A DNA stretch of 64,000 bases. Source: Candidatus Poriferihabitaceae bacterium. GTDB lineage: Bacteria; Pseudomonadota; Gammaproteobacteria; Arenicellales; Poriferihabitantaceae. The position numbers and the translations under genes are program-made. The notes under the pieces were generated by a model. That model was not told where the DNA came from and did no database searches. It saw only the letters and a list, made by a program, of their open reading frames with translations. Shown piece after piece: positions 1-64,000 of the stretch (position 1 is its first letter; the number at the start of each line of letters is the position of its first letter). The stretch spans positions 1,161,019 through 1,225,018 of the forward strand of contig OZ251537.1 of the NCBI GenBank assembly GCA_965243285.1, read 5' to 3'.

Positions 1-1
1 T

Positions 2-682
2 ACGCGCGATACCAAACGCGACCCGTTGCCAGGCAAAAATGATCTGGATGATGTTATCGAAACCCGCCATGCGGAAGTGGGTGGGCATGATGCCACCCAT
101 AAAAATGGCTATACATTCAAGGCAGCGCCTAAAAAATCGATTGCCAGCCCATTTAAATTCACGCGGTTGCGAGAGCTAGTGAGGGTGCGCAATGAAACGA
201 TAAAAATCACCGCCGATATGATGTGTCGCGACCCCGGCATGAGCGGGAAAAATCATCAAATATCACTCAAAGAAGAGCGCTTTGGTTATAATGTAAAAGT
301 TAAAAATCGTAAATTAATTCACCCAGGTGATTTGGTTTTTTCTCGCTTGCACACGCAAAATGGATTGTTTGCTTATAGCGCCGACATTTTTCATGGCACT
401 AGCACGCATTTGGTTTGTAACATTGATGAGACGAAAGTTGATCGCCATTTTTTATTCCATACCCTGGATGGGCTGGTGCCGCATTTGTCAAAAGAAGACA
501 CTACCGGCCGAGAAAATTACAGTGAAGAGGATATTTTGGAATTAAAAATCCCCCTGCCGGCGTTGTCTGAACAACGAAAAATCGTCGCGAATTTAAAGGC
601 GGCGTGTTGCCAATATGTTGCTGCGCAATCGAGAATGGAAAACGCCAAAGCACATTTTTCGCAGTCGATATTAAAACACTGA
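2..682 (+). CDS. 5'-partial ORF ending in an HsdS-like target-recognition domain (restriction-modification specificity module)
   Basis: The frame is open to the window edge. The C-terminal ...ELKIPLPALSEQRKIVANLKAA... plus helical tail matches the conserved TRD/coiled-coil junction of Type I S subunits and Type IIG C-termini. AT-richer than the next gene. Confidence 0.5.
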   Translation, partial: TRDTKRDPLPGKNDLDDVIETRHAEVGGHDATHKNGYTFKAAPKKSIASPFKFTRLRELVRVRNETIKITADMMCRDPGMSGKNHQISLKEERFGYNVKVKNRKLIHPGDLVFSRLHTQNGLFAYSADIFHGTSTHLVCNIDETKVDRHFLFHTLDGLVPHLSKEDTTGRENYSEEDILELKIPLPALSEQRKIVANLKAACCQYVAAQSRMENAKAHFSQSILKH

Positions 683-683
683 C

Positions 684-2822
684 ATGACCATTGACATGAC
701 TGAATCCCCATCCAGCGATACCGTGCAAATCGTGTTCACCCCGTCGGGCAAACGGGGGGCGGTGGCGGTGGGTAAATCGGTGTTGGCGGCGGCGCAGCAG
801 TTGGGGGTGGATTTGGATACGGTGTGCGGCGGGCGGGGGATCTGCGATCGGTGTCAGGTGGACCTAAGCGTCGGCGAGTTTGCGAAATTCAATATTAAAT
901 CCAGGGCGCGGAATTTATCGCCGCCCAGCGCCGCCGAACGGGAGTTTTTTGGGCTCGATAATGCCGCTGGCGACGATGGTGGCGATGCCGCCGATGGCGA
1001 CAATACCGTCGCCATGCCGACGCGGCGCTTGGGTTGCCAAGCCAAATTGTTGGGCGATGCGGTCATCGATATTCCGGCGCAGAGCCAGGCGCATCGACAG
1101 GTGGTGCGCAAGCGCGCCGAAGTGCGCGATATTACGGTCAATGCGGCGGTGCGGCTGTATTATGTGGAAGTGGTGCAGCCGAATATGCACGACCCCAGCG
1201 GCGACTTGCAGCGCTTGTGTGATGCGCTGGAATTTGAGTGGGATTTGAGCGAGTTGGGGTGTGATTTTCATCTGTTGGGCGCGGTGCAGGCGGTGTTGCG
1301 CGCTGGCGAATGGAAGGTGACGGCGGCAGTGCATCATGCCGCCGGCGATGCGCAACAACGCAGCGGCGGGCGCATCATCGCGCTGTGGCCGGGGCTGAAA
1401 AACACGGTATATGGCATGGCGGTGGATGTGGGTTCGACCACCATCGCGGCGCATTTGTGCGATTTAAGCAGCGGCGAAGCGGTGGCCGCCGCCGGGCGGA
1501 TGAACCCGCAAATTCGCTTCGGCGAAGACCTGATGAGCCGCGTCTCCTACGCCATGATGAACCCCGGCGGCGAGGCCGACATGACGCGCGCGGTGCGCGA
1601 CGCGGTGCAAGAATTGATGGCCGAAGTGGCGGCCGCGGCGGCTATCGACATCGCCGATGTACTCGACCTCACGCTGGTGGGCAATCCGGTCATGCACCAC
1701 TTATTGCTGGGCATAAACCCGGTGGAATTGGGCGGCGCGCCGTTCGCCTTAGCCACCGACCAAGCGGTGCGCGGCCTGGCGGCAGACATCGACCTGCACG
1801 CCGCCCCCGGCACGCGCTTTTATCTGCTGCCATGCATCGCCGGGCATGTGGGCGCTGATGCGGCGGCGGTCACGCTCTCCGAAGCGCCCTATGCGCGCCA
1901 GGAGATGACGCTGGTGGTGGATGTGGGCACCAACGCCGAAATCGTGCTGGGTAACGAGCGCACCATGGTGGCTGCCTCCAGTCCCACCGGCCCGGCTTTC
2001 GAGGGCGCGCAAATCAGCGGCGGGCAGCGCGCCGCCCCCGGCGCCATCGAGCGCGTGCGTATCGACCGCGACACATTGGAGCCCAAATTCCGCGTTATCG
2101 GCTGCGAATTATGGTCGGATGAGGCTGGCTTCGCGCAATCCTCGGCCGCGGTGGGTGTCACCGGCATCTGCGGCTCGGGCATCATCGAGGTTATCGCCGA
2201 GTTATACCTCGCCGGGGTGATTAAAGCGGATGGCGTTATCGATGGCGCGCAAGCGAAGCGCAGCGCCCGCGTGCAGCCGGACGCCAAAACCTGGCGCTAT
2301 TTATTGCATGACGGCGGCGGCGATGGTCATGACGGCGGTGGCGTACGCATCGAAATCACGCAAGCCGATGTGCGCGCCATCCAATTAGCCAAAGCGGCGC
2401 TGTATGCCGGCGCCCGCCTGCTGATGGATAAACTCGGCATCGAGGAGGTGGACAGAATCCGCCTCGCCGGCGCCTTCGGCGCCCACATCGATGTGAAATA
2501 CGCCATGGTTTTAGGGATGATTCCGGACTGCCCGCTGGCCCATGTAACCGCCGCTGGCAACGCCGCCGGCGCCGGCGCCATCATCGCCCTGTTGGATCAA
2601 ACCGCCCGCCTGGAAATCGAGGATGTGGTCAAACGCGTACAAAAAATCGAAACCGCCGTCGAGCCAAAATTCCAAGACCACTTTGTAGCGGCCTTAGCCA
2701 TCCCCCACAAAACCGCGCCCTACGACCATCTAAAAAAGGAAGTGACGCTGCCGATGGCGGATGAATCTAACGCGGCGGCCGGTGGCCGCCGCCGCCGAAA
2801 AAGTCGGCGGGAACAAAATTAG
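684..2822 (+). CDS. 2Fe-2S ferredoxin domain fused to an ASKHA/DUF4445 ATPase (corrinoid reductive activase, RACo/RamA-like)
   Basis: N-terminal plant-type ferredoxin pattern (VCGGRGICDRCQV). Sugar-kinase/actin-like phosphate motifs (GMAVDVGSTTIAAHL, VVDVGTNAEIVLG, GICGSGIIE). Neighbour of an MttB-family gene. Confidence 0.75.
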   Translation: MTIDMTESPSSDTVQIVFTPSGKRGAVAVGKSVLAAAQQLGVDLDTVCGGRGICDRCQVDLSVGEFAKFNIKSRARNLSPPSAAEREFFGLDNAAGDDGGDAADGDNTVAMPTRRLGCQAKLLGDAVIDIPAQSQAHRQVVRKRAEVRDITVNAAVRLYYVEVVQPNMHDPSGDLQRLCDALEFEWDLSELGCDFHLLGAVQAVLRAGEWKVTAAVHHAAGDAQQRSGGRIIALWPGLKNTVYGMAVDVGSTTIAAHLCDLSSGEAVAAAGRMNPQIRFGEDLMSRVSYAMMNPGGEADMTRAVRDAVQELMAEVAAAAAIDIADVLDLTLVGNPVMHHLLLGINPVELGGAPFALATDQAVRGLAADIDLHAAPGTRFYLLPCIAGHVGADAAAVTLSEAPYARQEMTLVVDVGTNAEIVLGNERTMVAASSPTGPAFEGAQISGGQRAAPGAIERVRIDRDTLEPKFRVIGCELWSDEAGFAQSSAAVGVTGICGSGIIEVIAELYLAGVIKADGVIDGAQAKRSARVQPDAKTWRYLLHDGGGDGHDGGGVRIEITQADVRAIQLAKAALYAGARLLMDKLGIEEVDRIRLAGAFGAHIDVKYAMVLGMIPDCPLAHVTAAGNAAGAGAIIALLDQTARLEIEDVVKRVQKIETAVEPKFQDHFVAALAIPHKTAPYDHLKKEVTLPMADESNAAAGGRRRRKSRREQN

Positions 2823-2846
2823 CGGGCAGGGTTATCGCGGACAAGT

Positions 2847-3389
2847 TTATCGAGCAAGTTTATCAAAGACCGGATTCATGGAGCGAAAATTTGTGCAGTG
2901 CGATTGTAATTCTCGCGATGCGTGGTCCCAAAATACGACATCTATTTTGAAGCCGTACTCAATCAAACTGTCCACAGCAGGCAGATAGTCGCTATCGCCA
3001 GCGACCAGTATGAAAGAGTCTTTTTCCTGGTCGGCTTCCTTGAACGCGTGCATAAGAATCGCCGCTACGATGCCGGTGTCTATGCCCTTTTCTTTATTGG
3101 AAAAGTTGCGGTCTTTGATGACCGGTTCGAAGCCGGCATTTTTAGCAATCGTCCACAAGGTATCGTTAGGCGGCGGACGCGAGCCAAACAACATGGCGCG
3201 CGTGACCGTCGTATCGCCGTTTGTGACCAAAAAATTATATAATTTGCCGAAATCCAGGCGATATTCGTGGGCGAAAATTTGTCGGCGCGTCGCATCGTCA
3301 ATGTTCAACGCAATGCCGCTTTCCACCGCCGCCACGCGTTGCCCCTCGATGAATACATTCGAGTTATCTACATAAATGAATTTAGCCAT
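2847..3389 (-). CDS. NYN-domain (LabA/limkain-like) predicted RNase
   Basis: MAKFIYVDNSNVFIEG... and ...FILVAGDSDYLPAV... match the NYN acidic-residue pattern. I chose the ATG at 3389 over the longer ORF-track start at 3485. AT-rich. Confidence 0.7.
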   Translation of the reverse strand: MAKFIYVDNSNVFIEGQRVAAVESGIALNIDDATRRQIFAHEYRLDFGKLYNFLVTNGDTTVTRAMLFGSRPPPNDTLWTIAKNAGFEPVIKDRNFSNKEKGIDTGIVAAILMHAFKEADQEKDSFILVAGDSDYLPAVDSLIEYGFKIDVVFWDHASRELQSHCTNFRSMNPVFDKLAR

Positions 3390-3465
3390 GGTCGTATTTT
3401 GGGTCGTACGCTGTGTTGGATGATGTCGGGGCGGCGGGCATGTTAGCAAAAAAATCGCACAACAT

Positions 3466-5010
3466 TCAATAAGCCGAATCCGCAAATGATGCTTTGCGCT
3501 TTGCCATAAATTCGAGCAATGATTCGTCGATGCCCGGGTCTAGCGGCGGCGGGGTGTATTCGGCCAACATTTTTTTCCATATTTTGTGGGCGCGTTGGGC
3601 GGCGTCTTGAGCGCCGTCGGCTTGCCATTGTTCGAAGCTGTTGTTGTCGGCGATGGCGGAGCGGTAGAAGGCGGTTTTGAAATTGTCTTGGGTGTGCTCG
3701 CAACCGAGGAAGTGGGCCCCGGGGCCGACTTCGCGGATAGCGCTTAATGCTTGGCCGTTTTCCGATAGGTCGAAGCCGGCGCTGAACACTTGCATCATGC
3801 CGAGTTGGTCGGCGTCCATGATGAGTTTTTCATAGGAGGAGACGAGGCCGCCTTCCAGCCAGCCGGCGGCGTGCAGCACAAAATTCACCCCGGCGGTGAC
3901 CGTGGGCAGCAAAGTGTTGGCGCTTTCGTACGCCGCTTGCGCGTCGGCGGCTTTGGAGCCGCATAACGAGCCGCCGCTGCGAAAGGGCACGCCGAGGCGT
4001 CGCGCCAAGGAGGCGGCGCCGTTTAGCACCAGCGCCGGCTCCGGCGTGCCGAAGGTGGGAGCGCCGGATTGCATGGAGATGGAGCTGGCGAAGGTGCCGA
4101 AAATCACCGGCGAACCGGGCCGCACCAACTGCGTGAAGGCCATGCCGGCCATGGCCTCGGCGAGGATTTGCGCCAGCGTGCCGGCGGTGGTGACCGGCGA
4201 CATGGCGCCGGCTAAAATAAACGGCGAGATGATGCTGGCTTGATTATGGCGGGCGTATACCTCCGATGCGCCGAGCATGGTTTCGTCGAAGGTCATGGGC
4301 GAATTGGCGTTGATTAAATTCACCAGCACGGTGTTTTCATCGACAAATTGATCGCCGAACAGCAGCTTGCACATGGCCACCGTATCTTCGGCGCGTTCGG
4401 GGTGGGTTACCGAGCCCATGAACGGTTTGTCGCTATATTTAATGTGGCTATACACCATGTCGAAATGGCGCTTGTTGACCGGCAAATCGGTGGGCTCGCA
4501 CACCGTGCCGCCGGAATGATGCAACGCCGGCAACAAATAGGCGAGTTTGACGATATTGCGAAAATCTTCGATGACGGCGTAGCGCCGCCCGCCCTCTAAA
4601 TCACGCACAAAGGGCGGGCCATAAACCGGCGCGAACACCGTGTGCTTGCCGCCTATCATCACGTTGCGCGCCGGGTTGCGGGCCTTTTGCTCGAACATTT
4701 TAGGCGCCGAATGTTGGATGATTTTGCGGCACATGCCGGTGGGGAAACGCACCCGCTCGCCGGTTATGTCGGCCCCGGCCTGGCGGAAGAGTTTGAGCGC
4801 CAGCGGATAGTGAAACTCGATGCCGATTTCCGACAAGATGGTGTCGGCATTTTTTTCGATGAGTGCCAGCCCCTCCTCGCCCAACAATTCATACTCGGGA
4901 ATGGCGCGGGTGATGTAGGCCGGCGCGGCGGCGGTGTCGTCGCCAGCCGCTTGGCGGGCGCGTCGGCCGCCGCGTTTGCGGCCGGCGGTGGGTTCGGTGG
5001 GTGTGGCCAT
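3466..5010 (-). CDS. MttB-superfamily (trimethylamine/glycine-betaine type) corrinoid methyltransferase, non-pyrrolysine
   Basis: Full-length resemblance to the MttB family (IEFHYP..ALKLFRQAGA.., DLPVNKRHFDMVYSHIKYSDKPFMGS). Uninterrupted frame with no in-frame amber codon. Start moved to MATPTEP (ATG at 5010). Confidence 0.85.
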   Translation of the reverse strand: MATPTEPTAGRKRGGRRARQAAGDDTAAAPAYITRAIPEYELLGEEGLALIEKNADTILSEIGIEFHYPLALKLFRQAGADITGERVRFPTGMCRKIIQHSAPKMFEQKARNPARNVMIGGKHTVFAPVYGPPFVRDLEGGRRYAVIEDFRNIVKLAYLLPALHHSGGTVCEPTDLPVNKRHFDMVYSHIKYSDKPFMGSVTHPERAEDTVAMCKLLFGDQFVDENTVLVNLINANSPMTFDETMLGASEVYARHNQASIISPFILAGAMSPVTTAGTLAQILAEAMAGMAFTQLVRPGSPVIFGTFASSISMQSGAPTFGTPEPALVLNGAASLARRLGVPFRSGGSLCGSKAADAQAAYESANTLLPTVTAGVNFVLHAAGWLEGGLVSSYEKLIMDADQLGMMQVFSAGFDLSENGQALSAIREVGPGAHFLGCEHTQDNFKTAFYRSAIADNNSFEQWQADGAQDAAQRAHKIWKKMLAEYTPPPLDPGIDESLLEFMAKRKASFADSAY

Positions 5011-5769
5011 GGCAGTTAATATGATGGGTGAAAACGAGGGCAATAATATAGCGAATAGCGAGCGGCTGTGGGTGGGGCGGGCGGATTTACGCGGGCGGGA
5101 TGGACGCGTCTCGGGCGATGGGCAGCGATAGCCTAAGGCCATGGGCGATGTGAAATGTCGCCTGCTGGCGCCGCGAATGTTGTTATGCGTTGTACCGCAC
5201 TGAGCGGCGACGACAATAAAAACACCAGTTGCGCCAGTGATTTCGGCATGAACGCGAAATCCGGCCACAACCATGACCTTGAGGTAATCCCATGAATATC
5301 CACGGCATTAGTTTTGGAGGAAAACAATCCGCAAGTGGTCGAGCGTATCGGCGCGTGCTATCCGGAGTTTTATACCCTCAATGACAAGTGTTTTTTTAGT
5401 CAGCAGCACGAATATTTCGTCTAAAGCGGCCAGCAGAGTGTGCCTCACTAACGATAAGAAATCAGGCGAGGTGGCCGGCGGGGTGTTTAAACTAAACGGC
5501 GGCCATGCAGGGTTTGCGGACCCGGGGTTATGGGAAGGGCTTGGCGATGATGGCAGACATGAGTCCGCGAAATAAAAATGTGTACCACATTCACACCCTG
5601 CAGATAACGCCTGATGATGGCGGCAGCGTACGGGATGAAAAAATTAGCTGCTATTCCCCTACAGGGTTTCGCTACAAACCCGGTCGATTAAGGATTTGTG
5701 TGGGATTTATCTATCTAAATCTGCACGGTGGGTTTGATTTTTCGCTTTGGCTTTTGCTTTTAACGTTTT

Positions 5770-5835
5770 ACTCCCCCCCTTGCTTCATCTGGGGGAGTCA
5801 AATCAGGCGGCTTTATCGCCTGATTTGGTGGGGGG
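5770..5835 (+). repeat. Two-hairpin core module (class I)
   Basis: ACTCCCCCCC-loop-GGGGGAGT, then CAAATCAGGCG-GCTTTAT-CGCCTGATTTG, then GTGGGGGG. Confidence 0.8.
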
Positions 5836-5954
5836 CTGTTGATGTTGGTCTTTTTGCTTTTGCCTTTAAATCTTTAACCCATCAGCCCAAATGATGGAAA
5901 AGTAAAAACCAACAGCTAAGTCAAAAGCCAAGTCAAAAGCGAAAAGTCAAAAGT

Positions 5955-6026
5955 CCCCCCACCAAATCAGCCCGAGCCTATCGGCTCGGTCAGATTTGAC
6001 TCCCCCCAGATGAAGCGGGGGGGAGT
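5955..6026 (-). repeat. Two-hairpin core module (class I variant with expanded second hairpin)
   Basis: Reverse complement of the module. The second hairpin keeps CAAATC/GATTTG but carries an inserted CCGAGCC-tatc-GGCTCGG stem. Confidence 0.7.
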
Positions 6027-6189
6027 AAAACAAAAGCCAAAGCCAAAGCCAAAATCAAAAACCAAAAATCAAAATCAAAAGCAAAATCCACCGTGCAGAT
6101 TTAGGACTATAAATCCCAAATCAAAAGCAAAGTCCTCAATCAAACAAGCGAATTTAGGTCTATACATCCCTACCCCATCCAACATCCCC

Positions 6190-6220
6190 AAAAAAAAGGG
6201 CGACTCTTTTGAATCGCCCT
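6190..6220 (-). terminator. Rho-independent terminator downstream of the adhesin gene
   Basis: On the minus strand: GGGCGA-ttcaaaagag-TCGCCC followed by T8 (A8 at 6190-6197 on plus), about 30 nt after the stop at 6252. Confidence 0.7.
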
Positions 6221-6251
6221 TAATGTTTGGGGGGGGGGGTAGCAGAATGCG

Positions 6252-9200
6252 TTAAAACTGCAGTTCGCCTTTTAGTAGGATGGTGTGGGCGGCGGCGGGG
6301 GTTTGGCGGCGTTCGCCTACTAGGTTTAAGGTGGCGTGCGAACCGGCATGCGAGGCTGAGCGCCAGTTTATGCCGAGGCGGTGGGCGGTGGTGCTGCCTA
6401 AGCGCATTTCACCATACGGGGTTAGCATGGCGGCGGTGGTTTTTAGCGCTAGGCCGTAGGCGAGGCGGGCTTCCATGCTGGCACGATAATCAGCACTGGC
6501 GGCGGTGGCCGCTGGCGGTAAATCGCGCTGCCAGAGTTGCGCCATGTCGCTTTGCGCCGGCCCGTAGGAGGGGCTCAACTCCAGCGAAAACCCTTGCCCA
6601 TCGGCACCGGCGGCCATGGCGATGCTGCCGCTCGCGCCCCACTCCGAATATTCGCCGGGCATGATGACGGCGTGGATGCGACCATGCGCGCTGTAACGCC
6701 CACCGCTGAAGCGCAAGCCAGCGCCCACTTGGGCCGCGGTCCCGGTTTCGCCATCGCCGCCGTTATAGCGCAGACCGAATTCCACGCTCGGCTCAATCGC
6801 GCCGCCGCCTAAGGCACGCCGACCGCTGGCTTCGAGGCCAAAACGGGCGCGGGTGGTGGCGGTTTGCATGGCGAGGGCGGCGTTGCCTTCCACTTCCAAC
6901 TCGCTGCGGGAGATTTCGCCGCGCAAGCGCAAGGTGGTGGCGGATTGTTGCCAGATTTCGCCGCTGCCGCCGAGCCCTAAGGCGCGCAGGGCTACATCCG
7001 ATTCGACTGCCGCGCCGCCGCTGGGGGTGATTTCCAAATCGCCCTGGCCGTAGCCGATGGTTGCCCATAAATCCACGCCGCCGACTTGCCAGCCGAGATA
7101 GGGATTTACGCTGGTCATGTCCATGCCATGCGCGCCGGCGGCGGCGGCGCGATAGTCGATGTCGCTTTGTAATTTAGAGACGGCGACGCCGAGCAGCAAA
7201 TCATGACGCACGCGGGTATCGACGCCAAGGTGGAAGCCGTATAACTCGCCGCCCCAATCCACGCCGCCGCTATCGCCGGACATTTCGCGGTATTCGCCGC
7301 TGCCCCATAACACCGTGCCGCCAGAGCCGCCGGCGGCGTAACCGGCGGTGGTACCAGCCACGCCATAGCCCCCATGGCCGCCATTTAGGGCGAGGCTGAA
7401 TGAGGTGCCAGCCAACATGGTTTTGGAGTCGCGTTGGTCGGCCGCCTTTGGCTGGCCATGGGCGGCCAGGGCGGCCGCTAGGCTGGTTTGGCCGCCGAGG
7501 GCGAAGCCGTTGCCGCTGCCATTGGCGCGCTCGATGCGGGTGGTGATGGCGGCGGTGGCGCTGGCGGTCATGGCGATGGCGACTTGCGGCAGCAGCACTT
7601 CATTGACGGCGGCCAGGGCGGCGCTGCCGGAGGTGACGGTGACGACGATATCTTCTTCGATGACGTTGGGGGCGGGAGCGGAATCGGTGACCCGGTAAGT
7701 CAGGGTGACGGCGCCTGGCTCGCTCGGCGTGCCGGATAAAATGCGGCTGGTTTCGTCAAAAGACAGCCCGGGCAACACGTTGTTTTCGGCGTTATCTATC
7801 GGCACATTATCCGGCGCTGGCCCCAGCAGGGCGTAGACCACAGCGCCGATGCCGCCGCTGACTTCCGGCAAGGTCGCATCGACCTCCTCATCCACCAAGA
7901 ATTGGTAGCTGAAAAGTGCATCGTCAGCAAACAATAGGTCGGCGACGAAGGGGAAGGCGTAGGCCACGGTCACCCCGCCGTCGGTGGTCGATGGGGTCGC
8001 CGGCGGGCGGGCGGTGTAGGTGAGCGTGGTGGTCACGGACGCCTCCGGCGTGCCGGACAAAACGCGCGTGGCTGGGTCAAAGGACAATCCGGACACCAGT
8101 TCTTCTACCTCGACGGTCAGAGTGGCATCGTCAGGACCCGCCCCGACCAAGGCGTAAACATAATTGCCATTGGGGTCGGCGCGCACCGCCGGCAGCGTTA
8201 TATCGACGCGGTCGCCGAGGGGGAATACAGCGGCAAAAATCTCGCGAAATCGGGCTGGCGAGACCACCTCGCCATCATCATCCACCAACACTTGGTCGAT
8301 GGTAAGGCTGAAAATCGCCGGCTCGGAGGCGTTGCCGTGATTGTCGGTGGCGTGGTAGGTGAGATCGATAGCGGCGGCGGCGGCGCTCGGCGTGCCGCTT
8401 AAAATACGGGCCTCGACGGCAGCGTTGAACGACAGCCCAGGCACGGCCGTCGACAAGGGTTGACCGTTGGTCCCGGTTAGTGAGTACACCACCGAATCGG
8501 TGCTGCTCATCGCCATCGGCAGGGTGAGGCGGGCGATAGCATCGCCTACCGAGTAAGTTTGGTCAGCCAACGGCAAGGCGGCGGCGGCGAAAATCGGGCC
8601 GGTGACGATGGCGGTGAATTCCACCTCGGTGAAATTGGCTGATGGACTCTCGGAATCGGTGGCGCGATAGATGAGCGGGATTTGGGCGATGACGCTGGGC
8701 GTGGCGGTGAGGATGCGGGTGGCGGGATCGAAATCCAGCCAAGCGGGCAAAGCCGGGGCGTTAGGGCTGCCGCCGAGGCCGAACAGGGCATGGAAGCGGG
8801 GCGCGATGCCGCCGCTGGCTTCGGGCAGGGTTTGGGTGCTGGTGGCGCCGGCCGGATAGGTGAATTCGGCGGCTAGGGCCGGCGGCGGGAAGGCCAGCCC
8901 GGGGATCACCGTCACCGCGAAGGTTTGCCGTGCCAAGCCGCCGTCGGCGTCGGTGGCGGTGTATACCAGCGAGGTGGTGGTGTTGTCGGCGACATAGGAC
9001 GGCGTGCCGCTCAAGGTACGCGCCATGGCGCCGCTGGCTATGGGGTTGAAACTCAGCCCGAGCGGCAAGCCGTTATTGGCGGCGGCCGGGTTTTGCCCGG
9101 TTAGGGTGTAGGTGAGGTCCCCGGGCACGGTGCTGTTCGCGGCCGACAAACCTAAGGCGCTGATGGGGCGGCCGGCGGTGTATTGCTGGGGCCCCGGCGT

Positions 9201-11798
9201 CGGGGCGGTGAACACCGGGCCGGCCACGGTGACCATAAACATGAGCGTGGTTGGGTTGCCGAAACTGTCGGTGGCGATGTAGGCGAGCGGTACGGCGGCG
9301 GCCGGGTTGCTCGGCGTGCCGCTTAAGGTGCGGGAATGGGCGGCGAACACCAGCCCGGGCGGCAAATTGGGGGTGGCCGCGGTGCCGCCGACGCCGACTA
9401 AGGCGTATGAGACGCCGGCGCCACGGGCTAAGGGCAGGATGAGCGGCGCGATGGCGGTGCCGGAAGCGAAGGTTTGGTCGCCCGGGGCGGCTTCGAACAC
9501 CGGGCTGGTGATGGCGACCTCAAACATGGCCTCGGCCGCATTGCCGTAACGGTCGGCGGCCGCATAGGTGAGGGTGACGGCGGCGGCGAGGACGCTGGGG
9601 CGACCGCCCAAAGCGCGGGAAGTGGGGTTGAAAATCAGCCCGGGCGGCAAATCATCGCTGGATTCATCGGCATCTTGGCCGCGCAAAGTGTAGGTGAGCG
9701 CGCCGAAGCCGCTCGCCGTCGGCAGCGCTTTGGCGGCGATGGCGAGGCCGATCGGATAGGCTTCATCGGCGATGGGCACATCATCGCCGCCGAACGCCGG
9801 GCCGCCGGTCACAGTGAACACAAAATTGGCGGTGGCGGTAGCGCCGGCGGTGCTGGTGGCGACATAAGTGAGCGTGGCAGCGCCGACCCTTTGCGCCGTG
9901 CCGGTCAGGGTGCGGACGGCGGCGGCGTTATCGAAACTCAACCCGGGCGGTAAATTGGCGCCATTGGCGGTGTCGACCACGCCATCCGCCGCCGTGCCGT
10001 ATAACGCATAGGAGATGATGGCGGAATCGTTGCCGCCATCCATGGCCACACTTAATGTGGCCTCCACCGCAGCACCGACTTGATGCGATATATCGGTCAC
10101 GGCGCCGTCAAAAGTCAGCCCGGTGATGACCACATCGAAACCATGGGTGATGGCATTGCCGAAGGGGTCGGTGGCGGTGTACACCCAAGCGTAGGTGCGG
10201 ATGCCGCTGATGGAGTCGGTGGGCGTGCCGCTCAAAACGCGGCTGGTTGGGTTGAAATTCAGCCCGCCGGGCAAAGCGCCGCCGCCATCGACTAACAAGG
10301 TGTAGCCATTGTTCTCGCCGCCGATGGCGGGCAGCGTCAGGGCCGCGATAGGCACGCCGGTGTTATAGGTTAAATCGGTGTCGGTGGGTAACGGCGGGTT
10401 ATCCTCCGGCGGCTCGGTGAGGAAAGCCGGGCCGGTGATGGTTACCGTGAAATTGCTGGCCACTGAGGCGGCGGCGGCATCGACTCCGGCATCGAACGCG
10501 CCGTACACCAAAACCACATCGCCGGTCATGCGTTGTGGGCGGCCGCTCAGCACGCGGGCGGTGGCATCGAACGCCAAGCCCGGGATGGCGGTGGCTAGGG
10601 GCGTATTGTTTTCCCCGGTTAGGGTGTAGGCCGGCGTGCCGGCGCCGTTGGCGGCACCTAAGGTTAGCGGCGTGATGAGGCCCGGGGCGGCGCCTTGCAC
10701 GGCGTAGGTTTGGTTATCCACGGCGGGCAACTGGCGGCGTACGGCGAGCGTGGCGGTGGCTTGGGCCGCGGCGCTGGTGCTGTTGGTTACGCCGTAGGTC
10801 AACACGCTGGCGGCTTGGGTGGTGGGAGCGCCGGACAGCGTGCGAGTGGCGGCCTCGAAACTCAAGCCGGGCGGCAAATTCGCATCGGCCGGGGTCGCAT
10901 CGGGGCCACGCAAGGTGTAGGTTTGCGTGCCCGTGGCGGCGCCGGTGGCGAGCGGTAAAACTTGGCTGTTTTGTTGCTCGATTCGCCAGTCGAGGTAGGT
11001 GGGCGTGGCCAGGCTTAATGTGCCGGCGTTGGCGTGCACGGTGATGCTGATGTTGTTGGTGCGCTGCGCACCTTCGGTAGTAACTTGATAGGTCGCTGTA
11101 TAGGCGCCGGTGCGCGTCGGCGTGCCGGATACCACCAGCGTGCTGGAATCAAAAGTCAAGCCGGGAATGGCCACATGCAGCGGCTCTTGGGTACGGCTGA
11201 AGCGATTGCTCGGGTCGAAGCCGGTGAATCGCACGGTGATATTGCCGCCGCCGGTGCGCCTCGGCATGGTCAAGGGGATGATAGGGAAACCGCGCACATA
11301 GTTGGTATGGGTGGGCTGCGGGAATGCGAATTCTTCGCGTTGGTCTATGGGGTCGAACCACGAGCGCTCGATGGTTAAGTTAAAATGGGCGGTGACGGAG
11401 ACGCCGGCGGCATTGGTGGCGGTGTAGGTCAGCCGGGTGCGGCCAAATGCGGTGGTGTCGCCATAAATCATGCGCGGCGAGACGGCGCGAAAAGTGACCC
11501 CGGCTGGCAGTTTGAGGTCGGTGGCGTCGGTGGCGGCGTCGTACCCCGGCCCGGTCAAGGTATAGGTCAGGGTGGCCGTATCGGCTTCGTTATTCGATGT
11601 GGCGCGGCTCAAATTACGCCCACTGGTGATGCCGTAATAGTAGAAAACATTGGTTTGCGATAACTGCAAAGTGCCGGCGGCGGCAGCGGCGCCGGTATTG
11701 GCGGCGGAATTCGGAATCGGCTGTTGGGCCGCGGCCGAGGCCGCAAACCCTAATGCCGCGAGGGCGAAAATTAAGAAAAACGCGACGGTTTTTGACAT
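6252..11798 (-). CDS. Giant type Va autotransporter adhesin with cadherin/Ig-like (LPxGLxF..R.LSGTP) repeat passenger
   Basis: Signal peptide MSKTVAFFLIFALAALGFAASAAAQQ after a GGAG. Roughly 17 repeats of the ...YTLTG...LPPGLSF....R.LSGTP....LTY.A.D..GN... unit. C-terminal ~280 aa resembles an autotransporter beta-barrel (WGSGEYREMSG...GFHLGVD...) and ends in ...ELQF. Confidence 0.85.
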   Translation of the reverse strand: MSKTVAFFLIFALAALGFAASAAAQQPIPNSAANTGAAAAAGTLQLSQTNVFYYYGITSGRNLSRATSNNEADTATLTYTLTGPGYDAATDATDLKLPAGVTFRAVSPRMIYGDTTAFGRTRLTYTATNAAGVSVTAHFNLTIERSWFDPIDQREEFAFPQPTHTNYVRGFPIIPLTMPRRTGGGNITVRFTGFDPSNRFSRTQEPLHVAIPGLTFDSSTLVVSGTPTRTGAYTATYQVTTEGAQRTNNISITVHANAGTLSLATPTYLDWRIEQQNSQVLPLATGAATGTQTYTLRGPDATPADANLPPGLSFEAATRTLSGAPTTQAASVLTYGVTNSTSAAAQATATLAVRRQLPAVDNQTYAVQGAAPGLITPLTLGAANGAGTPAYTLTGENNTPLATAIPGLAFDATARVLSGRPQRMTGDVVLVYGAFDAGVDAAAASVASNFTVTITGPAFLTEPPEDNPPLPTDTDLTYNTGVPIAALTLPAIGGENNGYTLLVDGGGALPGGLNFNPTSRVLSGTPTDSISGIRTYAWVYTATDPFGNAITHGFDVVITGLTFDGAVTDISHQVGAAVEATLSVAMDGGNDSAIISYALYGTAADGVVDTANGANLPPGLSFDNAAAVRTLTGTAQRVGAATLTYVATSTAGATATANFVFTVTGGPAFGGDDVPIADEAYPIGLAIAAKALPTASGFGALTYTLRGQDADESSDDLPPGLIFNPTSRALGGRPSVLAAAVTLTYAAADRYGNAAEAMFEVAITSPVFEAAPGDQTFASGTAIAPLILPLARGAGVSYALVGVGGTAATPNLPPGLVFAAHSRTLSGTPSNPAAAVPLAYIATDSFGNPTTLMFMVTVAGPVFTAPTPGPQQYTAGRPISALGLSAANSTVPGDLTYTLTGQNPAAANNGLPLGLSFNPIASGAMARTLSGTPSYVADNTTTSLVYTATDADGGLARQTFAVTVIPGLAFPPPALAAEFTYPAGATSTQTLPEASGGIAPRFHALFGLGGSPNAPALPAWLDFDPATRILTATPSVIAQIPLIYRATDSESPSANFTEVEFTAIVTGPIFAAAALPLADQTYSVGDAIARLTLPMAMSSTDSVVYSLTGTNGQPLSTAVPGLSFNAAVEARILSGTPSAAAAAIDLTYHATDNHGNASEPAIFSLTIDQVLVDDDGEVVSPARFREIFAAVFPLGDRVDITLPAVRADPNGNYVYALVGAGPDDATLTVEVEELVSGLSFDPATRVLSGTPEASVTTTLTYTARPPATPSTTDGGVTVAYAFPFVADLLFADDALFSYQFLVDEEVDATLPEVSGGIGAVVYALLGPAPDNVPIDNAENNVLPGLSFDETSRILSGTPSEPGAVTLTYRVTDSAPAPNVIEEDIVVTVTSGSAALAAVNEVLLPQVAIAMTASATAAITTRIERANGSGNGFALGGQTSLAAALAAHGQPKAADQRDSKTMLAGTSFSLALNGGHGGYGVAGTTAGYAAGGSGGTVLWGSGEYREMSGDSGGVDWGGELYGFHLGVDTRVRHDLLLGVAVSKLQSDIDYRAAAAGAHGMDMTSVNPYLGWQVGGVDLWATIGYGQGDLEITPSGGAAVESDVALRALGLGGSGEIWQQSATTLRLRGEISRSELEVEGNAALAMQTATTRARFGLEASGRRALGGGAIEPSVEFGLRYNGGDGETGTAAQVGAGLRFSGGRYSAHGRIHAVIMPGEYSEWGASGSIAMAAGADGQGFSLELSPSYGPAQSDMAQLWQRDLPPAATAASADYRASMEARLAYGLALKTTAAMLTPYGEMRLGSTTAHRLGINWRSASHAGSHATLNLVGERRQTPAAAHTILLKGELQF

Positions 11799-12025
11799 GG
11801 GGGAGGGCTCCGTATGAGGTGAAAGAATGTCGGTGCTCGGTCGAGCGGAATAGGGCGGCGGCGTTGAAAAATCGGCCGTAAACGCTACTAGAAAATGGGC
11901 TGGAATGTAAGCTGAAATATAGGCTGAAAAAATGACGCTTGCCCAGGTTGGTTTACTAATATGGTGGGGTTTATAGTCATAAAATCCCATTATTAGGGTG
12001 CTATTTTGAGGTATTGATTTTGATC

Positions 12026-12102
<77 letters not shown>

Positions 12103-12113
12103 ATTAATGCTTT

Positions 12114-12178
12114 GCTCCACCCTATCTTTTTAGGGGGGAGCCAAAACTGGCGGCTTCATTGCCAGTTTTGGTGGGGGG
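12114..12178 (+). repeat. Two-hairpin core module (class II)
   Basis: GCTCCACC-loop-GGGGGGAGC, then CAAAACTGGCG-GCTTCAT-TGCCAGTTTTG (one G:T pair), then GTGGGGGG. Confidence 0.8.
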
Positions 12179-12400
12179 TGCGTTTGATTTTGATTTTGAT
12201 TTTCGCCTTTGATTTTGATTTTCGCCTTTGATTTTGATTTTCGCCTTTGATTTTGATTTTTCGCTTTTCGCTTTTCGCTTTTCGCTTTTGACTTGGCTGT
12301 TGGCTTGATTTTGACTTGGCTGTTGGCTTTTACTTTTCCCCTAATTTGGGCTGATGGGTTGAAGATTTAAAGGCAACAGCAAAAAGACCAACCTCAACAG

Positions 12401-12465
12401 CCCCCCACCAAATCAGGCGATAAAGCCGCCTGATTTGACTCCCCCAGAAAAAGCTAAGGTGGAGT
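12401..12465 (-). repeat. Two-hairpin core module (class I)
   Basis: Reverse complement reads ACTCCACC..GGGGGAGT CAAATCAGGCG GCTTTAT CGCCTGATTTG GTGGGGGG. Confidence 0.8.
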
Positions 12466-12685
12466 AAAACGTTAAAAGCCAAAAGCCAAAAGCCAAAAGC
12501 CAAAGCGAAAAGCCAAAGCGAAAAGCCAAAGCGAAAAGCCAAAAGCCAAAGCGAAAAGCCAAAGCCAAAGCCAAAGCGAAAGCCAAAGCCAAAGCAAAAA
12601 TCAAACCCAACCTCCCTAAATCAGCCGCTGACCTCAAAAAACGCCAACCGAACTGCAGATTTAGGACTATAAACCCCTAAAATAT

Positions 12686-13028
12686 TTTGGCGGCACCGCG
12701 TCGCTGGCGCCGAACTTTTTCTACACCGCGGATTTGGGCGTCCACTGGCGCTACGGCCTCGGCGTCGCTTCGCCATACGGCTTGAGCGCCGACTATCGCG
12801 CCGCTTGGGTGGGGCGCTATCGCGCCATCAAATCCGCGCTGAAAAGCGTGGAAATCAACCCCGCCGTGGCGGACCAGCGCGGCGCTCAGCCTCGGCGTCG
12901 GCATCACTTGGCTGCACGCTAACGCCGAACTCAGCCACGCGCTGTACATTCCCGTGTCACAAACCGACTCCGTGGACGCCAGCGCCACCGCCATCTTCGC
13001 CCTGCGCCTGCGCCTCGACCTCGATTAG
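12686..13028 (+). pseudogene. Remnant of a FadL/OmpP1-family outer-membrane transporter (5'-truncated, frameshifted, internally deleted)
   Basis: ...NFFYTADLGVHWRYGLGVASPYGLSADYRAAWVGRYRAIKSALKSVEINPAVA... is FadL-like. The frame then shifts to ...LSLGVGITWLHANAEL.... Only ~110 codons remain, and the fragment begins exactly at the edge of repeat element B. Confidence 0.5.
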
Positions 13029-13199
13029 GCGAGTGCGTTGCCCTCGGCGGCTAAGGTGGGGTATCATCGGCGGCGCATTTTTAAGCGCTGGCGGGCGGTG
13101 GTCACGGCGCGTTTATAGCAAAGTTCAAGGGTATGAGAGCGGTCGGTTTGAATCGACCGGTGGCGGCTTTTTGGTTTCACAACACATCGGGGGCCTGCG

Positions 13200-14102
<903 letters not shown>

Positions 14103-14183
14103 CCGCCATTCACCCGCCATTCGTTTGAATACATTTTCCCTGGAATTCACCCCATAGAATTCGCCCTAAATCGGAGTGCCATC

Positions 14184-14576
14184 ATGCTAACCAACATCCT
14201 GTTAGTCGTACATTTAATCGTCGCCGTCGCCATCGTCATTCTCACCCTGCTGCAGCAAGGCAAGGGCTCGGATATGGGCGCCGCGTTCGGCGGCGGCTCA
14301 TCGCAATCGCTATTCGGCGCGCGCGGCTCGTCCAACTTCTTGAGCCGCGCCACCTCCACTTTGGTCACGGTGTTTTTTGTCAGCAGTTTAACCCTGGCCT
14401 ATTTGTATAACGGCCAGCGCGCCGCCAGCACCATCACCACGCCTTCGGTGGTGGATGCGGCGCCGGCCGCTAACGGCGATGCCGACGCGGTGCCGCTGGC
14501 GCCGGATTCCGCGGAATCCATCGCCGACCCCGCCGCCCCCGATGTGCCGGCGGCGCCGGCGGCGCCCACCGAATAA
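14184..14576 (+). CDS. secG: Preprotein translocase subunit SecG
   Basis: LLQQGKGSDMGAAFGGGSSQSLFGARG signature. Canonical position between tpiA and tRNA-Leu. Confidence 0.9.
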   Translation: MLTNILLVVHLIVAVAIVILTLLQQGKGSDMGAAFGGGSSQSLFGARGSSNFLSRATSTLVTVFFVSSLTLAYLYNGQRAASTITTPSVVDAAPAANGDADAVPLAPDSAESIADPAAPDVPAAPAAPTE

Positions 14577-14599
14577 TCGCCCGCAATCAATCCGTTTTA

Positions 14600-14686
14600 G
14601 CCGAAGTGGTGGAACTGGTAGACACGCTGTCTTGAGGGGGCAGTGGAGGAAACTCCGTGCGGGTTCGAGTCCCGCCTTCGGCACCA
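14600..14686 (+). tRNA. tRNA-Leu (anticodon GAG), class II with long variable arm, CCA encoded
   Basis: Acceptor GCCGAAG/CTTCGGC. Anticodon stem CUGUC/GGCAG with loop UUGAGGG. T arm GGGTTCGAGTCCC. Terminal ACCA. Confidence 0.95.
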
Positions 14687-14916
14687 TCATTCCATGGGGC
14701 GGTTTAGTTTGGGGGGGAATCTCCGGGTTTAATCCATGATTCATTCCCCGAATATGGTTTTCCGCCCTATCCTCGCCATCCCCAAACCCGCGCCGCCGGC
14801 CCCCTCATGCCGACGTCCATCGCAGCCGCCCGGCGCTGATATACTGCGCCGCTACCGCGCCAAATTCAGGTCGCAAATTCCCACGCCAATTCACACCGCC
14901 GGGGGGCGAAAACGCC

Positions 14917-15366
14917 ATGCAAACACTATGTCGATGGGTCGGGGCGCTGTGCCCCTACGGGGATTTGGCCGGGCGCGTGGGGCTGGCGGCGATTTTTCTA
15001 TACGGCGGCGTCGGTAAACTCGGCGGCTATCTCGCCGGCAGCCTCGGCACCCAAGGTTATATGGAAATCCACGGCGTGCCGGGCGCGTTATTGCCGGCCG
15101 TCATCGCCCTGGAAATCATCGGCGGCGTAGCACTCATCATCGGCTGGCAAACGCGGTGGTGCGCCTTGGCGCTGGCCGGGTTTACGGCGCTGGCGGCGTT
15201 GCTGTTTCACGCCGACTTCGACCACGACATGCAACAGATTTTATTTTTGAAAAACGCCGCCATCGCCGGCGGCTTGTTGGTGTTATGCCGCGCCGGCGCC
15301 GGGCCATTTAGCCTAGACCACCGCCGCCAAAAAAACCGCGCGCCAGGTTCATCACCATGCGCATAA
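14917..15366 (+). CDS. DoxX-family membrane protein
   Basis: Four predicted TM helices. The ...AAIFLYGGVGKL... and ...HADFDHDMQQILFLKNAAIAGGLL... pattern is typical of DoxX. Confidence 0.7.
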   Translation: MQTLCRWVGALCPYGDLAGRVGLAAIFLYGGVGKLGGYLAGSLGTQGYMEIHGVPGALLPAVIALEIIGGVALIIGWQTRWCALALAGFTALAALLFHADFDHDMQQILFLKNAAIAGGLLVLCRAGAGPFSLDHRRQKNRAPGSSPCA

Positions 15367-15465
15367 ACATGCGCATGGTGATGTATATGTATATGTATAT
15401 GCGCATCAAGTATATGTTCATCAAGCGGCCGCTAGTCGTCCGATAATTCTCCCCCATCGACCGCC

Positions 15466-15822
15466 ATGCTAAACAACTACTTCCCGATATTGATGTTTAT
15501 CGCGGTCGGGTTTTGCATCGGCGTCATCGCCATCGGCGCCGGCGCGGCATTAGCGCCCAGCAAACCGTACGCCGACAAACTATCCCCGTATGAATGCGGC
15601 TTCGAAGCGTTCGAGGATTCGCGCATGAAATTCGATGTTCGCTACTATCTGGTGGCGATCCTATTCATTATTTTCGATCTCGAAATCGCCTTTCTTTTTC
15701 CCTGGGCCATCGTGCTGGATAAAATCGGCGCCTTCGGCTTCTGGGCCATGATGATTTTTCTCGCCGTGCTGGTGGTGGGCTTCATCTACGAATGGAAAAA
15801 AGGCGCCCTCGAATGGGAGTGA
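15466..15822 (+). CDS. nuoA: NADH-quinone oxidoreductase subunit A
   Basis: [35 protein letters not shown] signature. Confidence 0.95.
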
Positions 15823-15828
15823 TAAAAA

Positions 15829-16383
15829 ATGGCGCTTGAAGGCACCCTGCGCGAAGGCTTCGCCACCGCGAAATTAGACGAACTCATCAACTGGGCGCGC
15901 ACCGGCTCGATGTGGCCCATGTCGTTCGGGCTGGCGTGTTGCGCCGTGGAGATGATGCAAGCCGGCGCGGCGCGCTACGACCTCGACCGCTTCGGCATCT
16001 TATTCCGCCCCAGCCCACGGCAGTCTGATGTGATGATCGTCGCCGGCACCTTAACCAACAAAATGGCCCCGGCGCTGCGGCGGGTGTATGACCAAATGCC
16101 CGAGCCGCGCTGGGTTATCTCCATGGGCTCGTGCGCCAACGGCGGCGGTTATTACCATTATTCCTACTCCGTGGTGCGCGGCTGCGACCGCATCGTGCCG
16201 GTGGATGTGTATGTGCCCGGCTGCCCGCCCACCGCCGAAGCGCTGATTTACGGCATCTTGCAACTACAAAAAAAAATCAAACAAACCAACACCATCGCCC
16301 GCCTCGATACCCCCCGCGCAGCGCCCAGTGAATCACCCATAGACGCGCTTATCGATGCGCCGATGGAAACTCCATCCACCTAA
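15829..16383 (+). CDS. nuoB: NADH-quinone oxidoreductase subunit B
   Basis: [16 protein letters not shown]...[14 protein letters not shown]...VPGCPP. Low-complexity C-terminal tail. Confidence 0.95.
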
Positions 16384-16393
16384 CGCCCAGTCT

Positions 16394-17077
16394 ATGACCG
16401 ACCAAGCCCAACTCATCGCCGGGTTGCCGGATTTGCTTGGCGAGGCGTTGCTCTCGCAAACGCTGAAATTGGGTGAAGTCACCTGCGAAATCGCCGCGAC
16501 ACGCATCTTAGAGGTCGGCAAAAAACTGCGCGACGATAAGCGCATGCGGTTTGAATCGCTGCTCGATTTATGCGGCGTCGATTATGCCGATTGGGGCGGC
16601 GTCGGCGAAACCCATCCGAGCCCGCCGGCCAGCCCGCCGCCTGACCAACACCCGCTCCACCCCCACGGCAGCCGCTTTGCGGTGGTCTATCACCTGCTAT
16701 CGCTGCAGCATAATCTGCGCCTGCGGTTGCGGGTATGCCTGGATGAGGACAATCCGGCGGTGCATTCGGTGGCCACAATATGGCCGTCGGCCGATTGGTA
16801 TGAGCGCGAGGCCTTCGACCTATTCGGCATTATTTTTCATGGCCACCCGGATTTGCGCCGCCTGCTCACCGACTATGGCTTCATCGGCCACCCGTTCCGC
16901 AAGGATTTCCCCTTAAGCGGCGAGGTGGAAATGCGCTATGACGAAGCACGCGGCCGCGTCGTCTATCAGCCGGTCACCATCGAGCCGCGCACCTTAGTGC
17001 CGCGCACCATCGGCAAAGATTCGCCGGTTGATAATTTGCCTGAGGGTTTGCCGGATAATTTGCCGGATGCAAGCTAG
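16394..17077 (+). CDS. nuoC: NADH-quinone oxidoreductase subunit C
   Basis: ...[51 protein letters not shown]. Start taken at MTDQAQL (16394). Separate from nuoD. Confidence 0.9.
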
Positions 17078-17230
17078 TGAATCTTCATAATCTGACTGAT
17101 AACTTGATTGCTCGATTCATAAACGCGATAGATGAATCAATATCGAAACAAAACATAAATCGATATATGAATGACAACTATATAAATAACAAATACATGA
17201 ACAACACCATGCATCCGCCGGCGCATCCCC

Positions 17231-18502
17231 ATGGCTGAAATTCGCAACTACACCATGAATTTCGGGCCGCAACACCCGGCCGCGCACGGCGTATTGCGCG
17301 TGATCATGGAGATGGACGGCGAGGTGATCGAACGCTGCGACCCGCACATCGGCCTGCTGCACCGCGCCACCGAAAAACTCGCCGAATCCAAACCCTATAA
17401 CCAAAATATCGGTTATATGGATCGCCTCGATTATGTTTCCATGATGTGCAACGAGCACGCCTATGTGCTCGCCATCGAAAAACTACTCGGCATCACGGCG
17501 CCGGTGCGGGCGCAATATATCCGCGTGATGTTCGATGAGATCACGCGCATTCTCAACCACTGCTTGTGGCTGGGCGCGCATGCCTTGGATGTGGGCGCGA
17601 TGACGGTGTTTCTGTATTGCTTTCGCGAGCGCGAAGATTTGATGGACTGCTATGAGGCGGTCAGCGGGGCGCGCATGCACGCCACCTATTACCGCCCCGG
17701 CGGCGTCTATCGCGACTTGCCCGACGCCATGCCGAAGTACGACATCACCCGCCGCCATGACGCCGATGAAACCCGCGCCCGCAACGCAGACCGCGACGGC
17801 TCGCTGCTGGATTTTATCGAGGCCTTCACGGCGCGCTTCCCCGGCTATGTGGATGAATACGAAACCCTGTTGAGCGACAACCGCATCTGGAAGCAGCGCA
17901 CCGTGGATATCGGCGTGGTCAGCGCGCAGCGCGCCAAGGCGTTAGGATTTACCGGCCCCATGCTGCGCGGCTGCGGGGTGGAGTGGGATTTGCGCCGCAA
18001 GCAGCCGTACGCGGTGTATGACGACCTCGATTTCGCCATCCCCGTCGGCGCCAATGGCGATTGCTATGACCGCTACTTGGTGCGCGTCGAAGAGATGCGC
18101 CAATCCAACCGCATCATCCGCCAGTGCGTCGATTGGCTGCGCGCCGACGCCCAAAAAGCCGGCGGCCCCGGGCCGGTGATGACCGCCGACGGCAAACTGG
18201 CGCCGCCCTCGCGCGAGCGCATGAAGGGCGACATGGAGGCGCTGATTCACCACTTCAAATTATTCACCGAGGGCTACTGCATCCCGGCCGGCGAAGCCTA
18301 TGCCGCCATCGAACACCCCAAGGGCGAATTCGGCATCTACCTGGTCTCAGACGGCGCCAACAAACCCTATCGTTGCAAAATTCGCGCCCCCGGCTTTGCC
18401 CACCTGGCGGCTTTGAACGAAATGTCCCAAGGCCATATGTTAGCCGACATGGTCGCCATCATCGGCTCGCAAGACATCGTCTTCGGGGAGATCGATCGGT
18501 GA
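17231..18502 (+). CDS. nuoD: NADH-quinone oxidoreductase subunit D
   Basis: [14 protein letters not shown]...[14 protein letters not shown]...ends [10 protein letters not shown]. Confidence 0.95.
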
Positions 18503-19533
18503 CTGCGAAAGCCATGGCGGTAGACGATGCGCCAGCCCGGGCAGCTCGGGCAACTCGGGCCGCGCAAGCAGCGCACTCCGCGCCGGCCTTGGCCCATTCG
18601 CATACCTCCATCATCGCGCGCGCTACGGCTAAACCGAATTTACCGTGCACAAACCGCGTGCAATGCGCCGATGTTTTGCAATCCTTGCGTGAAATAAAAA
18701 CCGACGCCAGGTTTGATTTAGTCATCGCCGACCCGCCGTATAACATCGGCAAAGATTTTGGCAATGCTAGCGACCGCCAAGAATTGTCGGCGTATTTGAA
18801 ATGGAGTGATGACTGGATTGGTGAGTGTTTGCGCTTGGTGAAGCCATGCGCGCCGGTGTATATCTATGGTTTTGCCGAGGTGTTGGCGCACATTGCGGTG
18901 CGCTACGCAATCGAAAATCAACGCTGGTTGGCGTGGCATTACACCAATAAAACGGTGCCGACCTCAAAATTTTGGCAACGCAGTCACGAGTCAATCTTGT
19001 GTTTGTGGCGCGGCAAACGCCCCACCCTTAATGTGGATGCAGTGCGCGAGGATTACACCGCTGGCTTTCTAAATGGTCCCGCCGGCAAGCCGCGCAAAGA
19101 TTCCAATTGCCGCTATGGCCGTAAGGGGAAAAAGACGGTGTATAACGCGCATCCCAACGGCGCCTTGCCGCGCGATGTCATCAAAGTACCGGCCTTGGCC
19201 GGCCGGGCCGGCTATGCCGAGCGGTGGTTTTATGGTAAGACCTGCCAGACGCTATGTTCGCCGAAGGAAAACAGCGCGCATGAGGCCCATGAAATCGTAC
19301 AACACCCCACCCAAAAACCAGCCGCGCTAACGCAAAAACTCATCGCCGCCGCTGATGCGCAAAGCCCCGCCGTGCTAATCCCCTTCGCCGGCTCGGGTTC
19401 GGAGTGCGTGGTAGCGCAAAAAATGGGCGCGGATTTTCATGCGGTGGAGGTCAATCCTGACTATGCGTTATTGGCGAATAGTTGGTTGGATGCGGGCCGC
19501 CCATCAATGTTGTTCCCGGTGAAAGGACACTGA
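18499..19533 (+). CDS. Beta-class (N6A/N4C) DNA methyltransferase, cassette 1
   Basis: Motif IV DPPYN, HPTQKP, and motif I FAGSGSE (order IV then I, so beta class). Candidate starts are GTG 18499 (GTGA overlap with the nuoD stop) or ATG 18514. The ORF-track extension back to 18124 lies inside nuoD and is rejected. Confidence 0.85.
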
Positions 19534-19534
19534 T

Positions 19535-21730
19535 ATGTCTATAACCGAAAGCGAATCTGTTGTTGCAATTGATATTCAGTTAACCGCTTGCGGGTGGCAA
19601 TTAGACCCTCGCCAGCTTGATCGCAACGTTTTCAAACAAAGGGCGCGCACTGCCGAGCAAAATAAAGCACTCGGTGGCAAGCACCCAGACTATGTGCTTT
19701 ATGCTTATAACGAATCAAATAAACCTACGCTGGTTATTGAAGCCAAAAAACCCGGCAAATCAATGTCGGAAGCGCTGAAGCAGGGGATTAATCGATACGC
19801 TAAGAAAATTAATGCGCCTATTGTAATCGCATCAGATGGGTGGCGTGTCAAAACTTGGCATATAGGGCGTAGGGAACCGTTATTTATTGATGGCCGTGAA
19901 GTGGATGAATTGTTCAGCCCTGAGATGACAAAGGAATTTGTCAAAAATAATAATTTCAGCAGCCTCTCCGAGGATGTGGCATTAGATCAATATGCACTAA
20001 TCGCCAAATTCAAAAAAGCCAATAGCATATTAAAAACCGAGGGACTTTCCGCTGGTATAGAAAGATTCTCGGAATTTGCAAATTTGATGTTCTTAAAACT
20101 CCTAATTGAGGGGGGGGCGGATATTGCGGGATTTTCATGGGCGGATATTGAGGCTAAACAAGGTGTAACTCTGACAAATGCGATAAAAACCATGTTCAGG
20201 GAATTGCGCCGGGAATATTGCAACTTGTTTGAACAGACGAAGGTGCAAAACCCCAAAAATATGGAGCGATTAATTGAACTGCTTTCCTTCCGCCTATCCT
20301 CAGTTAAGCACGACATCAAAGGCCTTGCTTTTGAGCATTTTATACATTCATACACAAGAGGAACAAAAAATGATTTGGGGCAGTATTTCACCCCGCGTCA
20401 CATTGTCAGGATGATGGTGCATTTTTTGAGACCTCAAATCGGTGAAAAAATCTACGACCCCTTCTGTGGCACCGGGGGGATGTTGATTGAATGTTTTCGA
20501 TATATTAGTCAACATATAGAAAGTGATGACGATAAGAAAATACTTAAAGAAAAGACCGTGTTCGGCCGGGACAATTCAAGCGTGGCGAGAATCGCCATGA
20601 TGAACATGATTATGTTCGGCGACGGGCATTCCAATATCACTCAAGGCAACTCGTACGCCATGCTTGGCGAAGCCAAACGCAAATACGATATTGTTATCAC
20701 CAACATTCCATTCTCACAAGAGACAGATTGTTACGAAGGTTACCCGGTGATGCCGTCTGGCGTTAAAAATGGCGACAGCATCGGGGTTCAACATAGTCTT
20801 GAAAGTTTAAAGGATACAAAATCCGCGCGAGCCGCTATCATTGTTCCCATCGGCTTTCTCTATAAGGAACAACTGGCGCAAGAGCGCAAACACATTTTTA
20901 AACACTGGACAATAGAAAGGATTGTGGAATTATCCCCAAAATGTTTCCAGCCCTATACAGAACAACAAACAGCGGCGCTGGTGATTAGCCGGAAAAAACC
21001 CATTGCCGTCTACCCCTACTACCGCGTGAAAAACGATGGATATAGCCAAGATGGATACCGCGTCGCCTTGCCCGGGGAGAACGATATAGACAAAGCAATG
21101 GATGATATTGGCGCAACAGAAAAGCCTATTGCAAACGACTATCCCTCGCCATTTAAAACCATCAATTTATTGATTCGGAAAAACGAATTCAGGCTTGGCG
21201 ACATCGCAAAGATCACAAGCGGGGCGGGGAATATATCTCCGAAAACCAAAATCATCGATGTGATTGGCGGTGTCCACTCAATTCTAATGGTTGCCGATCT
21301 CGCCAAAGCCCACATCGATTACTGCCTGGATGAAAGTATCTACAAACTAACAGAGCGCGCAGTCAGAGATAAAAAACCGTATCTATTTAAGGAAAATACG
21401 ACCATCATTCCAGTGACCGGCAAGGCATCGCTAAAAAATCACCGAGCGTTATTGGGGGCTCCCGCATACGCCACCAGCACCCTTGCCGGTATTGAGGTGG
21501 ATGAAAACAGCATGCATCCTTTCTGCATTTTTAATTTCTTTCTCAACTTTGATATTGAACGAGTGACTTATGACTTGGGCTACCCTGGCATAAGTGTCCG
21601 CATGCTTATGGAAATTGGCATCACCAATTACACTGACAAACAAACGAAAGACATCATCCATCGCGTGGGTTATGTCGTACAATTAAGCAAGGAATTAAAA
21701 ATCAAACGCAGAGAAATAGAATTAGGTTAA
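19535..21730 (+). CDS. Single-chain restriction-modification-specificity enzyme (Type IIG-like: PD-ExK nuclease + HsdM-like N6A methylase + HsdS-like TRD)
   Basis: N-terminal HPDYVLY...LVIEAKK (D..ExK). Middle GQYFTPRHIV, DPFCGTGGML (motif I) and ITNIPFS (NPPF variant). C-terminal FRLGDIAKITSG... TRD. Starts 1 nt after the methylase stop. AT-rich. Confidence 0.8.
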   Translation: MSITESESVVAIDIQLTACGWQLDPRQLDRNVFKQRARTAEQNKALGGKHPDYVLYAYNESNKPTLVIEAKKPGKSMSEALKQGINRYAKKINAPIVIASDGWRVKTWHIGRREPLFIDGREVDELFSPEMTKEFVKNNNFSSLSEDVALDQYALIAKFKKANSILKTEGLSAGIERFSEFANLMFLKLLIEGGADIAGFSWADIEAKQGVTLTNAIKTMFRELRREYCNLFEQTKVQNPKNMERLIELLSFRLSSVKHDIKGLAFEHFIHSYTRGTKNDLGQYFTPRHIVRMMVHFLRPQIGEKIYDPFCGTGGMLIECFRYISQHIESDDDKKILKEKTVFGRDNSSVARIAMMNMIMFGDGHSNITQGNSYAMLGEAKRKYDIVITNIPFSQETDCYEGYPVMPSGVKNGDSIGVQHSLESLKDTKSARAAIIVPIGFLYKEQLAQERKHIFKHWTIERIVELSPKCFQPYTEQQTAALVISRKKPIAVYPYYRVKNDGYSQDGYRVALPGENDIDKAMDDIGATEKPIANDYPSPFKTINLLIRKNEFRLGDIAKITSGAGNISPKTKIIDVIGGVHSILMVADLAKAHIDYCLDESIYKLTERAVRDKKPYLFKENTTIIPVTGKASLKNHRALLGAPAYATSTLAGIEVDENSMHPFCIFNFFLNFDIERVTYDLGYPGISVRMLMEIGITNYTDKQTKDIIHRVGYVVQLSKELKIKRREIELG

Positions 21731-21737
21731 TTCCAAT

Positions 21738-22268
21738 ATGCCGTTTGATGCTCGACAATCTCTAACTTACTTTGCCATGTTTACCATTCAATCACCACCG
21801 CATCTTTCCACCGCCGCGCTAGTCGAAATCGAGCGCGAGGCCGCCAAATACCCGCCGCAGCAGCGGCAGTCGGCGTTGTTAGCGGCGTTGCGCATCGCCC
21901 AAGATGAGCATGGTTGGCTGAGCGGCGCGTTGCTCGAATTGGTGACCGACATCATCGGCGTGCCGGCGGTGCGCGCTTACGAGGTGGCCACTTTTTATTC
22001 GATGTACGACACCAAGCCGGTGGGCAAGCACAAAATCTGCGTGTGCACCAATATCTCTTGCATGCTGCGCGGTTGCGATGAAATCGTCGACCACTTGCGA
22101 AAAAAACTCGGCGTTGAATTCGGCGAGAGCACCGCCGACGGCAAATTCACCCTCAAGGAAGTGGAGTGTCTGGCGGCCTGCGCCGGGGCGCCGATGATGC
22201 AAGTGGACCGCGATTATTTCGAGAACCTAACCCCGCGCCGCGTCGATGAAATTTTGGACGCGCTGTAA
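21738..22268 (+). CDS. nuoE: NADH-quinone oxidoreductase subunit E
   Basis: KYPPQQRQSALLAALRIAQDEHGWLS and the 2Fe-2S cysteines (CTNISCMLRGC...ECLAACAGAPMM). An alternative start at ATG 21777 is equally plausible. Confidence 0.9.
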   Translation: MPFDARQSLTYFAMFTIQSPPHLSTAALVEIEREAAKYPPQQRQSALLAALRIAQDEHGWLSGALLELVTDIIGVPAVRAYEVATFYSMYDTKPVGKHKICVCTNISCMLRGCDEIVDHLRKKLGVEFGESTADGKFTLKEVECLAACAGAPMMQVDRDYFENLTPRRVDEILDAL

Positions 22269-22356
22269 TGCCGAGCACGATCACATCGGCTGAGCAAATC
22301 GGCTATCACATCACCGAACAAACCGTCGACCAAACCCGAGCGCCATCGCACCGCAC

Positions 22357-23649
22357 ATGAGTGACCCCGCCCTCGCCACCTTGCGCGCCTGTCGCGATGT
22401 GTGCCTGCCCAGCGCGCACGATAACTGCTGGACTTTGGCCGCCTATCGCCGCGCCGGCGGCTACCAGGCACTCGAGAAAATATTGCGCGACGGCGTACAC
22501 CCAGCGGTCATCATCGATACCCTGAAAATTTCCAATCTACGCGGACGCGGCGGCGCCGGTTTCCCGCCGGGCATCAAATGGCGCTTCATGCCGCGCGCCG
22601 CGCCGGGGCAAAAATACCTGGTATGCAACTCCGACGAAGGCGAGCCCGGCACCTGCAAAGACCGCGACATTCTGCGCTACAACCCGCACGCCCTCATCGA
22701 GGGCATGGTCATCGGCGGCTATGCCATGGGCGCCACGGTCGGTTATAACTACATCCGCGGCGAATTCTGGGAGCCTTATCAGCGCATGGAAGCCGCCTTG
22801 GCGGAAGCCCGCGCGGCCGGTTTATTGGGCGAAAACTTATTCGATTCCGGGTTTGATTTTGAGTTGCACAACCACTTAGGCGCCGGCGCCTACATCTGCG
22901 GCGAAGAAACCGCCTTGTTAGAATCCCTCGAGGGCAAAAAGGGGCTGCCGCGCTTCAAACCGCCGTTCCCCGCGGCCTTTGGCTTATACGGCAAGCCGAC
23001 CACCATCAACAACACCGAAACCTTCGCCTCGGTGCCGGCCATCATGCGCGGCGACGGGCAGTGGATGAAGGGCGAATGGTTCCGCGGCCTCGGCGTGGAA
23101 AATGCCGGCGGCGTAAAAATCTTCTCGGTCACCGGCCATGTGGAAAAACCCGGCAACTACGAGATCAACATGGGCACGCCGTTTAGCGAATTATTAAGCA
23201 TGGCCGGCGGCGTATGGAAAGGGCGGCGCTTAAAGGCGGTGATTCCCGGCGGTTCGTCGGTGCCGGTGCTACCGGCCGACATCATCATGGCCGCCACCAT
23301 GGATTACGACTCGCTGTCAAAACTCGGCTCGGCGGTGGGCGCCGGCTCGGTCATCGTCATGGACGAAACTACCGATATGCCGGCGGTGTTAGAGCGCCTG
23401 GCGTACTTTTATTTCGAGGAATCATGCGGCCAATGCACGCCGTGCCGCGAAGGCACCGGCTGGCTATACCGCATTTTGCGGCGGGTAAATGCCGGCGATG
23501 CCACCGCCAAAGATTTAGACACCTTGTTGCAAGTCGCCAACCGCATCGAAGGCCGCACCATCTGCGCCTTAGGCGACGCCGCCGCCTGGCCGGTGCAGAG
23601 TTTTCTCAAGCATTTTCGACCTGAGTTTGAAGCCAAAATAAAATCATGA
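22357..23649 (+). CDS. nuoF: NADH-quinone oxidoreductase subunit F
   Basis: [27 protein letters not shown] and [12 protein letters not shown] motifs. Confidence 0.95.
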
Positions 23650-23777
23650 TCGCCGCTATCAAACGCAACAACGAATTTTCGATTCTACGCGCATGGTTAT
23701 CTAATTTCAGCGTCGGGTTGGTGTTGTTAGGGTTTGCCGTGTTTCTATTCACCATCTCTACGAGGTTTCCAAAATGA
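23646..23777 (+). CDS. Hypothetical 43-aa single-TM peptide (not in the ORF track)
   Basis: ATG overlaps the nuoF stop (ATGA). Translation is [43 protein letters not shown]. Its stop overlaps the next ATG (ATGA). Confidence 0.35.
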
Positions 23778-23962
23778 ACAATTTTATCGACCAATTTATT
23801 GAAGGGGCGACCACGCCGCATGTCATCGTGGTGTTTGTGATTTCGGCTGTTTTATGTACCCTTTATATGCTTATATCCGAAGGCCCCGCGGCCCATGAAA
23901 AACGCCTGCGAGAGGAGAAAGAACGCGAAGACGAAGCCAAACCATCTGCGCATATTTCGTAA
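23774..23962 (+). CDS. Hypothetical 62-aa single-TM protein with charged tail
   Basis: One hydrophobic helix (HVIVVFVISAVLCTLYMLI), then EKRLREEKEREDEAK. Coupled to the preceding mini-ORF. Confidence 0.4.
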   Translation: MNNFIDQFIEGATTPHVIVVFVISAVLCTLYMLISEGPAAHEKRLREEKEREDEAKPSAHIS

Positions 23963-24098
23963 CCGGATGTTACTATGAAAGTCGATGATTTAAAAATTAA
24001 ACACGCTATTCAACTGTAATGTTGAAGTGCAGTGAGATGATTTTTTCACAAATTTATTGAGGGCTTTTCAAGCCCGGTTTTCAAACACTGATTCTCAC

Positions 24099-24248
24099 AT
24101 GCCAGATGATATCGAACTAAAAAAATACTTTAATGAAACCATGTTGAAAAATAATAAATCTTACGCTGGGGCATTGTTTGGAAAAGCCAAAGACATTTTA
24201 GCGATGAATAAACCGATGAAAAACCTGTCAAGTAATCCGCTCAAATAA
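24099..24248 (+). CDS. Hypothetical 49-aa hydrophilic peptide
   Basis: ATG-initiated part of ORF 24057-24248. Very AT-rich with no recognisable motif. Weak call. Confidence 0.2.
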   Translation: MPDDIELKKYFNETMLKNNKSYAGALFGKAKDILAMNKPMKNLSSNPLK

Positions 24249-24271
24249 ACGACGGTACTTTTTAAACCACC

Positions 24272-27070
24272 ATGACTTCCCTCAGCCTCGAAATAGACGG
24301 ATGCCACATTCCGGCCGAGGCCGGGGAGATGTTAATCGCGGCCACTGACCGCGCCGCGATCTATATTCCGCGGTTTTGTTATCACCCGGCGCTATCCATC
24401 GCGGCTAATTGCCGTATGTGTTTGGTGGAGGTGGAGGGCGCGCCTAAGCCGTTGCCGGCTTGTGCTACGCCGGTGGTCGCTGGCATGAAAGTGTTCACGC
24501 GCTCGGCACAGGCGCGCGAGGCGCAGCGCGGCACTCTCGAATTTTTGCTCATCAACCACCCGCTGGACTGCCCGGTGTGCGACCAAGGCGGCGAGTGCCC
24601 GTTGCAAGACCAAGCCATGGAATACGGCAGCGATGATTCGCGCTTTGGCGAGCGCAAGCGCGCCGTCGCCAGCCATGACATCGGGCCGCTGGTGGCCACC
24701 GAAATGACGCGCTGCATCCACTGCACGCGATGCGTGCGCTTTGGCGAGGAAATCGCCGGGGTGATGGAAATGGGCATGCCAGGGCGCGGAGAACACGCCC
24801 ACATCGGCACCTTTCTCAACCGCTCGGTGGATTCGGAAGTCTCCGGCAACATGATCGACCTGTGTCCGGTGGGGGCGCTGACCTCGAAGCCCTATCGTTT
24901 TGCGGCGCGCACTTGGGAGCTGCGCGACCATCGCGGCATTAGCCCGCATGATTGCGTCGGCGCCAACCTCAAAATCCAAACCTTGCGCGGGCAGGTCGAG
25001 CGCGTGTTGCCGCGCGAGCGCCCCGAGGTGAATCAATGCTGGTTAGCGGATCGCGAGCGCTATAGTTACCAAGCGGTCAACAGCGCGCAGCGCCTCAGCG
25101 CGCCCATGCTGAAAGACCGCGAACACTGGCGGCCGGCCGCGTGGGAGGAGGCATTGCGCTACGCCTGCGACGGCATCGGGCGCATCGTCGAGCACAGTGG
25201 CGGTGAGCAGTTCGCGGCGCTGGCGGGGCCGGCCGCCACCTTGCAGGAATACTACCTGCTGGCGAAATTGACGCGCGCCTTGGGCAGCCATCATGTCGAC
25301 CATCGCGCTACGCAACAAGATTTTCGCGATGATCGGTGGGCGGCGAGTTTTCCGGCCTCGGAATTGCCCATCGACCACTTCGGCAACCTCAAAGCGGCCT
25401 TGCTGCTTGGCGCCAACATCCGCAAGGAGCAGCCGTTGTTAGCGCTGCGATTACGCGCTGCGGTGCATGCCGCCGGCGGCGTTTATGCGCGCGGCGACCA
25501 GCCGGCAGCCCGCATCAGCAGCGTAAACCCCCTCGCCTATCCGCAAAATTTCACCCAGCAAAACGCCCTGGCAGTGGGCGCTGATTTGCCGGCCGCCTTG
25601 GCCGCCGTGGCCGCGGCCATCGCGCGCCTGGCTGAGGTCGACCTGCCGGACGACATCGCGCAGTGGGTCGAGGTCGAGAATCCCGCCAATTCGGCCGCCA
25701 ATTCCGCCCAAAAAGCCGCGCCGACCGGAAATCCCGCCGCTAATCTGGTTGCAGATTCCCTCGCAAATTCGGCCGATAAATCCGCCAAAAATATCGCCGC
25801 GCCGGCCGAAAATGCTGTCGATAAATCCACCCAAAATTCCGCCGGAAATGATGAAATTTCCACCACCGCCGACCACGCCATCGCCACCGCTGCCATAGCG
25901 CAAGATTTATGGACCGCGCGCGCCGATGGCGTGCTGATTCTCGGCGCCATCGCGCAGCAACATGCGGAGGCCAGCGTCATCAAAACCATGGCGCGGTGGA
26001 TTTGCCGCATCACCGACAGCCGCTTAGCGATTTTGCCGCCCGGCAACGGCGCCGCGGCCTGGCTGGCCGGCTGCGTGCCGCATCGCGCCGCCGGCGGTCG
26101 CGCCGCCCAACTGCCGGCGGCGCAATGCGGCCTCGATGCGGCCGCCATGTTCGCGCAGCCGCGCCGCGCCTACCTGTTGTTGGGCAGCGATCCGGCCTTA
26201 GACAGCACCGACGGCCAGCGCGCCAGCGAGGCCTTAGCCGGCGCCGATTTCGTAGTCTGCATCACCGCCTATAAAGATGATGATGCGGCGCGCTATGCCG
26301 ATGTATTGTTGCCCATGGCAGCGTTCACCGAAACCGCCGGCGACTTCGTCAATTGCGAAGGTCGGCTGCAGCACGCCGAGGCCGCCGCGGTGCCGTTGGG
26401 CGAGGCCCGCCCGGCGTGGAAAATTCTGCGGGTGCTGGCGAATTTCCTCGACCGGCCGGGTTTCGAGCAAGTATCTCTTGCTCAAGTGAGCGCGGAAATC
26501 GAACGCGCTGGGGTGCGCCCGGCGCGGCTGCAATCCCAGGTGACTCAGTCCCAGGCCTTCCACTCCGAAGCCGGCGATGCCGACGGCGCGCATGCCGGCG
26601 CGGCGGCGCTCGATGCGAAAATCCCCCCGCCGCGCCCCGCATCTACCGTCGGCCACGCCACGCGCTTGCTCGATATGCCCATGTATCGCGGCGACCAAAC
26701 CGTGCGCCACGCGGCCGCCCTGCAGCGCACCGCCGACTGCCCGCCGCCGGCGGCGCACATGAGCCGCGCCACTATCGACCGCCTCGGCCTGCGCGCCGGC
26801 GCGCCGGTGGTGGTGCGCCAAACGGCCATCCCAGACCGTCATGTTCGCCTGCCGTTGCGCGTCGATGAGCGCGTGCCGCAGGGCAGCGTCTATGTGCCGG
26901 CGGGGTTTGCGCGCACCGCGCCCCTCGGCGGCGGCGGCCGCGTCACGGTGACGGCGGCGCAGACTTCCGAACCCGAGGACGGCGACGCCCCGCTGGCGGA
27001 CATCACCGTCGCCAAAAACGCCGCCACCAAACGCCATCCACAGCGCCCGGTCGCGGCGAAAACAACATAA
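24272..27070 (+). CDS. nuoG: NADH-quinone oxidoreductase subunit G
   Basis: N-terminal 2Fe-2S/4Fe-4S cysteine clusters (CRMCLVEV, HPLDCPVCDQGGEC, CIHCTRCVRF, CPVGAL). Contains a long low-complexity insertion. Confidence 0.95.
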   Translation: MTSLSLEIDGCHIPAEAGEMLIAATDRAAIYIPRFCYHPALSIAANCRMCLVEVEGAPKPLPACATPVVAGMKVFTRSAQAREAQRGTLEFLLINHPLDCPVCDQGGECPLQDQAMEYGSDDSRFGERKRAVASHDIGPLVATEMTRCIHCTRCVRFGEEIAGVMEMGMPGRGEHAHIGTFLNRSVDSEVSGNMIDLCPVGALTSKPYRFAARTWELRDHRGISPHDCVGANLKIQTLRGQVERVLPRERPEVNQCWLADRERYSYQAVNSAQRLSAPMLKDREHWRPAAWEEALRYACDGIGRIVEHSGGEQFAALAGPAATLQEYYLLAKLTRALGSHHVDHRATQQDFRDDRWAASFPASELPIDHFGNLKAALLLGANIRKEQPLLALRLRAAVHAAGGVYARGDQPAARISSVNPLAYPQNFTQQNALAVGADLPAALAAVAAAIARLAEVDLPDDIAQWVEVENPANSAANSAQKAAPTGNPAANLVADSLANSADKSAKNIAAPAENAVDKSTQNSAGNDEISTTADHAIATAAIAQDLWTARADGVLILGAIAQQHAEASVIKTMARWICRITDSRLAILPPGNGAAAWLAGCVPHRAAGGRAAQLPAAQCGLDAAAMFAQPRRAYLLLGSDPALDSTDGQRASEALAGADFVVCITAYKDDDAARYADVLLPMAAFTETAGDFVNCEGRLQHAEAAAVPLGEARPAWKILRVLANFLDRPGFEQVSLAQVSAEIERAGVRPARLQSQVTQSQAFHSEAGDADGAHAGAAALDAKIPPPRPASTVGHATRLLDMPMYRGDQTVRHAAALQRTADCPPPAAHMSRATIDRLGLRAGAPVVVRQTAIPDRHVRLPLRVDERVPQGSVYVPAGFARTAPLGGGGRVTVTAAQTSEPEDGDAPLADITVAKNAATKRHPQRPVAAKTT

Positions 27071-27106
27071 TCCACACCACATGAGCGACAGCATGATCGA
27101 CGCCGC

Positions 27107-28156
27107 ATGATCGAAACCTTGTTTTTCAACCTCACCGCGTGGCTGCCGCACAACGCGCAAATCGCGCTGTGGACGCTGGCCAAAATCGCCGCCATTTTGG
27201 CGCCGCTCATGCTGTGCGTGGCCTATTTCACCTTCGCCGAGCGCAAGTTGATCGGCTATATGCAAATCCGCGTCGGCCCCAATCGCGTCGGCCCCCGGGG
27301 TTGGCTGCAGCCCATCGCCGACGCCCTCAAACTGATGATGAAGGAGATCATCATCCCCCATCGCGCCAACAAAATCTTGTTTTTGATGGCGCCGCCGCTG
27401 GCGCTGGCCCCGGCGTTAGCGGCGTGGGCCGTGGTGCCGTTCAGCGATTCATTAGTACTGGCGGACATCGACGCCAGCCTGCTGTATGTGTTGGCGCTCA
27501 CTTCCATGGGGGTATACGGGGTTATCGTCGCCGGCTGGGCGTCGAATTCCAAATACGCGTTTTTGGGCGCCATGCGCTCGGCGGCGCAGATAGTGGCGTA
27601 TGAAATCGCCATGGGGTTCGCCTTGGTGGGCGTGCTGATGGTGGCCGGCAGTTTGAATTTGCGCGACATCGTGTTGAGCCAATCCGGCAATTTGCTGCAC
27701 TGGCACTGGCTGCCGTTGCTGCCGTTATTTTTGGTTTATTTCATCTCCGGCGTAGCGGAAACCAATCGCTCGCCGTTCGATGTCGCCGAGGGCGAATCGG
27801 AAATCGTCGCCGGTTTTCATGTGGAATATTCCGGCATGGCCTTTGCGGTCTTCTTTTTGGCCGAATACGCCAACATGCTGTTGATCGCGGCGCTTACGGT
27901 ATTGCTGTTCCTCGGCGGCTGGCTGCCACCGTTCGAGACCGTGTATTTCACTTGGGTTCCGCCGGTGATGTGGTTCGGCCTCAAAACCTCGCTGGTGGCG
28001 TTTTTCTTTCTGTGGTTTCGCGCCACCTTTCCGCGCTATCGCTATGACCAAATCATGCGCCTCGGCTGGAAGGTGCTGATTCCCATCACCTTGGTGTGGA
28101 TAGTGGTCATCGGCATTGCTAAATTTCATACCCCATTCGGCGGCTTTTTTTCGTGA
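27107..28156 (+). CDS. nuoH: NADH-quinone oxidoreductase subunit H
   Basis: [23 protein letters not shown]...[26 protein letters not shown]. Confidence 0.95.
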
Positions 28157-28161
28157 CTTAC

Positions 28162-28245
28162 GAGGCTGATTTTGAGGCCGATTTTGGTGCCGATTTTGGT
28201 GCCGATTTTGATGATGGGTTTGAGGCCGATTTTGGTAATTCTGTT
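28162..28245. repeat. Seven tandem 12-nt units (consensus GRKGCCGATTTT) in the nuoH-nuoI spacer
   Basis: gaggctgatttt gaggccgatttt ggtgccgatttt ggtgccgatttt gatgatgggttt gaggccgatttt ggtaattctgtt. Confidence 0.9.
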
Positions 28246-28273
28246 GCGCGACTAATTTTTTAGGAACCCCCTC

Positions 28274-28765
28274 ATGTACATAGACTTCAAACAACTCTAC
28301 AAAACCTTCACCCTCAAGGAATTGCGGCGCGGCATGTGGCTCACCGGGCGGCGGCTATTCAGCCGCAAAATCACCCTCATGTACCCACTGGAAAAAACGC
28401 CGAAATCGCCGCGCTTCCGCGGCCTGCACGCCTTGCGCCGCTACGCCAACGGCGAGGAACGCTGCATCGCGTGCAAATTGTGCGAGGCGGTCTGCCCGGC
28501 GCTCGCCATCACCATCGACTCCGAAGAACGCGCCGACGGCACGCGCCGCACCACGCGCTACGACATCGACTTGTTCAAGTGTGTGTATTGCGGTTTCTGC
28601 GAGGAAGCCTGCCCGGTGGATGCCATCGTCATGACCGACATCCACGAATTCCACATGGATGAAAATCATCAACGCATCATCGACAAATCGCGCCTGCTCG
28701 CCATCGGCGATAAATACGAACCGCAAATCGCCGCGGCGCGCCAGCAAGACGCGCCTTATCGCTGA
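28274..28765 (+). CDS. nuoI: NADH-quinone oxidoreductase subunit I
   Basis: Two 4Fe-4S motifs: [12 protein letters not shown] and [12 protein letters not shown]. Confidence 0.95.
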
Positions 28766-29784
28766 TGGCGATCGCCACGGCCGCCTGCGCGTCGCGCCCG
28801 ACTCAAAGCAAAGCGAGAGCGCCGCGCAACCGCACCTTGCATTGCGACGCAGCGGAGGCCGCAGCACTCGGCGCGCGCCTCACTACGCTGACGGCGCCGG
28901 TCGGCAGCCATGCCATCGACGCCATCGACGGCAAAATTATTCATCAAGATATTTTCGCCGCGGCGCAGTATTTGCCGGCCGCGTTCGTCGATTTGTTGAT
29001 TATCGACCCGCCGTATAACTTAACCAAAAATTACCACGGGCAACGGTTTTTGGAGAAAGAAAAACCCGAGTATGCCGCGTGGTTCGAAAGCATGCTGCGC
29101 TCGGTGATGCACACCCTAAAGCCCAACGCGTCGTTGTATGTGTGCGCCGATTGGCGAACATCCATTATCATCGCGCCGCTGCTGGAAAAATATTTCCAAG
29201 TAAAAAATCGCATCACCTGGGAACGCGAAAAAGGCCGCGGCGCCAAACTCAACTGGAAAAATAATTTAGAAGACATTTGGTTTTGCGTAACCGGCAACGC
29301 GTATTTTTTCAATGTGGATGCGGTTAAACTCAAAAGAAAAGTGCTGGCTCCTTATCGCCACAACGGCTTGCCCAAAGATTGGCGCATCGAGCGCGATGGC
29401 AACTATCGCTTGACCCATCCGTCCAATATTTGGACCGACATCTCCATTCCGTTCTGGTCGATGCCGGAAAACACCGACCACCCAACGCAAAAGCCGGAGA
29501 AATTGTTAGCTAAATTAATCTTAGCCAGCAGCCGGCCGGGAGATATGGTGTTCGACCCCTTCGCCGGCAGCGGCAGCACCGCCGTGACCGCGAAAAAATT
29601 ACGCCGCCGCTTTGTGTGCGTGGAACTCAACCGCGAATATTGCTGCTGGGGACAGAAGCGTTTGCAACAAACCTCGCCGGATGACCCCATACAAGGCTAC
29701 GCCAATAATGTGTTTTTGGAGAGGAACACGGCGCACAACCTCAAACATAAAAGCGCCGCATCCACGCAAAAAAAATTGTTATGA
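28765..29784 (+). CDS. Beta-class (N6A/N4C) DNA methyltransferase, cassette 2
   Basis: IIDPPYN, HPTQKP, DPFAGSGST. The only in-frame ATG shares its A with the nuoI TGA (TGATG). Confidence 0.85.
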   Translation: MAIATAACASRPTQSKARAPRNRTLHCDAAEAAALGARLTTLTAPVGSHAIDAIDGKIIHQDIFAAAQYLPAAFVDLLIIDPPYNLTKNYHGQRFLEKEKPEYAAWFESMLRSVMHTLKPNASLYVCADWRTSIIIAPLLEKYFQVKNRITWEREKGRGAKLNWKNNLEDIWFCVTGNAYFFNVDAVKLKRKVLAPYRHNGLPKDWRIERDGNYRLTHPSNIWTDISIPFWSMPENTDHPTQKPEKLLAKLILASSRPGDMVFDPFAGSGSTAVTAKKLRRRFVCVELNREYCCWGQKRLQQTSPDDPIQGYANNVFLERNTAHNLKHKSAASTQKKLL

Positions 29785-30449
29785 AATCCTCTTTTTTCTA
29801 CGGCGCTCGCAGCGCCGAAGCCGCGGCAAAAATACAGGCCGCCAGCAACACTGAACCAACTTTTCTTTCCGCCATAACTGCCCACAGCCCGCGCGCGGTG
29901 GGCGATGCTACGCAATCGCTGGTGGAGAAAAAATTTGAGTCCATCATCGGCGATTGGTGTGCTGAATATTCATCATCATTCGCGCGCCGAGCAATGGCCG
30001 ATTTGGGTTTGAGGATAAGCCAAGATTTTTATTGCATAGTTGATGTGAAAACCCATCGACTTGACACTACATTCAACATGCCTGCGCTCGTTTCGGTCAA
30101 GCGATTAGCGCGTTTTTATGAAGATGACATGAATGTATTTTCTATTCTCATGATCAAGTACGAAATAATTGATAACCGCATGCAAGTTAATGAAGTTATT
30201 TTTCTGCCTATAGAGTTTTTGGATTGGAGTTGTCTCACAGTAGGGGCGCTTGGGTGGGGGCAAATACAAATCGCCAATTCCAACAACATTGTTATTCGTC
30301 ACGGTCAATCTAGAAAAACCTGGATGCTTTCTTTGTGTGATGTATTGCAAGAATTTTACCCAAAAGAAATTTTGAAAATCACCGAGCGAGTAAATGAATT
30401 CAACAAAGTTAAATCGTATTGGCATAACAAGCCCGACCTTTGGACTTGA
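29781..30449 (+). CDS. Putative Type II restriction endonuclease, cassette 2
   Basis: ATGA overlap with the methylase stop. Possible PD-(D/E)xK core (...ADL...CIVDVKTH...). AT-rich. No other recognisable family. Confidence 0.55.
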   Translation: MKSSFFYGARSAEAAAKIQAASNTEPTFLSAITAHSPRAVGDATQSLVEKKFESIIGDWCAEYSSSFARRAMADLGLRISQDFYCIVDVKTHRLDTTFNMPALVSVKRLARFYEDDMNVFSILMIKYEIIDNRMQVNEVIFLPIEFLDWSCLTVGALGWGQIQIANSNNIVIRHGQSRKTWMLSLCDVLQEFYPKEILKITERVNEFNKVKSYWHNKPDLWT

Positions 30450-30461
30450 TGCGCAAATCAC

Positions 30462-30932
30462 ATGCGCGCTTGCAATCCCCGCCCACCACAAACCACCAAA
30501 GCCATGTCAACCTCCCCCACCTCCCCCACCCAATATCTTATTCGCGCTGATGGCGATTCCATCGTGAGTTATTTGTATTATGTGACCGACCCCTACCATG
30601 AGCATGATATTGAGTACTGCTGGGGCACGCATCACACCTATGGGTTTTTATACGCCAGCGAAGCCGAAGCGGCGGCCGATTTAGCCGGCCTGCCGCAACA
30701 CGCGCACCCGAAAGTGATTACCTATGAGCAAGCGGCGGCCGAACACATCGGCGAGGCAGCTAATTTTCCATTCAACATAAAATCCATGCTCACTGACGAA
30801 GAACATGCCGAACGCGTGCGTCGCGATATCAGCGGCGAACCCGACCCCGAGGATGAAGATTATGACTATGACGGGGATTTTGAAGAACCCTATGAGGAAG
30901 ACCTCACCCGCCAGAAAAGTTTTTTGGATTAA
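30462..30932 (+). CDS. Hypothetical protein with strongly acidic C-terminus
   Basis: The tail ...GEPDPEDEDYDYDGDFEEPYEEDL... follows the R gene. The start could also be MSTSPTSP at 30504. Confidence 0.45.
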   Translation: MRACNPRPPQTTKAMSTSPTSPTQYLIRADGDSIVSYLYYVTDPYHEHDIEYCWGTHHTYGFLYASEAEAAADLAGLPQHAHPKVITYEQAAAEHIGEAANFPFNIKSMLTDEEHAERVRRDISGEPDPEDEDYDYDGDFEEPYEEDLTRQKSFLD

Positions 30933-31042
30933 TATTGTGTTGGGTTACTATTGTTTCGATGAACTTATCAACCCCTCTACCATCATGTTATTAAACCTGG
31001 TCTACATTAATCGGCGCTAACCACACCCCACTCTAATCTTCC

Positions 31043-31663
31043 ATGACCTTCTTCGAATTCACCTTTTATTTTTTCGCCGGCGCCTTGGTGTTTGCCGCCG
31101 CCATGGTGGTCACGGTGCGCAATCCGGTCAAGGCGGCGCTATTTTTGGTGCTGGCGTTTTTCAGCGCCGCATGCGTATGGCTCACCCTGCAGGCGGAATT
31201 CCTCGCCATCGTGTTGGTGTTGGTTTATGTCGGCGCGGTGATGGTGTTATTTTTATTCGTGGTGATGATGTTAGACACCAACCTGGCCGAATTGCGCGCC
31301 GGCTTCACCCGCTACCTGCCGGTGGGCAGCGTGGTGGCCACGCTGCTGGTGTTAGAAATCGTGATGGTGTTAGTGCGCTCGTTTTCGCCAGCGCGCTTCG
31401 CCGCCCCGCCGCCCATCGCCGCCGACCACAGCAACACCCGCGAACTCGGCGAGCAACTCTACACCACCTATATTTACCCGTTTGAAATCGCCGCCATCAT
31501 CTTGTTAGTGGCCATCATCGCCGCCATCGCCTTGACCATGCGCCCGCGCGCCGACAGCAAACGCATAGACCCCGGCGCCCAAGTCCGCACCCGCCGCGAA
31601 GAGCGCGTGCGCTTGGTCAATATGGCCTCCGCCAACCGCGCGAAAAAACGCCCGCGCCGCTGA
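31043..31663 (+). CDS. nuoJ: NADH-quinone oxidoreductase subunit J
   Basis: ...VRNPVKAALFLVLAFFSAACVWLTLQAEFLAIVLVLVYVGAVMVLFLFVVMML... Confidence 0.95.
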   Translation: MTFFEFTFYFFAGALVFAAAMVVTVRNPVKAALFLVLAFFSAACVWLTLQAEFLAIVLVLVYVGAVMVLFLFVVMMLDTNLAELRAGFTRYLPVGSVVATLLVLEIVMVLVRSFSPARFAAPPPIAADHSNTRELGEQLYTTYIYPFEIAAIILLVAIIAAIALTMRPRADSKRIDPGAQVRTRREERVRLVNMASANRAKKRPRR

Positions 31664-31820
31664 TTTGTGCGGCTGACTTGTAGCCAATCTGCAGCCAACT
31701 CGCCACTAATTCGCCGCTGATTTATATCGCAATTTATGTCGCTAATCGCCGTTAATTTGTGCCGCTAATCCATTGCCAACTCGTCGCTAATCCCGCCGTC
31801 AACTCGCGCCCCGCCCACCC

Positions 31821-32126
31821 ATGATTCCTCTGTCTTATTATCTCGCCCTCGGCGCGGCGCTGTTCGCCATCAGCGTGGTGGGGATTTTTCTCAACCGCAA
31901 AAATGTGGTCATCTTATTGATGTCGCTGGAGTTGCTGCTGTTAGCGGTGAATATGAATTTCGTCGCCTTCTCGCATTTTTTAGCCGACCCGGCCGGGCAA
32001 ATATTTGTGTTTTTTATCCTAACCGTGGCCGCCGCCGAAGCCGCCATCGGCCTCGCCATCCTCATCGTGCTATTCCGCAGCCGCCGCACCATCAATGTGG
32101 AAGAACTCGATTCGCTTAAAGGGTAA
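31821..32126 (+). CDS. nuoK: NADH-quinone oxidoreductase subunit K
   Basis: ...[18 protein letters not shown]...[23 protein letters not shown]... Confidence 0.95.
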
Positions 32127-32128
32127 TG
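32089..32128 (+). repeat. Direct repeat copy 1 (nuoK 3' end, att-like)
   Basis: CCATCAATGTGGAAGAACTCGATTCG is identical (26/26) to 37293-37318. The similarity continues through the stop codon with 2 mismatches and a 1-nt indel. Confidence 0.9.
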
Positions 32129-32136
32129 GAGTGGTC

Positions 32137-33465
32137 GTGAAACCGCCTGTGAAGTCGCCCCTAAAATCGCCTGTGGCATTGCCTATGGTGGCGACAAACA
32201 CGCCGCGCATCGTCAAGTTTTCCGGCGGGCGTTCTTCCGGTATGATGTTGATGGAATTGTTGCAAGGCGGGAAACTCGAGCCGAAGCGTGGCGATGTCAT
32301 CGTGTTTAACAACACTTCTGCGGAACACCCCGCCACCTATGAGTTCACCCGCCGCATGAAATCATTAGCCGAGGAAAAATATAACATTCCATTTTTTTGG
32401 GTCGAATATCAAACCTATGAAGACGCCGGCAAGCACGGCTGGCAGCGCTTGCCGAGCTATCGGTTGGTGAACCATACGCCGTATAGCAAAAAAAATATTC
32501 ATGGCTATCGCCGCAAAGGCGAAGTGTTTGAGGAATTAATTTCCGCGTCCGGTTATCTGCCGAACATGCAACGCCGCACCTGCACCCACGCATTAAAAAT
32601 CTTCATCACCAATTCATTTTTGGCGGATTGGCTGGCGCAAAAAAGCGGCATCGAGCGCATGGGCCATTTTGGAGACGCATCCAGACTCACCGATGCAACA
32701 CTTATCGAAGCGCATCAAAAAAATGGCGGTGGCGTGCCGCCAAATATACTAATCAAGAAACGGCAATTCGCCCGTGGGATGCCATTCATCCGCCCGGCGG
32801 CGATGTGGCAAGATTTCACCGCTGCGCGCTTGTGTTTTCGCAATAATGAAATCAAACACTGCGTGAGTGGCCGCAAAGGGCGGCTATTTGGCACTCGCGC
32901 TATTTCCTATGTTTCCTATCTCGGCATTCGCAAAGATGAAGAGATTCGCATGGTCAAAATACAAGATAGAATACACGCCGCCGCCACCGCCCGTGGCGGC
33001 TCTATGTTCGGCCAGCCGCCGGGTGAACAAGTGTTAGCGCCCCTGGTCGATAACAAAACAACCAAACTGCAGGTGGCAGAATACTGGCGCCGCCAACCCT
33101 TTAATTTGCGCCTGCCCGAGAGCGGCGACTTCTCCAACTGCGTATACTGCCCACTCAAGGGCAAAACCAAATTACTACAAATCGCCAAACAAGAATCAAG
33201 CGGCAAAATAAACGCCCGTGGCACCCCCGCATCTATCAACTGGTGGGTAAAAATGGAACAAAAATATAGCCGCAATTTGGTGGATGAAAAACGCACAGTC
33301 AAATCATCGAATAAAATCAAGTACATCGGGTTTTTCGGCGCCTCCCAGAAGCACGTTTACGCTGGCATCAAAAAACAAACCCAAAAGACCAACTCGCCGA
33401 CCGATGCATTAAAAGCCGAGTTTTTAGAAGATGAAAATTACATTCCATGCAACTGCACGGATTGA
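32137..33465 (+). CDS. PP-loop ATP pyrophosphatase of the PAPS-reductase/DndC-like family
   Basis: KFSGGRSSG (PP-loop SGGxxS), ...RRTCTHALKI..., YLGIRKDEEIRM, APLVD...VAEYW, and the C-terminal cysteines CVYCPLKG / CNC. Start chosen at GTG 32137 (GGAG 5 nt upstream). ATG 32185 and ATG 32095 (inside nuoK) are alternatives. Confidence 0.75.
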   Translation: MKPPVKSPLKSPVALPMVATNTPRIVKFSGGRSSGMMLMELLQGGKLEPKRGDVIVFNNTSAEHPATYEFTRRMKSLAEEKYNIPFFWVEYQTYEDAGKHGWQRLPSYRLVNHTPYSKKNIHGYRRKGEVFEELISASGYLPNMQRRTCTHALKIFITNSFLADWLAQKSGIERMGHFGDASRLTDATLIEAHQKNGGGVPPNILIKKRQFARGMPFIRPAAMWQDFTAARLCFRNNEIKHCVSGRKGRLFGTRAISYVSYLGIRKDEEIRMVKIQDRIHAAATARGGSMFGQPPGEQVLAPLVDNKTTKLQVAEYWRRQPFNLRLPESGDFSNCVYCPLKGKTKLLQIAKQESSGKINARGTPASINWWVKMEQKYSRNLVDEKRTVKSSNKIKYIGFFGASQKHVYAGIKKQTQKTNSPTDALKAEFLEDENYIPCNCTD

Positions 33466-33513
33466 TTTTTATCCTGATCACCCCACCCAACGACCCACAT
33501 CACAACTTAAATC

Positions 33514-35397
33514 ATGTCAGTACTATATTTTAGATTAGGCCCAATGGACGGTTTCACTGCTATGGATTCTGCCGATAAAAAAGGGGGGTTTGCCACCCCG
33601 ATTCGCGAGTTGTTGCAAAACAGTATAGACGCCGTCCGTGAAACCGGTGAAAAGTCATGCAAAATCAACATCTATCTTGAAAATATTGCCACAGATAGAA
33701 TTCCCCACCTAGATGAGTACAAAAAAGTACTGCAACAAGCCATAACAACAGCGAAAAACCGTAGCGAAACTAATGACGATGGAAGTTTTAACGCCAGTAC
33801 GGCGCAACAAGTGGAGGCCATAAAAGGTGCGCTGGCTAACAAAGAACAACCCATGTTGCTTTTTTCCGATAACGGCGTCGGTATGCCGCCCAACCGCCTA
33901 AACGCCATGTTTTTACGTGGCGTGAGCATCAAGCGCGATGAAGGGTCGGTCGGCTCTAGGGGTGTTGGGCATTTATCAAGCTATGCACTATCTGCGTTGC
34001 GTTATGTTTTATATGCCACCAAATATATAGACAACGGCCGTACACAAACGCTGTTCACGGGTTCGCCGATTTTGGCTGGCCATAAAGATGAATTTGGCTT
34101 CGACCGAGGTAAGCAAGGGTGCATCCTCCGTAATAAACCTGAAGAAGAAAAGTCACCTGAATTTAACTACCCTGCCACCACCCCGTCTGGCATGGAATTT
34201 ATCGCCGACAAAATACAGTCGTTAGACCACGGTACTTTGGTATGCATATTGGGGCTAAATAATGCGTGGGATGAAGATGCCGAATACGTCATCGTCAGCA
34301 ACTATTTCCATGCCATCAAGTACGCCGGCTTAGATGTGACTATCCATAAAGATCACGACAGTAAAACCATATCTTGCACCGATATCGATAAATTGGTGGC
34401 GGGCCGTAAAGATCAACCCAACAAGCAAGGAGATGCAATATTGTCTGGCAAAGCCGTACATCAAGCTTGGCTGGCAGTTAAGGAAGACAAAAACCGTCAC
34501 GAAATTATCTTAGATGACCACAATAAGGTAGACGTTTTCATAAAAACAGACTCCGATGCGGACACCACCATTGTTTTGGTCCGCAGTGGCATGGTTGTCG
34601 CTCGCCATGATTGCATGTTGTCAAATCACATGATGCAATTACGAAACAATACTAAATTCGAGCCGTTCACTGCGGTTATCAATGTTACCGTCCATGATGC
34701 GAAACCGTTGTTTGAGTTGGTAAAAGGATCTGAAAGCGCCTATCACAATAAACTGGAAGCATCCGAGATTAGCAAAGTCAAGAAAAATGAATTAAGAGGT
34801 TTGCTGAAAGATCTCAGCGAGAAAATTAAACTACATTTAGTTCCTGTTAATCGCAAATCTTTTGATTTTCCGATGTTTCGGGTACACAACCGCGAGCAGG
34901 CGCACACCACCGGCACCGGTAGTGGTGCGGGGCAAAGCATCATTGCCACGCCCACTCGTCGACCGCGTGACCCTCGACATGGTCAGCGCACCAAACAAAA
35001 AACTTCAGGGCGTCTGGTGCCGACTATCCCGAACCGCAATTTATCAGTTAAAGCCGCTTCTCGATATACTGACATCGGCGATAAATGGATTGTTCGTTTG
35101 AATGTCACGATGCCCGCCGACAAAAAATCTAACGACGATGTTTATCTGTTTTTCTCATTGAACGAAGACACCGACGGTGCATCAAATCTAACCCCTTTGT
35201 CTCTTGGGAAAGTCACAGTGAATAGCAAAGACATGGGGAAAATCGCCCCAGCAACGCCCCTTGAACTAACTGGTTTGCATGCAGGCCAACTCACCGAAAT
35301 CGAAGCTGAAGTGATGAAGCCCGCAGGCATTGGCAATATGAAAACCGCCCTGATGTCAACTTTTCGCTTAAAAAAACGCGAACTCAAAAAGGTGTGA
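33514..35397 (+). CDS. GHKL (Bergerat-fold, MORC/Hsp90/MutL-like) ATPase with large uncharacterised C-terminal region
   Basis: N box IRELLQNSIDA, G1 box FSDNGVGM, G2 box GSVGSRGVGHLS. Confidence 0.75.
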   Translation: MSVLYFRLGPMDGFTAMDSADKKGGFATPIRELLQNSIDAVRETGEKSCKINIYLENIATDRIPHLDEYKKVLQQAITTAKNRSETNDDGSFNASTAQQVEAIKGALANKEQPMLLFSDNGVGMPPNRLNAMFLRGVSIKRDEGSVGSRGVGHLSSYALSALRYVLYATKYIDNGRTQTLFTGSPILAGHKDEFGFDRGKQGCILRNKPEEEKSPEFNYPATTPSGMEFIADKIQSLDHGTLVCILGLNNAWDEDAEYVIVSNYFHAIKYAGLDVTIHKDHDSKTISCTDIDKLVAGRKDQPNKQGDAILSGKAVHQAWLAVKEDKNRHEIILDDHNKVDVFIKTDSDADTTIVLVRSGMVVARHDCMLSNHMMQLRNNTKFEPFTAVINVTVHDAKPLFELVKGSESAYHNKLEASEISKVKKNELRGLLKDLSEKIKLHLVPVNRKSFDFPMFRVHNREQAHTTGTGSGAGQSIIATPTRRPRDPRHGQRTKQKTSGRLVPTIPNRNLSVKAASRYTDIGDKWIVRLNVTMPADKKSNDDVYLFFSLNEDTDGASNLTPLSLGKVTVNSKDMGKIAPATPLELTGLHAGQLTEIEAEVMKPAGIGNMKTALMSTFRLKKRELKKV

Positions 35398-35401
35398 GAC
35401 C

Positions 35402-36286
35402 ATGTCCGAGAAACTAATTTTAGATTTCCCCGTCCTGAATATCGACAGCGGCGATTTTAATGAATGTGTAAATTATAAAGTCACCGCCGTGCGAGACGAT
35501 AAAAATATTAACATAACGCACACGTTAAGCGGCGCATCTTTCATACAAAATTTGGTAAAAGATAAGCGCGCAGTTTTTTCGGTTCTATTGGTTTATCAAA
35601 ATAGCTCAGAGCGGCAGATATGTCTATGCAAAAATTTTGAACTCGCCGGCGATTCGATAATCGCCATCCAAACCATACCGTTGAAATTTTCCTATGCGCC
35701 GAAAATAAAGCCGAGCATCGTGCTAAAGGAGTCACAAACTATCGTAGTAGACTACGCTGCGGGCTTGACCGGTTTTTGGCAACATGGTGAGCGTTTTGAT
35801 GTTCCCGCATTGGCGCGCCTCGCTGTCGGCGAGGTGTTGCAATTTTCGGACGGCGGCTTATCGTCATTAATGAGGATCGAACTCGATACAAACTTGTCCG
35901 AAGGCGAAATGAAAACTATCGTTTATGAGCAAGCCGGCGAAGGCGACATACCGGTGACTTTGCTCTGCGGGGAAGGCGTGTTTTCGCATCTACAATCAGT
36001 CACAGGAAAAAAACCACCCACCAACCCCGTCGAAGCCGCACGCTCCGCCATCATTACCCAAGCACTATGCGCAGTGTATGCCTACATGTACAAACTATCC
36101 GCCAAAGAACAAAAATCATCCACCGAGGAAAAATCGGGCGGCGTGTTAAATGCTCACTTGGATAGCATGATTGAAAAAAATCCGTCTTTGAATTGGAATA
36201 ATGAAAATTTTGACCCGAGTTGGGCGGCCACCGTGATGAATCCTTATGCGGTGCGTGCTATCGCCATGGAGATGAACAATGATTGA
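35402..36286 (+). CDS. Hypothetical protein (cassette gene 3, no recognisable motif)
   Basis: Starts 4 nt after the GHKL gene stop. 294 aa. Codon usage resembles its neighbours. Confidence 0.6.
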   Translation: MSEKLILDFPVLNIDSGDFNECVNYKVTAVRDDKNINITHTLSGASFIQNLVKDKRAVFSVLLVYQNSSERQICLCKNFELAGDSIIAIQTIPLKFSYAPKIKPSIVLKESQTIVVDYAAGLTGFWQHGERFDVPALARLAVGEVLQFSDGGLSSLMRIELDTNLSEGEMKTIVYEQAGEGDIPVTLLCGEGVFSHLQSVTGKKPPTNPVEAARSAIITQALCAVYAYMYKLSAKEQKSSTEEKSGGVLNAHLDSMIEKNPSLNWNNENFDPSWAATVMNPYAVRAIAMEMNND

Positions 36287-37268
36287 GTATCAAAAATTTG
36301 ACGAGGCGAAGTGGTTGGCTTTTGGCAAAAGGTTATTACCCACTGTCGCCAAACTAAACTTATCCAGTGAGCAAGTAGAGTTTTTGGAGGCATGTCGAGA
36401 TGGTCAAGCGGCTTTTTTGGATTATTTGGACACCCATTTTCTCTATGAAAAAGGGGCTGTCGTTGGCCAAAAAGTTGTGCCTTTTCGGTACAAATTCAGT
36501 GAAAATGAATTTTTCCTGATCAGCACCAAAGATACCCAAAAAATTATCTGGGATGGCTTCAAGGCGGTGGATGAGGAAACCAAATTTTCATGCGGATTTT
36601 GGGGCTATATCATCGTAGAAATGCTGAAAAACGGTGCCATCGAAAAACCCAGCGATTTAGCATCCACCAAAAACATGACTGGGCATGCGCACATAGATGA
36701 TGCACTCGCCGGCACCCCGAAAAATGTAGACGACTGCGTTAGAAGAATTTTACGCTCCATGTGCAATTCGAAAGCAAGGGGGCATCGAATTATTTTCTAT
36801 GATTTTCCTTTGGGGAGAACTTATTGGCGATGGCATTGGGCGCATAAGATGGCTGGGTATGAAATGCCCGTGGATGAGTTATCTGCGCATGGACTGTCCA
36901 TACATGATAAGAGCGCTGATATTAACTTAGATTTTGCACAAGTGTTGGCGGCATTGGATATGTCTAATTATCGAGTATTTGCTGAAAAAATGCATACCGG
37001 AAGAAGTTTTATCAGCGCCCCGAACATCCTCGGTGGGCTGTTACTATTTTTGGCGCATTCTGATAAGTCGAATAAGGTTAACAACATCGGCATCATCATC
37101 GACCGATTGGCTTATTTGAGTTCATGGAAGGCTATCGAGTTGCAATCGCCGGCCGATAATCAACTCGAGATAGAAGCCATCGCCGACAACCTCGCCGCCC
37201 ATCCGCCCACCAAACAGCCCATCAAACCCGCCACCGAACAATCCGCCGCCGGCTCCACCCGACCCTAG
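36279..37268 (+). CDS. Hypothetical protein (cassette gene 4, no recognisable motif)
   Basis: 8-nt overlap with gene 3 (ATGATTGA). 329 aa. Pro/Ala-rich tail. Confidence 0.6.
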   Translation: MIEYQKFDEAKWLAFGKRLLPTVAKLNLSSEQVEFLEACRDGQAAFLDYLDTHFLYEKGAVVGQKVVPFRYKFSENEFFLISTKDTQKIIWDGFKAVDEETKFSCGFWGYIIVEMLKNGAIEKPSDLASTKNMTGHAHIDDALAGTPKNVDDCVRRILRSMCNSKARGHRIIFYDFPLGRTYWRWHWAHKMAGYEMPVDELSAHGLSIHDKSADINLDFAQVLAALDMSNYRVFAEKMHTGRSFISAPNILGGLLLFLAHSDKSNKVNNIGIIIDRLAYLSSWKAIELQSPADNQLEIEAIADNLAAHPPTKQPIKPATEQSAAGSTRP

Positions 37269-37292
37269 CCTCGTCGCCCTATTCCCAGCCGC

Positions 37293-37331
37293 CCATCAAT
37301 GTGGAAGAACTCGATTCGTTGAAGGGTGATG
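37293..37331 (+). repeat. Direct repeat copy 2 (displaced nuoK 3' end)
   Basis: Encodes ..INVEELDS.. as nuoK does. A 1-nt deletion puts the homologous stop (TGA versus TAA) out of frame. Confidence 0.9.
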
Positions 37332-37350
37332 TTGATTTTCTCTCCGCTCC

Positions 37351-37419
37351 GCTTTCGCTTTTCGCTGCTACGCTTCACCCTCCCCGCTTAACCTGGATAA
37401 ATTAAGTCAAAACTGACTT
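37351..37419 (+). repeat. Decayed copy of the class II two-hairpin module
   Basis: cgcttttcgctgctacgcttcaccctccccgctta...aagtcaaaactgactt aligns with 47853-47910 of copy C (cgcttttcgctgttacgctttactccccccgcttta...gagtcaaaactggcgg). Confidence 0.55.
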
Positions 37420-37714
37420 ATTCCGACCAGCGCGCTTAAACCTCGCATGGATTTCCCTAAATCCTTAGTCCATCACCCCAAAACAAACCCCCCATAAATC
37501 CCCCATAAACCCACGCAAACACGCCATTCCACCTAAAATTCCCCTCAATCACCCAAAATTTCCCTCCCAACCCTCATAAAAGTGCATAATCCGCCGCCGC
37601 AAACTCCCGAGCCACCACGGACGCCGCCAGCGGCAAATTCGGCTGGGTGATAATGATGTATCAAAACACCCGCAACGAAAAAGGGCCAGAATCATCCCCG
37701 CTGATGATGTCTAT

Positions 37715-37773
37715 TGTCAATTAATCGACATCTTTATCGCCGTCCGTTGACAAGCAAACGGGGAGTGTATAAT
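37715..37773 (+). promoter_or_regulatory. Sigma70-like promoter with upstream near-palindrome for R-M cassette 3
   Basis: TTGACA (37747-37752) and TATAAT (37768-37773) with a 15-nt spacer, 37 nt before ATG 37811. The near-palindrome TGTCAATT/AATCGACA at 37715-37730 shares the TTGACA half-site. Confidence 0.45.
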
Positions 37774-37810
37774 ATTAAAACTTCGCCTAAACAAACAACC
37801 AATTCCCACA

Positions 37811-38776
37811 ATGAACAATCCCGACTTAAACGAGTCAAGTGCTGAAGACTCCAGCAACCACGTTCCAGCGAAACACAGTTTTGCGGTGCGTAGCGGCAAA
37901 AAAGTGTATGAAGGATTCAACGCAGAACGCAAGGTTCGCAACCGCAAAGCGAAAGAGCAAAAGCGTTTGGGCTATGAGGCGTTTAGCAAAGATTTTCCGA
38001 ATGAAAATCATCCACTGCCGCAAAAATTCACCGACAAAATTATCACCGGCGATAGTGCGCAAGTATTAAAAAAACTGCCCGCCAATTGCATTGACTTAGT
38101 GATGACTTCGCCGCCGTATAATTTCGGCTTAGACTATAGCGAACATGTTGACACCGATACTTGGCATGCTTATTTTGATAAACTTTTCTTGGTATTTGCT
38201 GAGTGCATTCGTGTCGTAAAACATGGCGGGCGAATCATCGTTAATGTCTCGCCACTATTTTCAGATTACATTCCCACGCATCATTTTGTTAGCAAGTTTT
38301 TTATTGATCAAGGGTTGATTTGGAAAGGTGAAATTTTGTGGGAAAAAAATAACTACAACTGTAAATACACCGCTTGGGGCAGTTGGAAAAGCCCGTCCAG
38401 CCCATACCTTAAATACACATGGGAATTCTTAGAAATTTTTTGCAAGGGTGATTTAAAGAAACCCGGCGAGCGTGCCAACATCGACATTACCGATGATGAG
38501 TTTAAAAAGTGGGTGAATGCCAAATGGTCGATTGCCCCCGAACACAAAATGAAAAAATACGGTCACCCGGCCATGTTTCCAGAGAAATTGGTGATGCAAG
38601 CGTTGAAATTGTTTAGTTTTCAAGGCGACATTGTGCTGGACCCTTTCAATGGAGCAGGCACAACGACTTCGGTTGCGCATCAATTCCAACGGAAATATCT
38701 TGGCATCGATACATCATCTGAGTATTGCAAAATCGCTGAAAACAGAATTATCGATAACGGAGGAATTTTTAAATGA
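37811..38776 (+). CDS. Beta-class DNA methyltransferase (SPPY motif; N4-cytosine or N6-adenine), cassette 3
   Basis: MTSPPYN, HPAMFPEKL, DPFNGAGTT. Long basic N-terminal extension. Confidence 0.85.
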   Translation: MNNPDLNESSAEDSSNHVPAKHSFAVRSGKKVYEGFNAERKVRNRKAKEQKRLGYEAFSKDFPNENHPLPQKFTDKIITGDSAQVLKKLPANCIDLVMTSPPYNFGLDYSEHVDTDTWHAYFDKLFLVFAECIRVVKHGGRIIVNVSPLFSDYIPTHHFVSKFFIDQGLIWKGEILWEKNNYNCKYTAWGSWKSPSSPYLKYTWEFLEIFCKGDLKKPGERANIDITDDEFKKWVNAKWSIAPEHKMKKYGHPAMFPEKLVMQALKLFSFQGDIVLDPFNGAGTTTSVAHQFQRKYLGIDTSSEYCKIAENRIIDNGGIFK

Positions 38777-39477
38777 ACACAGAACAAGAATTGCGCGAAA
38801 TTATCGGCGAATACAACACCGTTGTTAAAGTCGTTGATAAGGATGCCAAAGAAAGCGAAGACCATGCGTACGGCGGTTTTGTTCGTGAGGTAAAAGGAAA
38901 ACTACAGGAGCACATCACCGAATCGCTTATTATGGCTGCGTGGAATTCTGTAGGTGGCGACCCAGAGGTGTTAGAAATTAACAGCAAAAAAATATCCATC
39001 CCTATTAAGGAAGAATACCTTGACCGAATCGAAGATGACGAAGTTAAGAAGCATATCGCCCAAAATATAGATAACTATATTTACAAATTATCAGTTGATA
39101 AGCATGTTTTTGTCAACGGTGAATTTGTCATTGGCATTGAATGCAAGGCATTTACGGAAAACGCCATGATCAAAAGAATTTTGCTCGATTTTGATTTGCT
39201 AAAAACCCAGTATCCGAATTTATTATGCTATTTATTTCAATTAGAAAGTCAACTTGGCGGCGATTACAGAAAATTAACTAAACCAATTTTTGGCAGTCAC
39301 TCAACGCGAACTTTGCAATCATATTTTTCATGCGACTTAACTATTGTTACGCTGCTTGAAGGCGAGAGAGATATTGAACGGGCAATTCATAAGCCTGGGT
39401 GTTTTAAGGAATTGAACCTAGAGGTATTGCAAGATACAGTACATATTCTCGCCAAAGACATGCGGCAATTTTCGTAA
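38773..39477 (+). CDS. Putative Type II restriction endonuclease, cassette 3
   Basis: ATGA overlap with the methylase stop. Candidate PD-ExK core (SVDKHVF...VIGIECKA). AT-rich. Confidence 0.6.
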   Translation: MNTEQELREIIGEYNTVVKVVDKDAKESEDHAYGGFVREVKGKLQEHITESLIMAAWNSVGGDPEVLEINSKKISIPIKEEYLDRIEDDEVKKHIAQNIDNYIYKLSVDKHVFVNGEFVIGIECKAFTENAMIKRILLDFDLLKTQYPNLLCYLFQLESQLGGDYRKLTKPIFGSHSTRTLQSYFSCDLTIVTLLEGERDIERAIHKPGCFKELNLEVLQDTVHILAKDMRQFS

Positions 39478-39627
39478 GGATTATGCTTAAAGTATATCCA
39501 CCCAATGCAAATCAAGCAGTCACTGCATCCATCCGTTGCAAAACCGGCGATAAAGCCCCGTGCAGTAAAATGCACCGGGTGGAGTCATTAATACACCAAC
39601 GGAAAGTGCTCATTTTCGGTCACCACC

Positions 39628-39661
39628 GCCCCGCCTCGTCCATTCGGGCGGGGCTTTTTTT
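39628..39661 (+). terminator. Rho-independent terminator just upstream of nuoL
   Basis: GCCCCGCC-loop-GGCGGGGC followed by T7, 36 nt before the nuoL ATG. Confidence 0.75.
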
Positions 39662-39697
39662 GCTTAAAATCCCCCCCCAAACCTCCACCCCATCCCC

Positions 39698-41659
39698 ATG
39701 AAAACCATCTACCTCGCCATCCCCCTCATCTGCCTAGTCTCTTCCATACTCATCGGACTGTTTGGGCGGCGGATGGGGCGTGTTGGGGCGCATTCTATCG
39801 CCATCGCCGGGGTGGCGGCGGCGTTTGTGTTATCGCTGGTGGTGTATGTGGATGTGCGCGCTGGCAATTATTTCAATGATGTGATTTATACCTGGGCGGT
39901 GAGCGACAATGTGCCGCTGAATATCGGTTTTTTGATCGACCAACTCAGCGCCATGATGATGGTGGTGGTCACTTTCGTGTCGTTGATGGTGCACATCTAC
40001 ACCATCGGCTATATGGCTGGCGACCCCGGCTATCAGCGTTTTTTTTGCTACATCTCGCTGTTTACTTTCGCCATGTTGATGTTGGTGATGGCGAACAATT
40101 TTATGCAGTTGTTTTTCGGCTGGGAGGCGGTGGGTTTAATTTCATACCTATTAATTGGTTTTTGGTATGAACGCGACAGCGCTATTTTTGCCAACCTCAA
40201 AGCATTTTTAGTCAACCGCGTGGGTGATTTTGGCTTCCTGCTCGGCATCGCCGCGGTCATGGCATTATTCGGCTCGCTGGATTACGCCGCGGTGTTCGCC
40301 GGCGCCGACGGCATGCGCGAGCAGACCGTCGCCACCCCGTTCGGCGAGTGGAAGTGGATCACCATCATCTGCCTATTGTTATTCGTCGGCGCCATGGGCA
40401 AATCGGCGCAAGCGCCGTTGCATGTATGGCTGCCGGATTCCATGGAGGGACCCACCCCCATCTCGGCGCTGATTCACGCCGCCACCATGGTCACCGCCGG
40501 CATCTATATGGTGGCGCGTATGTCGCCGTTGTTCGAGTTATCGGAGACGGCTTTATCGGCGGTGCTCATCATCGGCGCCACTACCGCCATGCTCATGGGG
40601 TTGGTGGGCTTAGTGCAAAACGACATCAAGCGCGTGGTGGCGTATTCCACCTTATCGCAGTTGGGCTATATGACCGTGGCGTTAGGCGCATCGGCCTATC
40701 AGGTGGCGATTTTTCATCTCGGCACGCACGCCTTTTTCAAGGCGTTGCTGTTCCTCGCCGCCGGCTCGGTCATCATCGCCATGCATCATGAGCAAGACAT
40801 GCGAAAAATGGGCGGGCTTAAATCGCTGATGCCGGTCACTTATATAACCGCCGCCGTCGGCTCCTTGGCGCTGGCCGGCATCCCCCCCTTCGCCGGCTTT
40901 TTCTCCAAAGACGCCATCATCGAAGCCACCCGCCACAGCGCCATCTGGGGCGCCGGTTATGCCTATGTCATGGTGCTACTCGGCGTATTCGTCACCGCCT
41001 TATATGCATTTCGATTATTGTTTATGACCTTCCACGGCAAAAATCGCTCGGCGCCGCACATCCGCCGCCAGTTGCGCGAACCACCGGGCGTGGTCACCTG
41101 GCCGCTGGTGGCGCTGGCCATCCCCTCGCTGTTGGTCGGCGGAATGTTTTTCGAAGCCGTTATCGATGGCAGTTTTTTCGGCGATGCAATTCGCGTCGCC
41201 CCGCAGCATGATGTGATGGCGCAACTCGCCGCCGTAAACCCAGACAAACATGGCATAGCGTTGATCTTCGCCACCTTACTGCACAGCGTATTAGCGCCGC
41301 CGCTGTGGTTGGCGGCCGCTGGCATCGGCTGCGCCTGGTATGGCTATTGCAAGAGTCCGGCCTGGCCGGGGCGCGTAAAAACCGCCTCCGGGCCACTCTA
41401 TCACCTGCTGAAAAACAAGTATGGATTCGACGCCCTGTACCAAGTGCTATTCGCGCGCGGCTCGGTGGCGCTCGGGCACTTTTTATCGGCGCGTATCGAT
41501 GGCGGCATGGTGGATGGCTTCATCGTAAACGGCACGGCGCGCGCGGTGGGGCTATGCGCCGGCGCCATGCGCACCATCCAAACCGGTCTCACCTATCACT
41601 ACGCATTCGTGATGATCGTTGGCCTGTTTTGTATGATCACCTATTTCGTGTGGTGGTAG
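39698..41659 (+). CDS. nuoL: NADH-quinone oxidoreductase subunit L
   Basis: ...FFGWEAVGLISYLLIGFW...GKSAQAPLHVWLPDSMEGPTPISALIHAATMVTAG... Confidence 0.95.
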   Translation: MKTIYLAIPLICLVSSILIGLFGRRMGRVGAHSIAIAGVAAAFVLSLVVYVDVRAGNYFNDVIYTWAVSDNVPLNIGFLIDQLSAMMMVVVTFVSLMVHIYTIGYMAGDPGYQRFFCYISLFTFAMLMLVMANNFMQLFFGWEAVGLISYLLIGFWYERDSAIFANLKAFLVNRVGDFGFLLGIAAVMALFGSLDYAAVFAGADGMREQTVATPFGEWKWITIICLLLFVGAMGKSAQAPLHVWLPDSMEGPTPISALIHAATMVTAGIYMVARMSPLFELSETALSAVLIIGATTAMLMGLVGLVQNDIKRVVAYSTLSQLGYMTVALGASAYQVAIFHLGTHAFFKALLFLAAGSVIIAMHHEQDMRKMGGLKSLMPVTYITAAVGSLALAGIPPFAGFFSKDAIIEATRHSAIWGAGYAYVMVLLGVFVTALYAFRLLFMTFHGKNRSAPHIRRQLREPPGVVTWPLVALAIPSLLVGGMFFEAVIDGSFFGDAIRVAPQHDVMAQLAAVNPDKHGIALIFATLLHSVLAPPLWLAAAGIGCAWYGYCKSPAWPGRVKTASGPLYHLLKNKYGFDALYQVLFARGSVALGHFLSARIDGGMVDGFIVNGTARAVGLCAGAMRTIQTGLTYHYAFVMIVGLFCMITYFVWW

Positions 41660-41663
41660 CGGT

Positions 41664-43157
41664 ATGGAAAATCATCTGCTCAGCGCGTTAATTTGGTTGC
41701 CGGTTATCGCCGGCGCGGTGATTCTCGGCCTCGGCGGACGCGGGCCGACGGGTCAGCACGCCGCCGTGGCGAAAAATCTCGCGCTCGGTTTTTCTATCGC
41801 GATTTTTTTGCTGAGCGTGCCGTTATATGCGCGCTTCGATGCCGCCACCGCCGCCATGCAATTCACCGAGCGTGCAAGTTGGGTGCCGGCCTTCAACATC
41901 CACTACGCGCTTGGCGTAGACGGCATCTCCATGCCGCTCATCTTGCTGACCACGCTGATGACGGTGGTGGTCATCATCGCCGGCCGCCGCGCCATCACCC
42001 AACGAGTGGCGCATTACATGGCGGCATTTTTGATTATGGAAGGGTTGATGATCGGCGTGTTCGCGGCGCTCGATGCGGTGCTGTTTTATCTCTTTTGGGA
42101 ATCCATGTTGATCCCCATGTTCTTAATCATCGGCATATGGGGCGGGCCGAATCGCATCTACGCCACCATCAAATTTTTCCTCTACACCCTGTTAGGCTCG
42201 CTGCTGATGTTGGTCGCCCTGCTGTACTTACGCCACGCCAGCGGCGGCAGTTTCAGCATTTTGGATTATCACGCCCTACCGCTGGATCTAGCGGCGCAAA
42301 CCCTAATCTTCTTCGCCTTCTTCGCCGCCTTCGCAGTCAAGGTGCCCATGTTTCCGGTGCACACTTGGCTGCCCGATGCGCATGTGGAGGCGCCCACCGG
42401 CGGCTCGGTCATCCTCGCCGCCATCATGCTGAAAATGGGCGGCTACGGCTTCCTGCGTTTCAGCCTGCCCATCACCCCGGACGCCAGCCGCGATTTAGCC
42501 TGGCTGATGATCGCGCTGTCCTTAGTCGCGGTGGTGTATATCGCGTTAGTGGCCTTAGCGCAGCGCGACATGAAAAAACTTATCGCCTATTCATCCATCT
42601 CGCACATGGGCTTCGTCACCCTCGGCTTGTTCGTGTTCAACGCCCATGGCGCCGAGGGCGCGATGATGCAGATGATCTCGCACGGCTTCATTTCCGCGGC
42701 GTTGTTTTTGTGCGTCGGCGTCTTGTACGACCGCATGCACTCGCGCATGTTGGATAGCTACGGCGGCATCGCCAAACCCATGCCGGTGTTCGCCGCCTTC
42801 ATGGTGTTATTCGCCATGGCGAATTCCGGGCTGCCCGGCACCTCGGGTTTTGTCGGTGAATTTTTAGTCATCCTCGGCGCCTTCCAATTCGATGCCTGGG
42901 TGGCCGCCGCCGCCGCCCTCACCCTAATTTTCGGCGCCGCCTACACCTTGTGGATGGTCAAGCGCGTCATCTACGGCAAAACGCCATCCGATGAAGTGGC
43001 CGCCTTGCCCGATTTAAGCGCGCGCGAAGTCACCTTCATGTCCATGTTGGCCGCCATGGTGTTGTTAGTCGGTATCTGGCCGAACCCCATACTCGAAGTC
43101 ATGCACGCCACTATCGATAACCTCTTAGCGCATGTCGCGCTCAGCAAATTGCCGTAA
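41664..43157 (+). CDS. nuoM: NADH-quinone oxidoreductase subunit M
   Basis: ...FAVKVPMFPVHTWLPDAHVEAPTGGSVILAAIMLKMGGYGFLRF... Confidence 0.95.
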   Translation: MENHLLSALIWLPVIAGAVILGLGGRGPTGQHAAVAKNLALGFSIAIFLLSVPLYARFDAATAAMQFTERASWVPAFNIHYALGVDGISMPLILLTTLMTVVVIIAGRRAITQRVAHYMAAFLIMEGLMIGVFAALDAVLFYLFWESMLIPMFLIIGIWGGPNRIYATIKFFLYTLLGSLLMLVALLYLRHASGGSFSILDYHALPLDLAAQTLIFFAFFAAFAVKVPMFPVHTWLPDAHVEAPTGGSVILAAIMLKMGGYGFLRFSLPITPDASRDLAWLMIALSLVAVVYIALVALAQRDMKKLIAYSSISHMGFVTLGLFVFNAHGAEGAMMQMISHGFISAALFLCVGVLYDRMHSRMLDSYGGIAKPMPVFAAFMVLFAMANSGLPGTSGFVGEFLVILGAFQFDAWVAAAAALTLIFGAAYTLWMVKRVIYGKTPSDEVAALPDLSAREVTFMSMLAAMVLLVGIWPNPILEVMHATIDNLLAHVALSKLP

Positions 43158-43210
43158 ATCCGCGCTGTAATTTACGCTGCTAGTTAACATGGTCACCCGC
43201 CAACATACCT

Positions 43211-43403
43211 ATATATGTATGTTTATATTTATATCGATATCGATATCGATATCGATGTTGATATGTTATCGATAATGTATCGATGATATATCGATGTTGA
43301 TGTTGATGTCGATGTCGATGTTTATGTCGATATTGATATTTATATCGATGACAATGCCCATATCGATATTGATATCGATATAAATATCGACAACTTTGAT
43401 TTA
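43211..43403. repeat. AT-rich hexamer-periodic microsatellite built of ATCGAT/GATATC-type palindromes (nuoM-nuoN spacer)
   Basis: ...tatcgatatcgatatcgatatcgatgttgatatgttatcgataatgtatcgatgatatatcgatgttgatgttgatgtcgatgtcgatg... Confidence 0.9.
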
Positions 43404-43441
43404 ATCCCGCGCCACAACCCAACCCGCCGCGCAAAACTGCC

Positions 43442-44932
43442 ATGACTTACGCCTCCCTGAACGCCATCGCCGCGCTGCCGGAGATATTCCTCGCCATAGC
43501 GGCCTGCGGCATTCTCGTCATCGGCGTATACGCCAAGCGCGAGTACGGCGGCGCCCTCGGCTGCTGGCTCGGCGTCGCGGCGTTGTTGTGCACCGCAGCC
43601 CTCGCCCATAGCGGCTTATCGGCCGCCCTGTCCATACCGCTGGCGGCGTCGCCGGCCGCCGACCACGCCGCCTTCAACAACATGTTCATCGGCGACCCGA
43701 TGGCGAAATTGCTGAACATCGCGGTGTGCCTATTATCCGCCGCGGCCTTCCTATACAGCCGCCGCTACAACCATGACCGCGGCATTTTCACCTGCGAATA
43801 TTATGTGCTCGGCTTGTTTGCGGTGCTCGGCATGATGGTGATGTCATCCGCCAACCACTTGCTAACCCTATACCTCGGGCTGGAATTAATGTCGCTATGC
43901 CTATACGCGATGATCGCCTATTACCGCGATGACAAATTAGCCTCCGAAGCGGCCATGAAATATTTCGTGCTCGGCGCCTTAGCCTCGAGCATTTTGTTAT
44001 ATGGCATGTCGTTGTTATATGGATTGGTCGGCTCGCTGGAGTTATCCGCCATCGCCGCCGCCGTGGGCGCGCAACAAGATAACGCGGCACTGATTTTGGC
44101 GGTGGTCTTCATCGTCGTGGCGCTCGCATTCAAATTAGGCGCGGCACCGTTTCACATGTGGGCGCCGGATGTATACCACGGTGCCCCCACCTCCACCACC
44201 GCGTTTTTAAGCGCGGCGCCAAAAATCGCCGCCTTCGCGTTAGCCATGCGCCTGCTCGCCGGCGGCCTCGAAGAGTTGCACGCCATGTGGCAACCCATGT
44301 TGATCATCCTCGCGCTACTGTCGGTGACGGTCGGCAACATCATCGCCATCGCGCAAACCAACCTCAAGCGCATGCTGGCGTATTCCACCATCTCGCACAT
44401 GGGTTTTTTCCTATTCGGCATGGCCAGCGGCGGCGCCCACGGCTATAGCGCCGCGTTATTTTATGTATTGGTATACGCGTTGATGAGCCTCGGCGCCTTC
44501 GGCGTTATTTTGTGCTTGGCACGCGCCGATTTTGAAGCCGAAAATTTGGTCGACCTCACCGGCCTGAGCAAGAGCCGCCCGTGGCTGGCGTTATTGATGT
44601 TGATTCTCATGTTATCCATGGCCGGCATCCCCCCCACGGCCGGCTTTTTCGCCAAACTCAGCGTCATCCAGGCCTTGGTGCGCGCCGAATTGGTGTGGGT
44701 GGCGGTGGCCGCCGTGTTGTTAGCGGTGGTCGGCGCTTTTTATTACCTGCGCATCATCAAGTTGATATATTTCGATGCCCCGCCGGACGACGCCGCCGAC
44801 CCCCCCTTAAACGCCCCGCTGGACATGAAACTGTTGCTGTCATGCAACGCCTTCATCATCGTCGCCATCCTGCCGTGGATAAGCGGCTTAATCGCCATGT
44901 GCAATGAGGTTATCTTGCGCTTCGCGGTGTAA
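43442..44932 (+). CDS. nuoN: NADH-quinone oxidoreductase subunit N
   Basis: ...AFKLGAAPFHMWAPDVYHGAPTSTTAFLSAAPKIAAF... Confidence 0.95.
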   Translation: MTYASLNAIAALPEIFLAIAACGILVIGVYAKREYGGALGCWLGVAALLCTAALAHSGLSAALSIPLAASPAADHAAFNNMFIGDPMAKLLNIAVCLLSAAAFLYSRRYNHDRGIFTCEYYVLGLFAVLGMMVMSSANHLLTLYLGLELMSLCLYAMIAYYRDDKLASEAAMKYFVLGALASSILLYGMSLLYGLVGSLELSAIAAAVGAQQDNAALILAVVFIVVALAFKLGAAPFHMWAPDVYHGAPTSTTAFLSAAPKIAAFALAMRLLAGGLEELHAMWQPMLIILALLSVTVGNIIAIAQTNLKRMLAYSTISHMGFFLFGMASGGAHGYSAALFYVLVYALMSLGAFGVILCLARADFEAENLVDLTGLSKSRPWLALLMLILMLSMAGIPPTAGFFAKLSVIQALVRAELVWVAVAAVLLAVVGAFYYLRIIKLIYFDAPPDDAADPPLNAPLDMKLLLSCNAFIIVAILPWISGLIAMCNEVILRFAV

Positions 44933-45002
44933 CTTAAGTGCTGGTTTTTCGGCGCTGCTAATTTTTTCGCATGGCCGGTTTTGGCGGCGTTAGTTTTTTA
45001 AT

Positions 45003-45148
45003 GGGAATTATATACTTGTTGACCCAAGCCTTATTTCACGCCGATTTTATAGCGTTGCGTGAAGTATGTTTAGGTTAGGGTTTTTATGAGGTTTTTGGGG
45101 TAATGCAAGCGGTTTTTTTATTGTTGGGTCAACAACCATATAATTCCC
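45003..45148. mobile_element. 146-bp MITE with 25-bp terminal inverted repeats and 8-bp target-site duplication
   Basis: The left TIR is GGGAATTATATACTTGTTGACCCAA (45003-45027). The right TIR (45124-45148) has reverse complement GGGAATTATATGGTTGTTGACCCAA, a 23/25 match. TTTTTAAT is found on both flanks (44995-45002 and 45149-45156). No ORF inside. Confidence 0.85.
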
Positions 45149-45272
45149 TTTTTAATACCGCTAATTTTCCGCGCAACATTTTCGATACCGGAATTTTTCG
45201 CGCTGGTTTTTCGATGCCGCTGGTTTTCGACGCTGCTGAGTTTCTCGCCCGCTATTTTTCCGCTTGCCGCTC

Positions 45273-46508
45273 ATGAAAAAATTAAACATCGGGTTATTGT
45301 TCGGCGGCCGTTCTTGCGAACATGAAATATCGGTCATCTCGGCGCGCTCGATTCTGCACGCCATCGACCGCGCGAAATACCGCGTAACTTTAATCGCCAT
45401 CGATAAATCCGGTCGCTGGTATCTGGCTGATGATTTCGAGCAAGTGGTGCGCGAGGGTGTGGTCGATCCGTCGGCGGCCGCCACCCCCATCACCCTCGCC
45501 CTGCACAAAAACGGTAATTTATCCGCCGTCGGCGCGTTCACGCCCTCCACCGCCGTGCCAATCCCCGCCGTCGATGTGTTGTTCCCGGCCTTGCACGGCA
45601 CCTTCGGCGAAGACGGCGCCATCCAAGGGGTGTTCGAAATGGCCGGCATTCCCTATGTCGGTTGCGGCGTGGCGGCCTCGGCCTTAGCCATGGACAAAGC
45701 CCTGGCGAAAAAAATATTCGCCGCCGCCGCCATCCCCCAAGCCGCGCACCTCGTCATCTCCGCCGCCCAATGGCGCAGCGCGCCAGATGACGCCATCGCG
45801 CGCAGCGAAGCCCAACTCGGCTATCCGTTGTTCGTAAAACCGGCCGCGCTCGGCTCCAGCGTCGGCATCTCCAAAGCGCATGACCGCCGCCAACTCCGCG
45901 CCGCCATCACCTGCGCGCTGCGTTATGACAACAAAATCATCATCGAAGAATCTATGGAAAACTGCGCCGAAGTGGAATGCGCAGTACTCGGCAACGCCGG
46001 CGGCCATAACTCGGCCAATAACTCGGCCAATAACTCGGCCAATAACTCGGCCAATAACTCGGTCACCGACTCGGCCAATGACTCGGCCCATGACTCGGCC
46101 CACAACCCAGCCGCCGCCCGCGCCTCGGTGGTCGGCGAAATCATCCCCGGCGCCGAATTCTACGACTACACCACCAAATATCTAGACGACAAAACCGAAT
46201 TAGCCATCCCCGCCAACATCCCCCCCGCCGCCGCCGACCGCGTCCGCCAATTAGCCATCCAAGCATTCACCGAAATCGACGGCGCCGGCCTAGCCCGCGT
46301 GGATTTTTTCGTAAACCGCGCCACCGCCGAAGTAACTTTGAACGAAGTCAACACCCTGCCCGGCTTCACCCCCATCAGCATGTACCCCCGCCTATGGGCC
46401 GCCACCGGCATCCCCTACCCCGAACTAATAGACCACCTGATTCAACTAGCCCTACAAACCCACCACGCCAAAACCACATTACAACGCGCCATAGAATCGC
46501 CGGTGTAG
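45273..46508 (+). CDS. ddl: D-alanine--D-alanine ligase
   Basis: MKKLNIGLLFGGRSCEHEISVISA...LHGTFGEDGAIQG...NEVNTLPGFT. Start taken at ATG 45273. Confidence 0.9.
   Translation: MKKLNIGLLFGGRSCEHEISVISARSILHAIDRAKYRVTLIAIDKSGRWYLADDFEQVVREGVVDPSAAATPITLALHKNGNLSAVGAFTPSTAVPIPAVDVLFPALHGTFGEDGAIQGVFEMAGIPYVGCGVAASALAMDKALAKKIFAAAAIPQAAHLVISAAQWRSAPDDAIARSEAQLGYPLFVKPAALGSSVGISKAHDRRQLRAAITCALRYDNKIIIEESMENCAEVECAVLGNAGGHNSANNSANNSANNSANNSVTDSANDSAHDSAHNPAAARASVVGEIIPGAEFYDYTTKYLDDKTELAIPANIPPAAADRVRQLAIQAFTEIDGAGLARVDFFVNRATAEVTLNEVNTLPGFTPISMYPRLWAATGIPYPELIDHLIQLALQTHHAKTTLQRAIESPV
46008..46103 (+). repeat. In-frame 12-nt tandem repeat inside ddl (8 units, AACTCGGCCAAT consensus)
   Basis: 4 perfect plus 4 degenerate units encode NSANNSANNSANNSANNSVTDSANDSAHDSAH. 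Confidence 0.95.
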
Positions 46509-46578
46509 TGCTCAGTACCACCGAAAATAAAGTGATAGTATCTTGTAATCAATAATCAAATTTTTGAGGAAGCACAAC

Positions 46579-46939
46579 ATGAGTGATGAATTTGGGGGGC
46601 CATGGACTGTTCAGAAGTTAAATATTCTGGAAAAATATTTTAGATAGAGTGTTCGGCAACACTGAATGGAATCATTTTTATGAAAATATTTCGCAGCAAA
46701 ATTTATTTGGATGTTCTGGGAAAAAACGCCCCTCCGGATCTAAACAAATTGTCGACTTGTACAAAATAAACTTGGAAAAACTTTTTGGACGAAGGTTTAT
46801 GAAAAATTCAAAAAATGCTCCTTTGTTTGAGTTTATTTTTTGCGTAGGCAGTCCAAGTGATGCTGCTATAAGACTTGCCAAAGATATCGCTACACGCACC
46901 ATCATAAACTCAACCGAGCATCTCATCGATGGCAAATAA
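46579..46939 (+). pseudogene. Degraded three-Cys-motif partner protein (TcmP-like) gene
   Basis: GAGGA-N8-ATG gives MSDEFGGPWTVQKLNILEKYFR and then a stop. A +1-shifted frame continues to ...LFEFIFCVGSPSDAAIRLAKDI.... About 120 codons remain in total, and the end overlaps the DUF5131 start as in intact pairs. The family assignment is from memory. Confidence 0.4.
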
Positions 46940-47744
46940 CTCAACCATCGAATGGACTGACCACACCTTCAATCCATGGTGGGGGTGCGTTAAGGTTTCC
47001 CATGCGTGTAAACATTGTTATGCGCAAACTTTCGACCATCGGTTGGGCGGTGCGCATTGGGGAGCGCGGTCACCGCGGCGGTTTTTTGGCGAGCAACATT
47101 GGGGCGCGCCGTTGCGGTGGCAGATTCAAGCGCAGCGCCAGGGGGTGCGAAAAAAAGTATTTTGCGCCTCCATGGCGGATGTGTTCGAGCGCCGCGGGGA
47201 TTTAAATCCGCATCGCGAGCGCTTGTGGGGATTGATCGAGCAAACGCCGGATTTGGATTGGCTGCTGCTCACCAAACGCCCGCAAAATATTGGCACCTAT
47301 GCGCCGTGGAAAACACGCTGGCCGCGCAATGTGTGGTTAGGCACCACAGTGGAAAATCAAAAATGGGCTAATCAGCGCATCCCGTTGCTACTCAAATTCC
47401 CCGCCACCATCCGCTTTTTATCTTGCGAGCCGCTGTTGGGGGCGGTGGATTTAAGTCCGTGGATAGCCGACCTCGGCTGGGTTATCGCCGGCGGTGAATC
47501 CGGCCACCAGGCGCGCCCGACAAATCCGCTTTGGCTGAAATCATTGGCTACGCTGTGCCAAACCACCGCCACGCCCTTTCATTTTAAGCAGTGGGGGCAT
47601 TGGGCGCCGGCGGCAACGGCGCGCCTCGCCGGCCGAAAAAACCCGCGCCGCCACGACACCGGCGCCGAAACCTTGTTAGCGGTGGGCAAAGCCGCCGCCG
47701 GCCGGGAATTAGACGGCCGATATTGGGACCAAGCACCCGCATAG
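46929..47744 (+). CDS. DUF5131 / phage Gp37-Gp68 family protein
   Basis: MANNSTIEWTDHTFNPWWGCVKVSHACKHCYA... three-Cys N-terminus, plus ...FLSCEPLLG..DL...WVIAGGESG.... Confidence 0.8.
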   Translation: MANNSTIEWTDHTFNPWWGCVKVSHACKHCYAQTFDHRLGGAHWGARSPRRFFGEQHWGAPLRWQIQAQRQGVRKKVFCASMADVFERRGDLNPHRERLWGLIEQTPDLDWLLLTKRPQNIGTYAPWKTRWPRNVWLGTTVENQKWANQRIPLLLKFPATIRFLSCEPLLGAVDLSPWIADLGWVIAGGESGHQARPTNPLWLKSLATLCQTTATPFHFKQWGHWAPAATARLAGRKNPRRHDTGAETLLAVGKAAAGRELDGRYWDQAPA

Positions 47745-47793
47745 GCGCCCACCGCCAGCGTGCTCGATTGTATAAATCGCGAGCGGTTTATTT

Positions 47794-48209
47794 GGCATTT
47801 ATATACCTAAATGCACAGTTTGATTGTTGCTTTTTCGCTTTTTGCTTTTCGCTTTTCGCTGTTACGCTTTACTCCCCCCGCTTTATCTTGCGGGGGAGTC
47901 AAAACTGGCGGCTTCATCGCCAGTTTTGGTGGGGGGTACTTTTGATTTTGATTTTGACTTTGCTTTTCGCTTTTCGCTTTTGATTTTCGCTTTTGATTCC
48001 ACTTCCCTTCCGCCTTCCGCCTTCCGCCTTCTCCTTATAAATTTCCCCCATCAACCGCAAAGGTAAAAATCAACAGCCAACATCAACCGCCAAAGCCAAA
48101 ACAAAAATCAACACCAAAAACCAAAAATCAAAACCAAAATCAAAGACAAAATCAAAGACAAACAACACCCAAACCGCAGATTTAGATACACCAGCCGCAC
48201 ATAAATCCC
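47794..48209. repeat. Nested-palindromic intergenic element, copy C (single module)
   Basis: Left end GGCATTTATATACCTAAATGCACAG, right end CCGCAGATTTAGATAC...ATAAATCCC. T/G-rich then A/C-rich microsatellites, and (CCGCCTT)3. Confidence 0.75.
47871..47936 (+). repeat. Two-hairpin core module (class II)
   Basis: ACTCCCCCC-gctttatcttgc-GGGGGAGT CAAAACTGGCG GCTTCAT CGCCAGTTTTG GTGGGGGG. Confidence 0.8.
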
Positions 48210-48403
48210 ATAAAAACCACCGCAACATCCGCCGCTTAATACATCGCCAAATCTATCGCATGATGAGCGCTGAATTTGCCCGATGATGCATACTTTTAGA
48301 TCTAACCATGCGTAAACAAAGGCAACACCCCGGCGCGCAATCCGTCGCGTTTATGCACTAAACATCCATCACCCGCACCGCTTCCGCCCATCACCCCCAC
48401 ACT

Positions 48404-49288
48404 ATGCGCACGCAACGCTGGGCTAACCCGACCCTCCAAGGCATCATCATGTTGGTGGTGGCGACGTTGTTTTTCGCCTCCCAAGACGCCATCACCAAGC
48501 ACTTGGTGCAAACCCTGGCGGCCTCGCAGATCGTCGCGGTGCGGTTTTTCTTTTTCGCGTTGTTTGCGTTGTGGTATGTCGGGCGACGGGTCGGCGTGCG
48601 GACGGCGTTTCGCTCGCGGCGGACTGGCTTGCAAGTGTTGCGCGGGCTGTTGGTGTCCGGCGAAATCATCATTTTCGCTTATGCCATCCAATTTCTCGGG
48701 TTGGCGGAGATGCACGCCCTTTTTGCCTGCTTTCCCTTGCTGGTCACCGCGCTATCCATGCCAATTTTGGGGGAATCCGTGGGCTGGCGGCGCTGGCTGG
48801 CGGTGTTTTTCGGCTTTCTCGGCACGCTCATCATCCTGCGCCCGGGCGATGAAGTGTTTCAACCAGCGGCCGCCATCGCCCTGCTCGCGGCCGCCATGTT
48901 CGCCCTCTACAACCTGCTAACGCGCCAAGTTTCCCGCCACGATTCCTTCGAAACCTCGCTACTATATGTCGGCGTCATCGGCTTCCTCGGCGCCGTACTC
49001 ATCGCGCCGTTCTACTGGCGCCCGGTCGCCGCCGCCGACGCCATGTGGCTGCTGGTCATCAGCGTCACCTCCATCATCGGCCACTTGCTGCTCATCAAGG
49101 CGCTGCAATTAGTGCCGGCGGTTATCCTGCAACCGTTCAATTACTTCCTGCTGGTGTGGGCGATCATCCTCGCCTTTTTGCTATACGGCGAAGTGCTGTC
49201 GCCGGCCTCCCTGCTCGGCGCCGCGCTGGTGGTCGCCAGCGGCATTTTCATCGCCCGCCGCGAATATCAACTCACCCGCCGCCCATAA
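48404..49288 (+). CDS. DMT-superfamily (EamA-type) permease
   Basis: Ten predicted TM helices in two EamA-like halves. Confidence 0.75.
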   Translation: MRTQRWANPTLQGIIMLVVATLFFASQDAITKHLVQTLAASQIVAVRFFFFALFALWYVGRRVGVRTAFRSRRTGLQVLRGLLVSGEIIIFAYAIQFLGLAEMHALFACFPLLVTALSMPILGESVGWRRWLAVFFGFLGTLIILRPGDEVFQPAAAIALLAAAMFALYNLLTRQVSRHDSFETSLLYVGVIGFLGAVLIAPFYWRPVAAADAMWLLVISVTSIIGHLLLIKALQLVPAVILQPFNYFLLVWAIILAFLLYGEVLSPASLLGAALVVASGIFIARREYQLTRRP

Positions 49289-49558
49289 TGTAACCGCCTT
49301 ATGGTCGCCATCGCGCCGCCCCGCCAGCGGGGATAAGATTTAGGCATAACCCGGCCAGCATGGCCGTTTTGACGGCCATGGATTAAAGGCGAGGTCGCCG
49401 CCATTCGATTTATCGGGCGATTATCGAGTGATTATCAAATGGCTCGCCAGCGGTAATTTAATTCATACTATGTGAATTTAAATACAACGTGGCGATGTTT
49501 GGGTCGGCGCGCGCCATCGACATGCCATCCGGCGGGCTGATTTATTCGCCAGTCGCCC

Positions 49559-50545
49559 TCATAAAAACCCAGCACCCGCATGATCACTAAACGCATTGGC
49601 ATCGCGAATATATTTCATCAGCGTGGTGGTGCTGGTGTGGCGGGTGACGGCCATGATTTTATCCAGCCGGGCGTGGTGGGCGGCCGCGCTGGTGACGAAA
49701 CCGGCGCGCAAAGAATGCGCGGAAAACTCTTTAGGATTCAGCCCGATGGCGGCCGCATAGCGCTTGACCAAGCGCGGGATGTCGCTGTGGTGCAATGGAT
49801 TGCCGGTGAGTTTGCCATCACGCCGCAGTGATTGAAACAAGTGCCCGGCGTGGCGGCCGCGCGCCCCGAGCCAGCGCTCCAACCGCGCCACCGGTTGAAT
49901 GCCGGTGCCGAAAGGCACGGCGACGCGTTGCCCGGCGCCGGCTTGGTCGGTCTTGGAGCGCCGCACATGCACGATGATGCCGAGTGCCTCGCCGCCGCCG
50001 CGCGTCCATTCGATATCGCCCATCTGCAAGCCGCACAGCTCCGAGCGCCGCAGTGCCGCCGCAAACCCCAACGCCAACATCGCCGCATCGCGCATGCCAA
50101 TGGGCGTGTTCGGACACAACGCCAAAATCGCCGCCAACTGATCTTCGCGCAACGCATGCACCTGCCGCTGCCGCGTGCCGCGCAAACGCGCCAAGCCCTT
50201 GAACACTGCAGTCACCTCCGGGTGATGGGTGGGCGAGGCGCGATTCGCATCCGCAAACGCGCGCCGAATCGCGCAGCGCCACAACATCAGCGTGCCAAAC
50301 GCCAACGGTTTATTGGTGGCCACCCGCCGCCGACCAGCCACCGACACAAAAAAATCCCGCACTTCGGTAGGCGTCGCCCGCATGGCCACAATGCCATGCC
50401 GCCCACACCACCCCTCGAACTCGGCCCAACCTTCAGCATAAGCCCGCCGCGTGTTATCGGCCATAGCCGCGGCGTACAAACGCTCAGTAAAATTATCTTC
50501 GATGGATGGGGAGGGTGTGTGAGCAGCTGGAGTATAAGTGGTCAT
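49559..50545 (-). CDS. Tyrosine recombinase / phage-type integrase
   Basis: N-terminal SAM-like core-binding region (NTRRAYAEGWAEFEGWC). Catalytic R (ALRRSEL), HSLRAG, and Y in TLMKYIRD. Confidence 0.85.
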   Translation of the reverse strand: MTTYTPAAHTPSPSIEDNFTERLYAAAMADNTRRAYAEGWAEFEGWCGRHGIVAMRATPTEVRDFFVSVAGRRRVATNKPLAFGTLMLWRCAIRRAFADANRASPTHHPEVTAVFKGLARLRGTRQRQVHALREDQLAAILALCPNTPIGMRDAAMLALGFAAALRRSELCGLQMGDIEWTRGGGEALGIIVHVRRSKTDQAGAGQRVAVPFGTGIQPVARLERWLGARGRHAGHLFQSLRRDGKLTGNPLHHSDIPRLVKRYAAAIGLNPKEFSAHSLRAGFVTSAAAHHARLDKIMAVTRHTSTTTLMKYIRDANAFSDHAGAGFL

Positions 50546-50603
50546 GTAGACTCTCCTAAATGGATTGATTTAAGGGAGAACAATGTAACCGCTGTTGGTT
50601 TGA

Positions 50604-50972
50604 CTGATTGGTATCGGTAAATCCATTTATCGAGGAATAATCACAGGTTTCAACGAGGCATTTATCATCGATAATGAAACCAAAAATGCACTAATTGCCG
50701 AAGACTCGCGCTCCGGCGACATCTTAAAGCCGATTTTGCGCGGCAAAGACATCAAACGTTATCGAGTGCAATGGGCGGAGTTGTGGGTGATTGATTCACA
50801 CAACGGGTACAGCGTTGTTCCGCCCATCAATATTGATGACTATCCAGCCATCAAAAAGCATTTAGATAAATTTTATCCAGCCATAGAAAAACGATTGGAT
50901 AAAGGCATAACGCCGTACAATTTACGCTCGTGTGCTTACCAAGCAGAGTTTATGCGCGATAAGATCGTATAA
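50604..50972 (+). pseudogene. Fragment of an Eco57I/PglX-type Type IIG methylase C-terminal (TaqI_C-like) specificity domain
   Basis: ...GKSIYRGIITGFNEAFIIDNETKNALIAED...ILKPILRGKDIKRY...TPYNLRSCAYQAEF..DKIV. There is no upstream catalytic part, and the frame is closed at 50601 and 50970. Confidence 0.6.
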
Positions 50973-51958
50973 GCGAAGCGGTCGTCGATAAAAGGGTTGT
51001 GGCGGCTGGCGGCGTGAGCGGCGTAGCGCTGCCAGTTTTGCTTCAAGCGCTTCGGGCATAACACCAATACGCGTTCGTTGCGGTCTTCGAAATATTTTAT
51101 CGCCGCTAATGCAGTCCATGTTTTTCCTAAGCCGACGCTGTCGGCGAGGATGCAGCCGCGATGTTTTAGCAGGCGGTTGATGATGTTGACCGCGCCTTGT
51201 TTTTGGAATGCGTACAGCGCCTTCCAGATAGCGGTTTGGTGCAGGTCTTTGCTGAACTGGTCGACGCCATCGTCGTACTCGATGCGTTGTCGTTCGAAAA
51301 TATGAAACAGCGTTTTGTAGTAAATGAATTGCGGCGAGCAGGGTGCGCCGAGGCGTTCGAGGGCGGCTAACACTGCCGGCTTGGCATCTTCTGTGAGCGT
51401 TTGGTCATTCCATAAATCATCGAACCACTGACGTAATTCGGCGCGCTCGGCGGGGTTGCGCACCTCAATATTCAATTCGATGTTGGGTGCCGCGCCCCAC
51501 CCCAAGCCGCGTTTGGTGAAATTGGAACTGCCGATGATGGCGCTGTCGGCGGCGCTGGCGCTATCAGCCGGTTGCACGCAATATAATTTTCCGTGTAGGA
51601 ATCCGGCTTGGGTGATGGCGCGGATTTCTACTTTTTGTTTTATCCATTGTGCGCAGGCTTCGGCTAAGGGTTTTTGGGTTAGCGTTTGGGCGAGTTCGAT
51701 GCCGTTGTCGTCGGTTAGGCGAAAAAATTTGAACGCGCTAGTGGTCGGGTCAACCTCGCCGATGGCCAGTGGGTCGCCGTATAAAAAACGCACGGCGCTT
51801 ATCGATTCTAACGCGGCGCGCAATTCGCCGAAGGCATAAATGGTAAACCACGCCGACACTATGGAGAGCGTCGCATTCGGCGTGATGTGTTCGCGCAGCG
51901 CTTCGCCCACCTTGCGGCTTCGGTTGTCGATGACTACGGGGGTAGCGGATTCATGCAT
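50936..51958 (-). pseudogene. N-terminal fragment of a PLD-nuclease + SNF2-helicase fusion protein
   Basis: PLD HKD-like region (GKLYCV...IIGSSNFTKRGLG), then helicase motif I (ILADSVGLGKTWTA..VLVLCPKRL). It stops after ~340 aa, before motifs II-VI. Confidence 0.6.
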
Positions 51959-52329
51959 GGGGGGGCTTGGGGGGGTTTGGGGATGGGGAGTCGGTTGGGG
52001 CTTGGGCTACTGGTCGCTGACATTCAGCGCCGGCGATTGTAACTTGCCCCTCATGGCGACTGCTTATCCGCTTGCATGATTTCCATCGCCGCCGCCGACT
52101 CGACCTAGCCCAGTCGCCAAACCATCGCCACCCCGCCGCCAGGCAACATTAGGAAATTATCGACCTAAATCCGCAGGTTGGATTGGCGTTTTCCTGATGC
52201 GGATGGGGGGTTATTTGGCGGCCGCCATCGCCCCGGCCAAATCATCCCCAGCCCGACAATTCTTATGGGATTTATATATCTAAATCTGCACGATGGGTTT
52301 GGCTTTTGGCTTTTGGCTTTTAACGTTTT

Positions 52330-52395
52330 ACTCCACCTTAGCTTTTTCAGGGGGGAGTCAAATCAGGCGGTTTTATCGTCTGATTTGGTGGGGGG
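52330..52395 (+). repeat. Two-hairpin core module (class I)
   Basis: ACTCCACC..GGGGGGAGT CAAATCAGGCG GTTTTAT CGTCTGATTTG (one G:T pair) GTGGGGGG. Confidence 0.8.
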
Positions 52396-52570
52396 CTGTT
52401 GATGTTGGTCTTTTTGCTTTTGCCTTTAAATCTTCAACTCATTAGACCAAATGAGGGGCAAGTAAAAATCAAAAGCGAAGTCAAAAGCCAAGTCAAAAGC
52501 CAAGTCAAAAGCCAAGTCAAAAGCGAAAAGCCAAGTCAAAAGCTAACATCAAAAGCTAACATCAAAAGCA

Positions 52571-52635
52571 CCCCCCACCAAAACTGGCGATGTAGCCGCC
52601 AGTTTTGGTTCCCCCCTAAAAAGATAGGGTGGAGC
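52571..52635 (-). repeat. Two-hairpin core module (class II)
   Basis: Reverse complement reads GCTCCACC..GGGGGGAAC CAAAACTGGCG GCTACAT CGCCAGTTTTG GTGGGGGG. Confidence 0.8.
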
Positions 52636-52643
52636 GAAGCCTT

Positions 52644-52675
<32 letters not shown>

Positions 52676-52965
52676 AAGCAACAGCAAAAGCAAAAATCAA
52701 ACGCAGCCGCCCTAAATCAATCGCTGACCTCAAAATCGCCAATCGAACTGCAGATTTAGGACTATAAATTCCATTCTCATCCATAACTCCCCTTTGGGGA
52801 ATAAGCCAAATCTGACCGAGATGGCTTGCGAGGGCTGATTTGGCCGGGCGGTTGATGTGGATGAACCAAACTAGCTGGCCGGTTTAGGTATAAATCCCCA
52901 CAATTAGCTAATCCACCCTAATCCAGGCGGATTTAGGCGGGTAATTGCCCGGCATTAAACCCCCC

Positions 52966-55900
52966 TCAAAACCGCGCTTCGCCCTTGAACACTATGGCAG
53001 AGGCGGCGCCGGTGGTGTGGTCGCGGTGTTCGCCCAATAGGTTGAAGGTAAGAAGGGAGTCATCCGGCCGCCATTGGATGCCGATGCGGTGGCTGGGGGT
53101 TTCGCCGATGGTGAATTCGCTATACGGGGTGAGCAGGCCGGGGTGGCGGCGTAGGGATAAGCCGTAGCCGAAGCGGGCCTCGAGGCGGGCGCGATAATCG
53201 GCGCTGGCTGGCTCAGCGGCGGCATTGCCGGCGGCGCTGTCGGCGGCGCTACTGACGCTGGCGGCTGGCAGGGCGCGCCATAGTTGTTGCACGCTGCTGC
53301 CTGAGTCGCCGTAGCCGGAGGTCAGTCTCATGGATAAACCTTGCCCGTCGGCGCCGGGTTGCAGCCCCAAACTGCCTTGGATGCCCCATTCGCGGTAGTT
53401 GCCGTCGGTGCCGAGTAGGGCGCGCACGCGACCGTGGGCCGCGAGGTGGGCGGCGCGATTGTGGTAGCGCAGGCCGGCGCCGAATTCGGTGAGGGTGCCG
53501 CGACCGCCGGCGCCGCCGCTGTGGTGGAGGCCGATTTCCAGCGCTGGGGCGATACTGCCGCTGGCGACGGCGATGGTTTGGCTTGCCTCCACCGCCAGGC
53601 GTACGCGCGAGGTCTGCACTACTTGCGCGGCGATGGCGTCATCGGCGGCGACTTCAAGCCGGCTGCTGCTGGCTTCGCCCTTGAGGCGCAAATTCAGCGC
53701 CCGCTCGGGCCACAAATCGCCGCCGAGGCCGAGGCTGATACTGCGCATGTCGAGGCGGTTGGACACTCGCGCTTGGCCGGCTGGCGTGGTCTCCACCTCG
53801 CCCTCGCCTAACCCCACCAACGCCCATAAATCCACCGCCGCGACGCGCCAGCCGAGATAGGGGTGCACGCTGGTCATGTCGATGGTCTGCGCGCCATCGC
53901 CTAAGCCGGCGCCGCCGTCGGTGTAATCCACGGCGCTGCGCAATTGCGATACCGAGGCCCCGGCCCGCACGCCATCACGCACCCTGGCATCGGCGCCCAA
54001 GTGGAAGCCGCGCAAGGTGCCGCGATAGTTCACGGCGGCGCTTTGGCCGGACATTTCGCGATATTCGCCGCGCCCCCACAGCGCGATGGCTGACGCGCCG
54101 CCGTCGGCGTCGTTTTTCCCCGACCATGAAAAGGCCGACCCGGCCAACATTTTGCGGGAGTCGAAATCCTCCGCCGTGGCGCTGGCGCCGTGCCTCGCCA
54201 GCAACCCGGCCATGCTGCTTTGCCCGCCGATGGCGAATTGCGCGCCGCCGCCGGCCTCGGCCAGACGCGTGGTGACGGCGGTGATGGCGCTATCGGCGAT
54301 GACGCGCGCCGCCTCCGGCAGGAGGATTTTATTGATGGCGGCGGCGGTGGCGGTGGCGGCTTCGGCGGTGGTGGTCACCTCAAAATTCGCGCTCGCCATA
54401 TTGCCGTATTGGTCGGCGGCTGCGTAGGTCAGCATCGCCTGCACATTGCGCGCGCTCGGCGTGCCGCTCAATATTCGGTTGCTGGCATCGAAAGACAGCC
54501 CCGGCACGGCGCCGCCCACCGCCGCATTCCCCGGCCCGGTTAATGTGTAGAGGTAGGCAAGCCCGTCGACAGCGCTGGCGGTCGGCAGCGTCAGCGGGTC
54601 GATGGCCACATCCACCGGGTAGTAGGTGCTCGCCGGCAATTGCGCCAGTTGCTCGGTGGTGAACGCCGGTCCGTTTACGGTGATGTCGATAGTGCCGATG
54701 ATGGTCAAGCCGCCGTTTGCGGCGGCCGCGAATCCGGCGCCAGCGGCGGCGAACCCAGCGGTAGATGCGCCAGCGCCACCAGCGGCGGGGCCGGCGCGAT
54801 AGGTCAACCTGATGCTGCCGGCCTTATCCAACATGCCGGACAAACGGCGATCGGCGGCATCGAAAACCAATCGGTTGTCGTCGCTGGGCTCGAAAATCAG
54901 CGCCGCATCGGCCTCGCTCAAATCGGTGCCGTTCGGCCCGGTCAAGGAGTATTCGATGTCACCGCCGCCGGTGGCTAGCGGCAGCGTCAGCGCGACCATC
55001 TGGCCGGGGGTGTATGCGGTCGCCTCGGCGGACGGCAAGTCCTCCGAAAACCCGCGCCTGATAAGCACCGAGAACATGGCGGTGGCGGTGGCGCCGTGGG
55101 CGTCGGTGGCAACATAGGTCAGCGTCACAGCGGCCTCCATGGCGGCGGCGGGCGTGCCGCTCAATACTCGATTGGCGGCATCGAACATCAGCCCGGCCAA
55201 CACGCTGTCCACTTCCGCCCCCTCGGCCGTTAATGTGTAATCCGGCGCGCCGCTGGCGATGGGCAAGGTCAGCGGCGGGTCGATTGATCCGCCGGCGACA
55301 TAGGTTTGGTTGGCCAATGGCAAATCGGCGGCGAACACCGGCGCCGCGACGATGGTTAGGGTGAATATCGCCGAGATGCTGCTCATGGAATCGGCGGCGG
55401 TGTAGGTGAGGCGGGCGACGGCGCTTTGCGGGGTGCCGGAAAGCACGCGGCTGCGGGCCTCGAAGGCCAAGCCGGGCGGCAAATTGGGCGCCGCGACGGT
55501 GCCGCCGGGGCCGAACAAGGTATAACTCAAAATGCCGACATTGCCGCTGGCGGCCGGCAAGGTGAGGTCGATGATGGCCACCCCGGCCGGGTAATTTTTA
55601 TCCTCGAGCGGGGCGCCGGCGAACACCAACTCGGTGACATCAATATCGAACTGCGCCTCGAAAACATTGCCGTAGCGGTCGGTGATGGTGTAAAGCACGG
55701 CGGTGACGCCTTCCGCCTGCGGGCGGCCGGACAGCACGCGCTCGGCGGCATCGAATGCCAGCCCGGCCGGCAGTTTGAGGTCGTCCGGGGCGGCGGCGGC
55801 GTAACCCGGCCCGGTCAGGGCGTAGGTCAGCGGCAATGCTGCGGATGCCGCCGGCGGCAAGGTTTGCGGCGCCGACTGCCCCACCGACAGGCGCAAATCC

Positions 55901-58900
55901 GGCAGCGCCGCCAGTTGCGGGCCGGTGATGAGGATGGAGAAATTAAGCGTCACTTCGCCCTCGGGGTTGCCGGCGTCGGTGGCCACTTCGGCCACGCTGT
56001 AGACCACATTGACGCCCTCGGCGGTTCGCGGCGTGCCGGATAAAATCAGAGTGTCATCATCGAAGGTAAGCCCCGGGACGGCGTCGCCGATGGCCTCCAG
56101 ATTCGCCCCGAGCAACCGGTAATACGGGCTGCCGCCGCCGCTGGCGGTGGGCAAGGTGTGGGTGATGGTATCCCCAGCGGCAAAAGTCAACTCGAAACCG
56201 GCGCTCACCGGCTGCCCGTCGGCATCCACGAACACCCGCCCCACCGAGACGCGAAAAGTCAAATCGGCGGCGTTGCCACCGTCGTCGGTGGCGGTGTAGA
56301 CCAGCGCTGCGGCTTGCACCGCCCGCGTCGGCGTGCCACGCAGAATGCGTTGCCCATCGGCGTTGAATGCCAGCCCCGGCAACACCGCCGCTAATGCCTC
56401 GCCGCTCTCGCCGAGCAGCGTGTAATCCAGCGTGGCGTAGCCGGATTCCGCCATCGGCAGCGTCAGCGGGGCGATTTGGCCGCCCACTGGGTAATTTTGA
56501 GGCATTTCCGCCAGCGTTCGGTCGGCGGTGGTGAATGCCGGGCCGGTGATGGTGACGGTGAACATGGCGGTGGCATTAGCGGCGGCGCCGGGCTCGGTCA
56601 CCGAGTAAGTCAGGGTGATTGCCGCCGCCGAGGTGGTGGGGGTGCCGCTTAATACTCGGTTCGATGGGTCGAAATTCAGGCCGGCGGGCAGTTTTAGGTC
56701 GGCCGGGGCGTCGGTGGCATCGTAGCCGGGGCCGGTCAGGGTATAAATCAGCCCGGTGTAATCGAATTCCGCCGTCGGCAAGGTCAGCGGCGGGTCGATT
56801 AATCCGCCGGCCGGGTAGATTTGAGCGGTCTCGGCCAGCGTTTGGTCGGCGGTGGTGAATCTCGGGCCGGTGATGGTGACGGTGAACATGGCGGTGGCAT
56901 TAGCGGCGGCGCCGGGCTCGGTCACCGAGTAAGTCAGGGTGACTGCCGCCGCCGAGGTGGTGGGGGTGCCGCTCAAAACGCGGTTCGATGGGTCGAAATT
57001 CAGGCCGGCGGGCAGTTTTAGGTCGGCCGGGGTGGCGGTGGCATCGTAGCCGGGGCCGGTCAGGGTATAAATCAGCCCGGTGTAATCGAATTCCGCCGTC
57101 GGCAAGGTCAGCGGCGGGTCGATTAATCCGCCGGCCGGGTAGATTTGGGCGGTCTCGGCCAGCGTTCGGTCGGCGGTGGTGAACCTCGGGCCGGTGATGG
57201 TGACGGCGAACATGGCGGTGGCGTTAGCGGCGGCGCCGGGCTCGGTCACCGAGTAAGTCAGGGTGACTGCCGCCGCCGAGGTGGTGGGGGTGCCGCTTAA
57301 TACTCGGTTCGATGGGTCGAAATTCAGGCCGGCGGGGAGTTTTAGGTCGGCCGGGGTGGCGGTGGCATCGTAGCCCGGGCCAGTCAAGGCATAAATCAGC
57401 CCGGTGTAATCGAATTCCGCCGCCGGCAAGGTTAGCGGCGGGTCGATTAATCCGCCGGCCGGATAGATTTGAGCGGTTTCCGCCAGCGTTTGGTCGGCGG
57501 CGGTGAATGCCGGGCCGGTGATGGTGACGGCGAACATGGCGGTGGCGTTAGCGGCGGCGCCGGGCTCGGTCACCGAGTAAGTCAGGGTGATTGCCGCCGC
57601 CGAGGTGGTGGGGGTGCCGCTCAAAACGCGGTTCGATGGGTCGAATGCCAGGCCGGCGGGCAGTTTTAGGTCGGCCGGGGTGGCGGTGGCATCGTAGCCC
57701 GGGCCAGTCAAGGCATAAATCAGCCCGACATAATCGAATTCCGCCGCCGGCAAGGTCAGCGGCGGGTCGATTAATCCGCCGGCCGGGTAGATTTGGGCGG
57801 TCTCCGCCAGCGTTCGGTCGGCGGTGGTGAATCTCGGTCCGGTGATGGTGACGGCGAACATGGCGGTGGCATTAGCGGCGGCGCTGGGCTCGGTCACCGA
57901 GTAAGTCAGGGTGACTGCCGCCGCCGAGGTGGTGGGGGTGCCGCTTAATACTCGGTTCGATGGGTCGAAATTCAGGCCGGCGGGGAGTTTTAGGTCGGCC
58001 GGGGTGGCGGTGGCATCGTAGCCCGGGCCAGTCAGGGTATAAATCAGCCCGGTGTAATCGAATTCCGCCGTCGGCAAGGTCAGCGGCGGGTCGATTAATC
58101 CGCCGGCGGGATAGATTTGGGCGGTCTCGGCCAGCGTTTGGTCGGCGGTGGTGAATCTCGGTCCGGTGATGGTTACATCGAACATGGCCACGGTCGCATT
58201 GCCGCCGGCGTCGGTGGCGGTGTAGGTGAGCATCATTTCCGCCGCCGAGGTGGTGGGCGAGCCGCTCAACACGCGGTTGTCGACATCGAAAACCAGTCCG
58301 ATGGGGAGTTTTAGGTCGGGCTGGTCGGCGGGGGCGGTGTAGCCCGGCCCGGTCAGGGTGTAATCCAGCGTGGCATAGCCAGATTCCGCCTCCGGCAAGG
58401 TCAGCGGCGGGTCGATGGCACCGCCGGCGGCATAGGTTTGGTCGGTCTCCGCTAACGCCAAATTCTCGGCGGTAAACATGGGGCCGGTTACGGTGAGGGT
58501 GAACATCGTCATCGCCGTGTTGCCGCCGGCGGTGGCGGTGTAGGTGAGCAAGGTCGCCGCCGCCGCCGTCGGCGTGCCGCTTAACTGCCGATTCGAGGGG
58601 GTGAAAACCAGCCCGGCGGGTAGTTTCAGGTCGGTCGGGTCGGATTCATCGAAATTCGGGCCGGTCAGTCGGTAGACGGCGGCGCCGCTACCGCCGCCGG
58701 TGGCGGGCGGCAGGTCGATGGCGGCGAGCGCCATGCCGGCCGGGTGAGCCGGCGGAGTGGGGATGACGGCCAGGGCTAAGGTGGGGTTGACGCGCACGCT
58801 AAAAGTCGCCGACGAGGTGGCGTTGGCGTCTTGGATGGAGTAGGTGAGTTCGGTGGTGGCCACAGTGGTCGGCACGCCGCTCAATTCTCGGTCGGCTTCG

Positions 58901-61900
58901 GTGAAAACCAGCCCGGCCGGCAGTTTGCGGTCGCTGGCATCGCCGCCGGGACCCACTAGGCTATAGGTCACATCGCCTGTGCTGCCGGCGGCCACTAGCG
59001 GCAAGGTCAAGGGTTCAATTTCCACTTGCAGGGTGTAGGTCTGCTCGGCGGTCGGCACTTCGGTGGCGAAAGTGGGCCCGGTGATGGCGATATCGAACAT
59101 GGCCGATGTCGTATTGCCGCCGGCGTCGGCGGCGGTGTAGGTCAGGGCGATGGCGGCGAGGGGGTAGCGTGGCGTGCCGCTCAATACGCGGTTTTGGGCG
59201 TCGAAATTCAGGCCGATGGGGAGTTTTAGGTCGGCCGGGGTGGATTCATTGAAATTCGGGCCGGTCAGGGTGTAATCCAGCGAATCATAGCCAGATTCCG
59301 CTTCCGGCAAGGTCAGCGGCGGGTCGATTAAGCCGCCGGCCGGGTAGGTTTGGGCGGTCTCGGCCAGGGTTCGATTGGCGGTGGTGAAATTCGGGCCGGT
59401 GATGGTTACGGTGAACATCGCCGTCACGGTGTTATCGCCGGCGTCGGTGGCGGTGTAAGTGAGCGTGATGGGCGTGACCGTCGCCTCGCCGCTCGGCGTG
59501 CCGCTTAATTCTCGGTTATCGGCATCGAAATCCAGCCCGGCCGGCAGTTTTAGGTCGGACGGGGCGTCGGTGGCGTTATAGCCAGGCCCGGTCAGGGTGT
59601 AATCCAGCGAATCATAGCCAGATTCCGCTTCCGGCAAGGTCAGCGGCGGGTCGATTAAGCCGCCGGCCGGGTAATTTCGTGCCATTTCCGCCAGCATTCG
59701 GTCGGCATCGGCGAACATCGGGCCGGTGATGGTTACATCGAACATCGCCACCACCGAGTTGCCGCCGGCATCGACGGCGGTGTAAATCAGCGTCATCTCC
59801 CCGGCCTCGCCGCTCGGCGTGCCGCTTAATTCTCGGTTGTCGGCATCGAACATCAGCCCGGCCGGCAGTTTTAGGTCGGCCGGGGCGGCGGCGTCGTAAC
59901 CGGGCCCGGTCAGGGTGTATTCCAGCGTGGCGTAGCCAGATTCCGCCTCCGGCAAGATCAGCGGCGGGTCGATTTCGCCGCCGGCCGGGTAATTTCGTGC
60001 CATTTCCGCCAGCATTCGGTCGGCATCGGCGAACATCGGACCGGTGATGGTCACATCGAACATCGCCACCGCCGAATTAGCGCCGCCGCCTTGGGCGGTG
60101 TAAATCAGCGTGATGGGCGTGGCGGCGGCGGTGGGCGTGCCGCTCAATACTCGGTCGTCAGCATCGAAATCCAGCCCGGCGGGGAGTTTTAGGTCGGCCG
60201 GGTCGGTGGCGGCGTCATAGCCCGGCCCGGTCAGCGTATAAACCAGCGAGGCATAGCCGAATTCCACCGCCGGTAAGGTCAACGGGGCGATTAATCCGCC
60301 GGCCGGGTAGATTTTATCCACCAGCAGCGCCAGGTCGGCGACGGTGAAGGCGAGGGCGGCGATGGTGATGGGAAATTCCGCCGTCACCGAGTTGCCGCCG
60401 GCATCGGTGGCGGTATAGGTGAGGTTCATGGCCGCCATGGGCGTGCTCGGTGTGCCGCTCAATGTTCGGCTGGCGGGGTTGAATTCCAGCCCGGCGGGCA
60501 GTTTTAGGTCGATGGGGTCATCGGTGGCGACATAGCCCGGCCCGGTCAGGGTGTAATCCAGGGAAGCATAGCCAGATTCCGCCGCCGGCAAGGTCAGCGG
60601 CGGGTCGATTTCGCCGCCGGCCGGGTAAATTCGTGCCGTCTCGGCCAGCGTTCGATTGTCGGCGGTGAACATGGGGCCGGTTACGGTGAGGGTGAACATC
60701 GTCATCGCCGTGTTGCCGCCGGCGGTGGCGGTGTAGGTGAGCAAGGTCGCCGCCGCCGTCGTCGGCGTGCCGGTCAACTGCCGATTCGATGGGGTGAAAA
60801 CCAGCCCGGCGGGTAGTTTCAGGTCGGACGGGTCGGATTCTTCGAAATCAGGCCCGGTCAGGCGGTAGATGGCATCGTCGCTATCGCCGCCGGTGGCGGT
60901 CGGCAGGATGATGGCGGCGAGCGCCATGCCAGCCGGGTGGTCGGGCGGGTTGGCGATGGCGGCTATGGATAAGGATGAATTGACCCGAACGCTGAAGGTC
61001 ACCGATGAGATGGCGTTGTCGTCCTCGGCGCTGTAGGTGAGTTCGGTGGTGGCCACAGTGGTCGGCACGCCGCTCAATTCTCGGTCGGCTTCGGTGAAAA
61101 CCAGCCCGGCCGGCAGTTTGCGGTCGGTGGCATCGCCGCCGGGGCCGACTAGGCTATAGGTCACATCGCCTACGCTGCTGCCGGCGGCGACTTCCGGCAA
61201 GGTCAGGGTGTCAATTTCTACTTGCAGGGTGTAAGTCCGCCCGGCCAACGGCACATCGGCGGCGGCGAAAGTGGGGCCGGTGATGGCGATATCGAACATG
61301 GCCGATGTCGTATTGCCGGCGGCGTCGGCGGCGGTGTAGGTCAGGGCGATGGCGGCGAGGGGATAGAGCGGCGTGCCGCCCAATACGCGGTTTTGGGCGT
61401 CGAAATTCAGGCCGATGGGGAGTTTTAGGTCGGCCGGGGCGTCGGCGGCGTTATAACCAGGCCCGGTCAGGGTGTAATCCAGCGAATCATAGCCAGATTC
61501 CGCCTCCGGCAAGATCAGCGGCGGGTCGATTAAGCCGCCGGCCGGGTAATTTCGTGCCATTTCCGCCAGGGTTCGATTGGCGGTGGTGAAATTTGGGCCG
61601 GTGATGGTTACGGTGAACATCGCCGTCACGGTGTTATCGCCGGCGTCGGTGGCGGTGTAGGTGAGCGTGATGGGCGTGACCGTCGCCTCGCCGCTCGGCG
61701 TGCCGCTTAATTCTCGGTTATCGGCATCGAAATCCAGCCCGGCCGGCAGTTTTAGGTCGGACGGGGCGGCGGCGTTATAACCGGGGCCGGTCAGGGTGTA
61801 ATCCAGCGAATCATAGCCAGATTCCGCTTCCGGCAAGGTCAGCGGCGGGTCGATTAAGCCGCCGGCCGGGTAATTTCGTGCCATTTCCGCCAGCATTCGG

Positions 61901-64000
61901 TCGGCATCGGCGAACATCGGGCCGGTGATGGTTACATCGAACATCGCCACCACCGAGTTGCCGCCGGCATCGACGGCGGTGTAAATCAGCGTCATCTCCC
62001 CGGCCTCGCCGCTCGGCGTGCCGCTTAATTCTCGGTTGTCGGCATCGAACATCAGCCCGGCCGGCAGTTTTAGGTCGGACGGGGCGTCGGTGGCGTTATA
62101 GCCAGGCCCGGTCAGGGTGTAATCCAGCGAATCATAGCCAGATTCCGCTTCCGGCAAGGTCAGCGGCGGGTTGATTAAGCCGCCGGCCGGGTAATTTCGT
62201 GCCATTTCCGCCAGCATTCGGTCGGCATCGGCGAACATCGGGCCGGTGATGGTTACATCGAACATCGCCGCCGCCGAGTTGCCGCCGGCGTCGGCGGCGG
62301 TGTAGGTCAGCGTCATCTCCCCGGCCTCGCCGCTCGGCGTGCCGCTCAATACTCGCTCGTCAGCATCGAAATCCAGCCCGGCGGGGAGTTTTAGGTCGGT
62401 GGGGTCGGTGGTGGCGTTATAGCCCGGCCCGGTCAGCGTATAAACCAGCGAGGCATAGCCGAATTCCACCGTAGGTAAGGTCAACGGGGCGATTAATCCG
62501 CCGGCCGGGTAGATTTTATCCACCAGCAGCGCCAGGTCGGCGACGGTGAAGGCGAGGGCGGCGATGGTGATGGGAAATTCCGCCGTCACCGAGTTGCCGC
62601 CGGCATCGGTGGCGGTATAGGTGAGGTTCATGGCCGCCATGGGCGTGCTCGGTGTGCCGCTCAATGTTCGGCTGGCGGGGTTGAATTCCAGCCCGGCGGG
62701 CAGTTTTAGGTCGATGGGGTCATCGGTGGCGACATAGCCCGGCCCGGTCAGGGTGTAATCCAGGGAAGCATAGCCAGATTCCGCCGCCGGCAAGATCAGC
62801 GGCGGGTCGATTTCGCCGCCGGCCGGGTAAATTCGTGCCGTCTCGGCCAGCGTTCGATTGTCGGCGGTGAACATGGGGCCGGTTACGGTGAGGGTGAACA
62901 TCGTCATCGCCGTGTTGCCGCCGGCGGTGGCGGTGTAGGTGAGCAAGGTCGCCGCCGCCGCCGTCGGCGTGCCGGTCAACTGCCGATTCGATGGGGTGAA
63001 AACCAGCCCGGCGGGTAGTTTCAGGTCGGACGGGTCGGTGGCGGCATCGAAATCAGGCCCGGTCAGGCGGTAGATGGCATCGTCGCTATCGCCGCCGGTG
63101 GCGGTCGGCAGGATGATGGCGGCGAGCGCCATGCCAGCCGGGTGGTCGGGCGGGTTGGCGATGGCGGCGATGGATAAGGATGAATTGACCCGAACGCTGA
63201 AGGTCACCGATGAGGTGGCGTTGTCGTCCTCGGCGCTGTAGGTGAGTTCGGTGGTGGCCACAGTGGTCGGCACGCCGCTCAATTCTCGGTCGGCTTCGGT
63301 GAAAACCAGCCCGGCCGGCAGTTTGCGGTCGGTGGCATCGCCGCCGGGGCCGACTAGGCTATAGGTCACATCGCCTACGCTACTGCCGGCGGCGACTTCC
63401 GGCAAGGTCAGGGTGTCAATTTCCACTTGCAGGGTGTAAGTCCGCCCGGCCAACGGCACATCGGCGGCGGCGAAAGTCGGGCCGGTGATGGCGATATCGA
63501 ACATGGCCGATGTCGTATTGCCGGCGGCGTCGGCGGCGGTGTAGGTCAGGGCGATGGCGGCGAGGGGGTAGCGTGGCGTGCCGCTCAATACGCGGTTTTG
63601 GGCGTCGAAATTCAGGCCGATGGGGAGTTTTAGGTCGTCCGGGGCGTCGGTGGCGTTATAGCCCGGCCCGGTCAGGGTGTAATGCAGCGAAGCATAGCCA
63701 GATTCCGCCGCCGGCAAGGTCAGCGGCGGGTCGATTAATCCGCCGGCGGGGTAGGTTTGGGCGGTCTCGGCCAGCGTTCGATTGGCGGTGGTGAAATCAG
63801 GGCCGGTGATGGTTACGGTGAACATCGCCGTCACGGTGTTATCGCCGGCGTCGGTGGCGGTGTAGGTCAGCGTGGTCACCCCGGCCTCGCCGCTCGGCGT
63901 GCCGCCCAATACTCGCTCGTCAGCATCGAAATCCAGCCCGGCCGGCAGTTTCAGGTCGGACGGGGCGTCGGTGGCGTTATAGCCCGGCCCGGTCAGGGTG
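52966..64000 (-). CDS. Giant autotransporter adhesin, 5'-partial (over 3600 aa within the window)
   Basis: Same domain grammar as 6252-11798 (..YTLTGPGY....DLKLPAGL.F....R.LSGTP..). C-terminal barrel ends ...FKGEARF. The frame stays open and repeat-like to the window end. Confidence 0.85.
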   Translation of the reverse strand, partial: TLTGPGYNATDAPSDLKLPAGLDFDADERVLGGTPSGEAGVTTLTYTATDAGDNTVTAMFTVTITGPDFTTANRTLAETAQTYPAGGLIDPPLTLPAAESGYASLHYTLTGPGYNATDAPDDLKLPIGLNFDAQNRVLSGTPRYPLAAIALTYTAADAAGNTTSAMFDIAITGPTFAAADVPLAGRTYTLQVEIDTLTLPEVAAGSSVGDVTYSLVGPGGDATDRKLPAGLVFTEADRELSGVPTTVATTELTYSAEDDNATSSVTFSVRVNSSLSIAAIANPPDHPAGMALAAIILPTATGGDSDDAIYRLTGPDFDAATDPSDLKLPAGLVFTPSNRQLTGTPTAAAATLLTYTATAGGNTAMTMFTLTVTGPMFTADNRTLAETARIYPAGGEIDPPLILPAAESGYASLDYTLTGPGYVATDDPIDLKLPAGLEFNPASRTLSGTPSTPMAAMNLTYTATDAGGNSVTAEFPITIAALAFTVADLALLVDKIYPAGGLIAPLTLPTVEFGYASLVYTLTGPGYNATTDPTDLKLPAGLDFDADERVLSGTPSGEAGEMTLTYTAADAGGNSAAAMFDVTITGPMFADADRMLAEMARNYPAGGLINPPLTLPEAESGYDSLDYTLTGPGYNATDAPSDLKLPAGLMFDADNRELSGTPSGEAGEMTLIYTAVDAGGNSVVAMFDVTITGPMFADADRMLAEMARNYPAGGLIDPPLTLPEAESGYDSLDYTLTGPGYNAAAPSDLKLPAGLDFDADNRELSGTPSGEATVTPITLTYTATDAGDNTVTAMFTVTITGPNFTTANRTLAEMARNYPAGGLIDPPLILPEAESGYDSLDYTLTGPGYNAADAPADLKLPIGLNFDAQNRVLGGTPLYPLAAIALTYTAADAAGNTTSAMFDIAITGPTFAAADVPLAGRTYTLQVEIDTLTLPEVAAGSSVGDVTYSLVGPGGDATDRKLPAGLVFTEADRELSGVPTTVATTELTYSAEDDNAISSVTFSVRVNSSLSIAAIANPPDHPAGMALAAIILPTATGGDSDDAIYRLTGPDFEESDPSDLKLPAGLVFTPSNRQLTGTPTTAAATLLTYTATAGGNTAMTMFTLTVTGPMFTADNRTLAETARIYPAGGEIDPPLTLPAAESGYASLDYTLTGPGYVATDDPIDLKLPAGLEFNPASRTLSGTPSTPMAAMNLTYTATDAGGNSVTAEFPITIAALAFTVADLALLVDKIYPAGGLIAPLTLPAVEFGYASLVYTLTGPGYDAATDPADLKLPAGLDFDADDRVLSGTPTAAATPITLIYTAQGGGANSAVAMFDVTITGPMFADADRMLAEMARNYPAGGEIDPPLILPEAESGYATLEYTLTGPGYDAAAPADLKLPAGLMFDADNRELSGTPSGEAGEMTLIYTAVDAGGNSVVAMFDVTITGPMFADADRMLAEMARNYPAGGLIDPPLTLPEAESGYDSLDYTLTGPGYNATDAPSDLKLPAGLDFDADNRELSGTPSGEATVTPITLTYTATDAGDNTVTAMFTVTITGPNFTTANRTLAETAQTYPAGGLIDPPLTLPEAESGYDSLDYTLTGPNFNESTPADLKLPIGLNFDAQNRVLSGTPRYPLAAIALTYTAADAGGNTTSAMFDIAITGPTFATEVPTAEQTYTLQVEIEPLTLPLVAAGSTGDVTYSLVGPGGDASDRKLPAGLVFTEADRELSGVPTTVATTELTYSIQDANATSSATFSVRVNPTLALAVIPTPPAHPAGMALAAIDLPPATGGGSGAAVYRLTGPNFDESDPTDLKLPAGLVFTPSNRQLSGTPTAAAATLLTYTATAGGNTAMTMFTLTVTGPMFTAENLALAETDQTYAAGGAIDPPLTLPEAESGYATLDYTLTGPGYTAPADQPDLKLPIGLVFDVDNRVLSGSPTTSAAEMMLTYTATDAGGNATVAMFDVTITGPRFTTADQTLAETAQIYPAGGLIDPPLTLPTAEFDYTGLIYTLTGPGYDATATPADLKLPAGLNFDPSNRVLSGTPTTSAAAVTLTYSVTEPSAAANATAMFAVTITGPRFTTADRTLAETAQIYPAGGLIDPPLTLPAAEFDYVGLIYALTGPGYDATATPADLKLPAGLAFDPSNRVLSGTPTTSAAAITLTYSVTEPGAAANATAMFAVTITGPAFTAADQTLAETAQIYPAGGLIDPPLTLPAAEFDYTGLIYALTGPGYDATATPADLKLPAGLNFDPSNRVLSGTPTTSAAAVTLTYSVTEPGAAANATAMFAVTITGPRFTTADRTLAETAQIYPAGGLIDPPLTLPTAEFDYTGLIYTLTGPGYDATATPADLKLPAGLNFDPSNRVLSGTPTTSAAAVTLTYSVTEPGAAANATAMFTVTITGPRFTTADQTLAETAQIYPAGGLIDPPLTLPTAEFDYTGLIYTLTGPGYDATDAPADLKLPAGLNFDPSNRVLSGTPTTSAAAITLTYSVTEPGAAANATAMFTVTITGPAFTTADRTLAEMPQNYPVGGQIAPLTLPMAESGYATLDYTLLGESGEALAAVLPGLAFNADGQRILRGTPTRAVQAAALVYTATDDGGNAADLTFRVSVGRVFVDADGQPVSAGFELTFAAGDTITHTLPTASGGGSPYYRLLGANLEAIGDAVPGLTFDDDTLILSGTPRTAEGVNVVYSVAEVATDAGNPEGEVTLNFSILITGPQLAALPDLRLSVGQSAPQTLPPAASAALPLTYALTGPGYAAAAPDDLKLPAGLAFDAAERVLSGRPQAEGVTAVLYTITDRYGNVFEAQFDIDVTELVFAGAPLEDKNYPAGVAIIDLTLPAASGNVGILSYTLFGPGGTVAAPNLPPGLAFEARSRVLSGTPQSAVARLTYTAADSMSSISAIFTLTIVAAPVFAADLPLANQTYVAGGSIDPPLTLPIASGAPDYTLTAEGAEVDSVLAGLMFDAANRVLSGTPAAAMEAAVTLTYVATDAHGATATAMFSVLIRRGFSEDLPSAEATAYTPGQMVALTLPLATGGGDIEYSLTGPNGTDLSEADAALIFEPSDDNRLVFDAADRRLSGMLDKAGSIRLTYRAGPAAGGAGASTAGFAAAGAGFAAAANGGLTIIGTIDITVNGPAFTTEQLAQLPASTYYPVDVAIDPLTLPTASAVDGLAYLYTLTGPGNAAVGGAVPGLSFDASNRILSGTPSARNVQAMLTYAAADQYGNMASANFEVTTTAEAATATAAAINKILLPEAARVIADSAITAVTTRLAEAGGGAQFAIGGQSSMAGLLARHGASATAEDFDSRKMLAGSAFSWSGKNDADGGASAIALWGRGEYREMSGQSAAVNYRGTLRGFHLGADARVRDGVRAGASVSQLRSAVDYTDGGAGLGDGAQTIDMTSVHPYLGWRVAAVDLWALVGLGEGEVETTPAGQARVSNRLDMRSISLGLGGDLWPERALNLRLKGEASSSRLEVAADDAIAAQVVQTSRVRLAVEASQTIAVASGSIAPALEIGLHHSGGAGGRGTLTEFGAGLRYHNRAAHLAAHGRVRALLGTDGNYREWGIQGSLGLQPGADGQGLSMRLTSGYGDSGSSVQQLWRALPAASVSSAADSAAGNAAAEPASADYRARLEARFGYGLSLRRHPGLLTPYSEFTIGETPSHRIGIQWRPDDSLLTFNLLGEHRDHTTGAASAIVFKGEARF
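56500..58180 (-). repeat. About 5-6 near-identical 324-nt (108-aa) tandem domain repeats inside the adhesin gene (approximate bounds)
   Basis: The protein shows repeated ...FTTADRTLAETAQIYPAGGLIDPPLTLP.AEFDY.GLIY.LTGPGYDATATPADLKLPAGLNFDPSNRVLSGTPTTSAAA.TLTYSVTEPGAAANATAMF.VTITGP. Shadow ORFs recur at 56988/57312/57960 (offsets 324 and 648). Confidence 0.85.
58990..64000 (-). repeat. ~2.2-kb (about 7-domain) tandem super-repeat, at least 2 full periods, continuing beyond the window (approximate bounds)
   Basis: Near-identical shadow ORFs at 59026, 61222 and 63427 (offsets 2196 and 2205) and at 61305/63510. Long protein blocks repeat almost verbatim. Confidence 0.85.

Follow-up and report, generated by a model that had tools for sequence, protein, structure and literature searches.

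The stretch of DNA analysed here (64 kb, referred to as the window) contains a cassette of four genes, g1–g4, which ORF analysis placed at 32185–37268, all on the plus strand, between nuoK (31821–32126) and nuoL (39698–41659). The ORF coordinates agreed exactly with the spacings given in the first-pass annotation (48 nt, 4 nt and an 8-nt overlap), and its description of an AT-richer insert at the nuoK–nuoL junction was borne out by the GC content, which was 0.471 for the cassette vs 0.573–0.578 for the flanking nuo genes. A repeat search of the window showed two copies, 91% identical and in direct orientation, of a 34-nt stretch from the nuoK 3′ end; they flank the cassette exactly and delimit the insert. 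In the right copy, the nuoK relic still reads 11 amino acids and then a stop; the end first assigned to the region, 37292, lies one base before this copy. Of the two genes downstream, previously read as a Type II restriction-modification (R-M) pair, one encodes an N6/N4 DNA methylase by its Pfam match (1e-37) and the other a Type II restriction enzyme by its PADLOC match (1.7e-94); both lie outside the repeat-bounded four-gene insert.

Table 1. Genes of the cassette and repeats at its edges (positions in the window)
Feature	Position	Strand	Description
g1	32185–33465	+	ORF opens at 32095 within nuoK; probable start ATG 32185; 426 aa
g2	33514–35397	+	627 aa; GHKL (Bergerat-fold) ATPase, paraMORC-like
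g3	35402–36286	+	294 aa; no known family
g4	36279–37268	+	329 aa; all-alpha, no known family
Left direct repeat, 34 nt	32089–32122	.	Functional nuoK 3′ end; left edge of insert
Right direct repeat, 34 nt	37293–37326	.	Relic nuoK 3′ end; right edge of insert

Each of the four genes has between 57 and more than 1200 homologues, the lowest E-values reaching 1e-200, and their synteny is conserved; they are therefore real genes and not chance ORFs. All four ORFs are intact in the window and keep every invariant residue. Neither a cysteine desulfurase nor DndB was present within the 64 kb, and Pfam and PADLOC profiles detected no dedicated nuclease in the cassette. Low GC content, flanking direct repeats and adjoining R-M genes are traits of a mobile island, and the best explanation is that the cassette is a horizontally acquired, self-contained module which, judged from these traits, behaves like a mobile defence island. 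It is probably co-transcribed with the housekeeping nuo operon that holds it.

By its motifs and profile matches, g1 is a PP-loop ATP pyrophosphatase of the PAPS-reductase kind. Homologues, 1227 of which are in the protein database, suggest that g1 starts at ATG 32185. The SGGxxS PP-loop and the later PAPS-reductase-type motifs noticed at first reading were all present. Among 77 family members, the PP-loop (SGGRSSG in g1; residues K11, F12, S13, G14, G15 and S18), the FNNTSAEH motif, C133, R249/D251/E252, C319xxC322, K325 and the C-terminal C422xC424 were at least 93% conserved, and the motifs LGIRKDEE, APLVD...YW and SNCVYCPLKGK were invariant or nearly so among the homologues. Five cysteines are invariant, a CxxC and a CxC among them, and by analogy with DndC and SspD, g1 probably carries an Fe-S cluster.

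The expected match to PF01507 was not obtained, as g1 matched neither this nor any other Pfam model, nor any NCBIfam model, at E ≤ 0.01. The PAPS-reductase assignment therefore rests on the PHROG 424 ‘PAPS reductase’ profile (1e-28) and on weak PADLOC matches to SspD (1.3e-5, short partial stretches) and BrxP (5e-4, 67 residues), the sole defence models that g1 matched. PDB sequences and the DndC models of PADLOC and NCBIfam gave no match, and annotated PAPS-reductase genes of phages and plasmids were approximately 30% identical to g1 (tblastn). These nearest profiles (the phage PAPS-reductase-like PHROG 424, SspD and BrxP) belong to the PAPS-reductase clan and not to the TilS/TtcA clan; g1 thus did not group with assimilatory CysH or tRNA-thiolation enzymes, a grouping that the first-pass annotation had set against its own proposal. 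Since g1 fails the curated models, its chemistry could differ from that of DndC and SspD.

The second gene, with its motifs intact, is on this evidence a genuine GHKL ATPase. All three Bergerat boxes read earlier in g2 proved to be invariant in 61 diverse homologues (residues E32, N36, D39, D119, G123, G147, G150 and G152). The complete motifs E32xxxN36xxD39, D119-N-G-x-G123 and G147xxGxG152-H were invariant in 61–63 diverse homologues, as were, beyond the boxes, R357, E407xxxH411 and D554. The homologues of g2 amounted to 657 cluster representatives at E ≤ 1e-3, and the family profile matched PDB chains of Hsp90, MORC3, Topo VI-B and MutL. The match of Pfam HATPase_c_3 was weak and under the curated cutoff (2e-4), and that of PADLOC PDC-M33A covered part of the profile (3.4e-18). 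A basic low-complexity linker at approximately residues 470–520 is followed by a C-terminal domain. By motif description, E407xxxH411 resembles the ExxxH signature given for paraMORC2, which there follows the GHKL domain in the S5 region.

For g3 and g4, in which no family had been recognised at first reading, Pfam, NCBIfam, PADLOC and PDB were likewise silent; their homologues (57 for g3 and 96 for g4) are all unnamed. The structural searches suggested for these two proteins left that picture unchanged. In the AlphaFold model of g3 (pLDDT 84), the N-terminal part is a beta-sandwich and the C-terminal part a bundle of helices; Foldseek retrieved only generic Ig/CBM-like sandwiches for it from the PDB. 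The model of g4 (pLDDT 89, pTM 0.86) is all-alpha, and a Foldseek search at E ≤ 0.001 retrieved no structural neighbour for it from the PDB or from BFVD. The g3 gene always adjoins g4 and is sometimes fused to it (fusion proteins in two loci, L048 and L036). Arg, Trp, His and Tyr make up most of the invariant residues in the two proteins, those of g4 being rich in Arg and Trp (RRILRSM, YWRWxW), and residue conservation revealed no nickase or nuclease signature in either protein.

The synteny that the first-pass annotation had called for was found: the four genes occur together in approximately 70 of 80 g1-seeded loci, in different species, and in three orders (g1-g2-g3-g4, g1-X-g2-g3-g4 and g2-g3-g4-g1). 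Seeding with g2 gave the same association, g1 being present in all seven of the closer metagenome loci (L089–L095), and g1 without nearby g2–g4 was seen in about five informative loci. Because the genes co-occur in both seeding directions despite their varied order, the comparison indicates that they form one functional unit. The family members found come almost all from marine and symbiont metagenome-assembled genomes. One locus, L048, has a single g1 and three g2-g3-g4 triplets, and between the window and L088 the identity is 73% for g1, 51–58% for g2–g4 and 80–90% for the flanking nuo proteins. In view of these triplets, the g3–g4 fusions and the faster divergence of g2–g4, the latter look like a specificity module served by one catalytic subunit.

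Besides g2–g4, the recurrent neighbours of g1 in the related loci are cysteine desulfurase, DUF262 proteins and DndB. The first-pass annotation had seen no desulfurase among the four genes, and this enzyme is absent from the window and from the whole close clade, but relatives do have one, together with DndB and DUF262/HNH proteins. In 23 loci, the desulfurase gene lies in the operon between g1 and g2 (Pfam Aminotran_5, 1e-74 to 1e-85; PADLOC DndA and SspA models, 1e-141 to 1e-147); its product could serve Fe-S cluster building alone. DndB (PF14072, 1e-26) adjoins the cassette in six loci, DUF262/GmrSD_N proteins are encoded within or straight after the operon in 20, and a DUF262+HNH gene lies directly 3′ of g4 in L001 and L018. 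These desulfurase, DndB and DUF262/HNH genes strengthen the reading that the cassette acts on DNA with sulfur. In L002, the cassette adjoins Mrr, Eco57I-type and BsuBI/PstI genes.

More distant relatives of g2 and g3 have a DUF6339 gene in third position. A C5 cytosine DNA methylase gene lies upstream in five out of five such loci, and Vsr follows downstream wherever the contig is long enough. Because a methylase precedes these operons, g1 appears from the gene order to occupy the place of a DNA-modifying enzyme. At best, g4 is a putative homologue of this third gene: its connections to PADLOC PDC-M33C and to Pfam DUF6339 are faint, and the DUF6339 profile (PF19866) did not recruit g4 of the window.

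PDC-M33 is an unnamed predicted system of PADLOC, consisting of three genes, for which a literature search found no paper. PDC-M33A matches g2 (3e-18 in the window, up to 6e-43 in relatives), PDC-M33B matches g3 relatives of the distant clade (6e-6 to 3e-12), and PDC-M33C matches g4 relatives weakly, whereas g3 and g4 of the window did not match PDC-M33B or PDC-M33C even at E ≤ 10. PDC-M33 also differs from the cassette in that the PP-loop component is missing, and the PP-loop-free relatives, which are probably of the PDC-M33 type, instead carry the C5 methylase and Vsr. The claim of novelty therefore held in so far as the defence models assigned no named system; it has to be narrowed for g2, the one gene that matches PDC-M33A, and on these profile matches the g2–g3 pair at least has a distant PP-loop-free relative already in PADLOC.

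What was observed is the gene content with its motifs, the synteny, the accessory genes and the mobility; from these we infer the chemistry, that DNA is the substrate, how the proteins share the work, and a role in defence, as follows. In the reading that we prefer, and to which we give an even chance of being correct, the cassette would mark the host's own DNA with sulfur, with g1 as the writer and g2–g4 as a targeting machine unlike those of known systems. The g1 protein would adenylate an oxygen of the DNA, thereby activating it, and swap in sulfur, the likeliest target being a non-bridging phosphate oxygen, which would yield a phosphorothioate. Where no desulfurase is encoded alongside, as in the window, the housekeeping IscS may be the sulfur donor. 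The g2 protein would be a dimerising GHKL/paraMORC ATP-driven clamp with the g3–g4 pair as its partner; together they may load on DNA, choose sites and bring g1, standing in for DndD–DndE or SspB–SspC. Restriction in the relatives would probably come from the extra DUF262 or DUF262-HNH protein in the operon, and the cassette of the window would be modification-only or restrict via the GHKL complex itself.

The roles could also be reversed, with g1 alone writing a protective mark and g2, g3 and g4 reading DNA and blocking or cutting what is unmarked, an arrangement that we regard as unlikely but weigh seriously. The operon methylase-GHKL-M33B-DUF6339-Vsr resembles an R-M operon in which the GHKL genes stand where restriction genes would. 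Its methylase needs no targeting partner, as C5 methylases recognise their targets themselves; the GHKL genes there need not be targeting genes, which favours a reader or effector role. PADLOC, moreover, treats the triplet without a PP-loop gene as a defence candidate of its own, and in the clade of the window the cassette is a stand-alone mobile unit. It has been proposed that paraMORC ATPases link recognition with cleavage in R-M systems (PMC2292703), and paraMORC3/Shedu is a validated GHKL-controlled nuclease (PMC12137116). Cutting by g2–g4 could reside in an overlooked nuclease site, for example E407xxxH411/D554 of g2, whose extra invariant E, H and D lie outside the ATPase fold, or the mechanism could be nuclease-free, as in BREX. 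However, the single g1 with three triplets in L048 is hard to explain if g1 is self-specific, neither g3 nor g4 has a conserved nuclease motif, and approximately one-fourth of the loci add a DUF262 or HNH protein, which fits restriction from outside g2–g4. Also, PP-loop enzymes of the DndC/SspD kind are not known to choose their DNA sites unaided.

It is improbable, in our estimation, that g1 makes a nucleic-acid modification other than phosphorothioate, be it by base thiolation, with a non-sulfur nucleophile or on an RNA target. PP-loop enzymes share a common activation step, oxygen adenylation, and use many nucleophiles, and the Fe-S PP-loop enzymes TtcA and TtuA thiolate tRNA bases. Consistent with another product, g1 forms a distinct family that the DndC models miss and that SspD and BrxP match only weakly, and no dedicated sulfur donor is encoded in the close clade, to which the window belongs. 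The nearest profiles of g1, on the other hand, are those of the PAPS-reductase clan rather than the TilS/TtcA clan, the desulfurase, DndB and DUF262 neighbours are the accessory set of Dnd and Ssp loci, and a DNA cytosine methylase in the place of g1 in relatives points to DNA and not RNA. We hold it to be similarly improbable that g1 writes a non-phosphorothioate mark (for example a thiolated base, or a phosphate with another substitution) while GHKL-g3-g4 acts as a nuclease-free ATP-driven reader that excludes unmarked DNA; if true, this would be a modification-based immunity class mechanistically unrelated to R-M, Dnd/Ssp and BREX.

A non-immune cassette, whether for epigenetic or stress-protective DNA marking, as a selfish addiction module in symbionts or inactive here, is the least probable of these alternatives: passages in PMC10853773 and PMC5471199 describe dnd clusters as often lacking a restriction partner and propose other roles for phosphorothioation, the cassette of the window has no nuclease and sits in, and is probably co-transcribed with, a housekeeping operon, and members are found almost all in the marine and symbiont genomes mentioned above, but four intact ORFs with all invariant residues make decay unlikely, R-M genes surround the cassette in the window and in L002, relatives have DUF262/HNH partners, and g2–g4 have diverged more quickly than the genes around them, a pattern expected of genes in conflict with invaders.

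The preferred reading, DNA sulfur marking with g1 as writer and g2–g4 as targeting machine, sets the cassette beside several known systems. The suggestion of a candidate DNA-modification/defence system outside the Dnd, Ssp and BREX layouts is supported by the comparative evidence; as judged from gene content, the cassette falls outside Dnd, Ssp, BREX-4 and every named system, and a literature search found no paper describing it. With Ssp and BREX type 4 it shares a PP-loop PAPS-reductase-like enzyme as the catalytic core, with an ATPase and DNA-handling partners beside it, whereas a GHKL ATPase and two novel proteins take the place of those partners: neither SspB (DUF4007) nor the SspC/BrxC ATPase matched among the cassette proteins or neighbours, and Pfam and PADLOC profiles found no PglZ, BrxC or BrxL. 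The desulfurase of the relatives matches the SspA model, and the DUF262-family protein in their operons is comparable to SspE in Ssp but does not match the SspE model.

The Dnd layout is similar in combining a PP-loop Fe-S-type enzyme, an ATPase and small DNA-handling proteins, with the desulfurase optional in the operon, and DndB adjoins the cassette in the six relatives. The modification enzyme appears swappable for a cytosine methylase, a replacement that a passage of PMC10853773 reports for DndD–DndE cores. The ATPase of the cassette, however, belongs to the GHKL superfamily, vs ABC in DndD, and neither DndD (SMC-like ABC ATPase) nor DndE matched among g2–g4 or the flanking genes.

The occurrence of paraMORC GHKL ATPases in restriction-modification operons was reported from comparative genomics (Iyer, Abhiman and Aravind 2008, PMC2292703), and paraMORC3, i.e. 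GHKL-Shedu, was shown to defend against phage (PMC12137116). The cassette resembles these and MORC in having a motif-intact GHKL ATPase in a mobile R-M-like operon, and the cytosine methylase and Vsr near distant g2 relatives are the context described in PMC2292703, which mentions neither a PP-loop/PAPS-reductase partner nor a sulfur link. It further differs from paraMORC systems in having no helicase or recognised nuclease. In TdpABC of thermophiles, the PP-loop protein TdpC adenylates DNA on the way to phosphorothioate, and the mark is read by a separate complex that contains an ATPase. By description, the cassette is like TdpABC in its proposed PP-loop writer and would be set apart by its partners, which are TdpA and TdpB in that system and a GHKL ATPase with g3/g4-type proteins here.

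ORF calling in the window resolved four genes, namely g1 (a PP-loop enzyme), g2 (a GHKL ATPase) and g3 and g4 (two proteins without known family), with spacings of 48 nt and 4 nt and an 8-nt overlap. These values agree exactly with the first-pass annotation, whose description of four packed, AT-richer genes at the nuoK–nuoL junction, ahead of a restriction-modification pair, was confirmed. Since homologues start a few residues ahead of the PP-loop, the likely start of g1 is the ATG at 32185, 58 nt past the nuoK stop; the window sequence showed no convincing terminator in the nuoK–g1 interval. The GC content was 0.47 in the cassette versus 0.57–0.58 in the nuo genes. Two copies of a 34-nt sequence from the nuoK 3′ end (32089–32122 and 37293–37326, 91% identical) stand as direct repeats exactly on either side of g1–g4, which makes the cassette a discrete insert, apart from the downstream restriction-modification pair.

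A related organism (locus L088, nuo proteins 80–90% identical) carries a diverged cassette (51–73% identical) at the same nuoK/nuoL junction; there, 15 nt of the nuoL 5′ end are duplicated on its flanks (6739–6753 and 11815–11829). The two cassettes suggest repeated or site-directed insertion at this junction; the cassette itself contains no integrase. The nuo operon of the window is broken at three gene junctions by restriction-modification-type genes, and L088 likewise has a methylase at the nuoI–nuoJ junction. The essential nuo operon acts as a scaffold for defence genes.

Features of the window, with nucleotide positions
Feature	Position	Strand or orientation	Content or location
g1	32095/32185–33465	co-directional with g2–g4	ORF
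g2	33514–35397	co-directional with g1, g3, g4	ORF
g3	35402–36286	co-directional with g1, g2, g4	ORF
g4	36279–37268	co-directional with g1–g3	ORF
nuoK	31821–32126		left flank of cassette
nuoL	39698–41659		right of cassette
N6/N4 methylase and Type II restriction enzyme	37811–39477		downstream of cassette
nuo insert 1	18124–21730		N6/N4 methylase and 731-aa N6_Mtase/HSDR_N fusion
nuo insert 2	28765–30932		nuoI/nuoJ junction; methylase, weakly HincII-like ORF, 156-aa ORF
nuo insert 3	32127–39697		nuoK/nuoL junction; cassette, methylase, restriction enzyme
DUF5131	46929–47744		second island
Phage-type integrase	49559–50545	minus	second island
340-aa PLD nuclease and SNF2 N-terminal fragment	50936–51958	minus	second island; truncated-looking

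Several other features of the window were recorded. The relic nuoK end is separated from the methylase by a 540-nt non-coding, C/A-rich spacer (37269–37810, GC skew about −0.24), in which short CCCCATAAA-like repeats occur together with a promoter-like site close to consensus (37747–37775). A strong terminator-like hairpin (39633–39654; 9 pairs, 7 of them G-C, and a T-run) is located 44 nt ahead of the nuoL start; if it is functional, nuoL–N would need a promoter of their own. A second small island (46929–51958) follows downstream of the nuo operon. Two giant ORFs lie at 6252–11990 and 52966–63909 (minus strand). The first encodes 1912 aa, including He_PIG Ig-like repeats and an autotransporter domain; the second is an ORF of 3647 aa.

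To examine the conservation of the gene set, which the first-pass annotation had proposed as a check, one genome per species was scanned with g1 (185,579 species), giving 154 relatives, 80 loci of which were fetched. The set stays together: g2, g3 and g4 were in the same operon as g1 in about 70 of the 80 loci, despite changes of order, and most loci without the full set sit on contigs ending nearby. Members of the close clade (>50% identity) have the order g1-g2-g3-g4, and those of a more distant clade have g1-X-g2-g3-g4; Campylobacterales and some Gammaproteobacteria show g2-g3-g4-g1. When the search was seeded with g2, all seven closer metagenome loci (L089–L095) contained g1. Locus L048 has one g1 with three g2-g3-g4 triplets, and L087 has two g1 genes with one complete g2-g3-g4 set and another that runs up to the edge of the retrieved sequence. 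Nearly all carriers are metagenome-assembled genomes, many of them assembled from long reads; the carriers comprise Nitrospirales, Gamma- and Alphaproteobacteria, Longimicrobiales, Campylobacterales, ‘Entotheonella’ and sponge- and mussel-associated lineages. The family was not found in phage, plasmid or viral-contig collections; PLSDB and INPHARED yielded only distant PAPS-reductase genes (~30% identity to g1), and IMG/VR no relative of g2, and a phage or plasmid origin was rejected. Other partners for a lone g1 were likewise considered and rejected, as the g1-only loci had housekeeping neighbours (tRNA synthetase, topoisomerase, UvrB, LptD).

The g1 protein contains the PP-loop SGGRSSG followed by LGIRKDEE, APLVD...YW and SNCVYCPLKGK, motifs typical of PAPS-reductase-like enzymes. 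Among 77 family members, the PP-loop, FNNTSAEH, R249/D251/E252, C133, C319xxC322 and C422xC424 were at least 93% conserved. Like DndC, g1 probably uses its five cysteines to hold an Fe-S cluster, to carry a persulfide, or both. It matched PHROG 424 ‘PAPS reductase’ (1e-28), PADLOC gave weak, partial matches to SspD (1e-5) and BrxP (5e-4), and no relative was found in the PDB, the family profile included. Since g1 matched no curated Pfam or NCBIfam model and keeps tight synteny with g2–g4 across phyla, a housekeeping CysH or tRNA-thiolation enzyme was rejected. In some loci, the g1 ORF (up to 910 aa) looked like an N-terminal fusion; the extensions held no recognisable domain, and these long ORFs are probably ORF-calling artefacts in GC-rich genomes.

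In g2, motifs I–III (E32xxxN36xxD39, D119NGxG123 and G147xxGxG152) were invariant in 61 diverse homologues, and the family profile found Hsp90, MORC3, Topo VI-B and MutL in the PDB. Judged by these matches, g2 is a GHKL ATPase. Its invariant residues outside the ATPase are R357, E407xxxH411 and D554. An ExxxH motif is the signature given for the ‘paraMORC2’ family by Iyer et al. (PMC2292703), and E407xxxH411 fits it; by this motif g2 is a candidate member of that family.

All homologues of g3 (57) and g4 (96) are unnamed. In the g3 model (pLDDT 84), a beta-sandwich precedes a set of helices, and its structural neighbours are only generic Ig/CBM-like folds; the g4 model (pLDDT 89, pTM 0.86) is all-alpha with no structural neighbour in the PDB or BFVD. 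Across the wide family, the invariant residues of both proteins are few, mostly Arg, Trp, His and Tyr, and no nuclease-type motif is conserved. Two independent g3–g4 fusion proteins were found, one of 607 aa in L048 and one of 560 aa in L036 (18286–19968, after a DUF262 gene), with both halves full-length. Single-linkage clustering merged g3 and g4 because of these true fusions; homology between the two was rejected, as hhalign showed no similarity.

The more distant clade has extra genes between g1 and g2 or right after g4. A cysteine desulfurase was present in 23 loci (Pfam Aminotran_5, 1e-74 to 1e-85; PADLOC DndA/SspA, 1e-141 to 1e-147), a DUF262/GmrSD_N protein of about 560–610 aa in 20 loci, a 410-aa DUF262+HNH protein directly after g4 in L001 and L018, and a DndB-family gene (PF14072, 1e-26) next to the cassette in six loci. 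None of these genes was found within the 64-kb window. Other neighbours were seen in single loci or small groups. A recurrent gene pair directly after g4 (L055, 16177–19822; L070, 16122–19701; L086, 16136–19700; also L060, L084 and L092) encodes a protein of ~500 aa without Pfam match and one of about 650–690 aa with a Sigma70_r4-type helix-turn-helix; this pair may serve as another effector or regulator of the system. In a Nitrospina genome (L017, 14930–18104), g4 is followed by a cysteine desulfurase and a 617-aa radical SAM protein, and in L026 (15276–18563) by a 1095-aa PLD nuclease + SNF2 helicase protein. Upstream of the cassette, at a distance of a few kb, L002 (123–3550) has restriction genes of the Mrr, Eco57I-type and BsuBI/PstI kinds; these are of defence type, as is the L026 gene.

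The remotest g2 relatives in metagenomes (L096–L101) have a g3-like gene downstream and no PP-loop gene. In all five such PP-loop-free loci, a C5 cytosine DNA methylase (PF00145, 1e-70) lies directly upstream, and where the contig is long enough the third gene is DUF6339, followed by a Vsr endonuclease. An example is L100 (4261–9214), with C5 methylase, GHKL ATPase, PDC-M33B-like gene, DUF6339 and Vsr. This conserved five-gene operon probably shows the PADLOC candidate PDC-M33 in its native setting. Since PDC-M33 A, B and C match g2, g3 and, weakly, g4 of distant-clade members, PDC-M33 appears to be a three-gene relative without PP-loop; profile comparison did not establish homology between g4 and DUF6339, and full-text search found no paper on DUF6339 or PDC-M33. 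Thus, the GHKL–g3 pair, at minimum, occurs with two alternative enzymes, one of them certainly DNA-modifying, and this is our strongest argument that g1 also modifies DNA.

The reading we prefer is that g1 would write a sulfur mark and g2–g4 would target it. The g1 enzyme would adenylate a DNA oxygen and swap in sulfur, the donor being a cysteine desulfurase (in the window's clade the housekeeping IscS, as in dnd clusters without dndA), and the product would most likely be phosphorothioate; a different chemical product is improbable. The GHKL dimer and the g3–g4 pair may act as an ATP-powered clamp on DNA and select the sites for g1, as a functional counterpart of DndD–DndE or SspB–SspC. We infer this chemistry and clamp role, beside the domains, invariant residues, co-occurrence, fusions, accessory genes and mobility observed here. 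The targeting role is suggested by the single g1 serving three triplets in L048, by the lack of a conserved nuclease motif in g3 and g4 and by the separate DUF262 or HNH proteins of many relatives. It is also suggested by divergence: between the window and L088, g2–g4 are 51–58%, g1 73% and the flanking nuo proteins 80–90% identical, and faster change of g2–g4 than of g1 and nuo is what specificity subunits would be expected to show. In the main alternative, g1 writes alone and g2–g4 read the mark or act as the effector. This is favoured by the methylase-linked operons, as a methylase needs no targeting partner, and by the separate listing of the PP-loop-free triplet as a PADLOC candidate; we nevertheless consider it rather unlikely. 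That the cassette has a non-immune role, or that the window copy is inactive, appears the least probable explanation.

Defence systems may consist of exchangeable writers and scanners, an idea made directly testable by relatives that, depending on the genome, combine GHKL–g3 with a PP-loop enzyme or a C5 methylase. The cassette could also give a biochemical role to the prokaryotic paraMORC ATPases, whose function is poorly known and which are the proposed ancestors of the eukaryotic MORC chromatin ATPases. Current annotation fails to recognise the family. Its members come mostly from the genomes of symbionts, marine ones and those of sponges or mussels, and surveys of phosphorothioation and defence repertoires in such communities would miss it.

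GHKL paraMORC ATPases have been placed in restriction-modification contexts by comparative genomics since 2008 (PMC2292703), in a paper that does not mention PAPS reductase or phosphorothioation, and paraMORC3 was later shown to be a defence protein of the Shedu type (PMC12137116). Reviews and surveys up to 2026 name the dnd and ssp families as the source of phosphorothioation (PMC12914056, PMC12839542, PMC10853773), and the searchable literature assigns it to these gene families, BREX type 4 included, with Tdp cited too. A full-text search of openly accessible literature found no description of the g1–g4 combination; an earlier description in subscription-only literature is possible. As a named defence system the cassette was rejected, since its PADLOC matches are limited to SspD and BrxP, both weak, and to PDC-M33A, an unnamed candidate.

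The proposed working of the cassette would be like that of Dnd and Ssp, and the desulfurase, DUF262 and DndB genes of its relatives are the accessory set of those phosphorothioation systems. However, DndC models fail on g1, the cassette lacks DndD/E, SspB/C and the PglZ/BrxC/BrxL proteins of BREX type 4, and its ATPase belongs to another superfamily (GHKL). The earlier claim that the genes fit none of these layouts is borne out by the lack of matches to DndC models and to the partner proteins in Pfam, PADLOC and NCBIfam, and by its predicted gene content the cassette is no member of Dnd, Ssp or BREX type 4. Comparative genomics likewise supports its reading as a new candidate DNA-modification/defence system. 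We rate it as a putative modification-based self/non-self system that combines a Dnd/Ssp-type sulfur writer with a different scanning apparatus. Should its mark prove to be phosphorothioate, the cassette would represent one more independent solution beside dnd and ssp, in which the sulfur-inserting PP-loop enzyme was kept and the whole DNA-scanning apparatus swapped for a GHKL/paraMORC clamp and two novel proteins.
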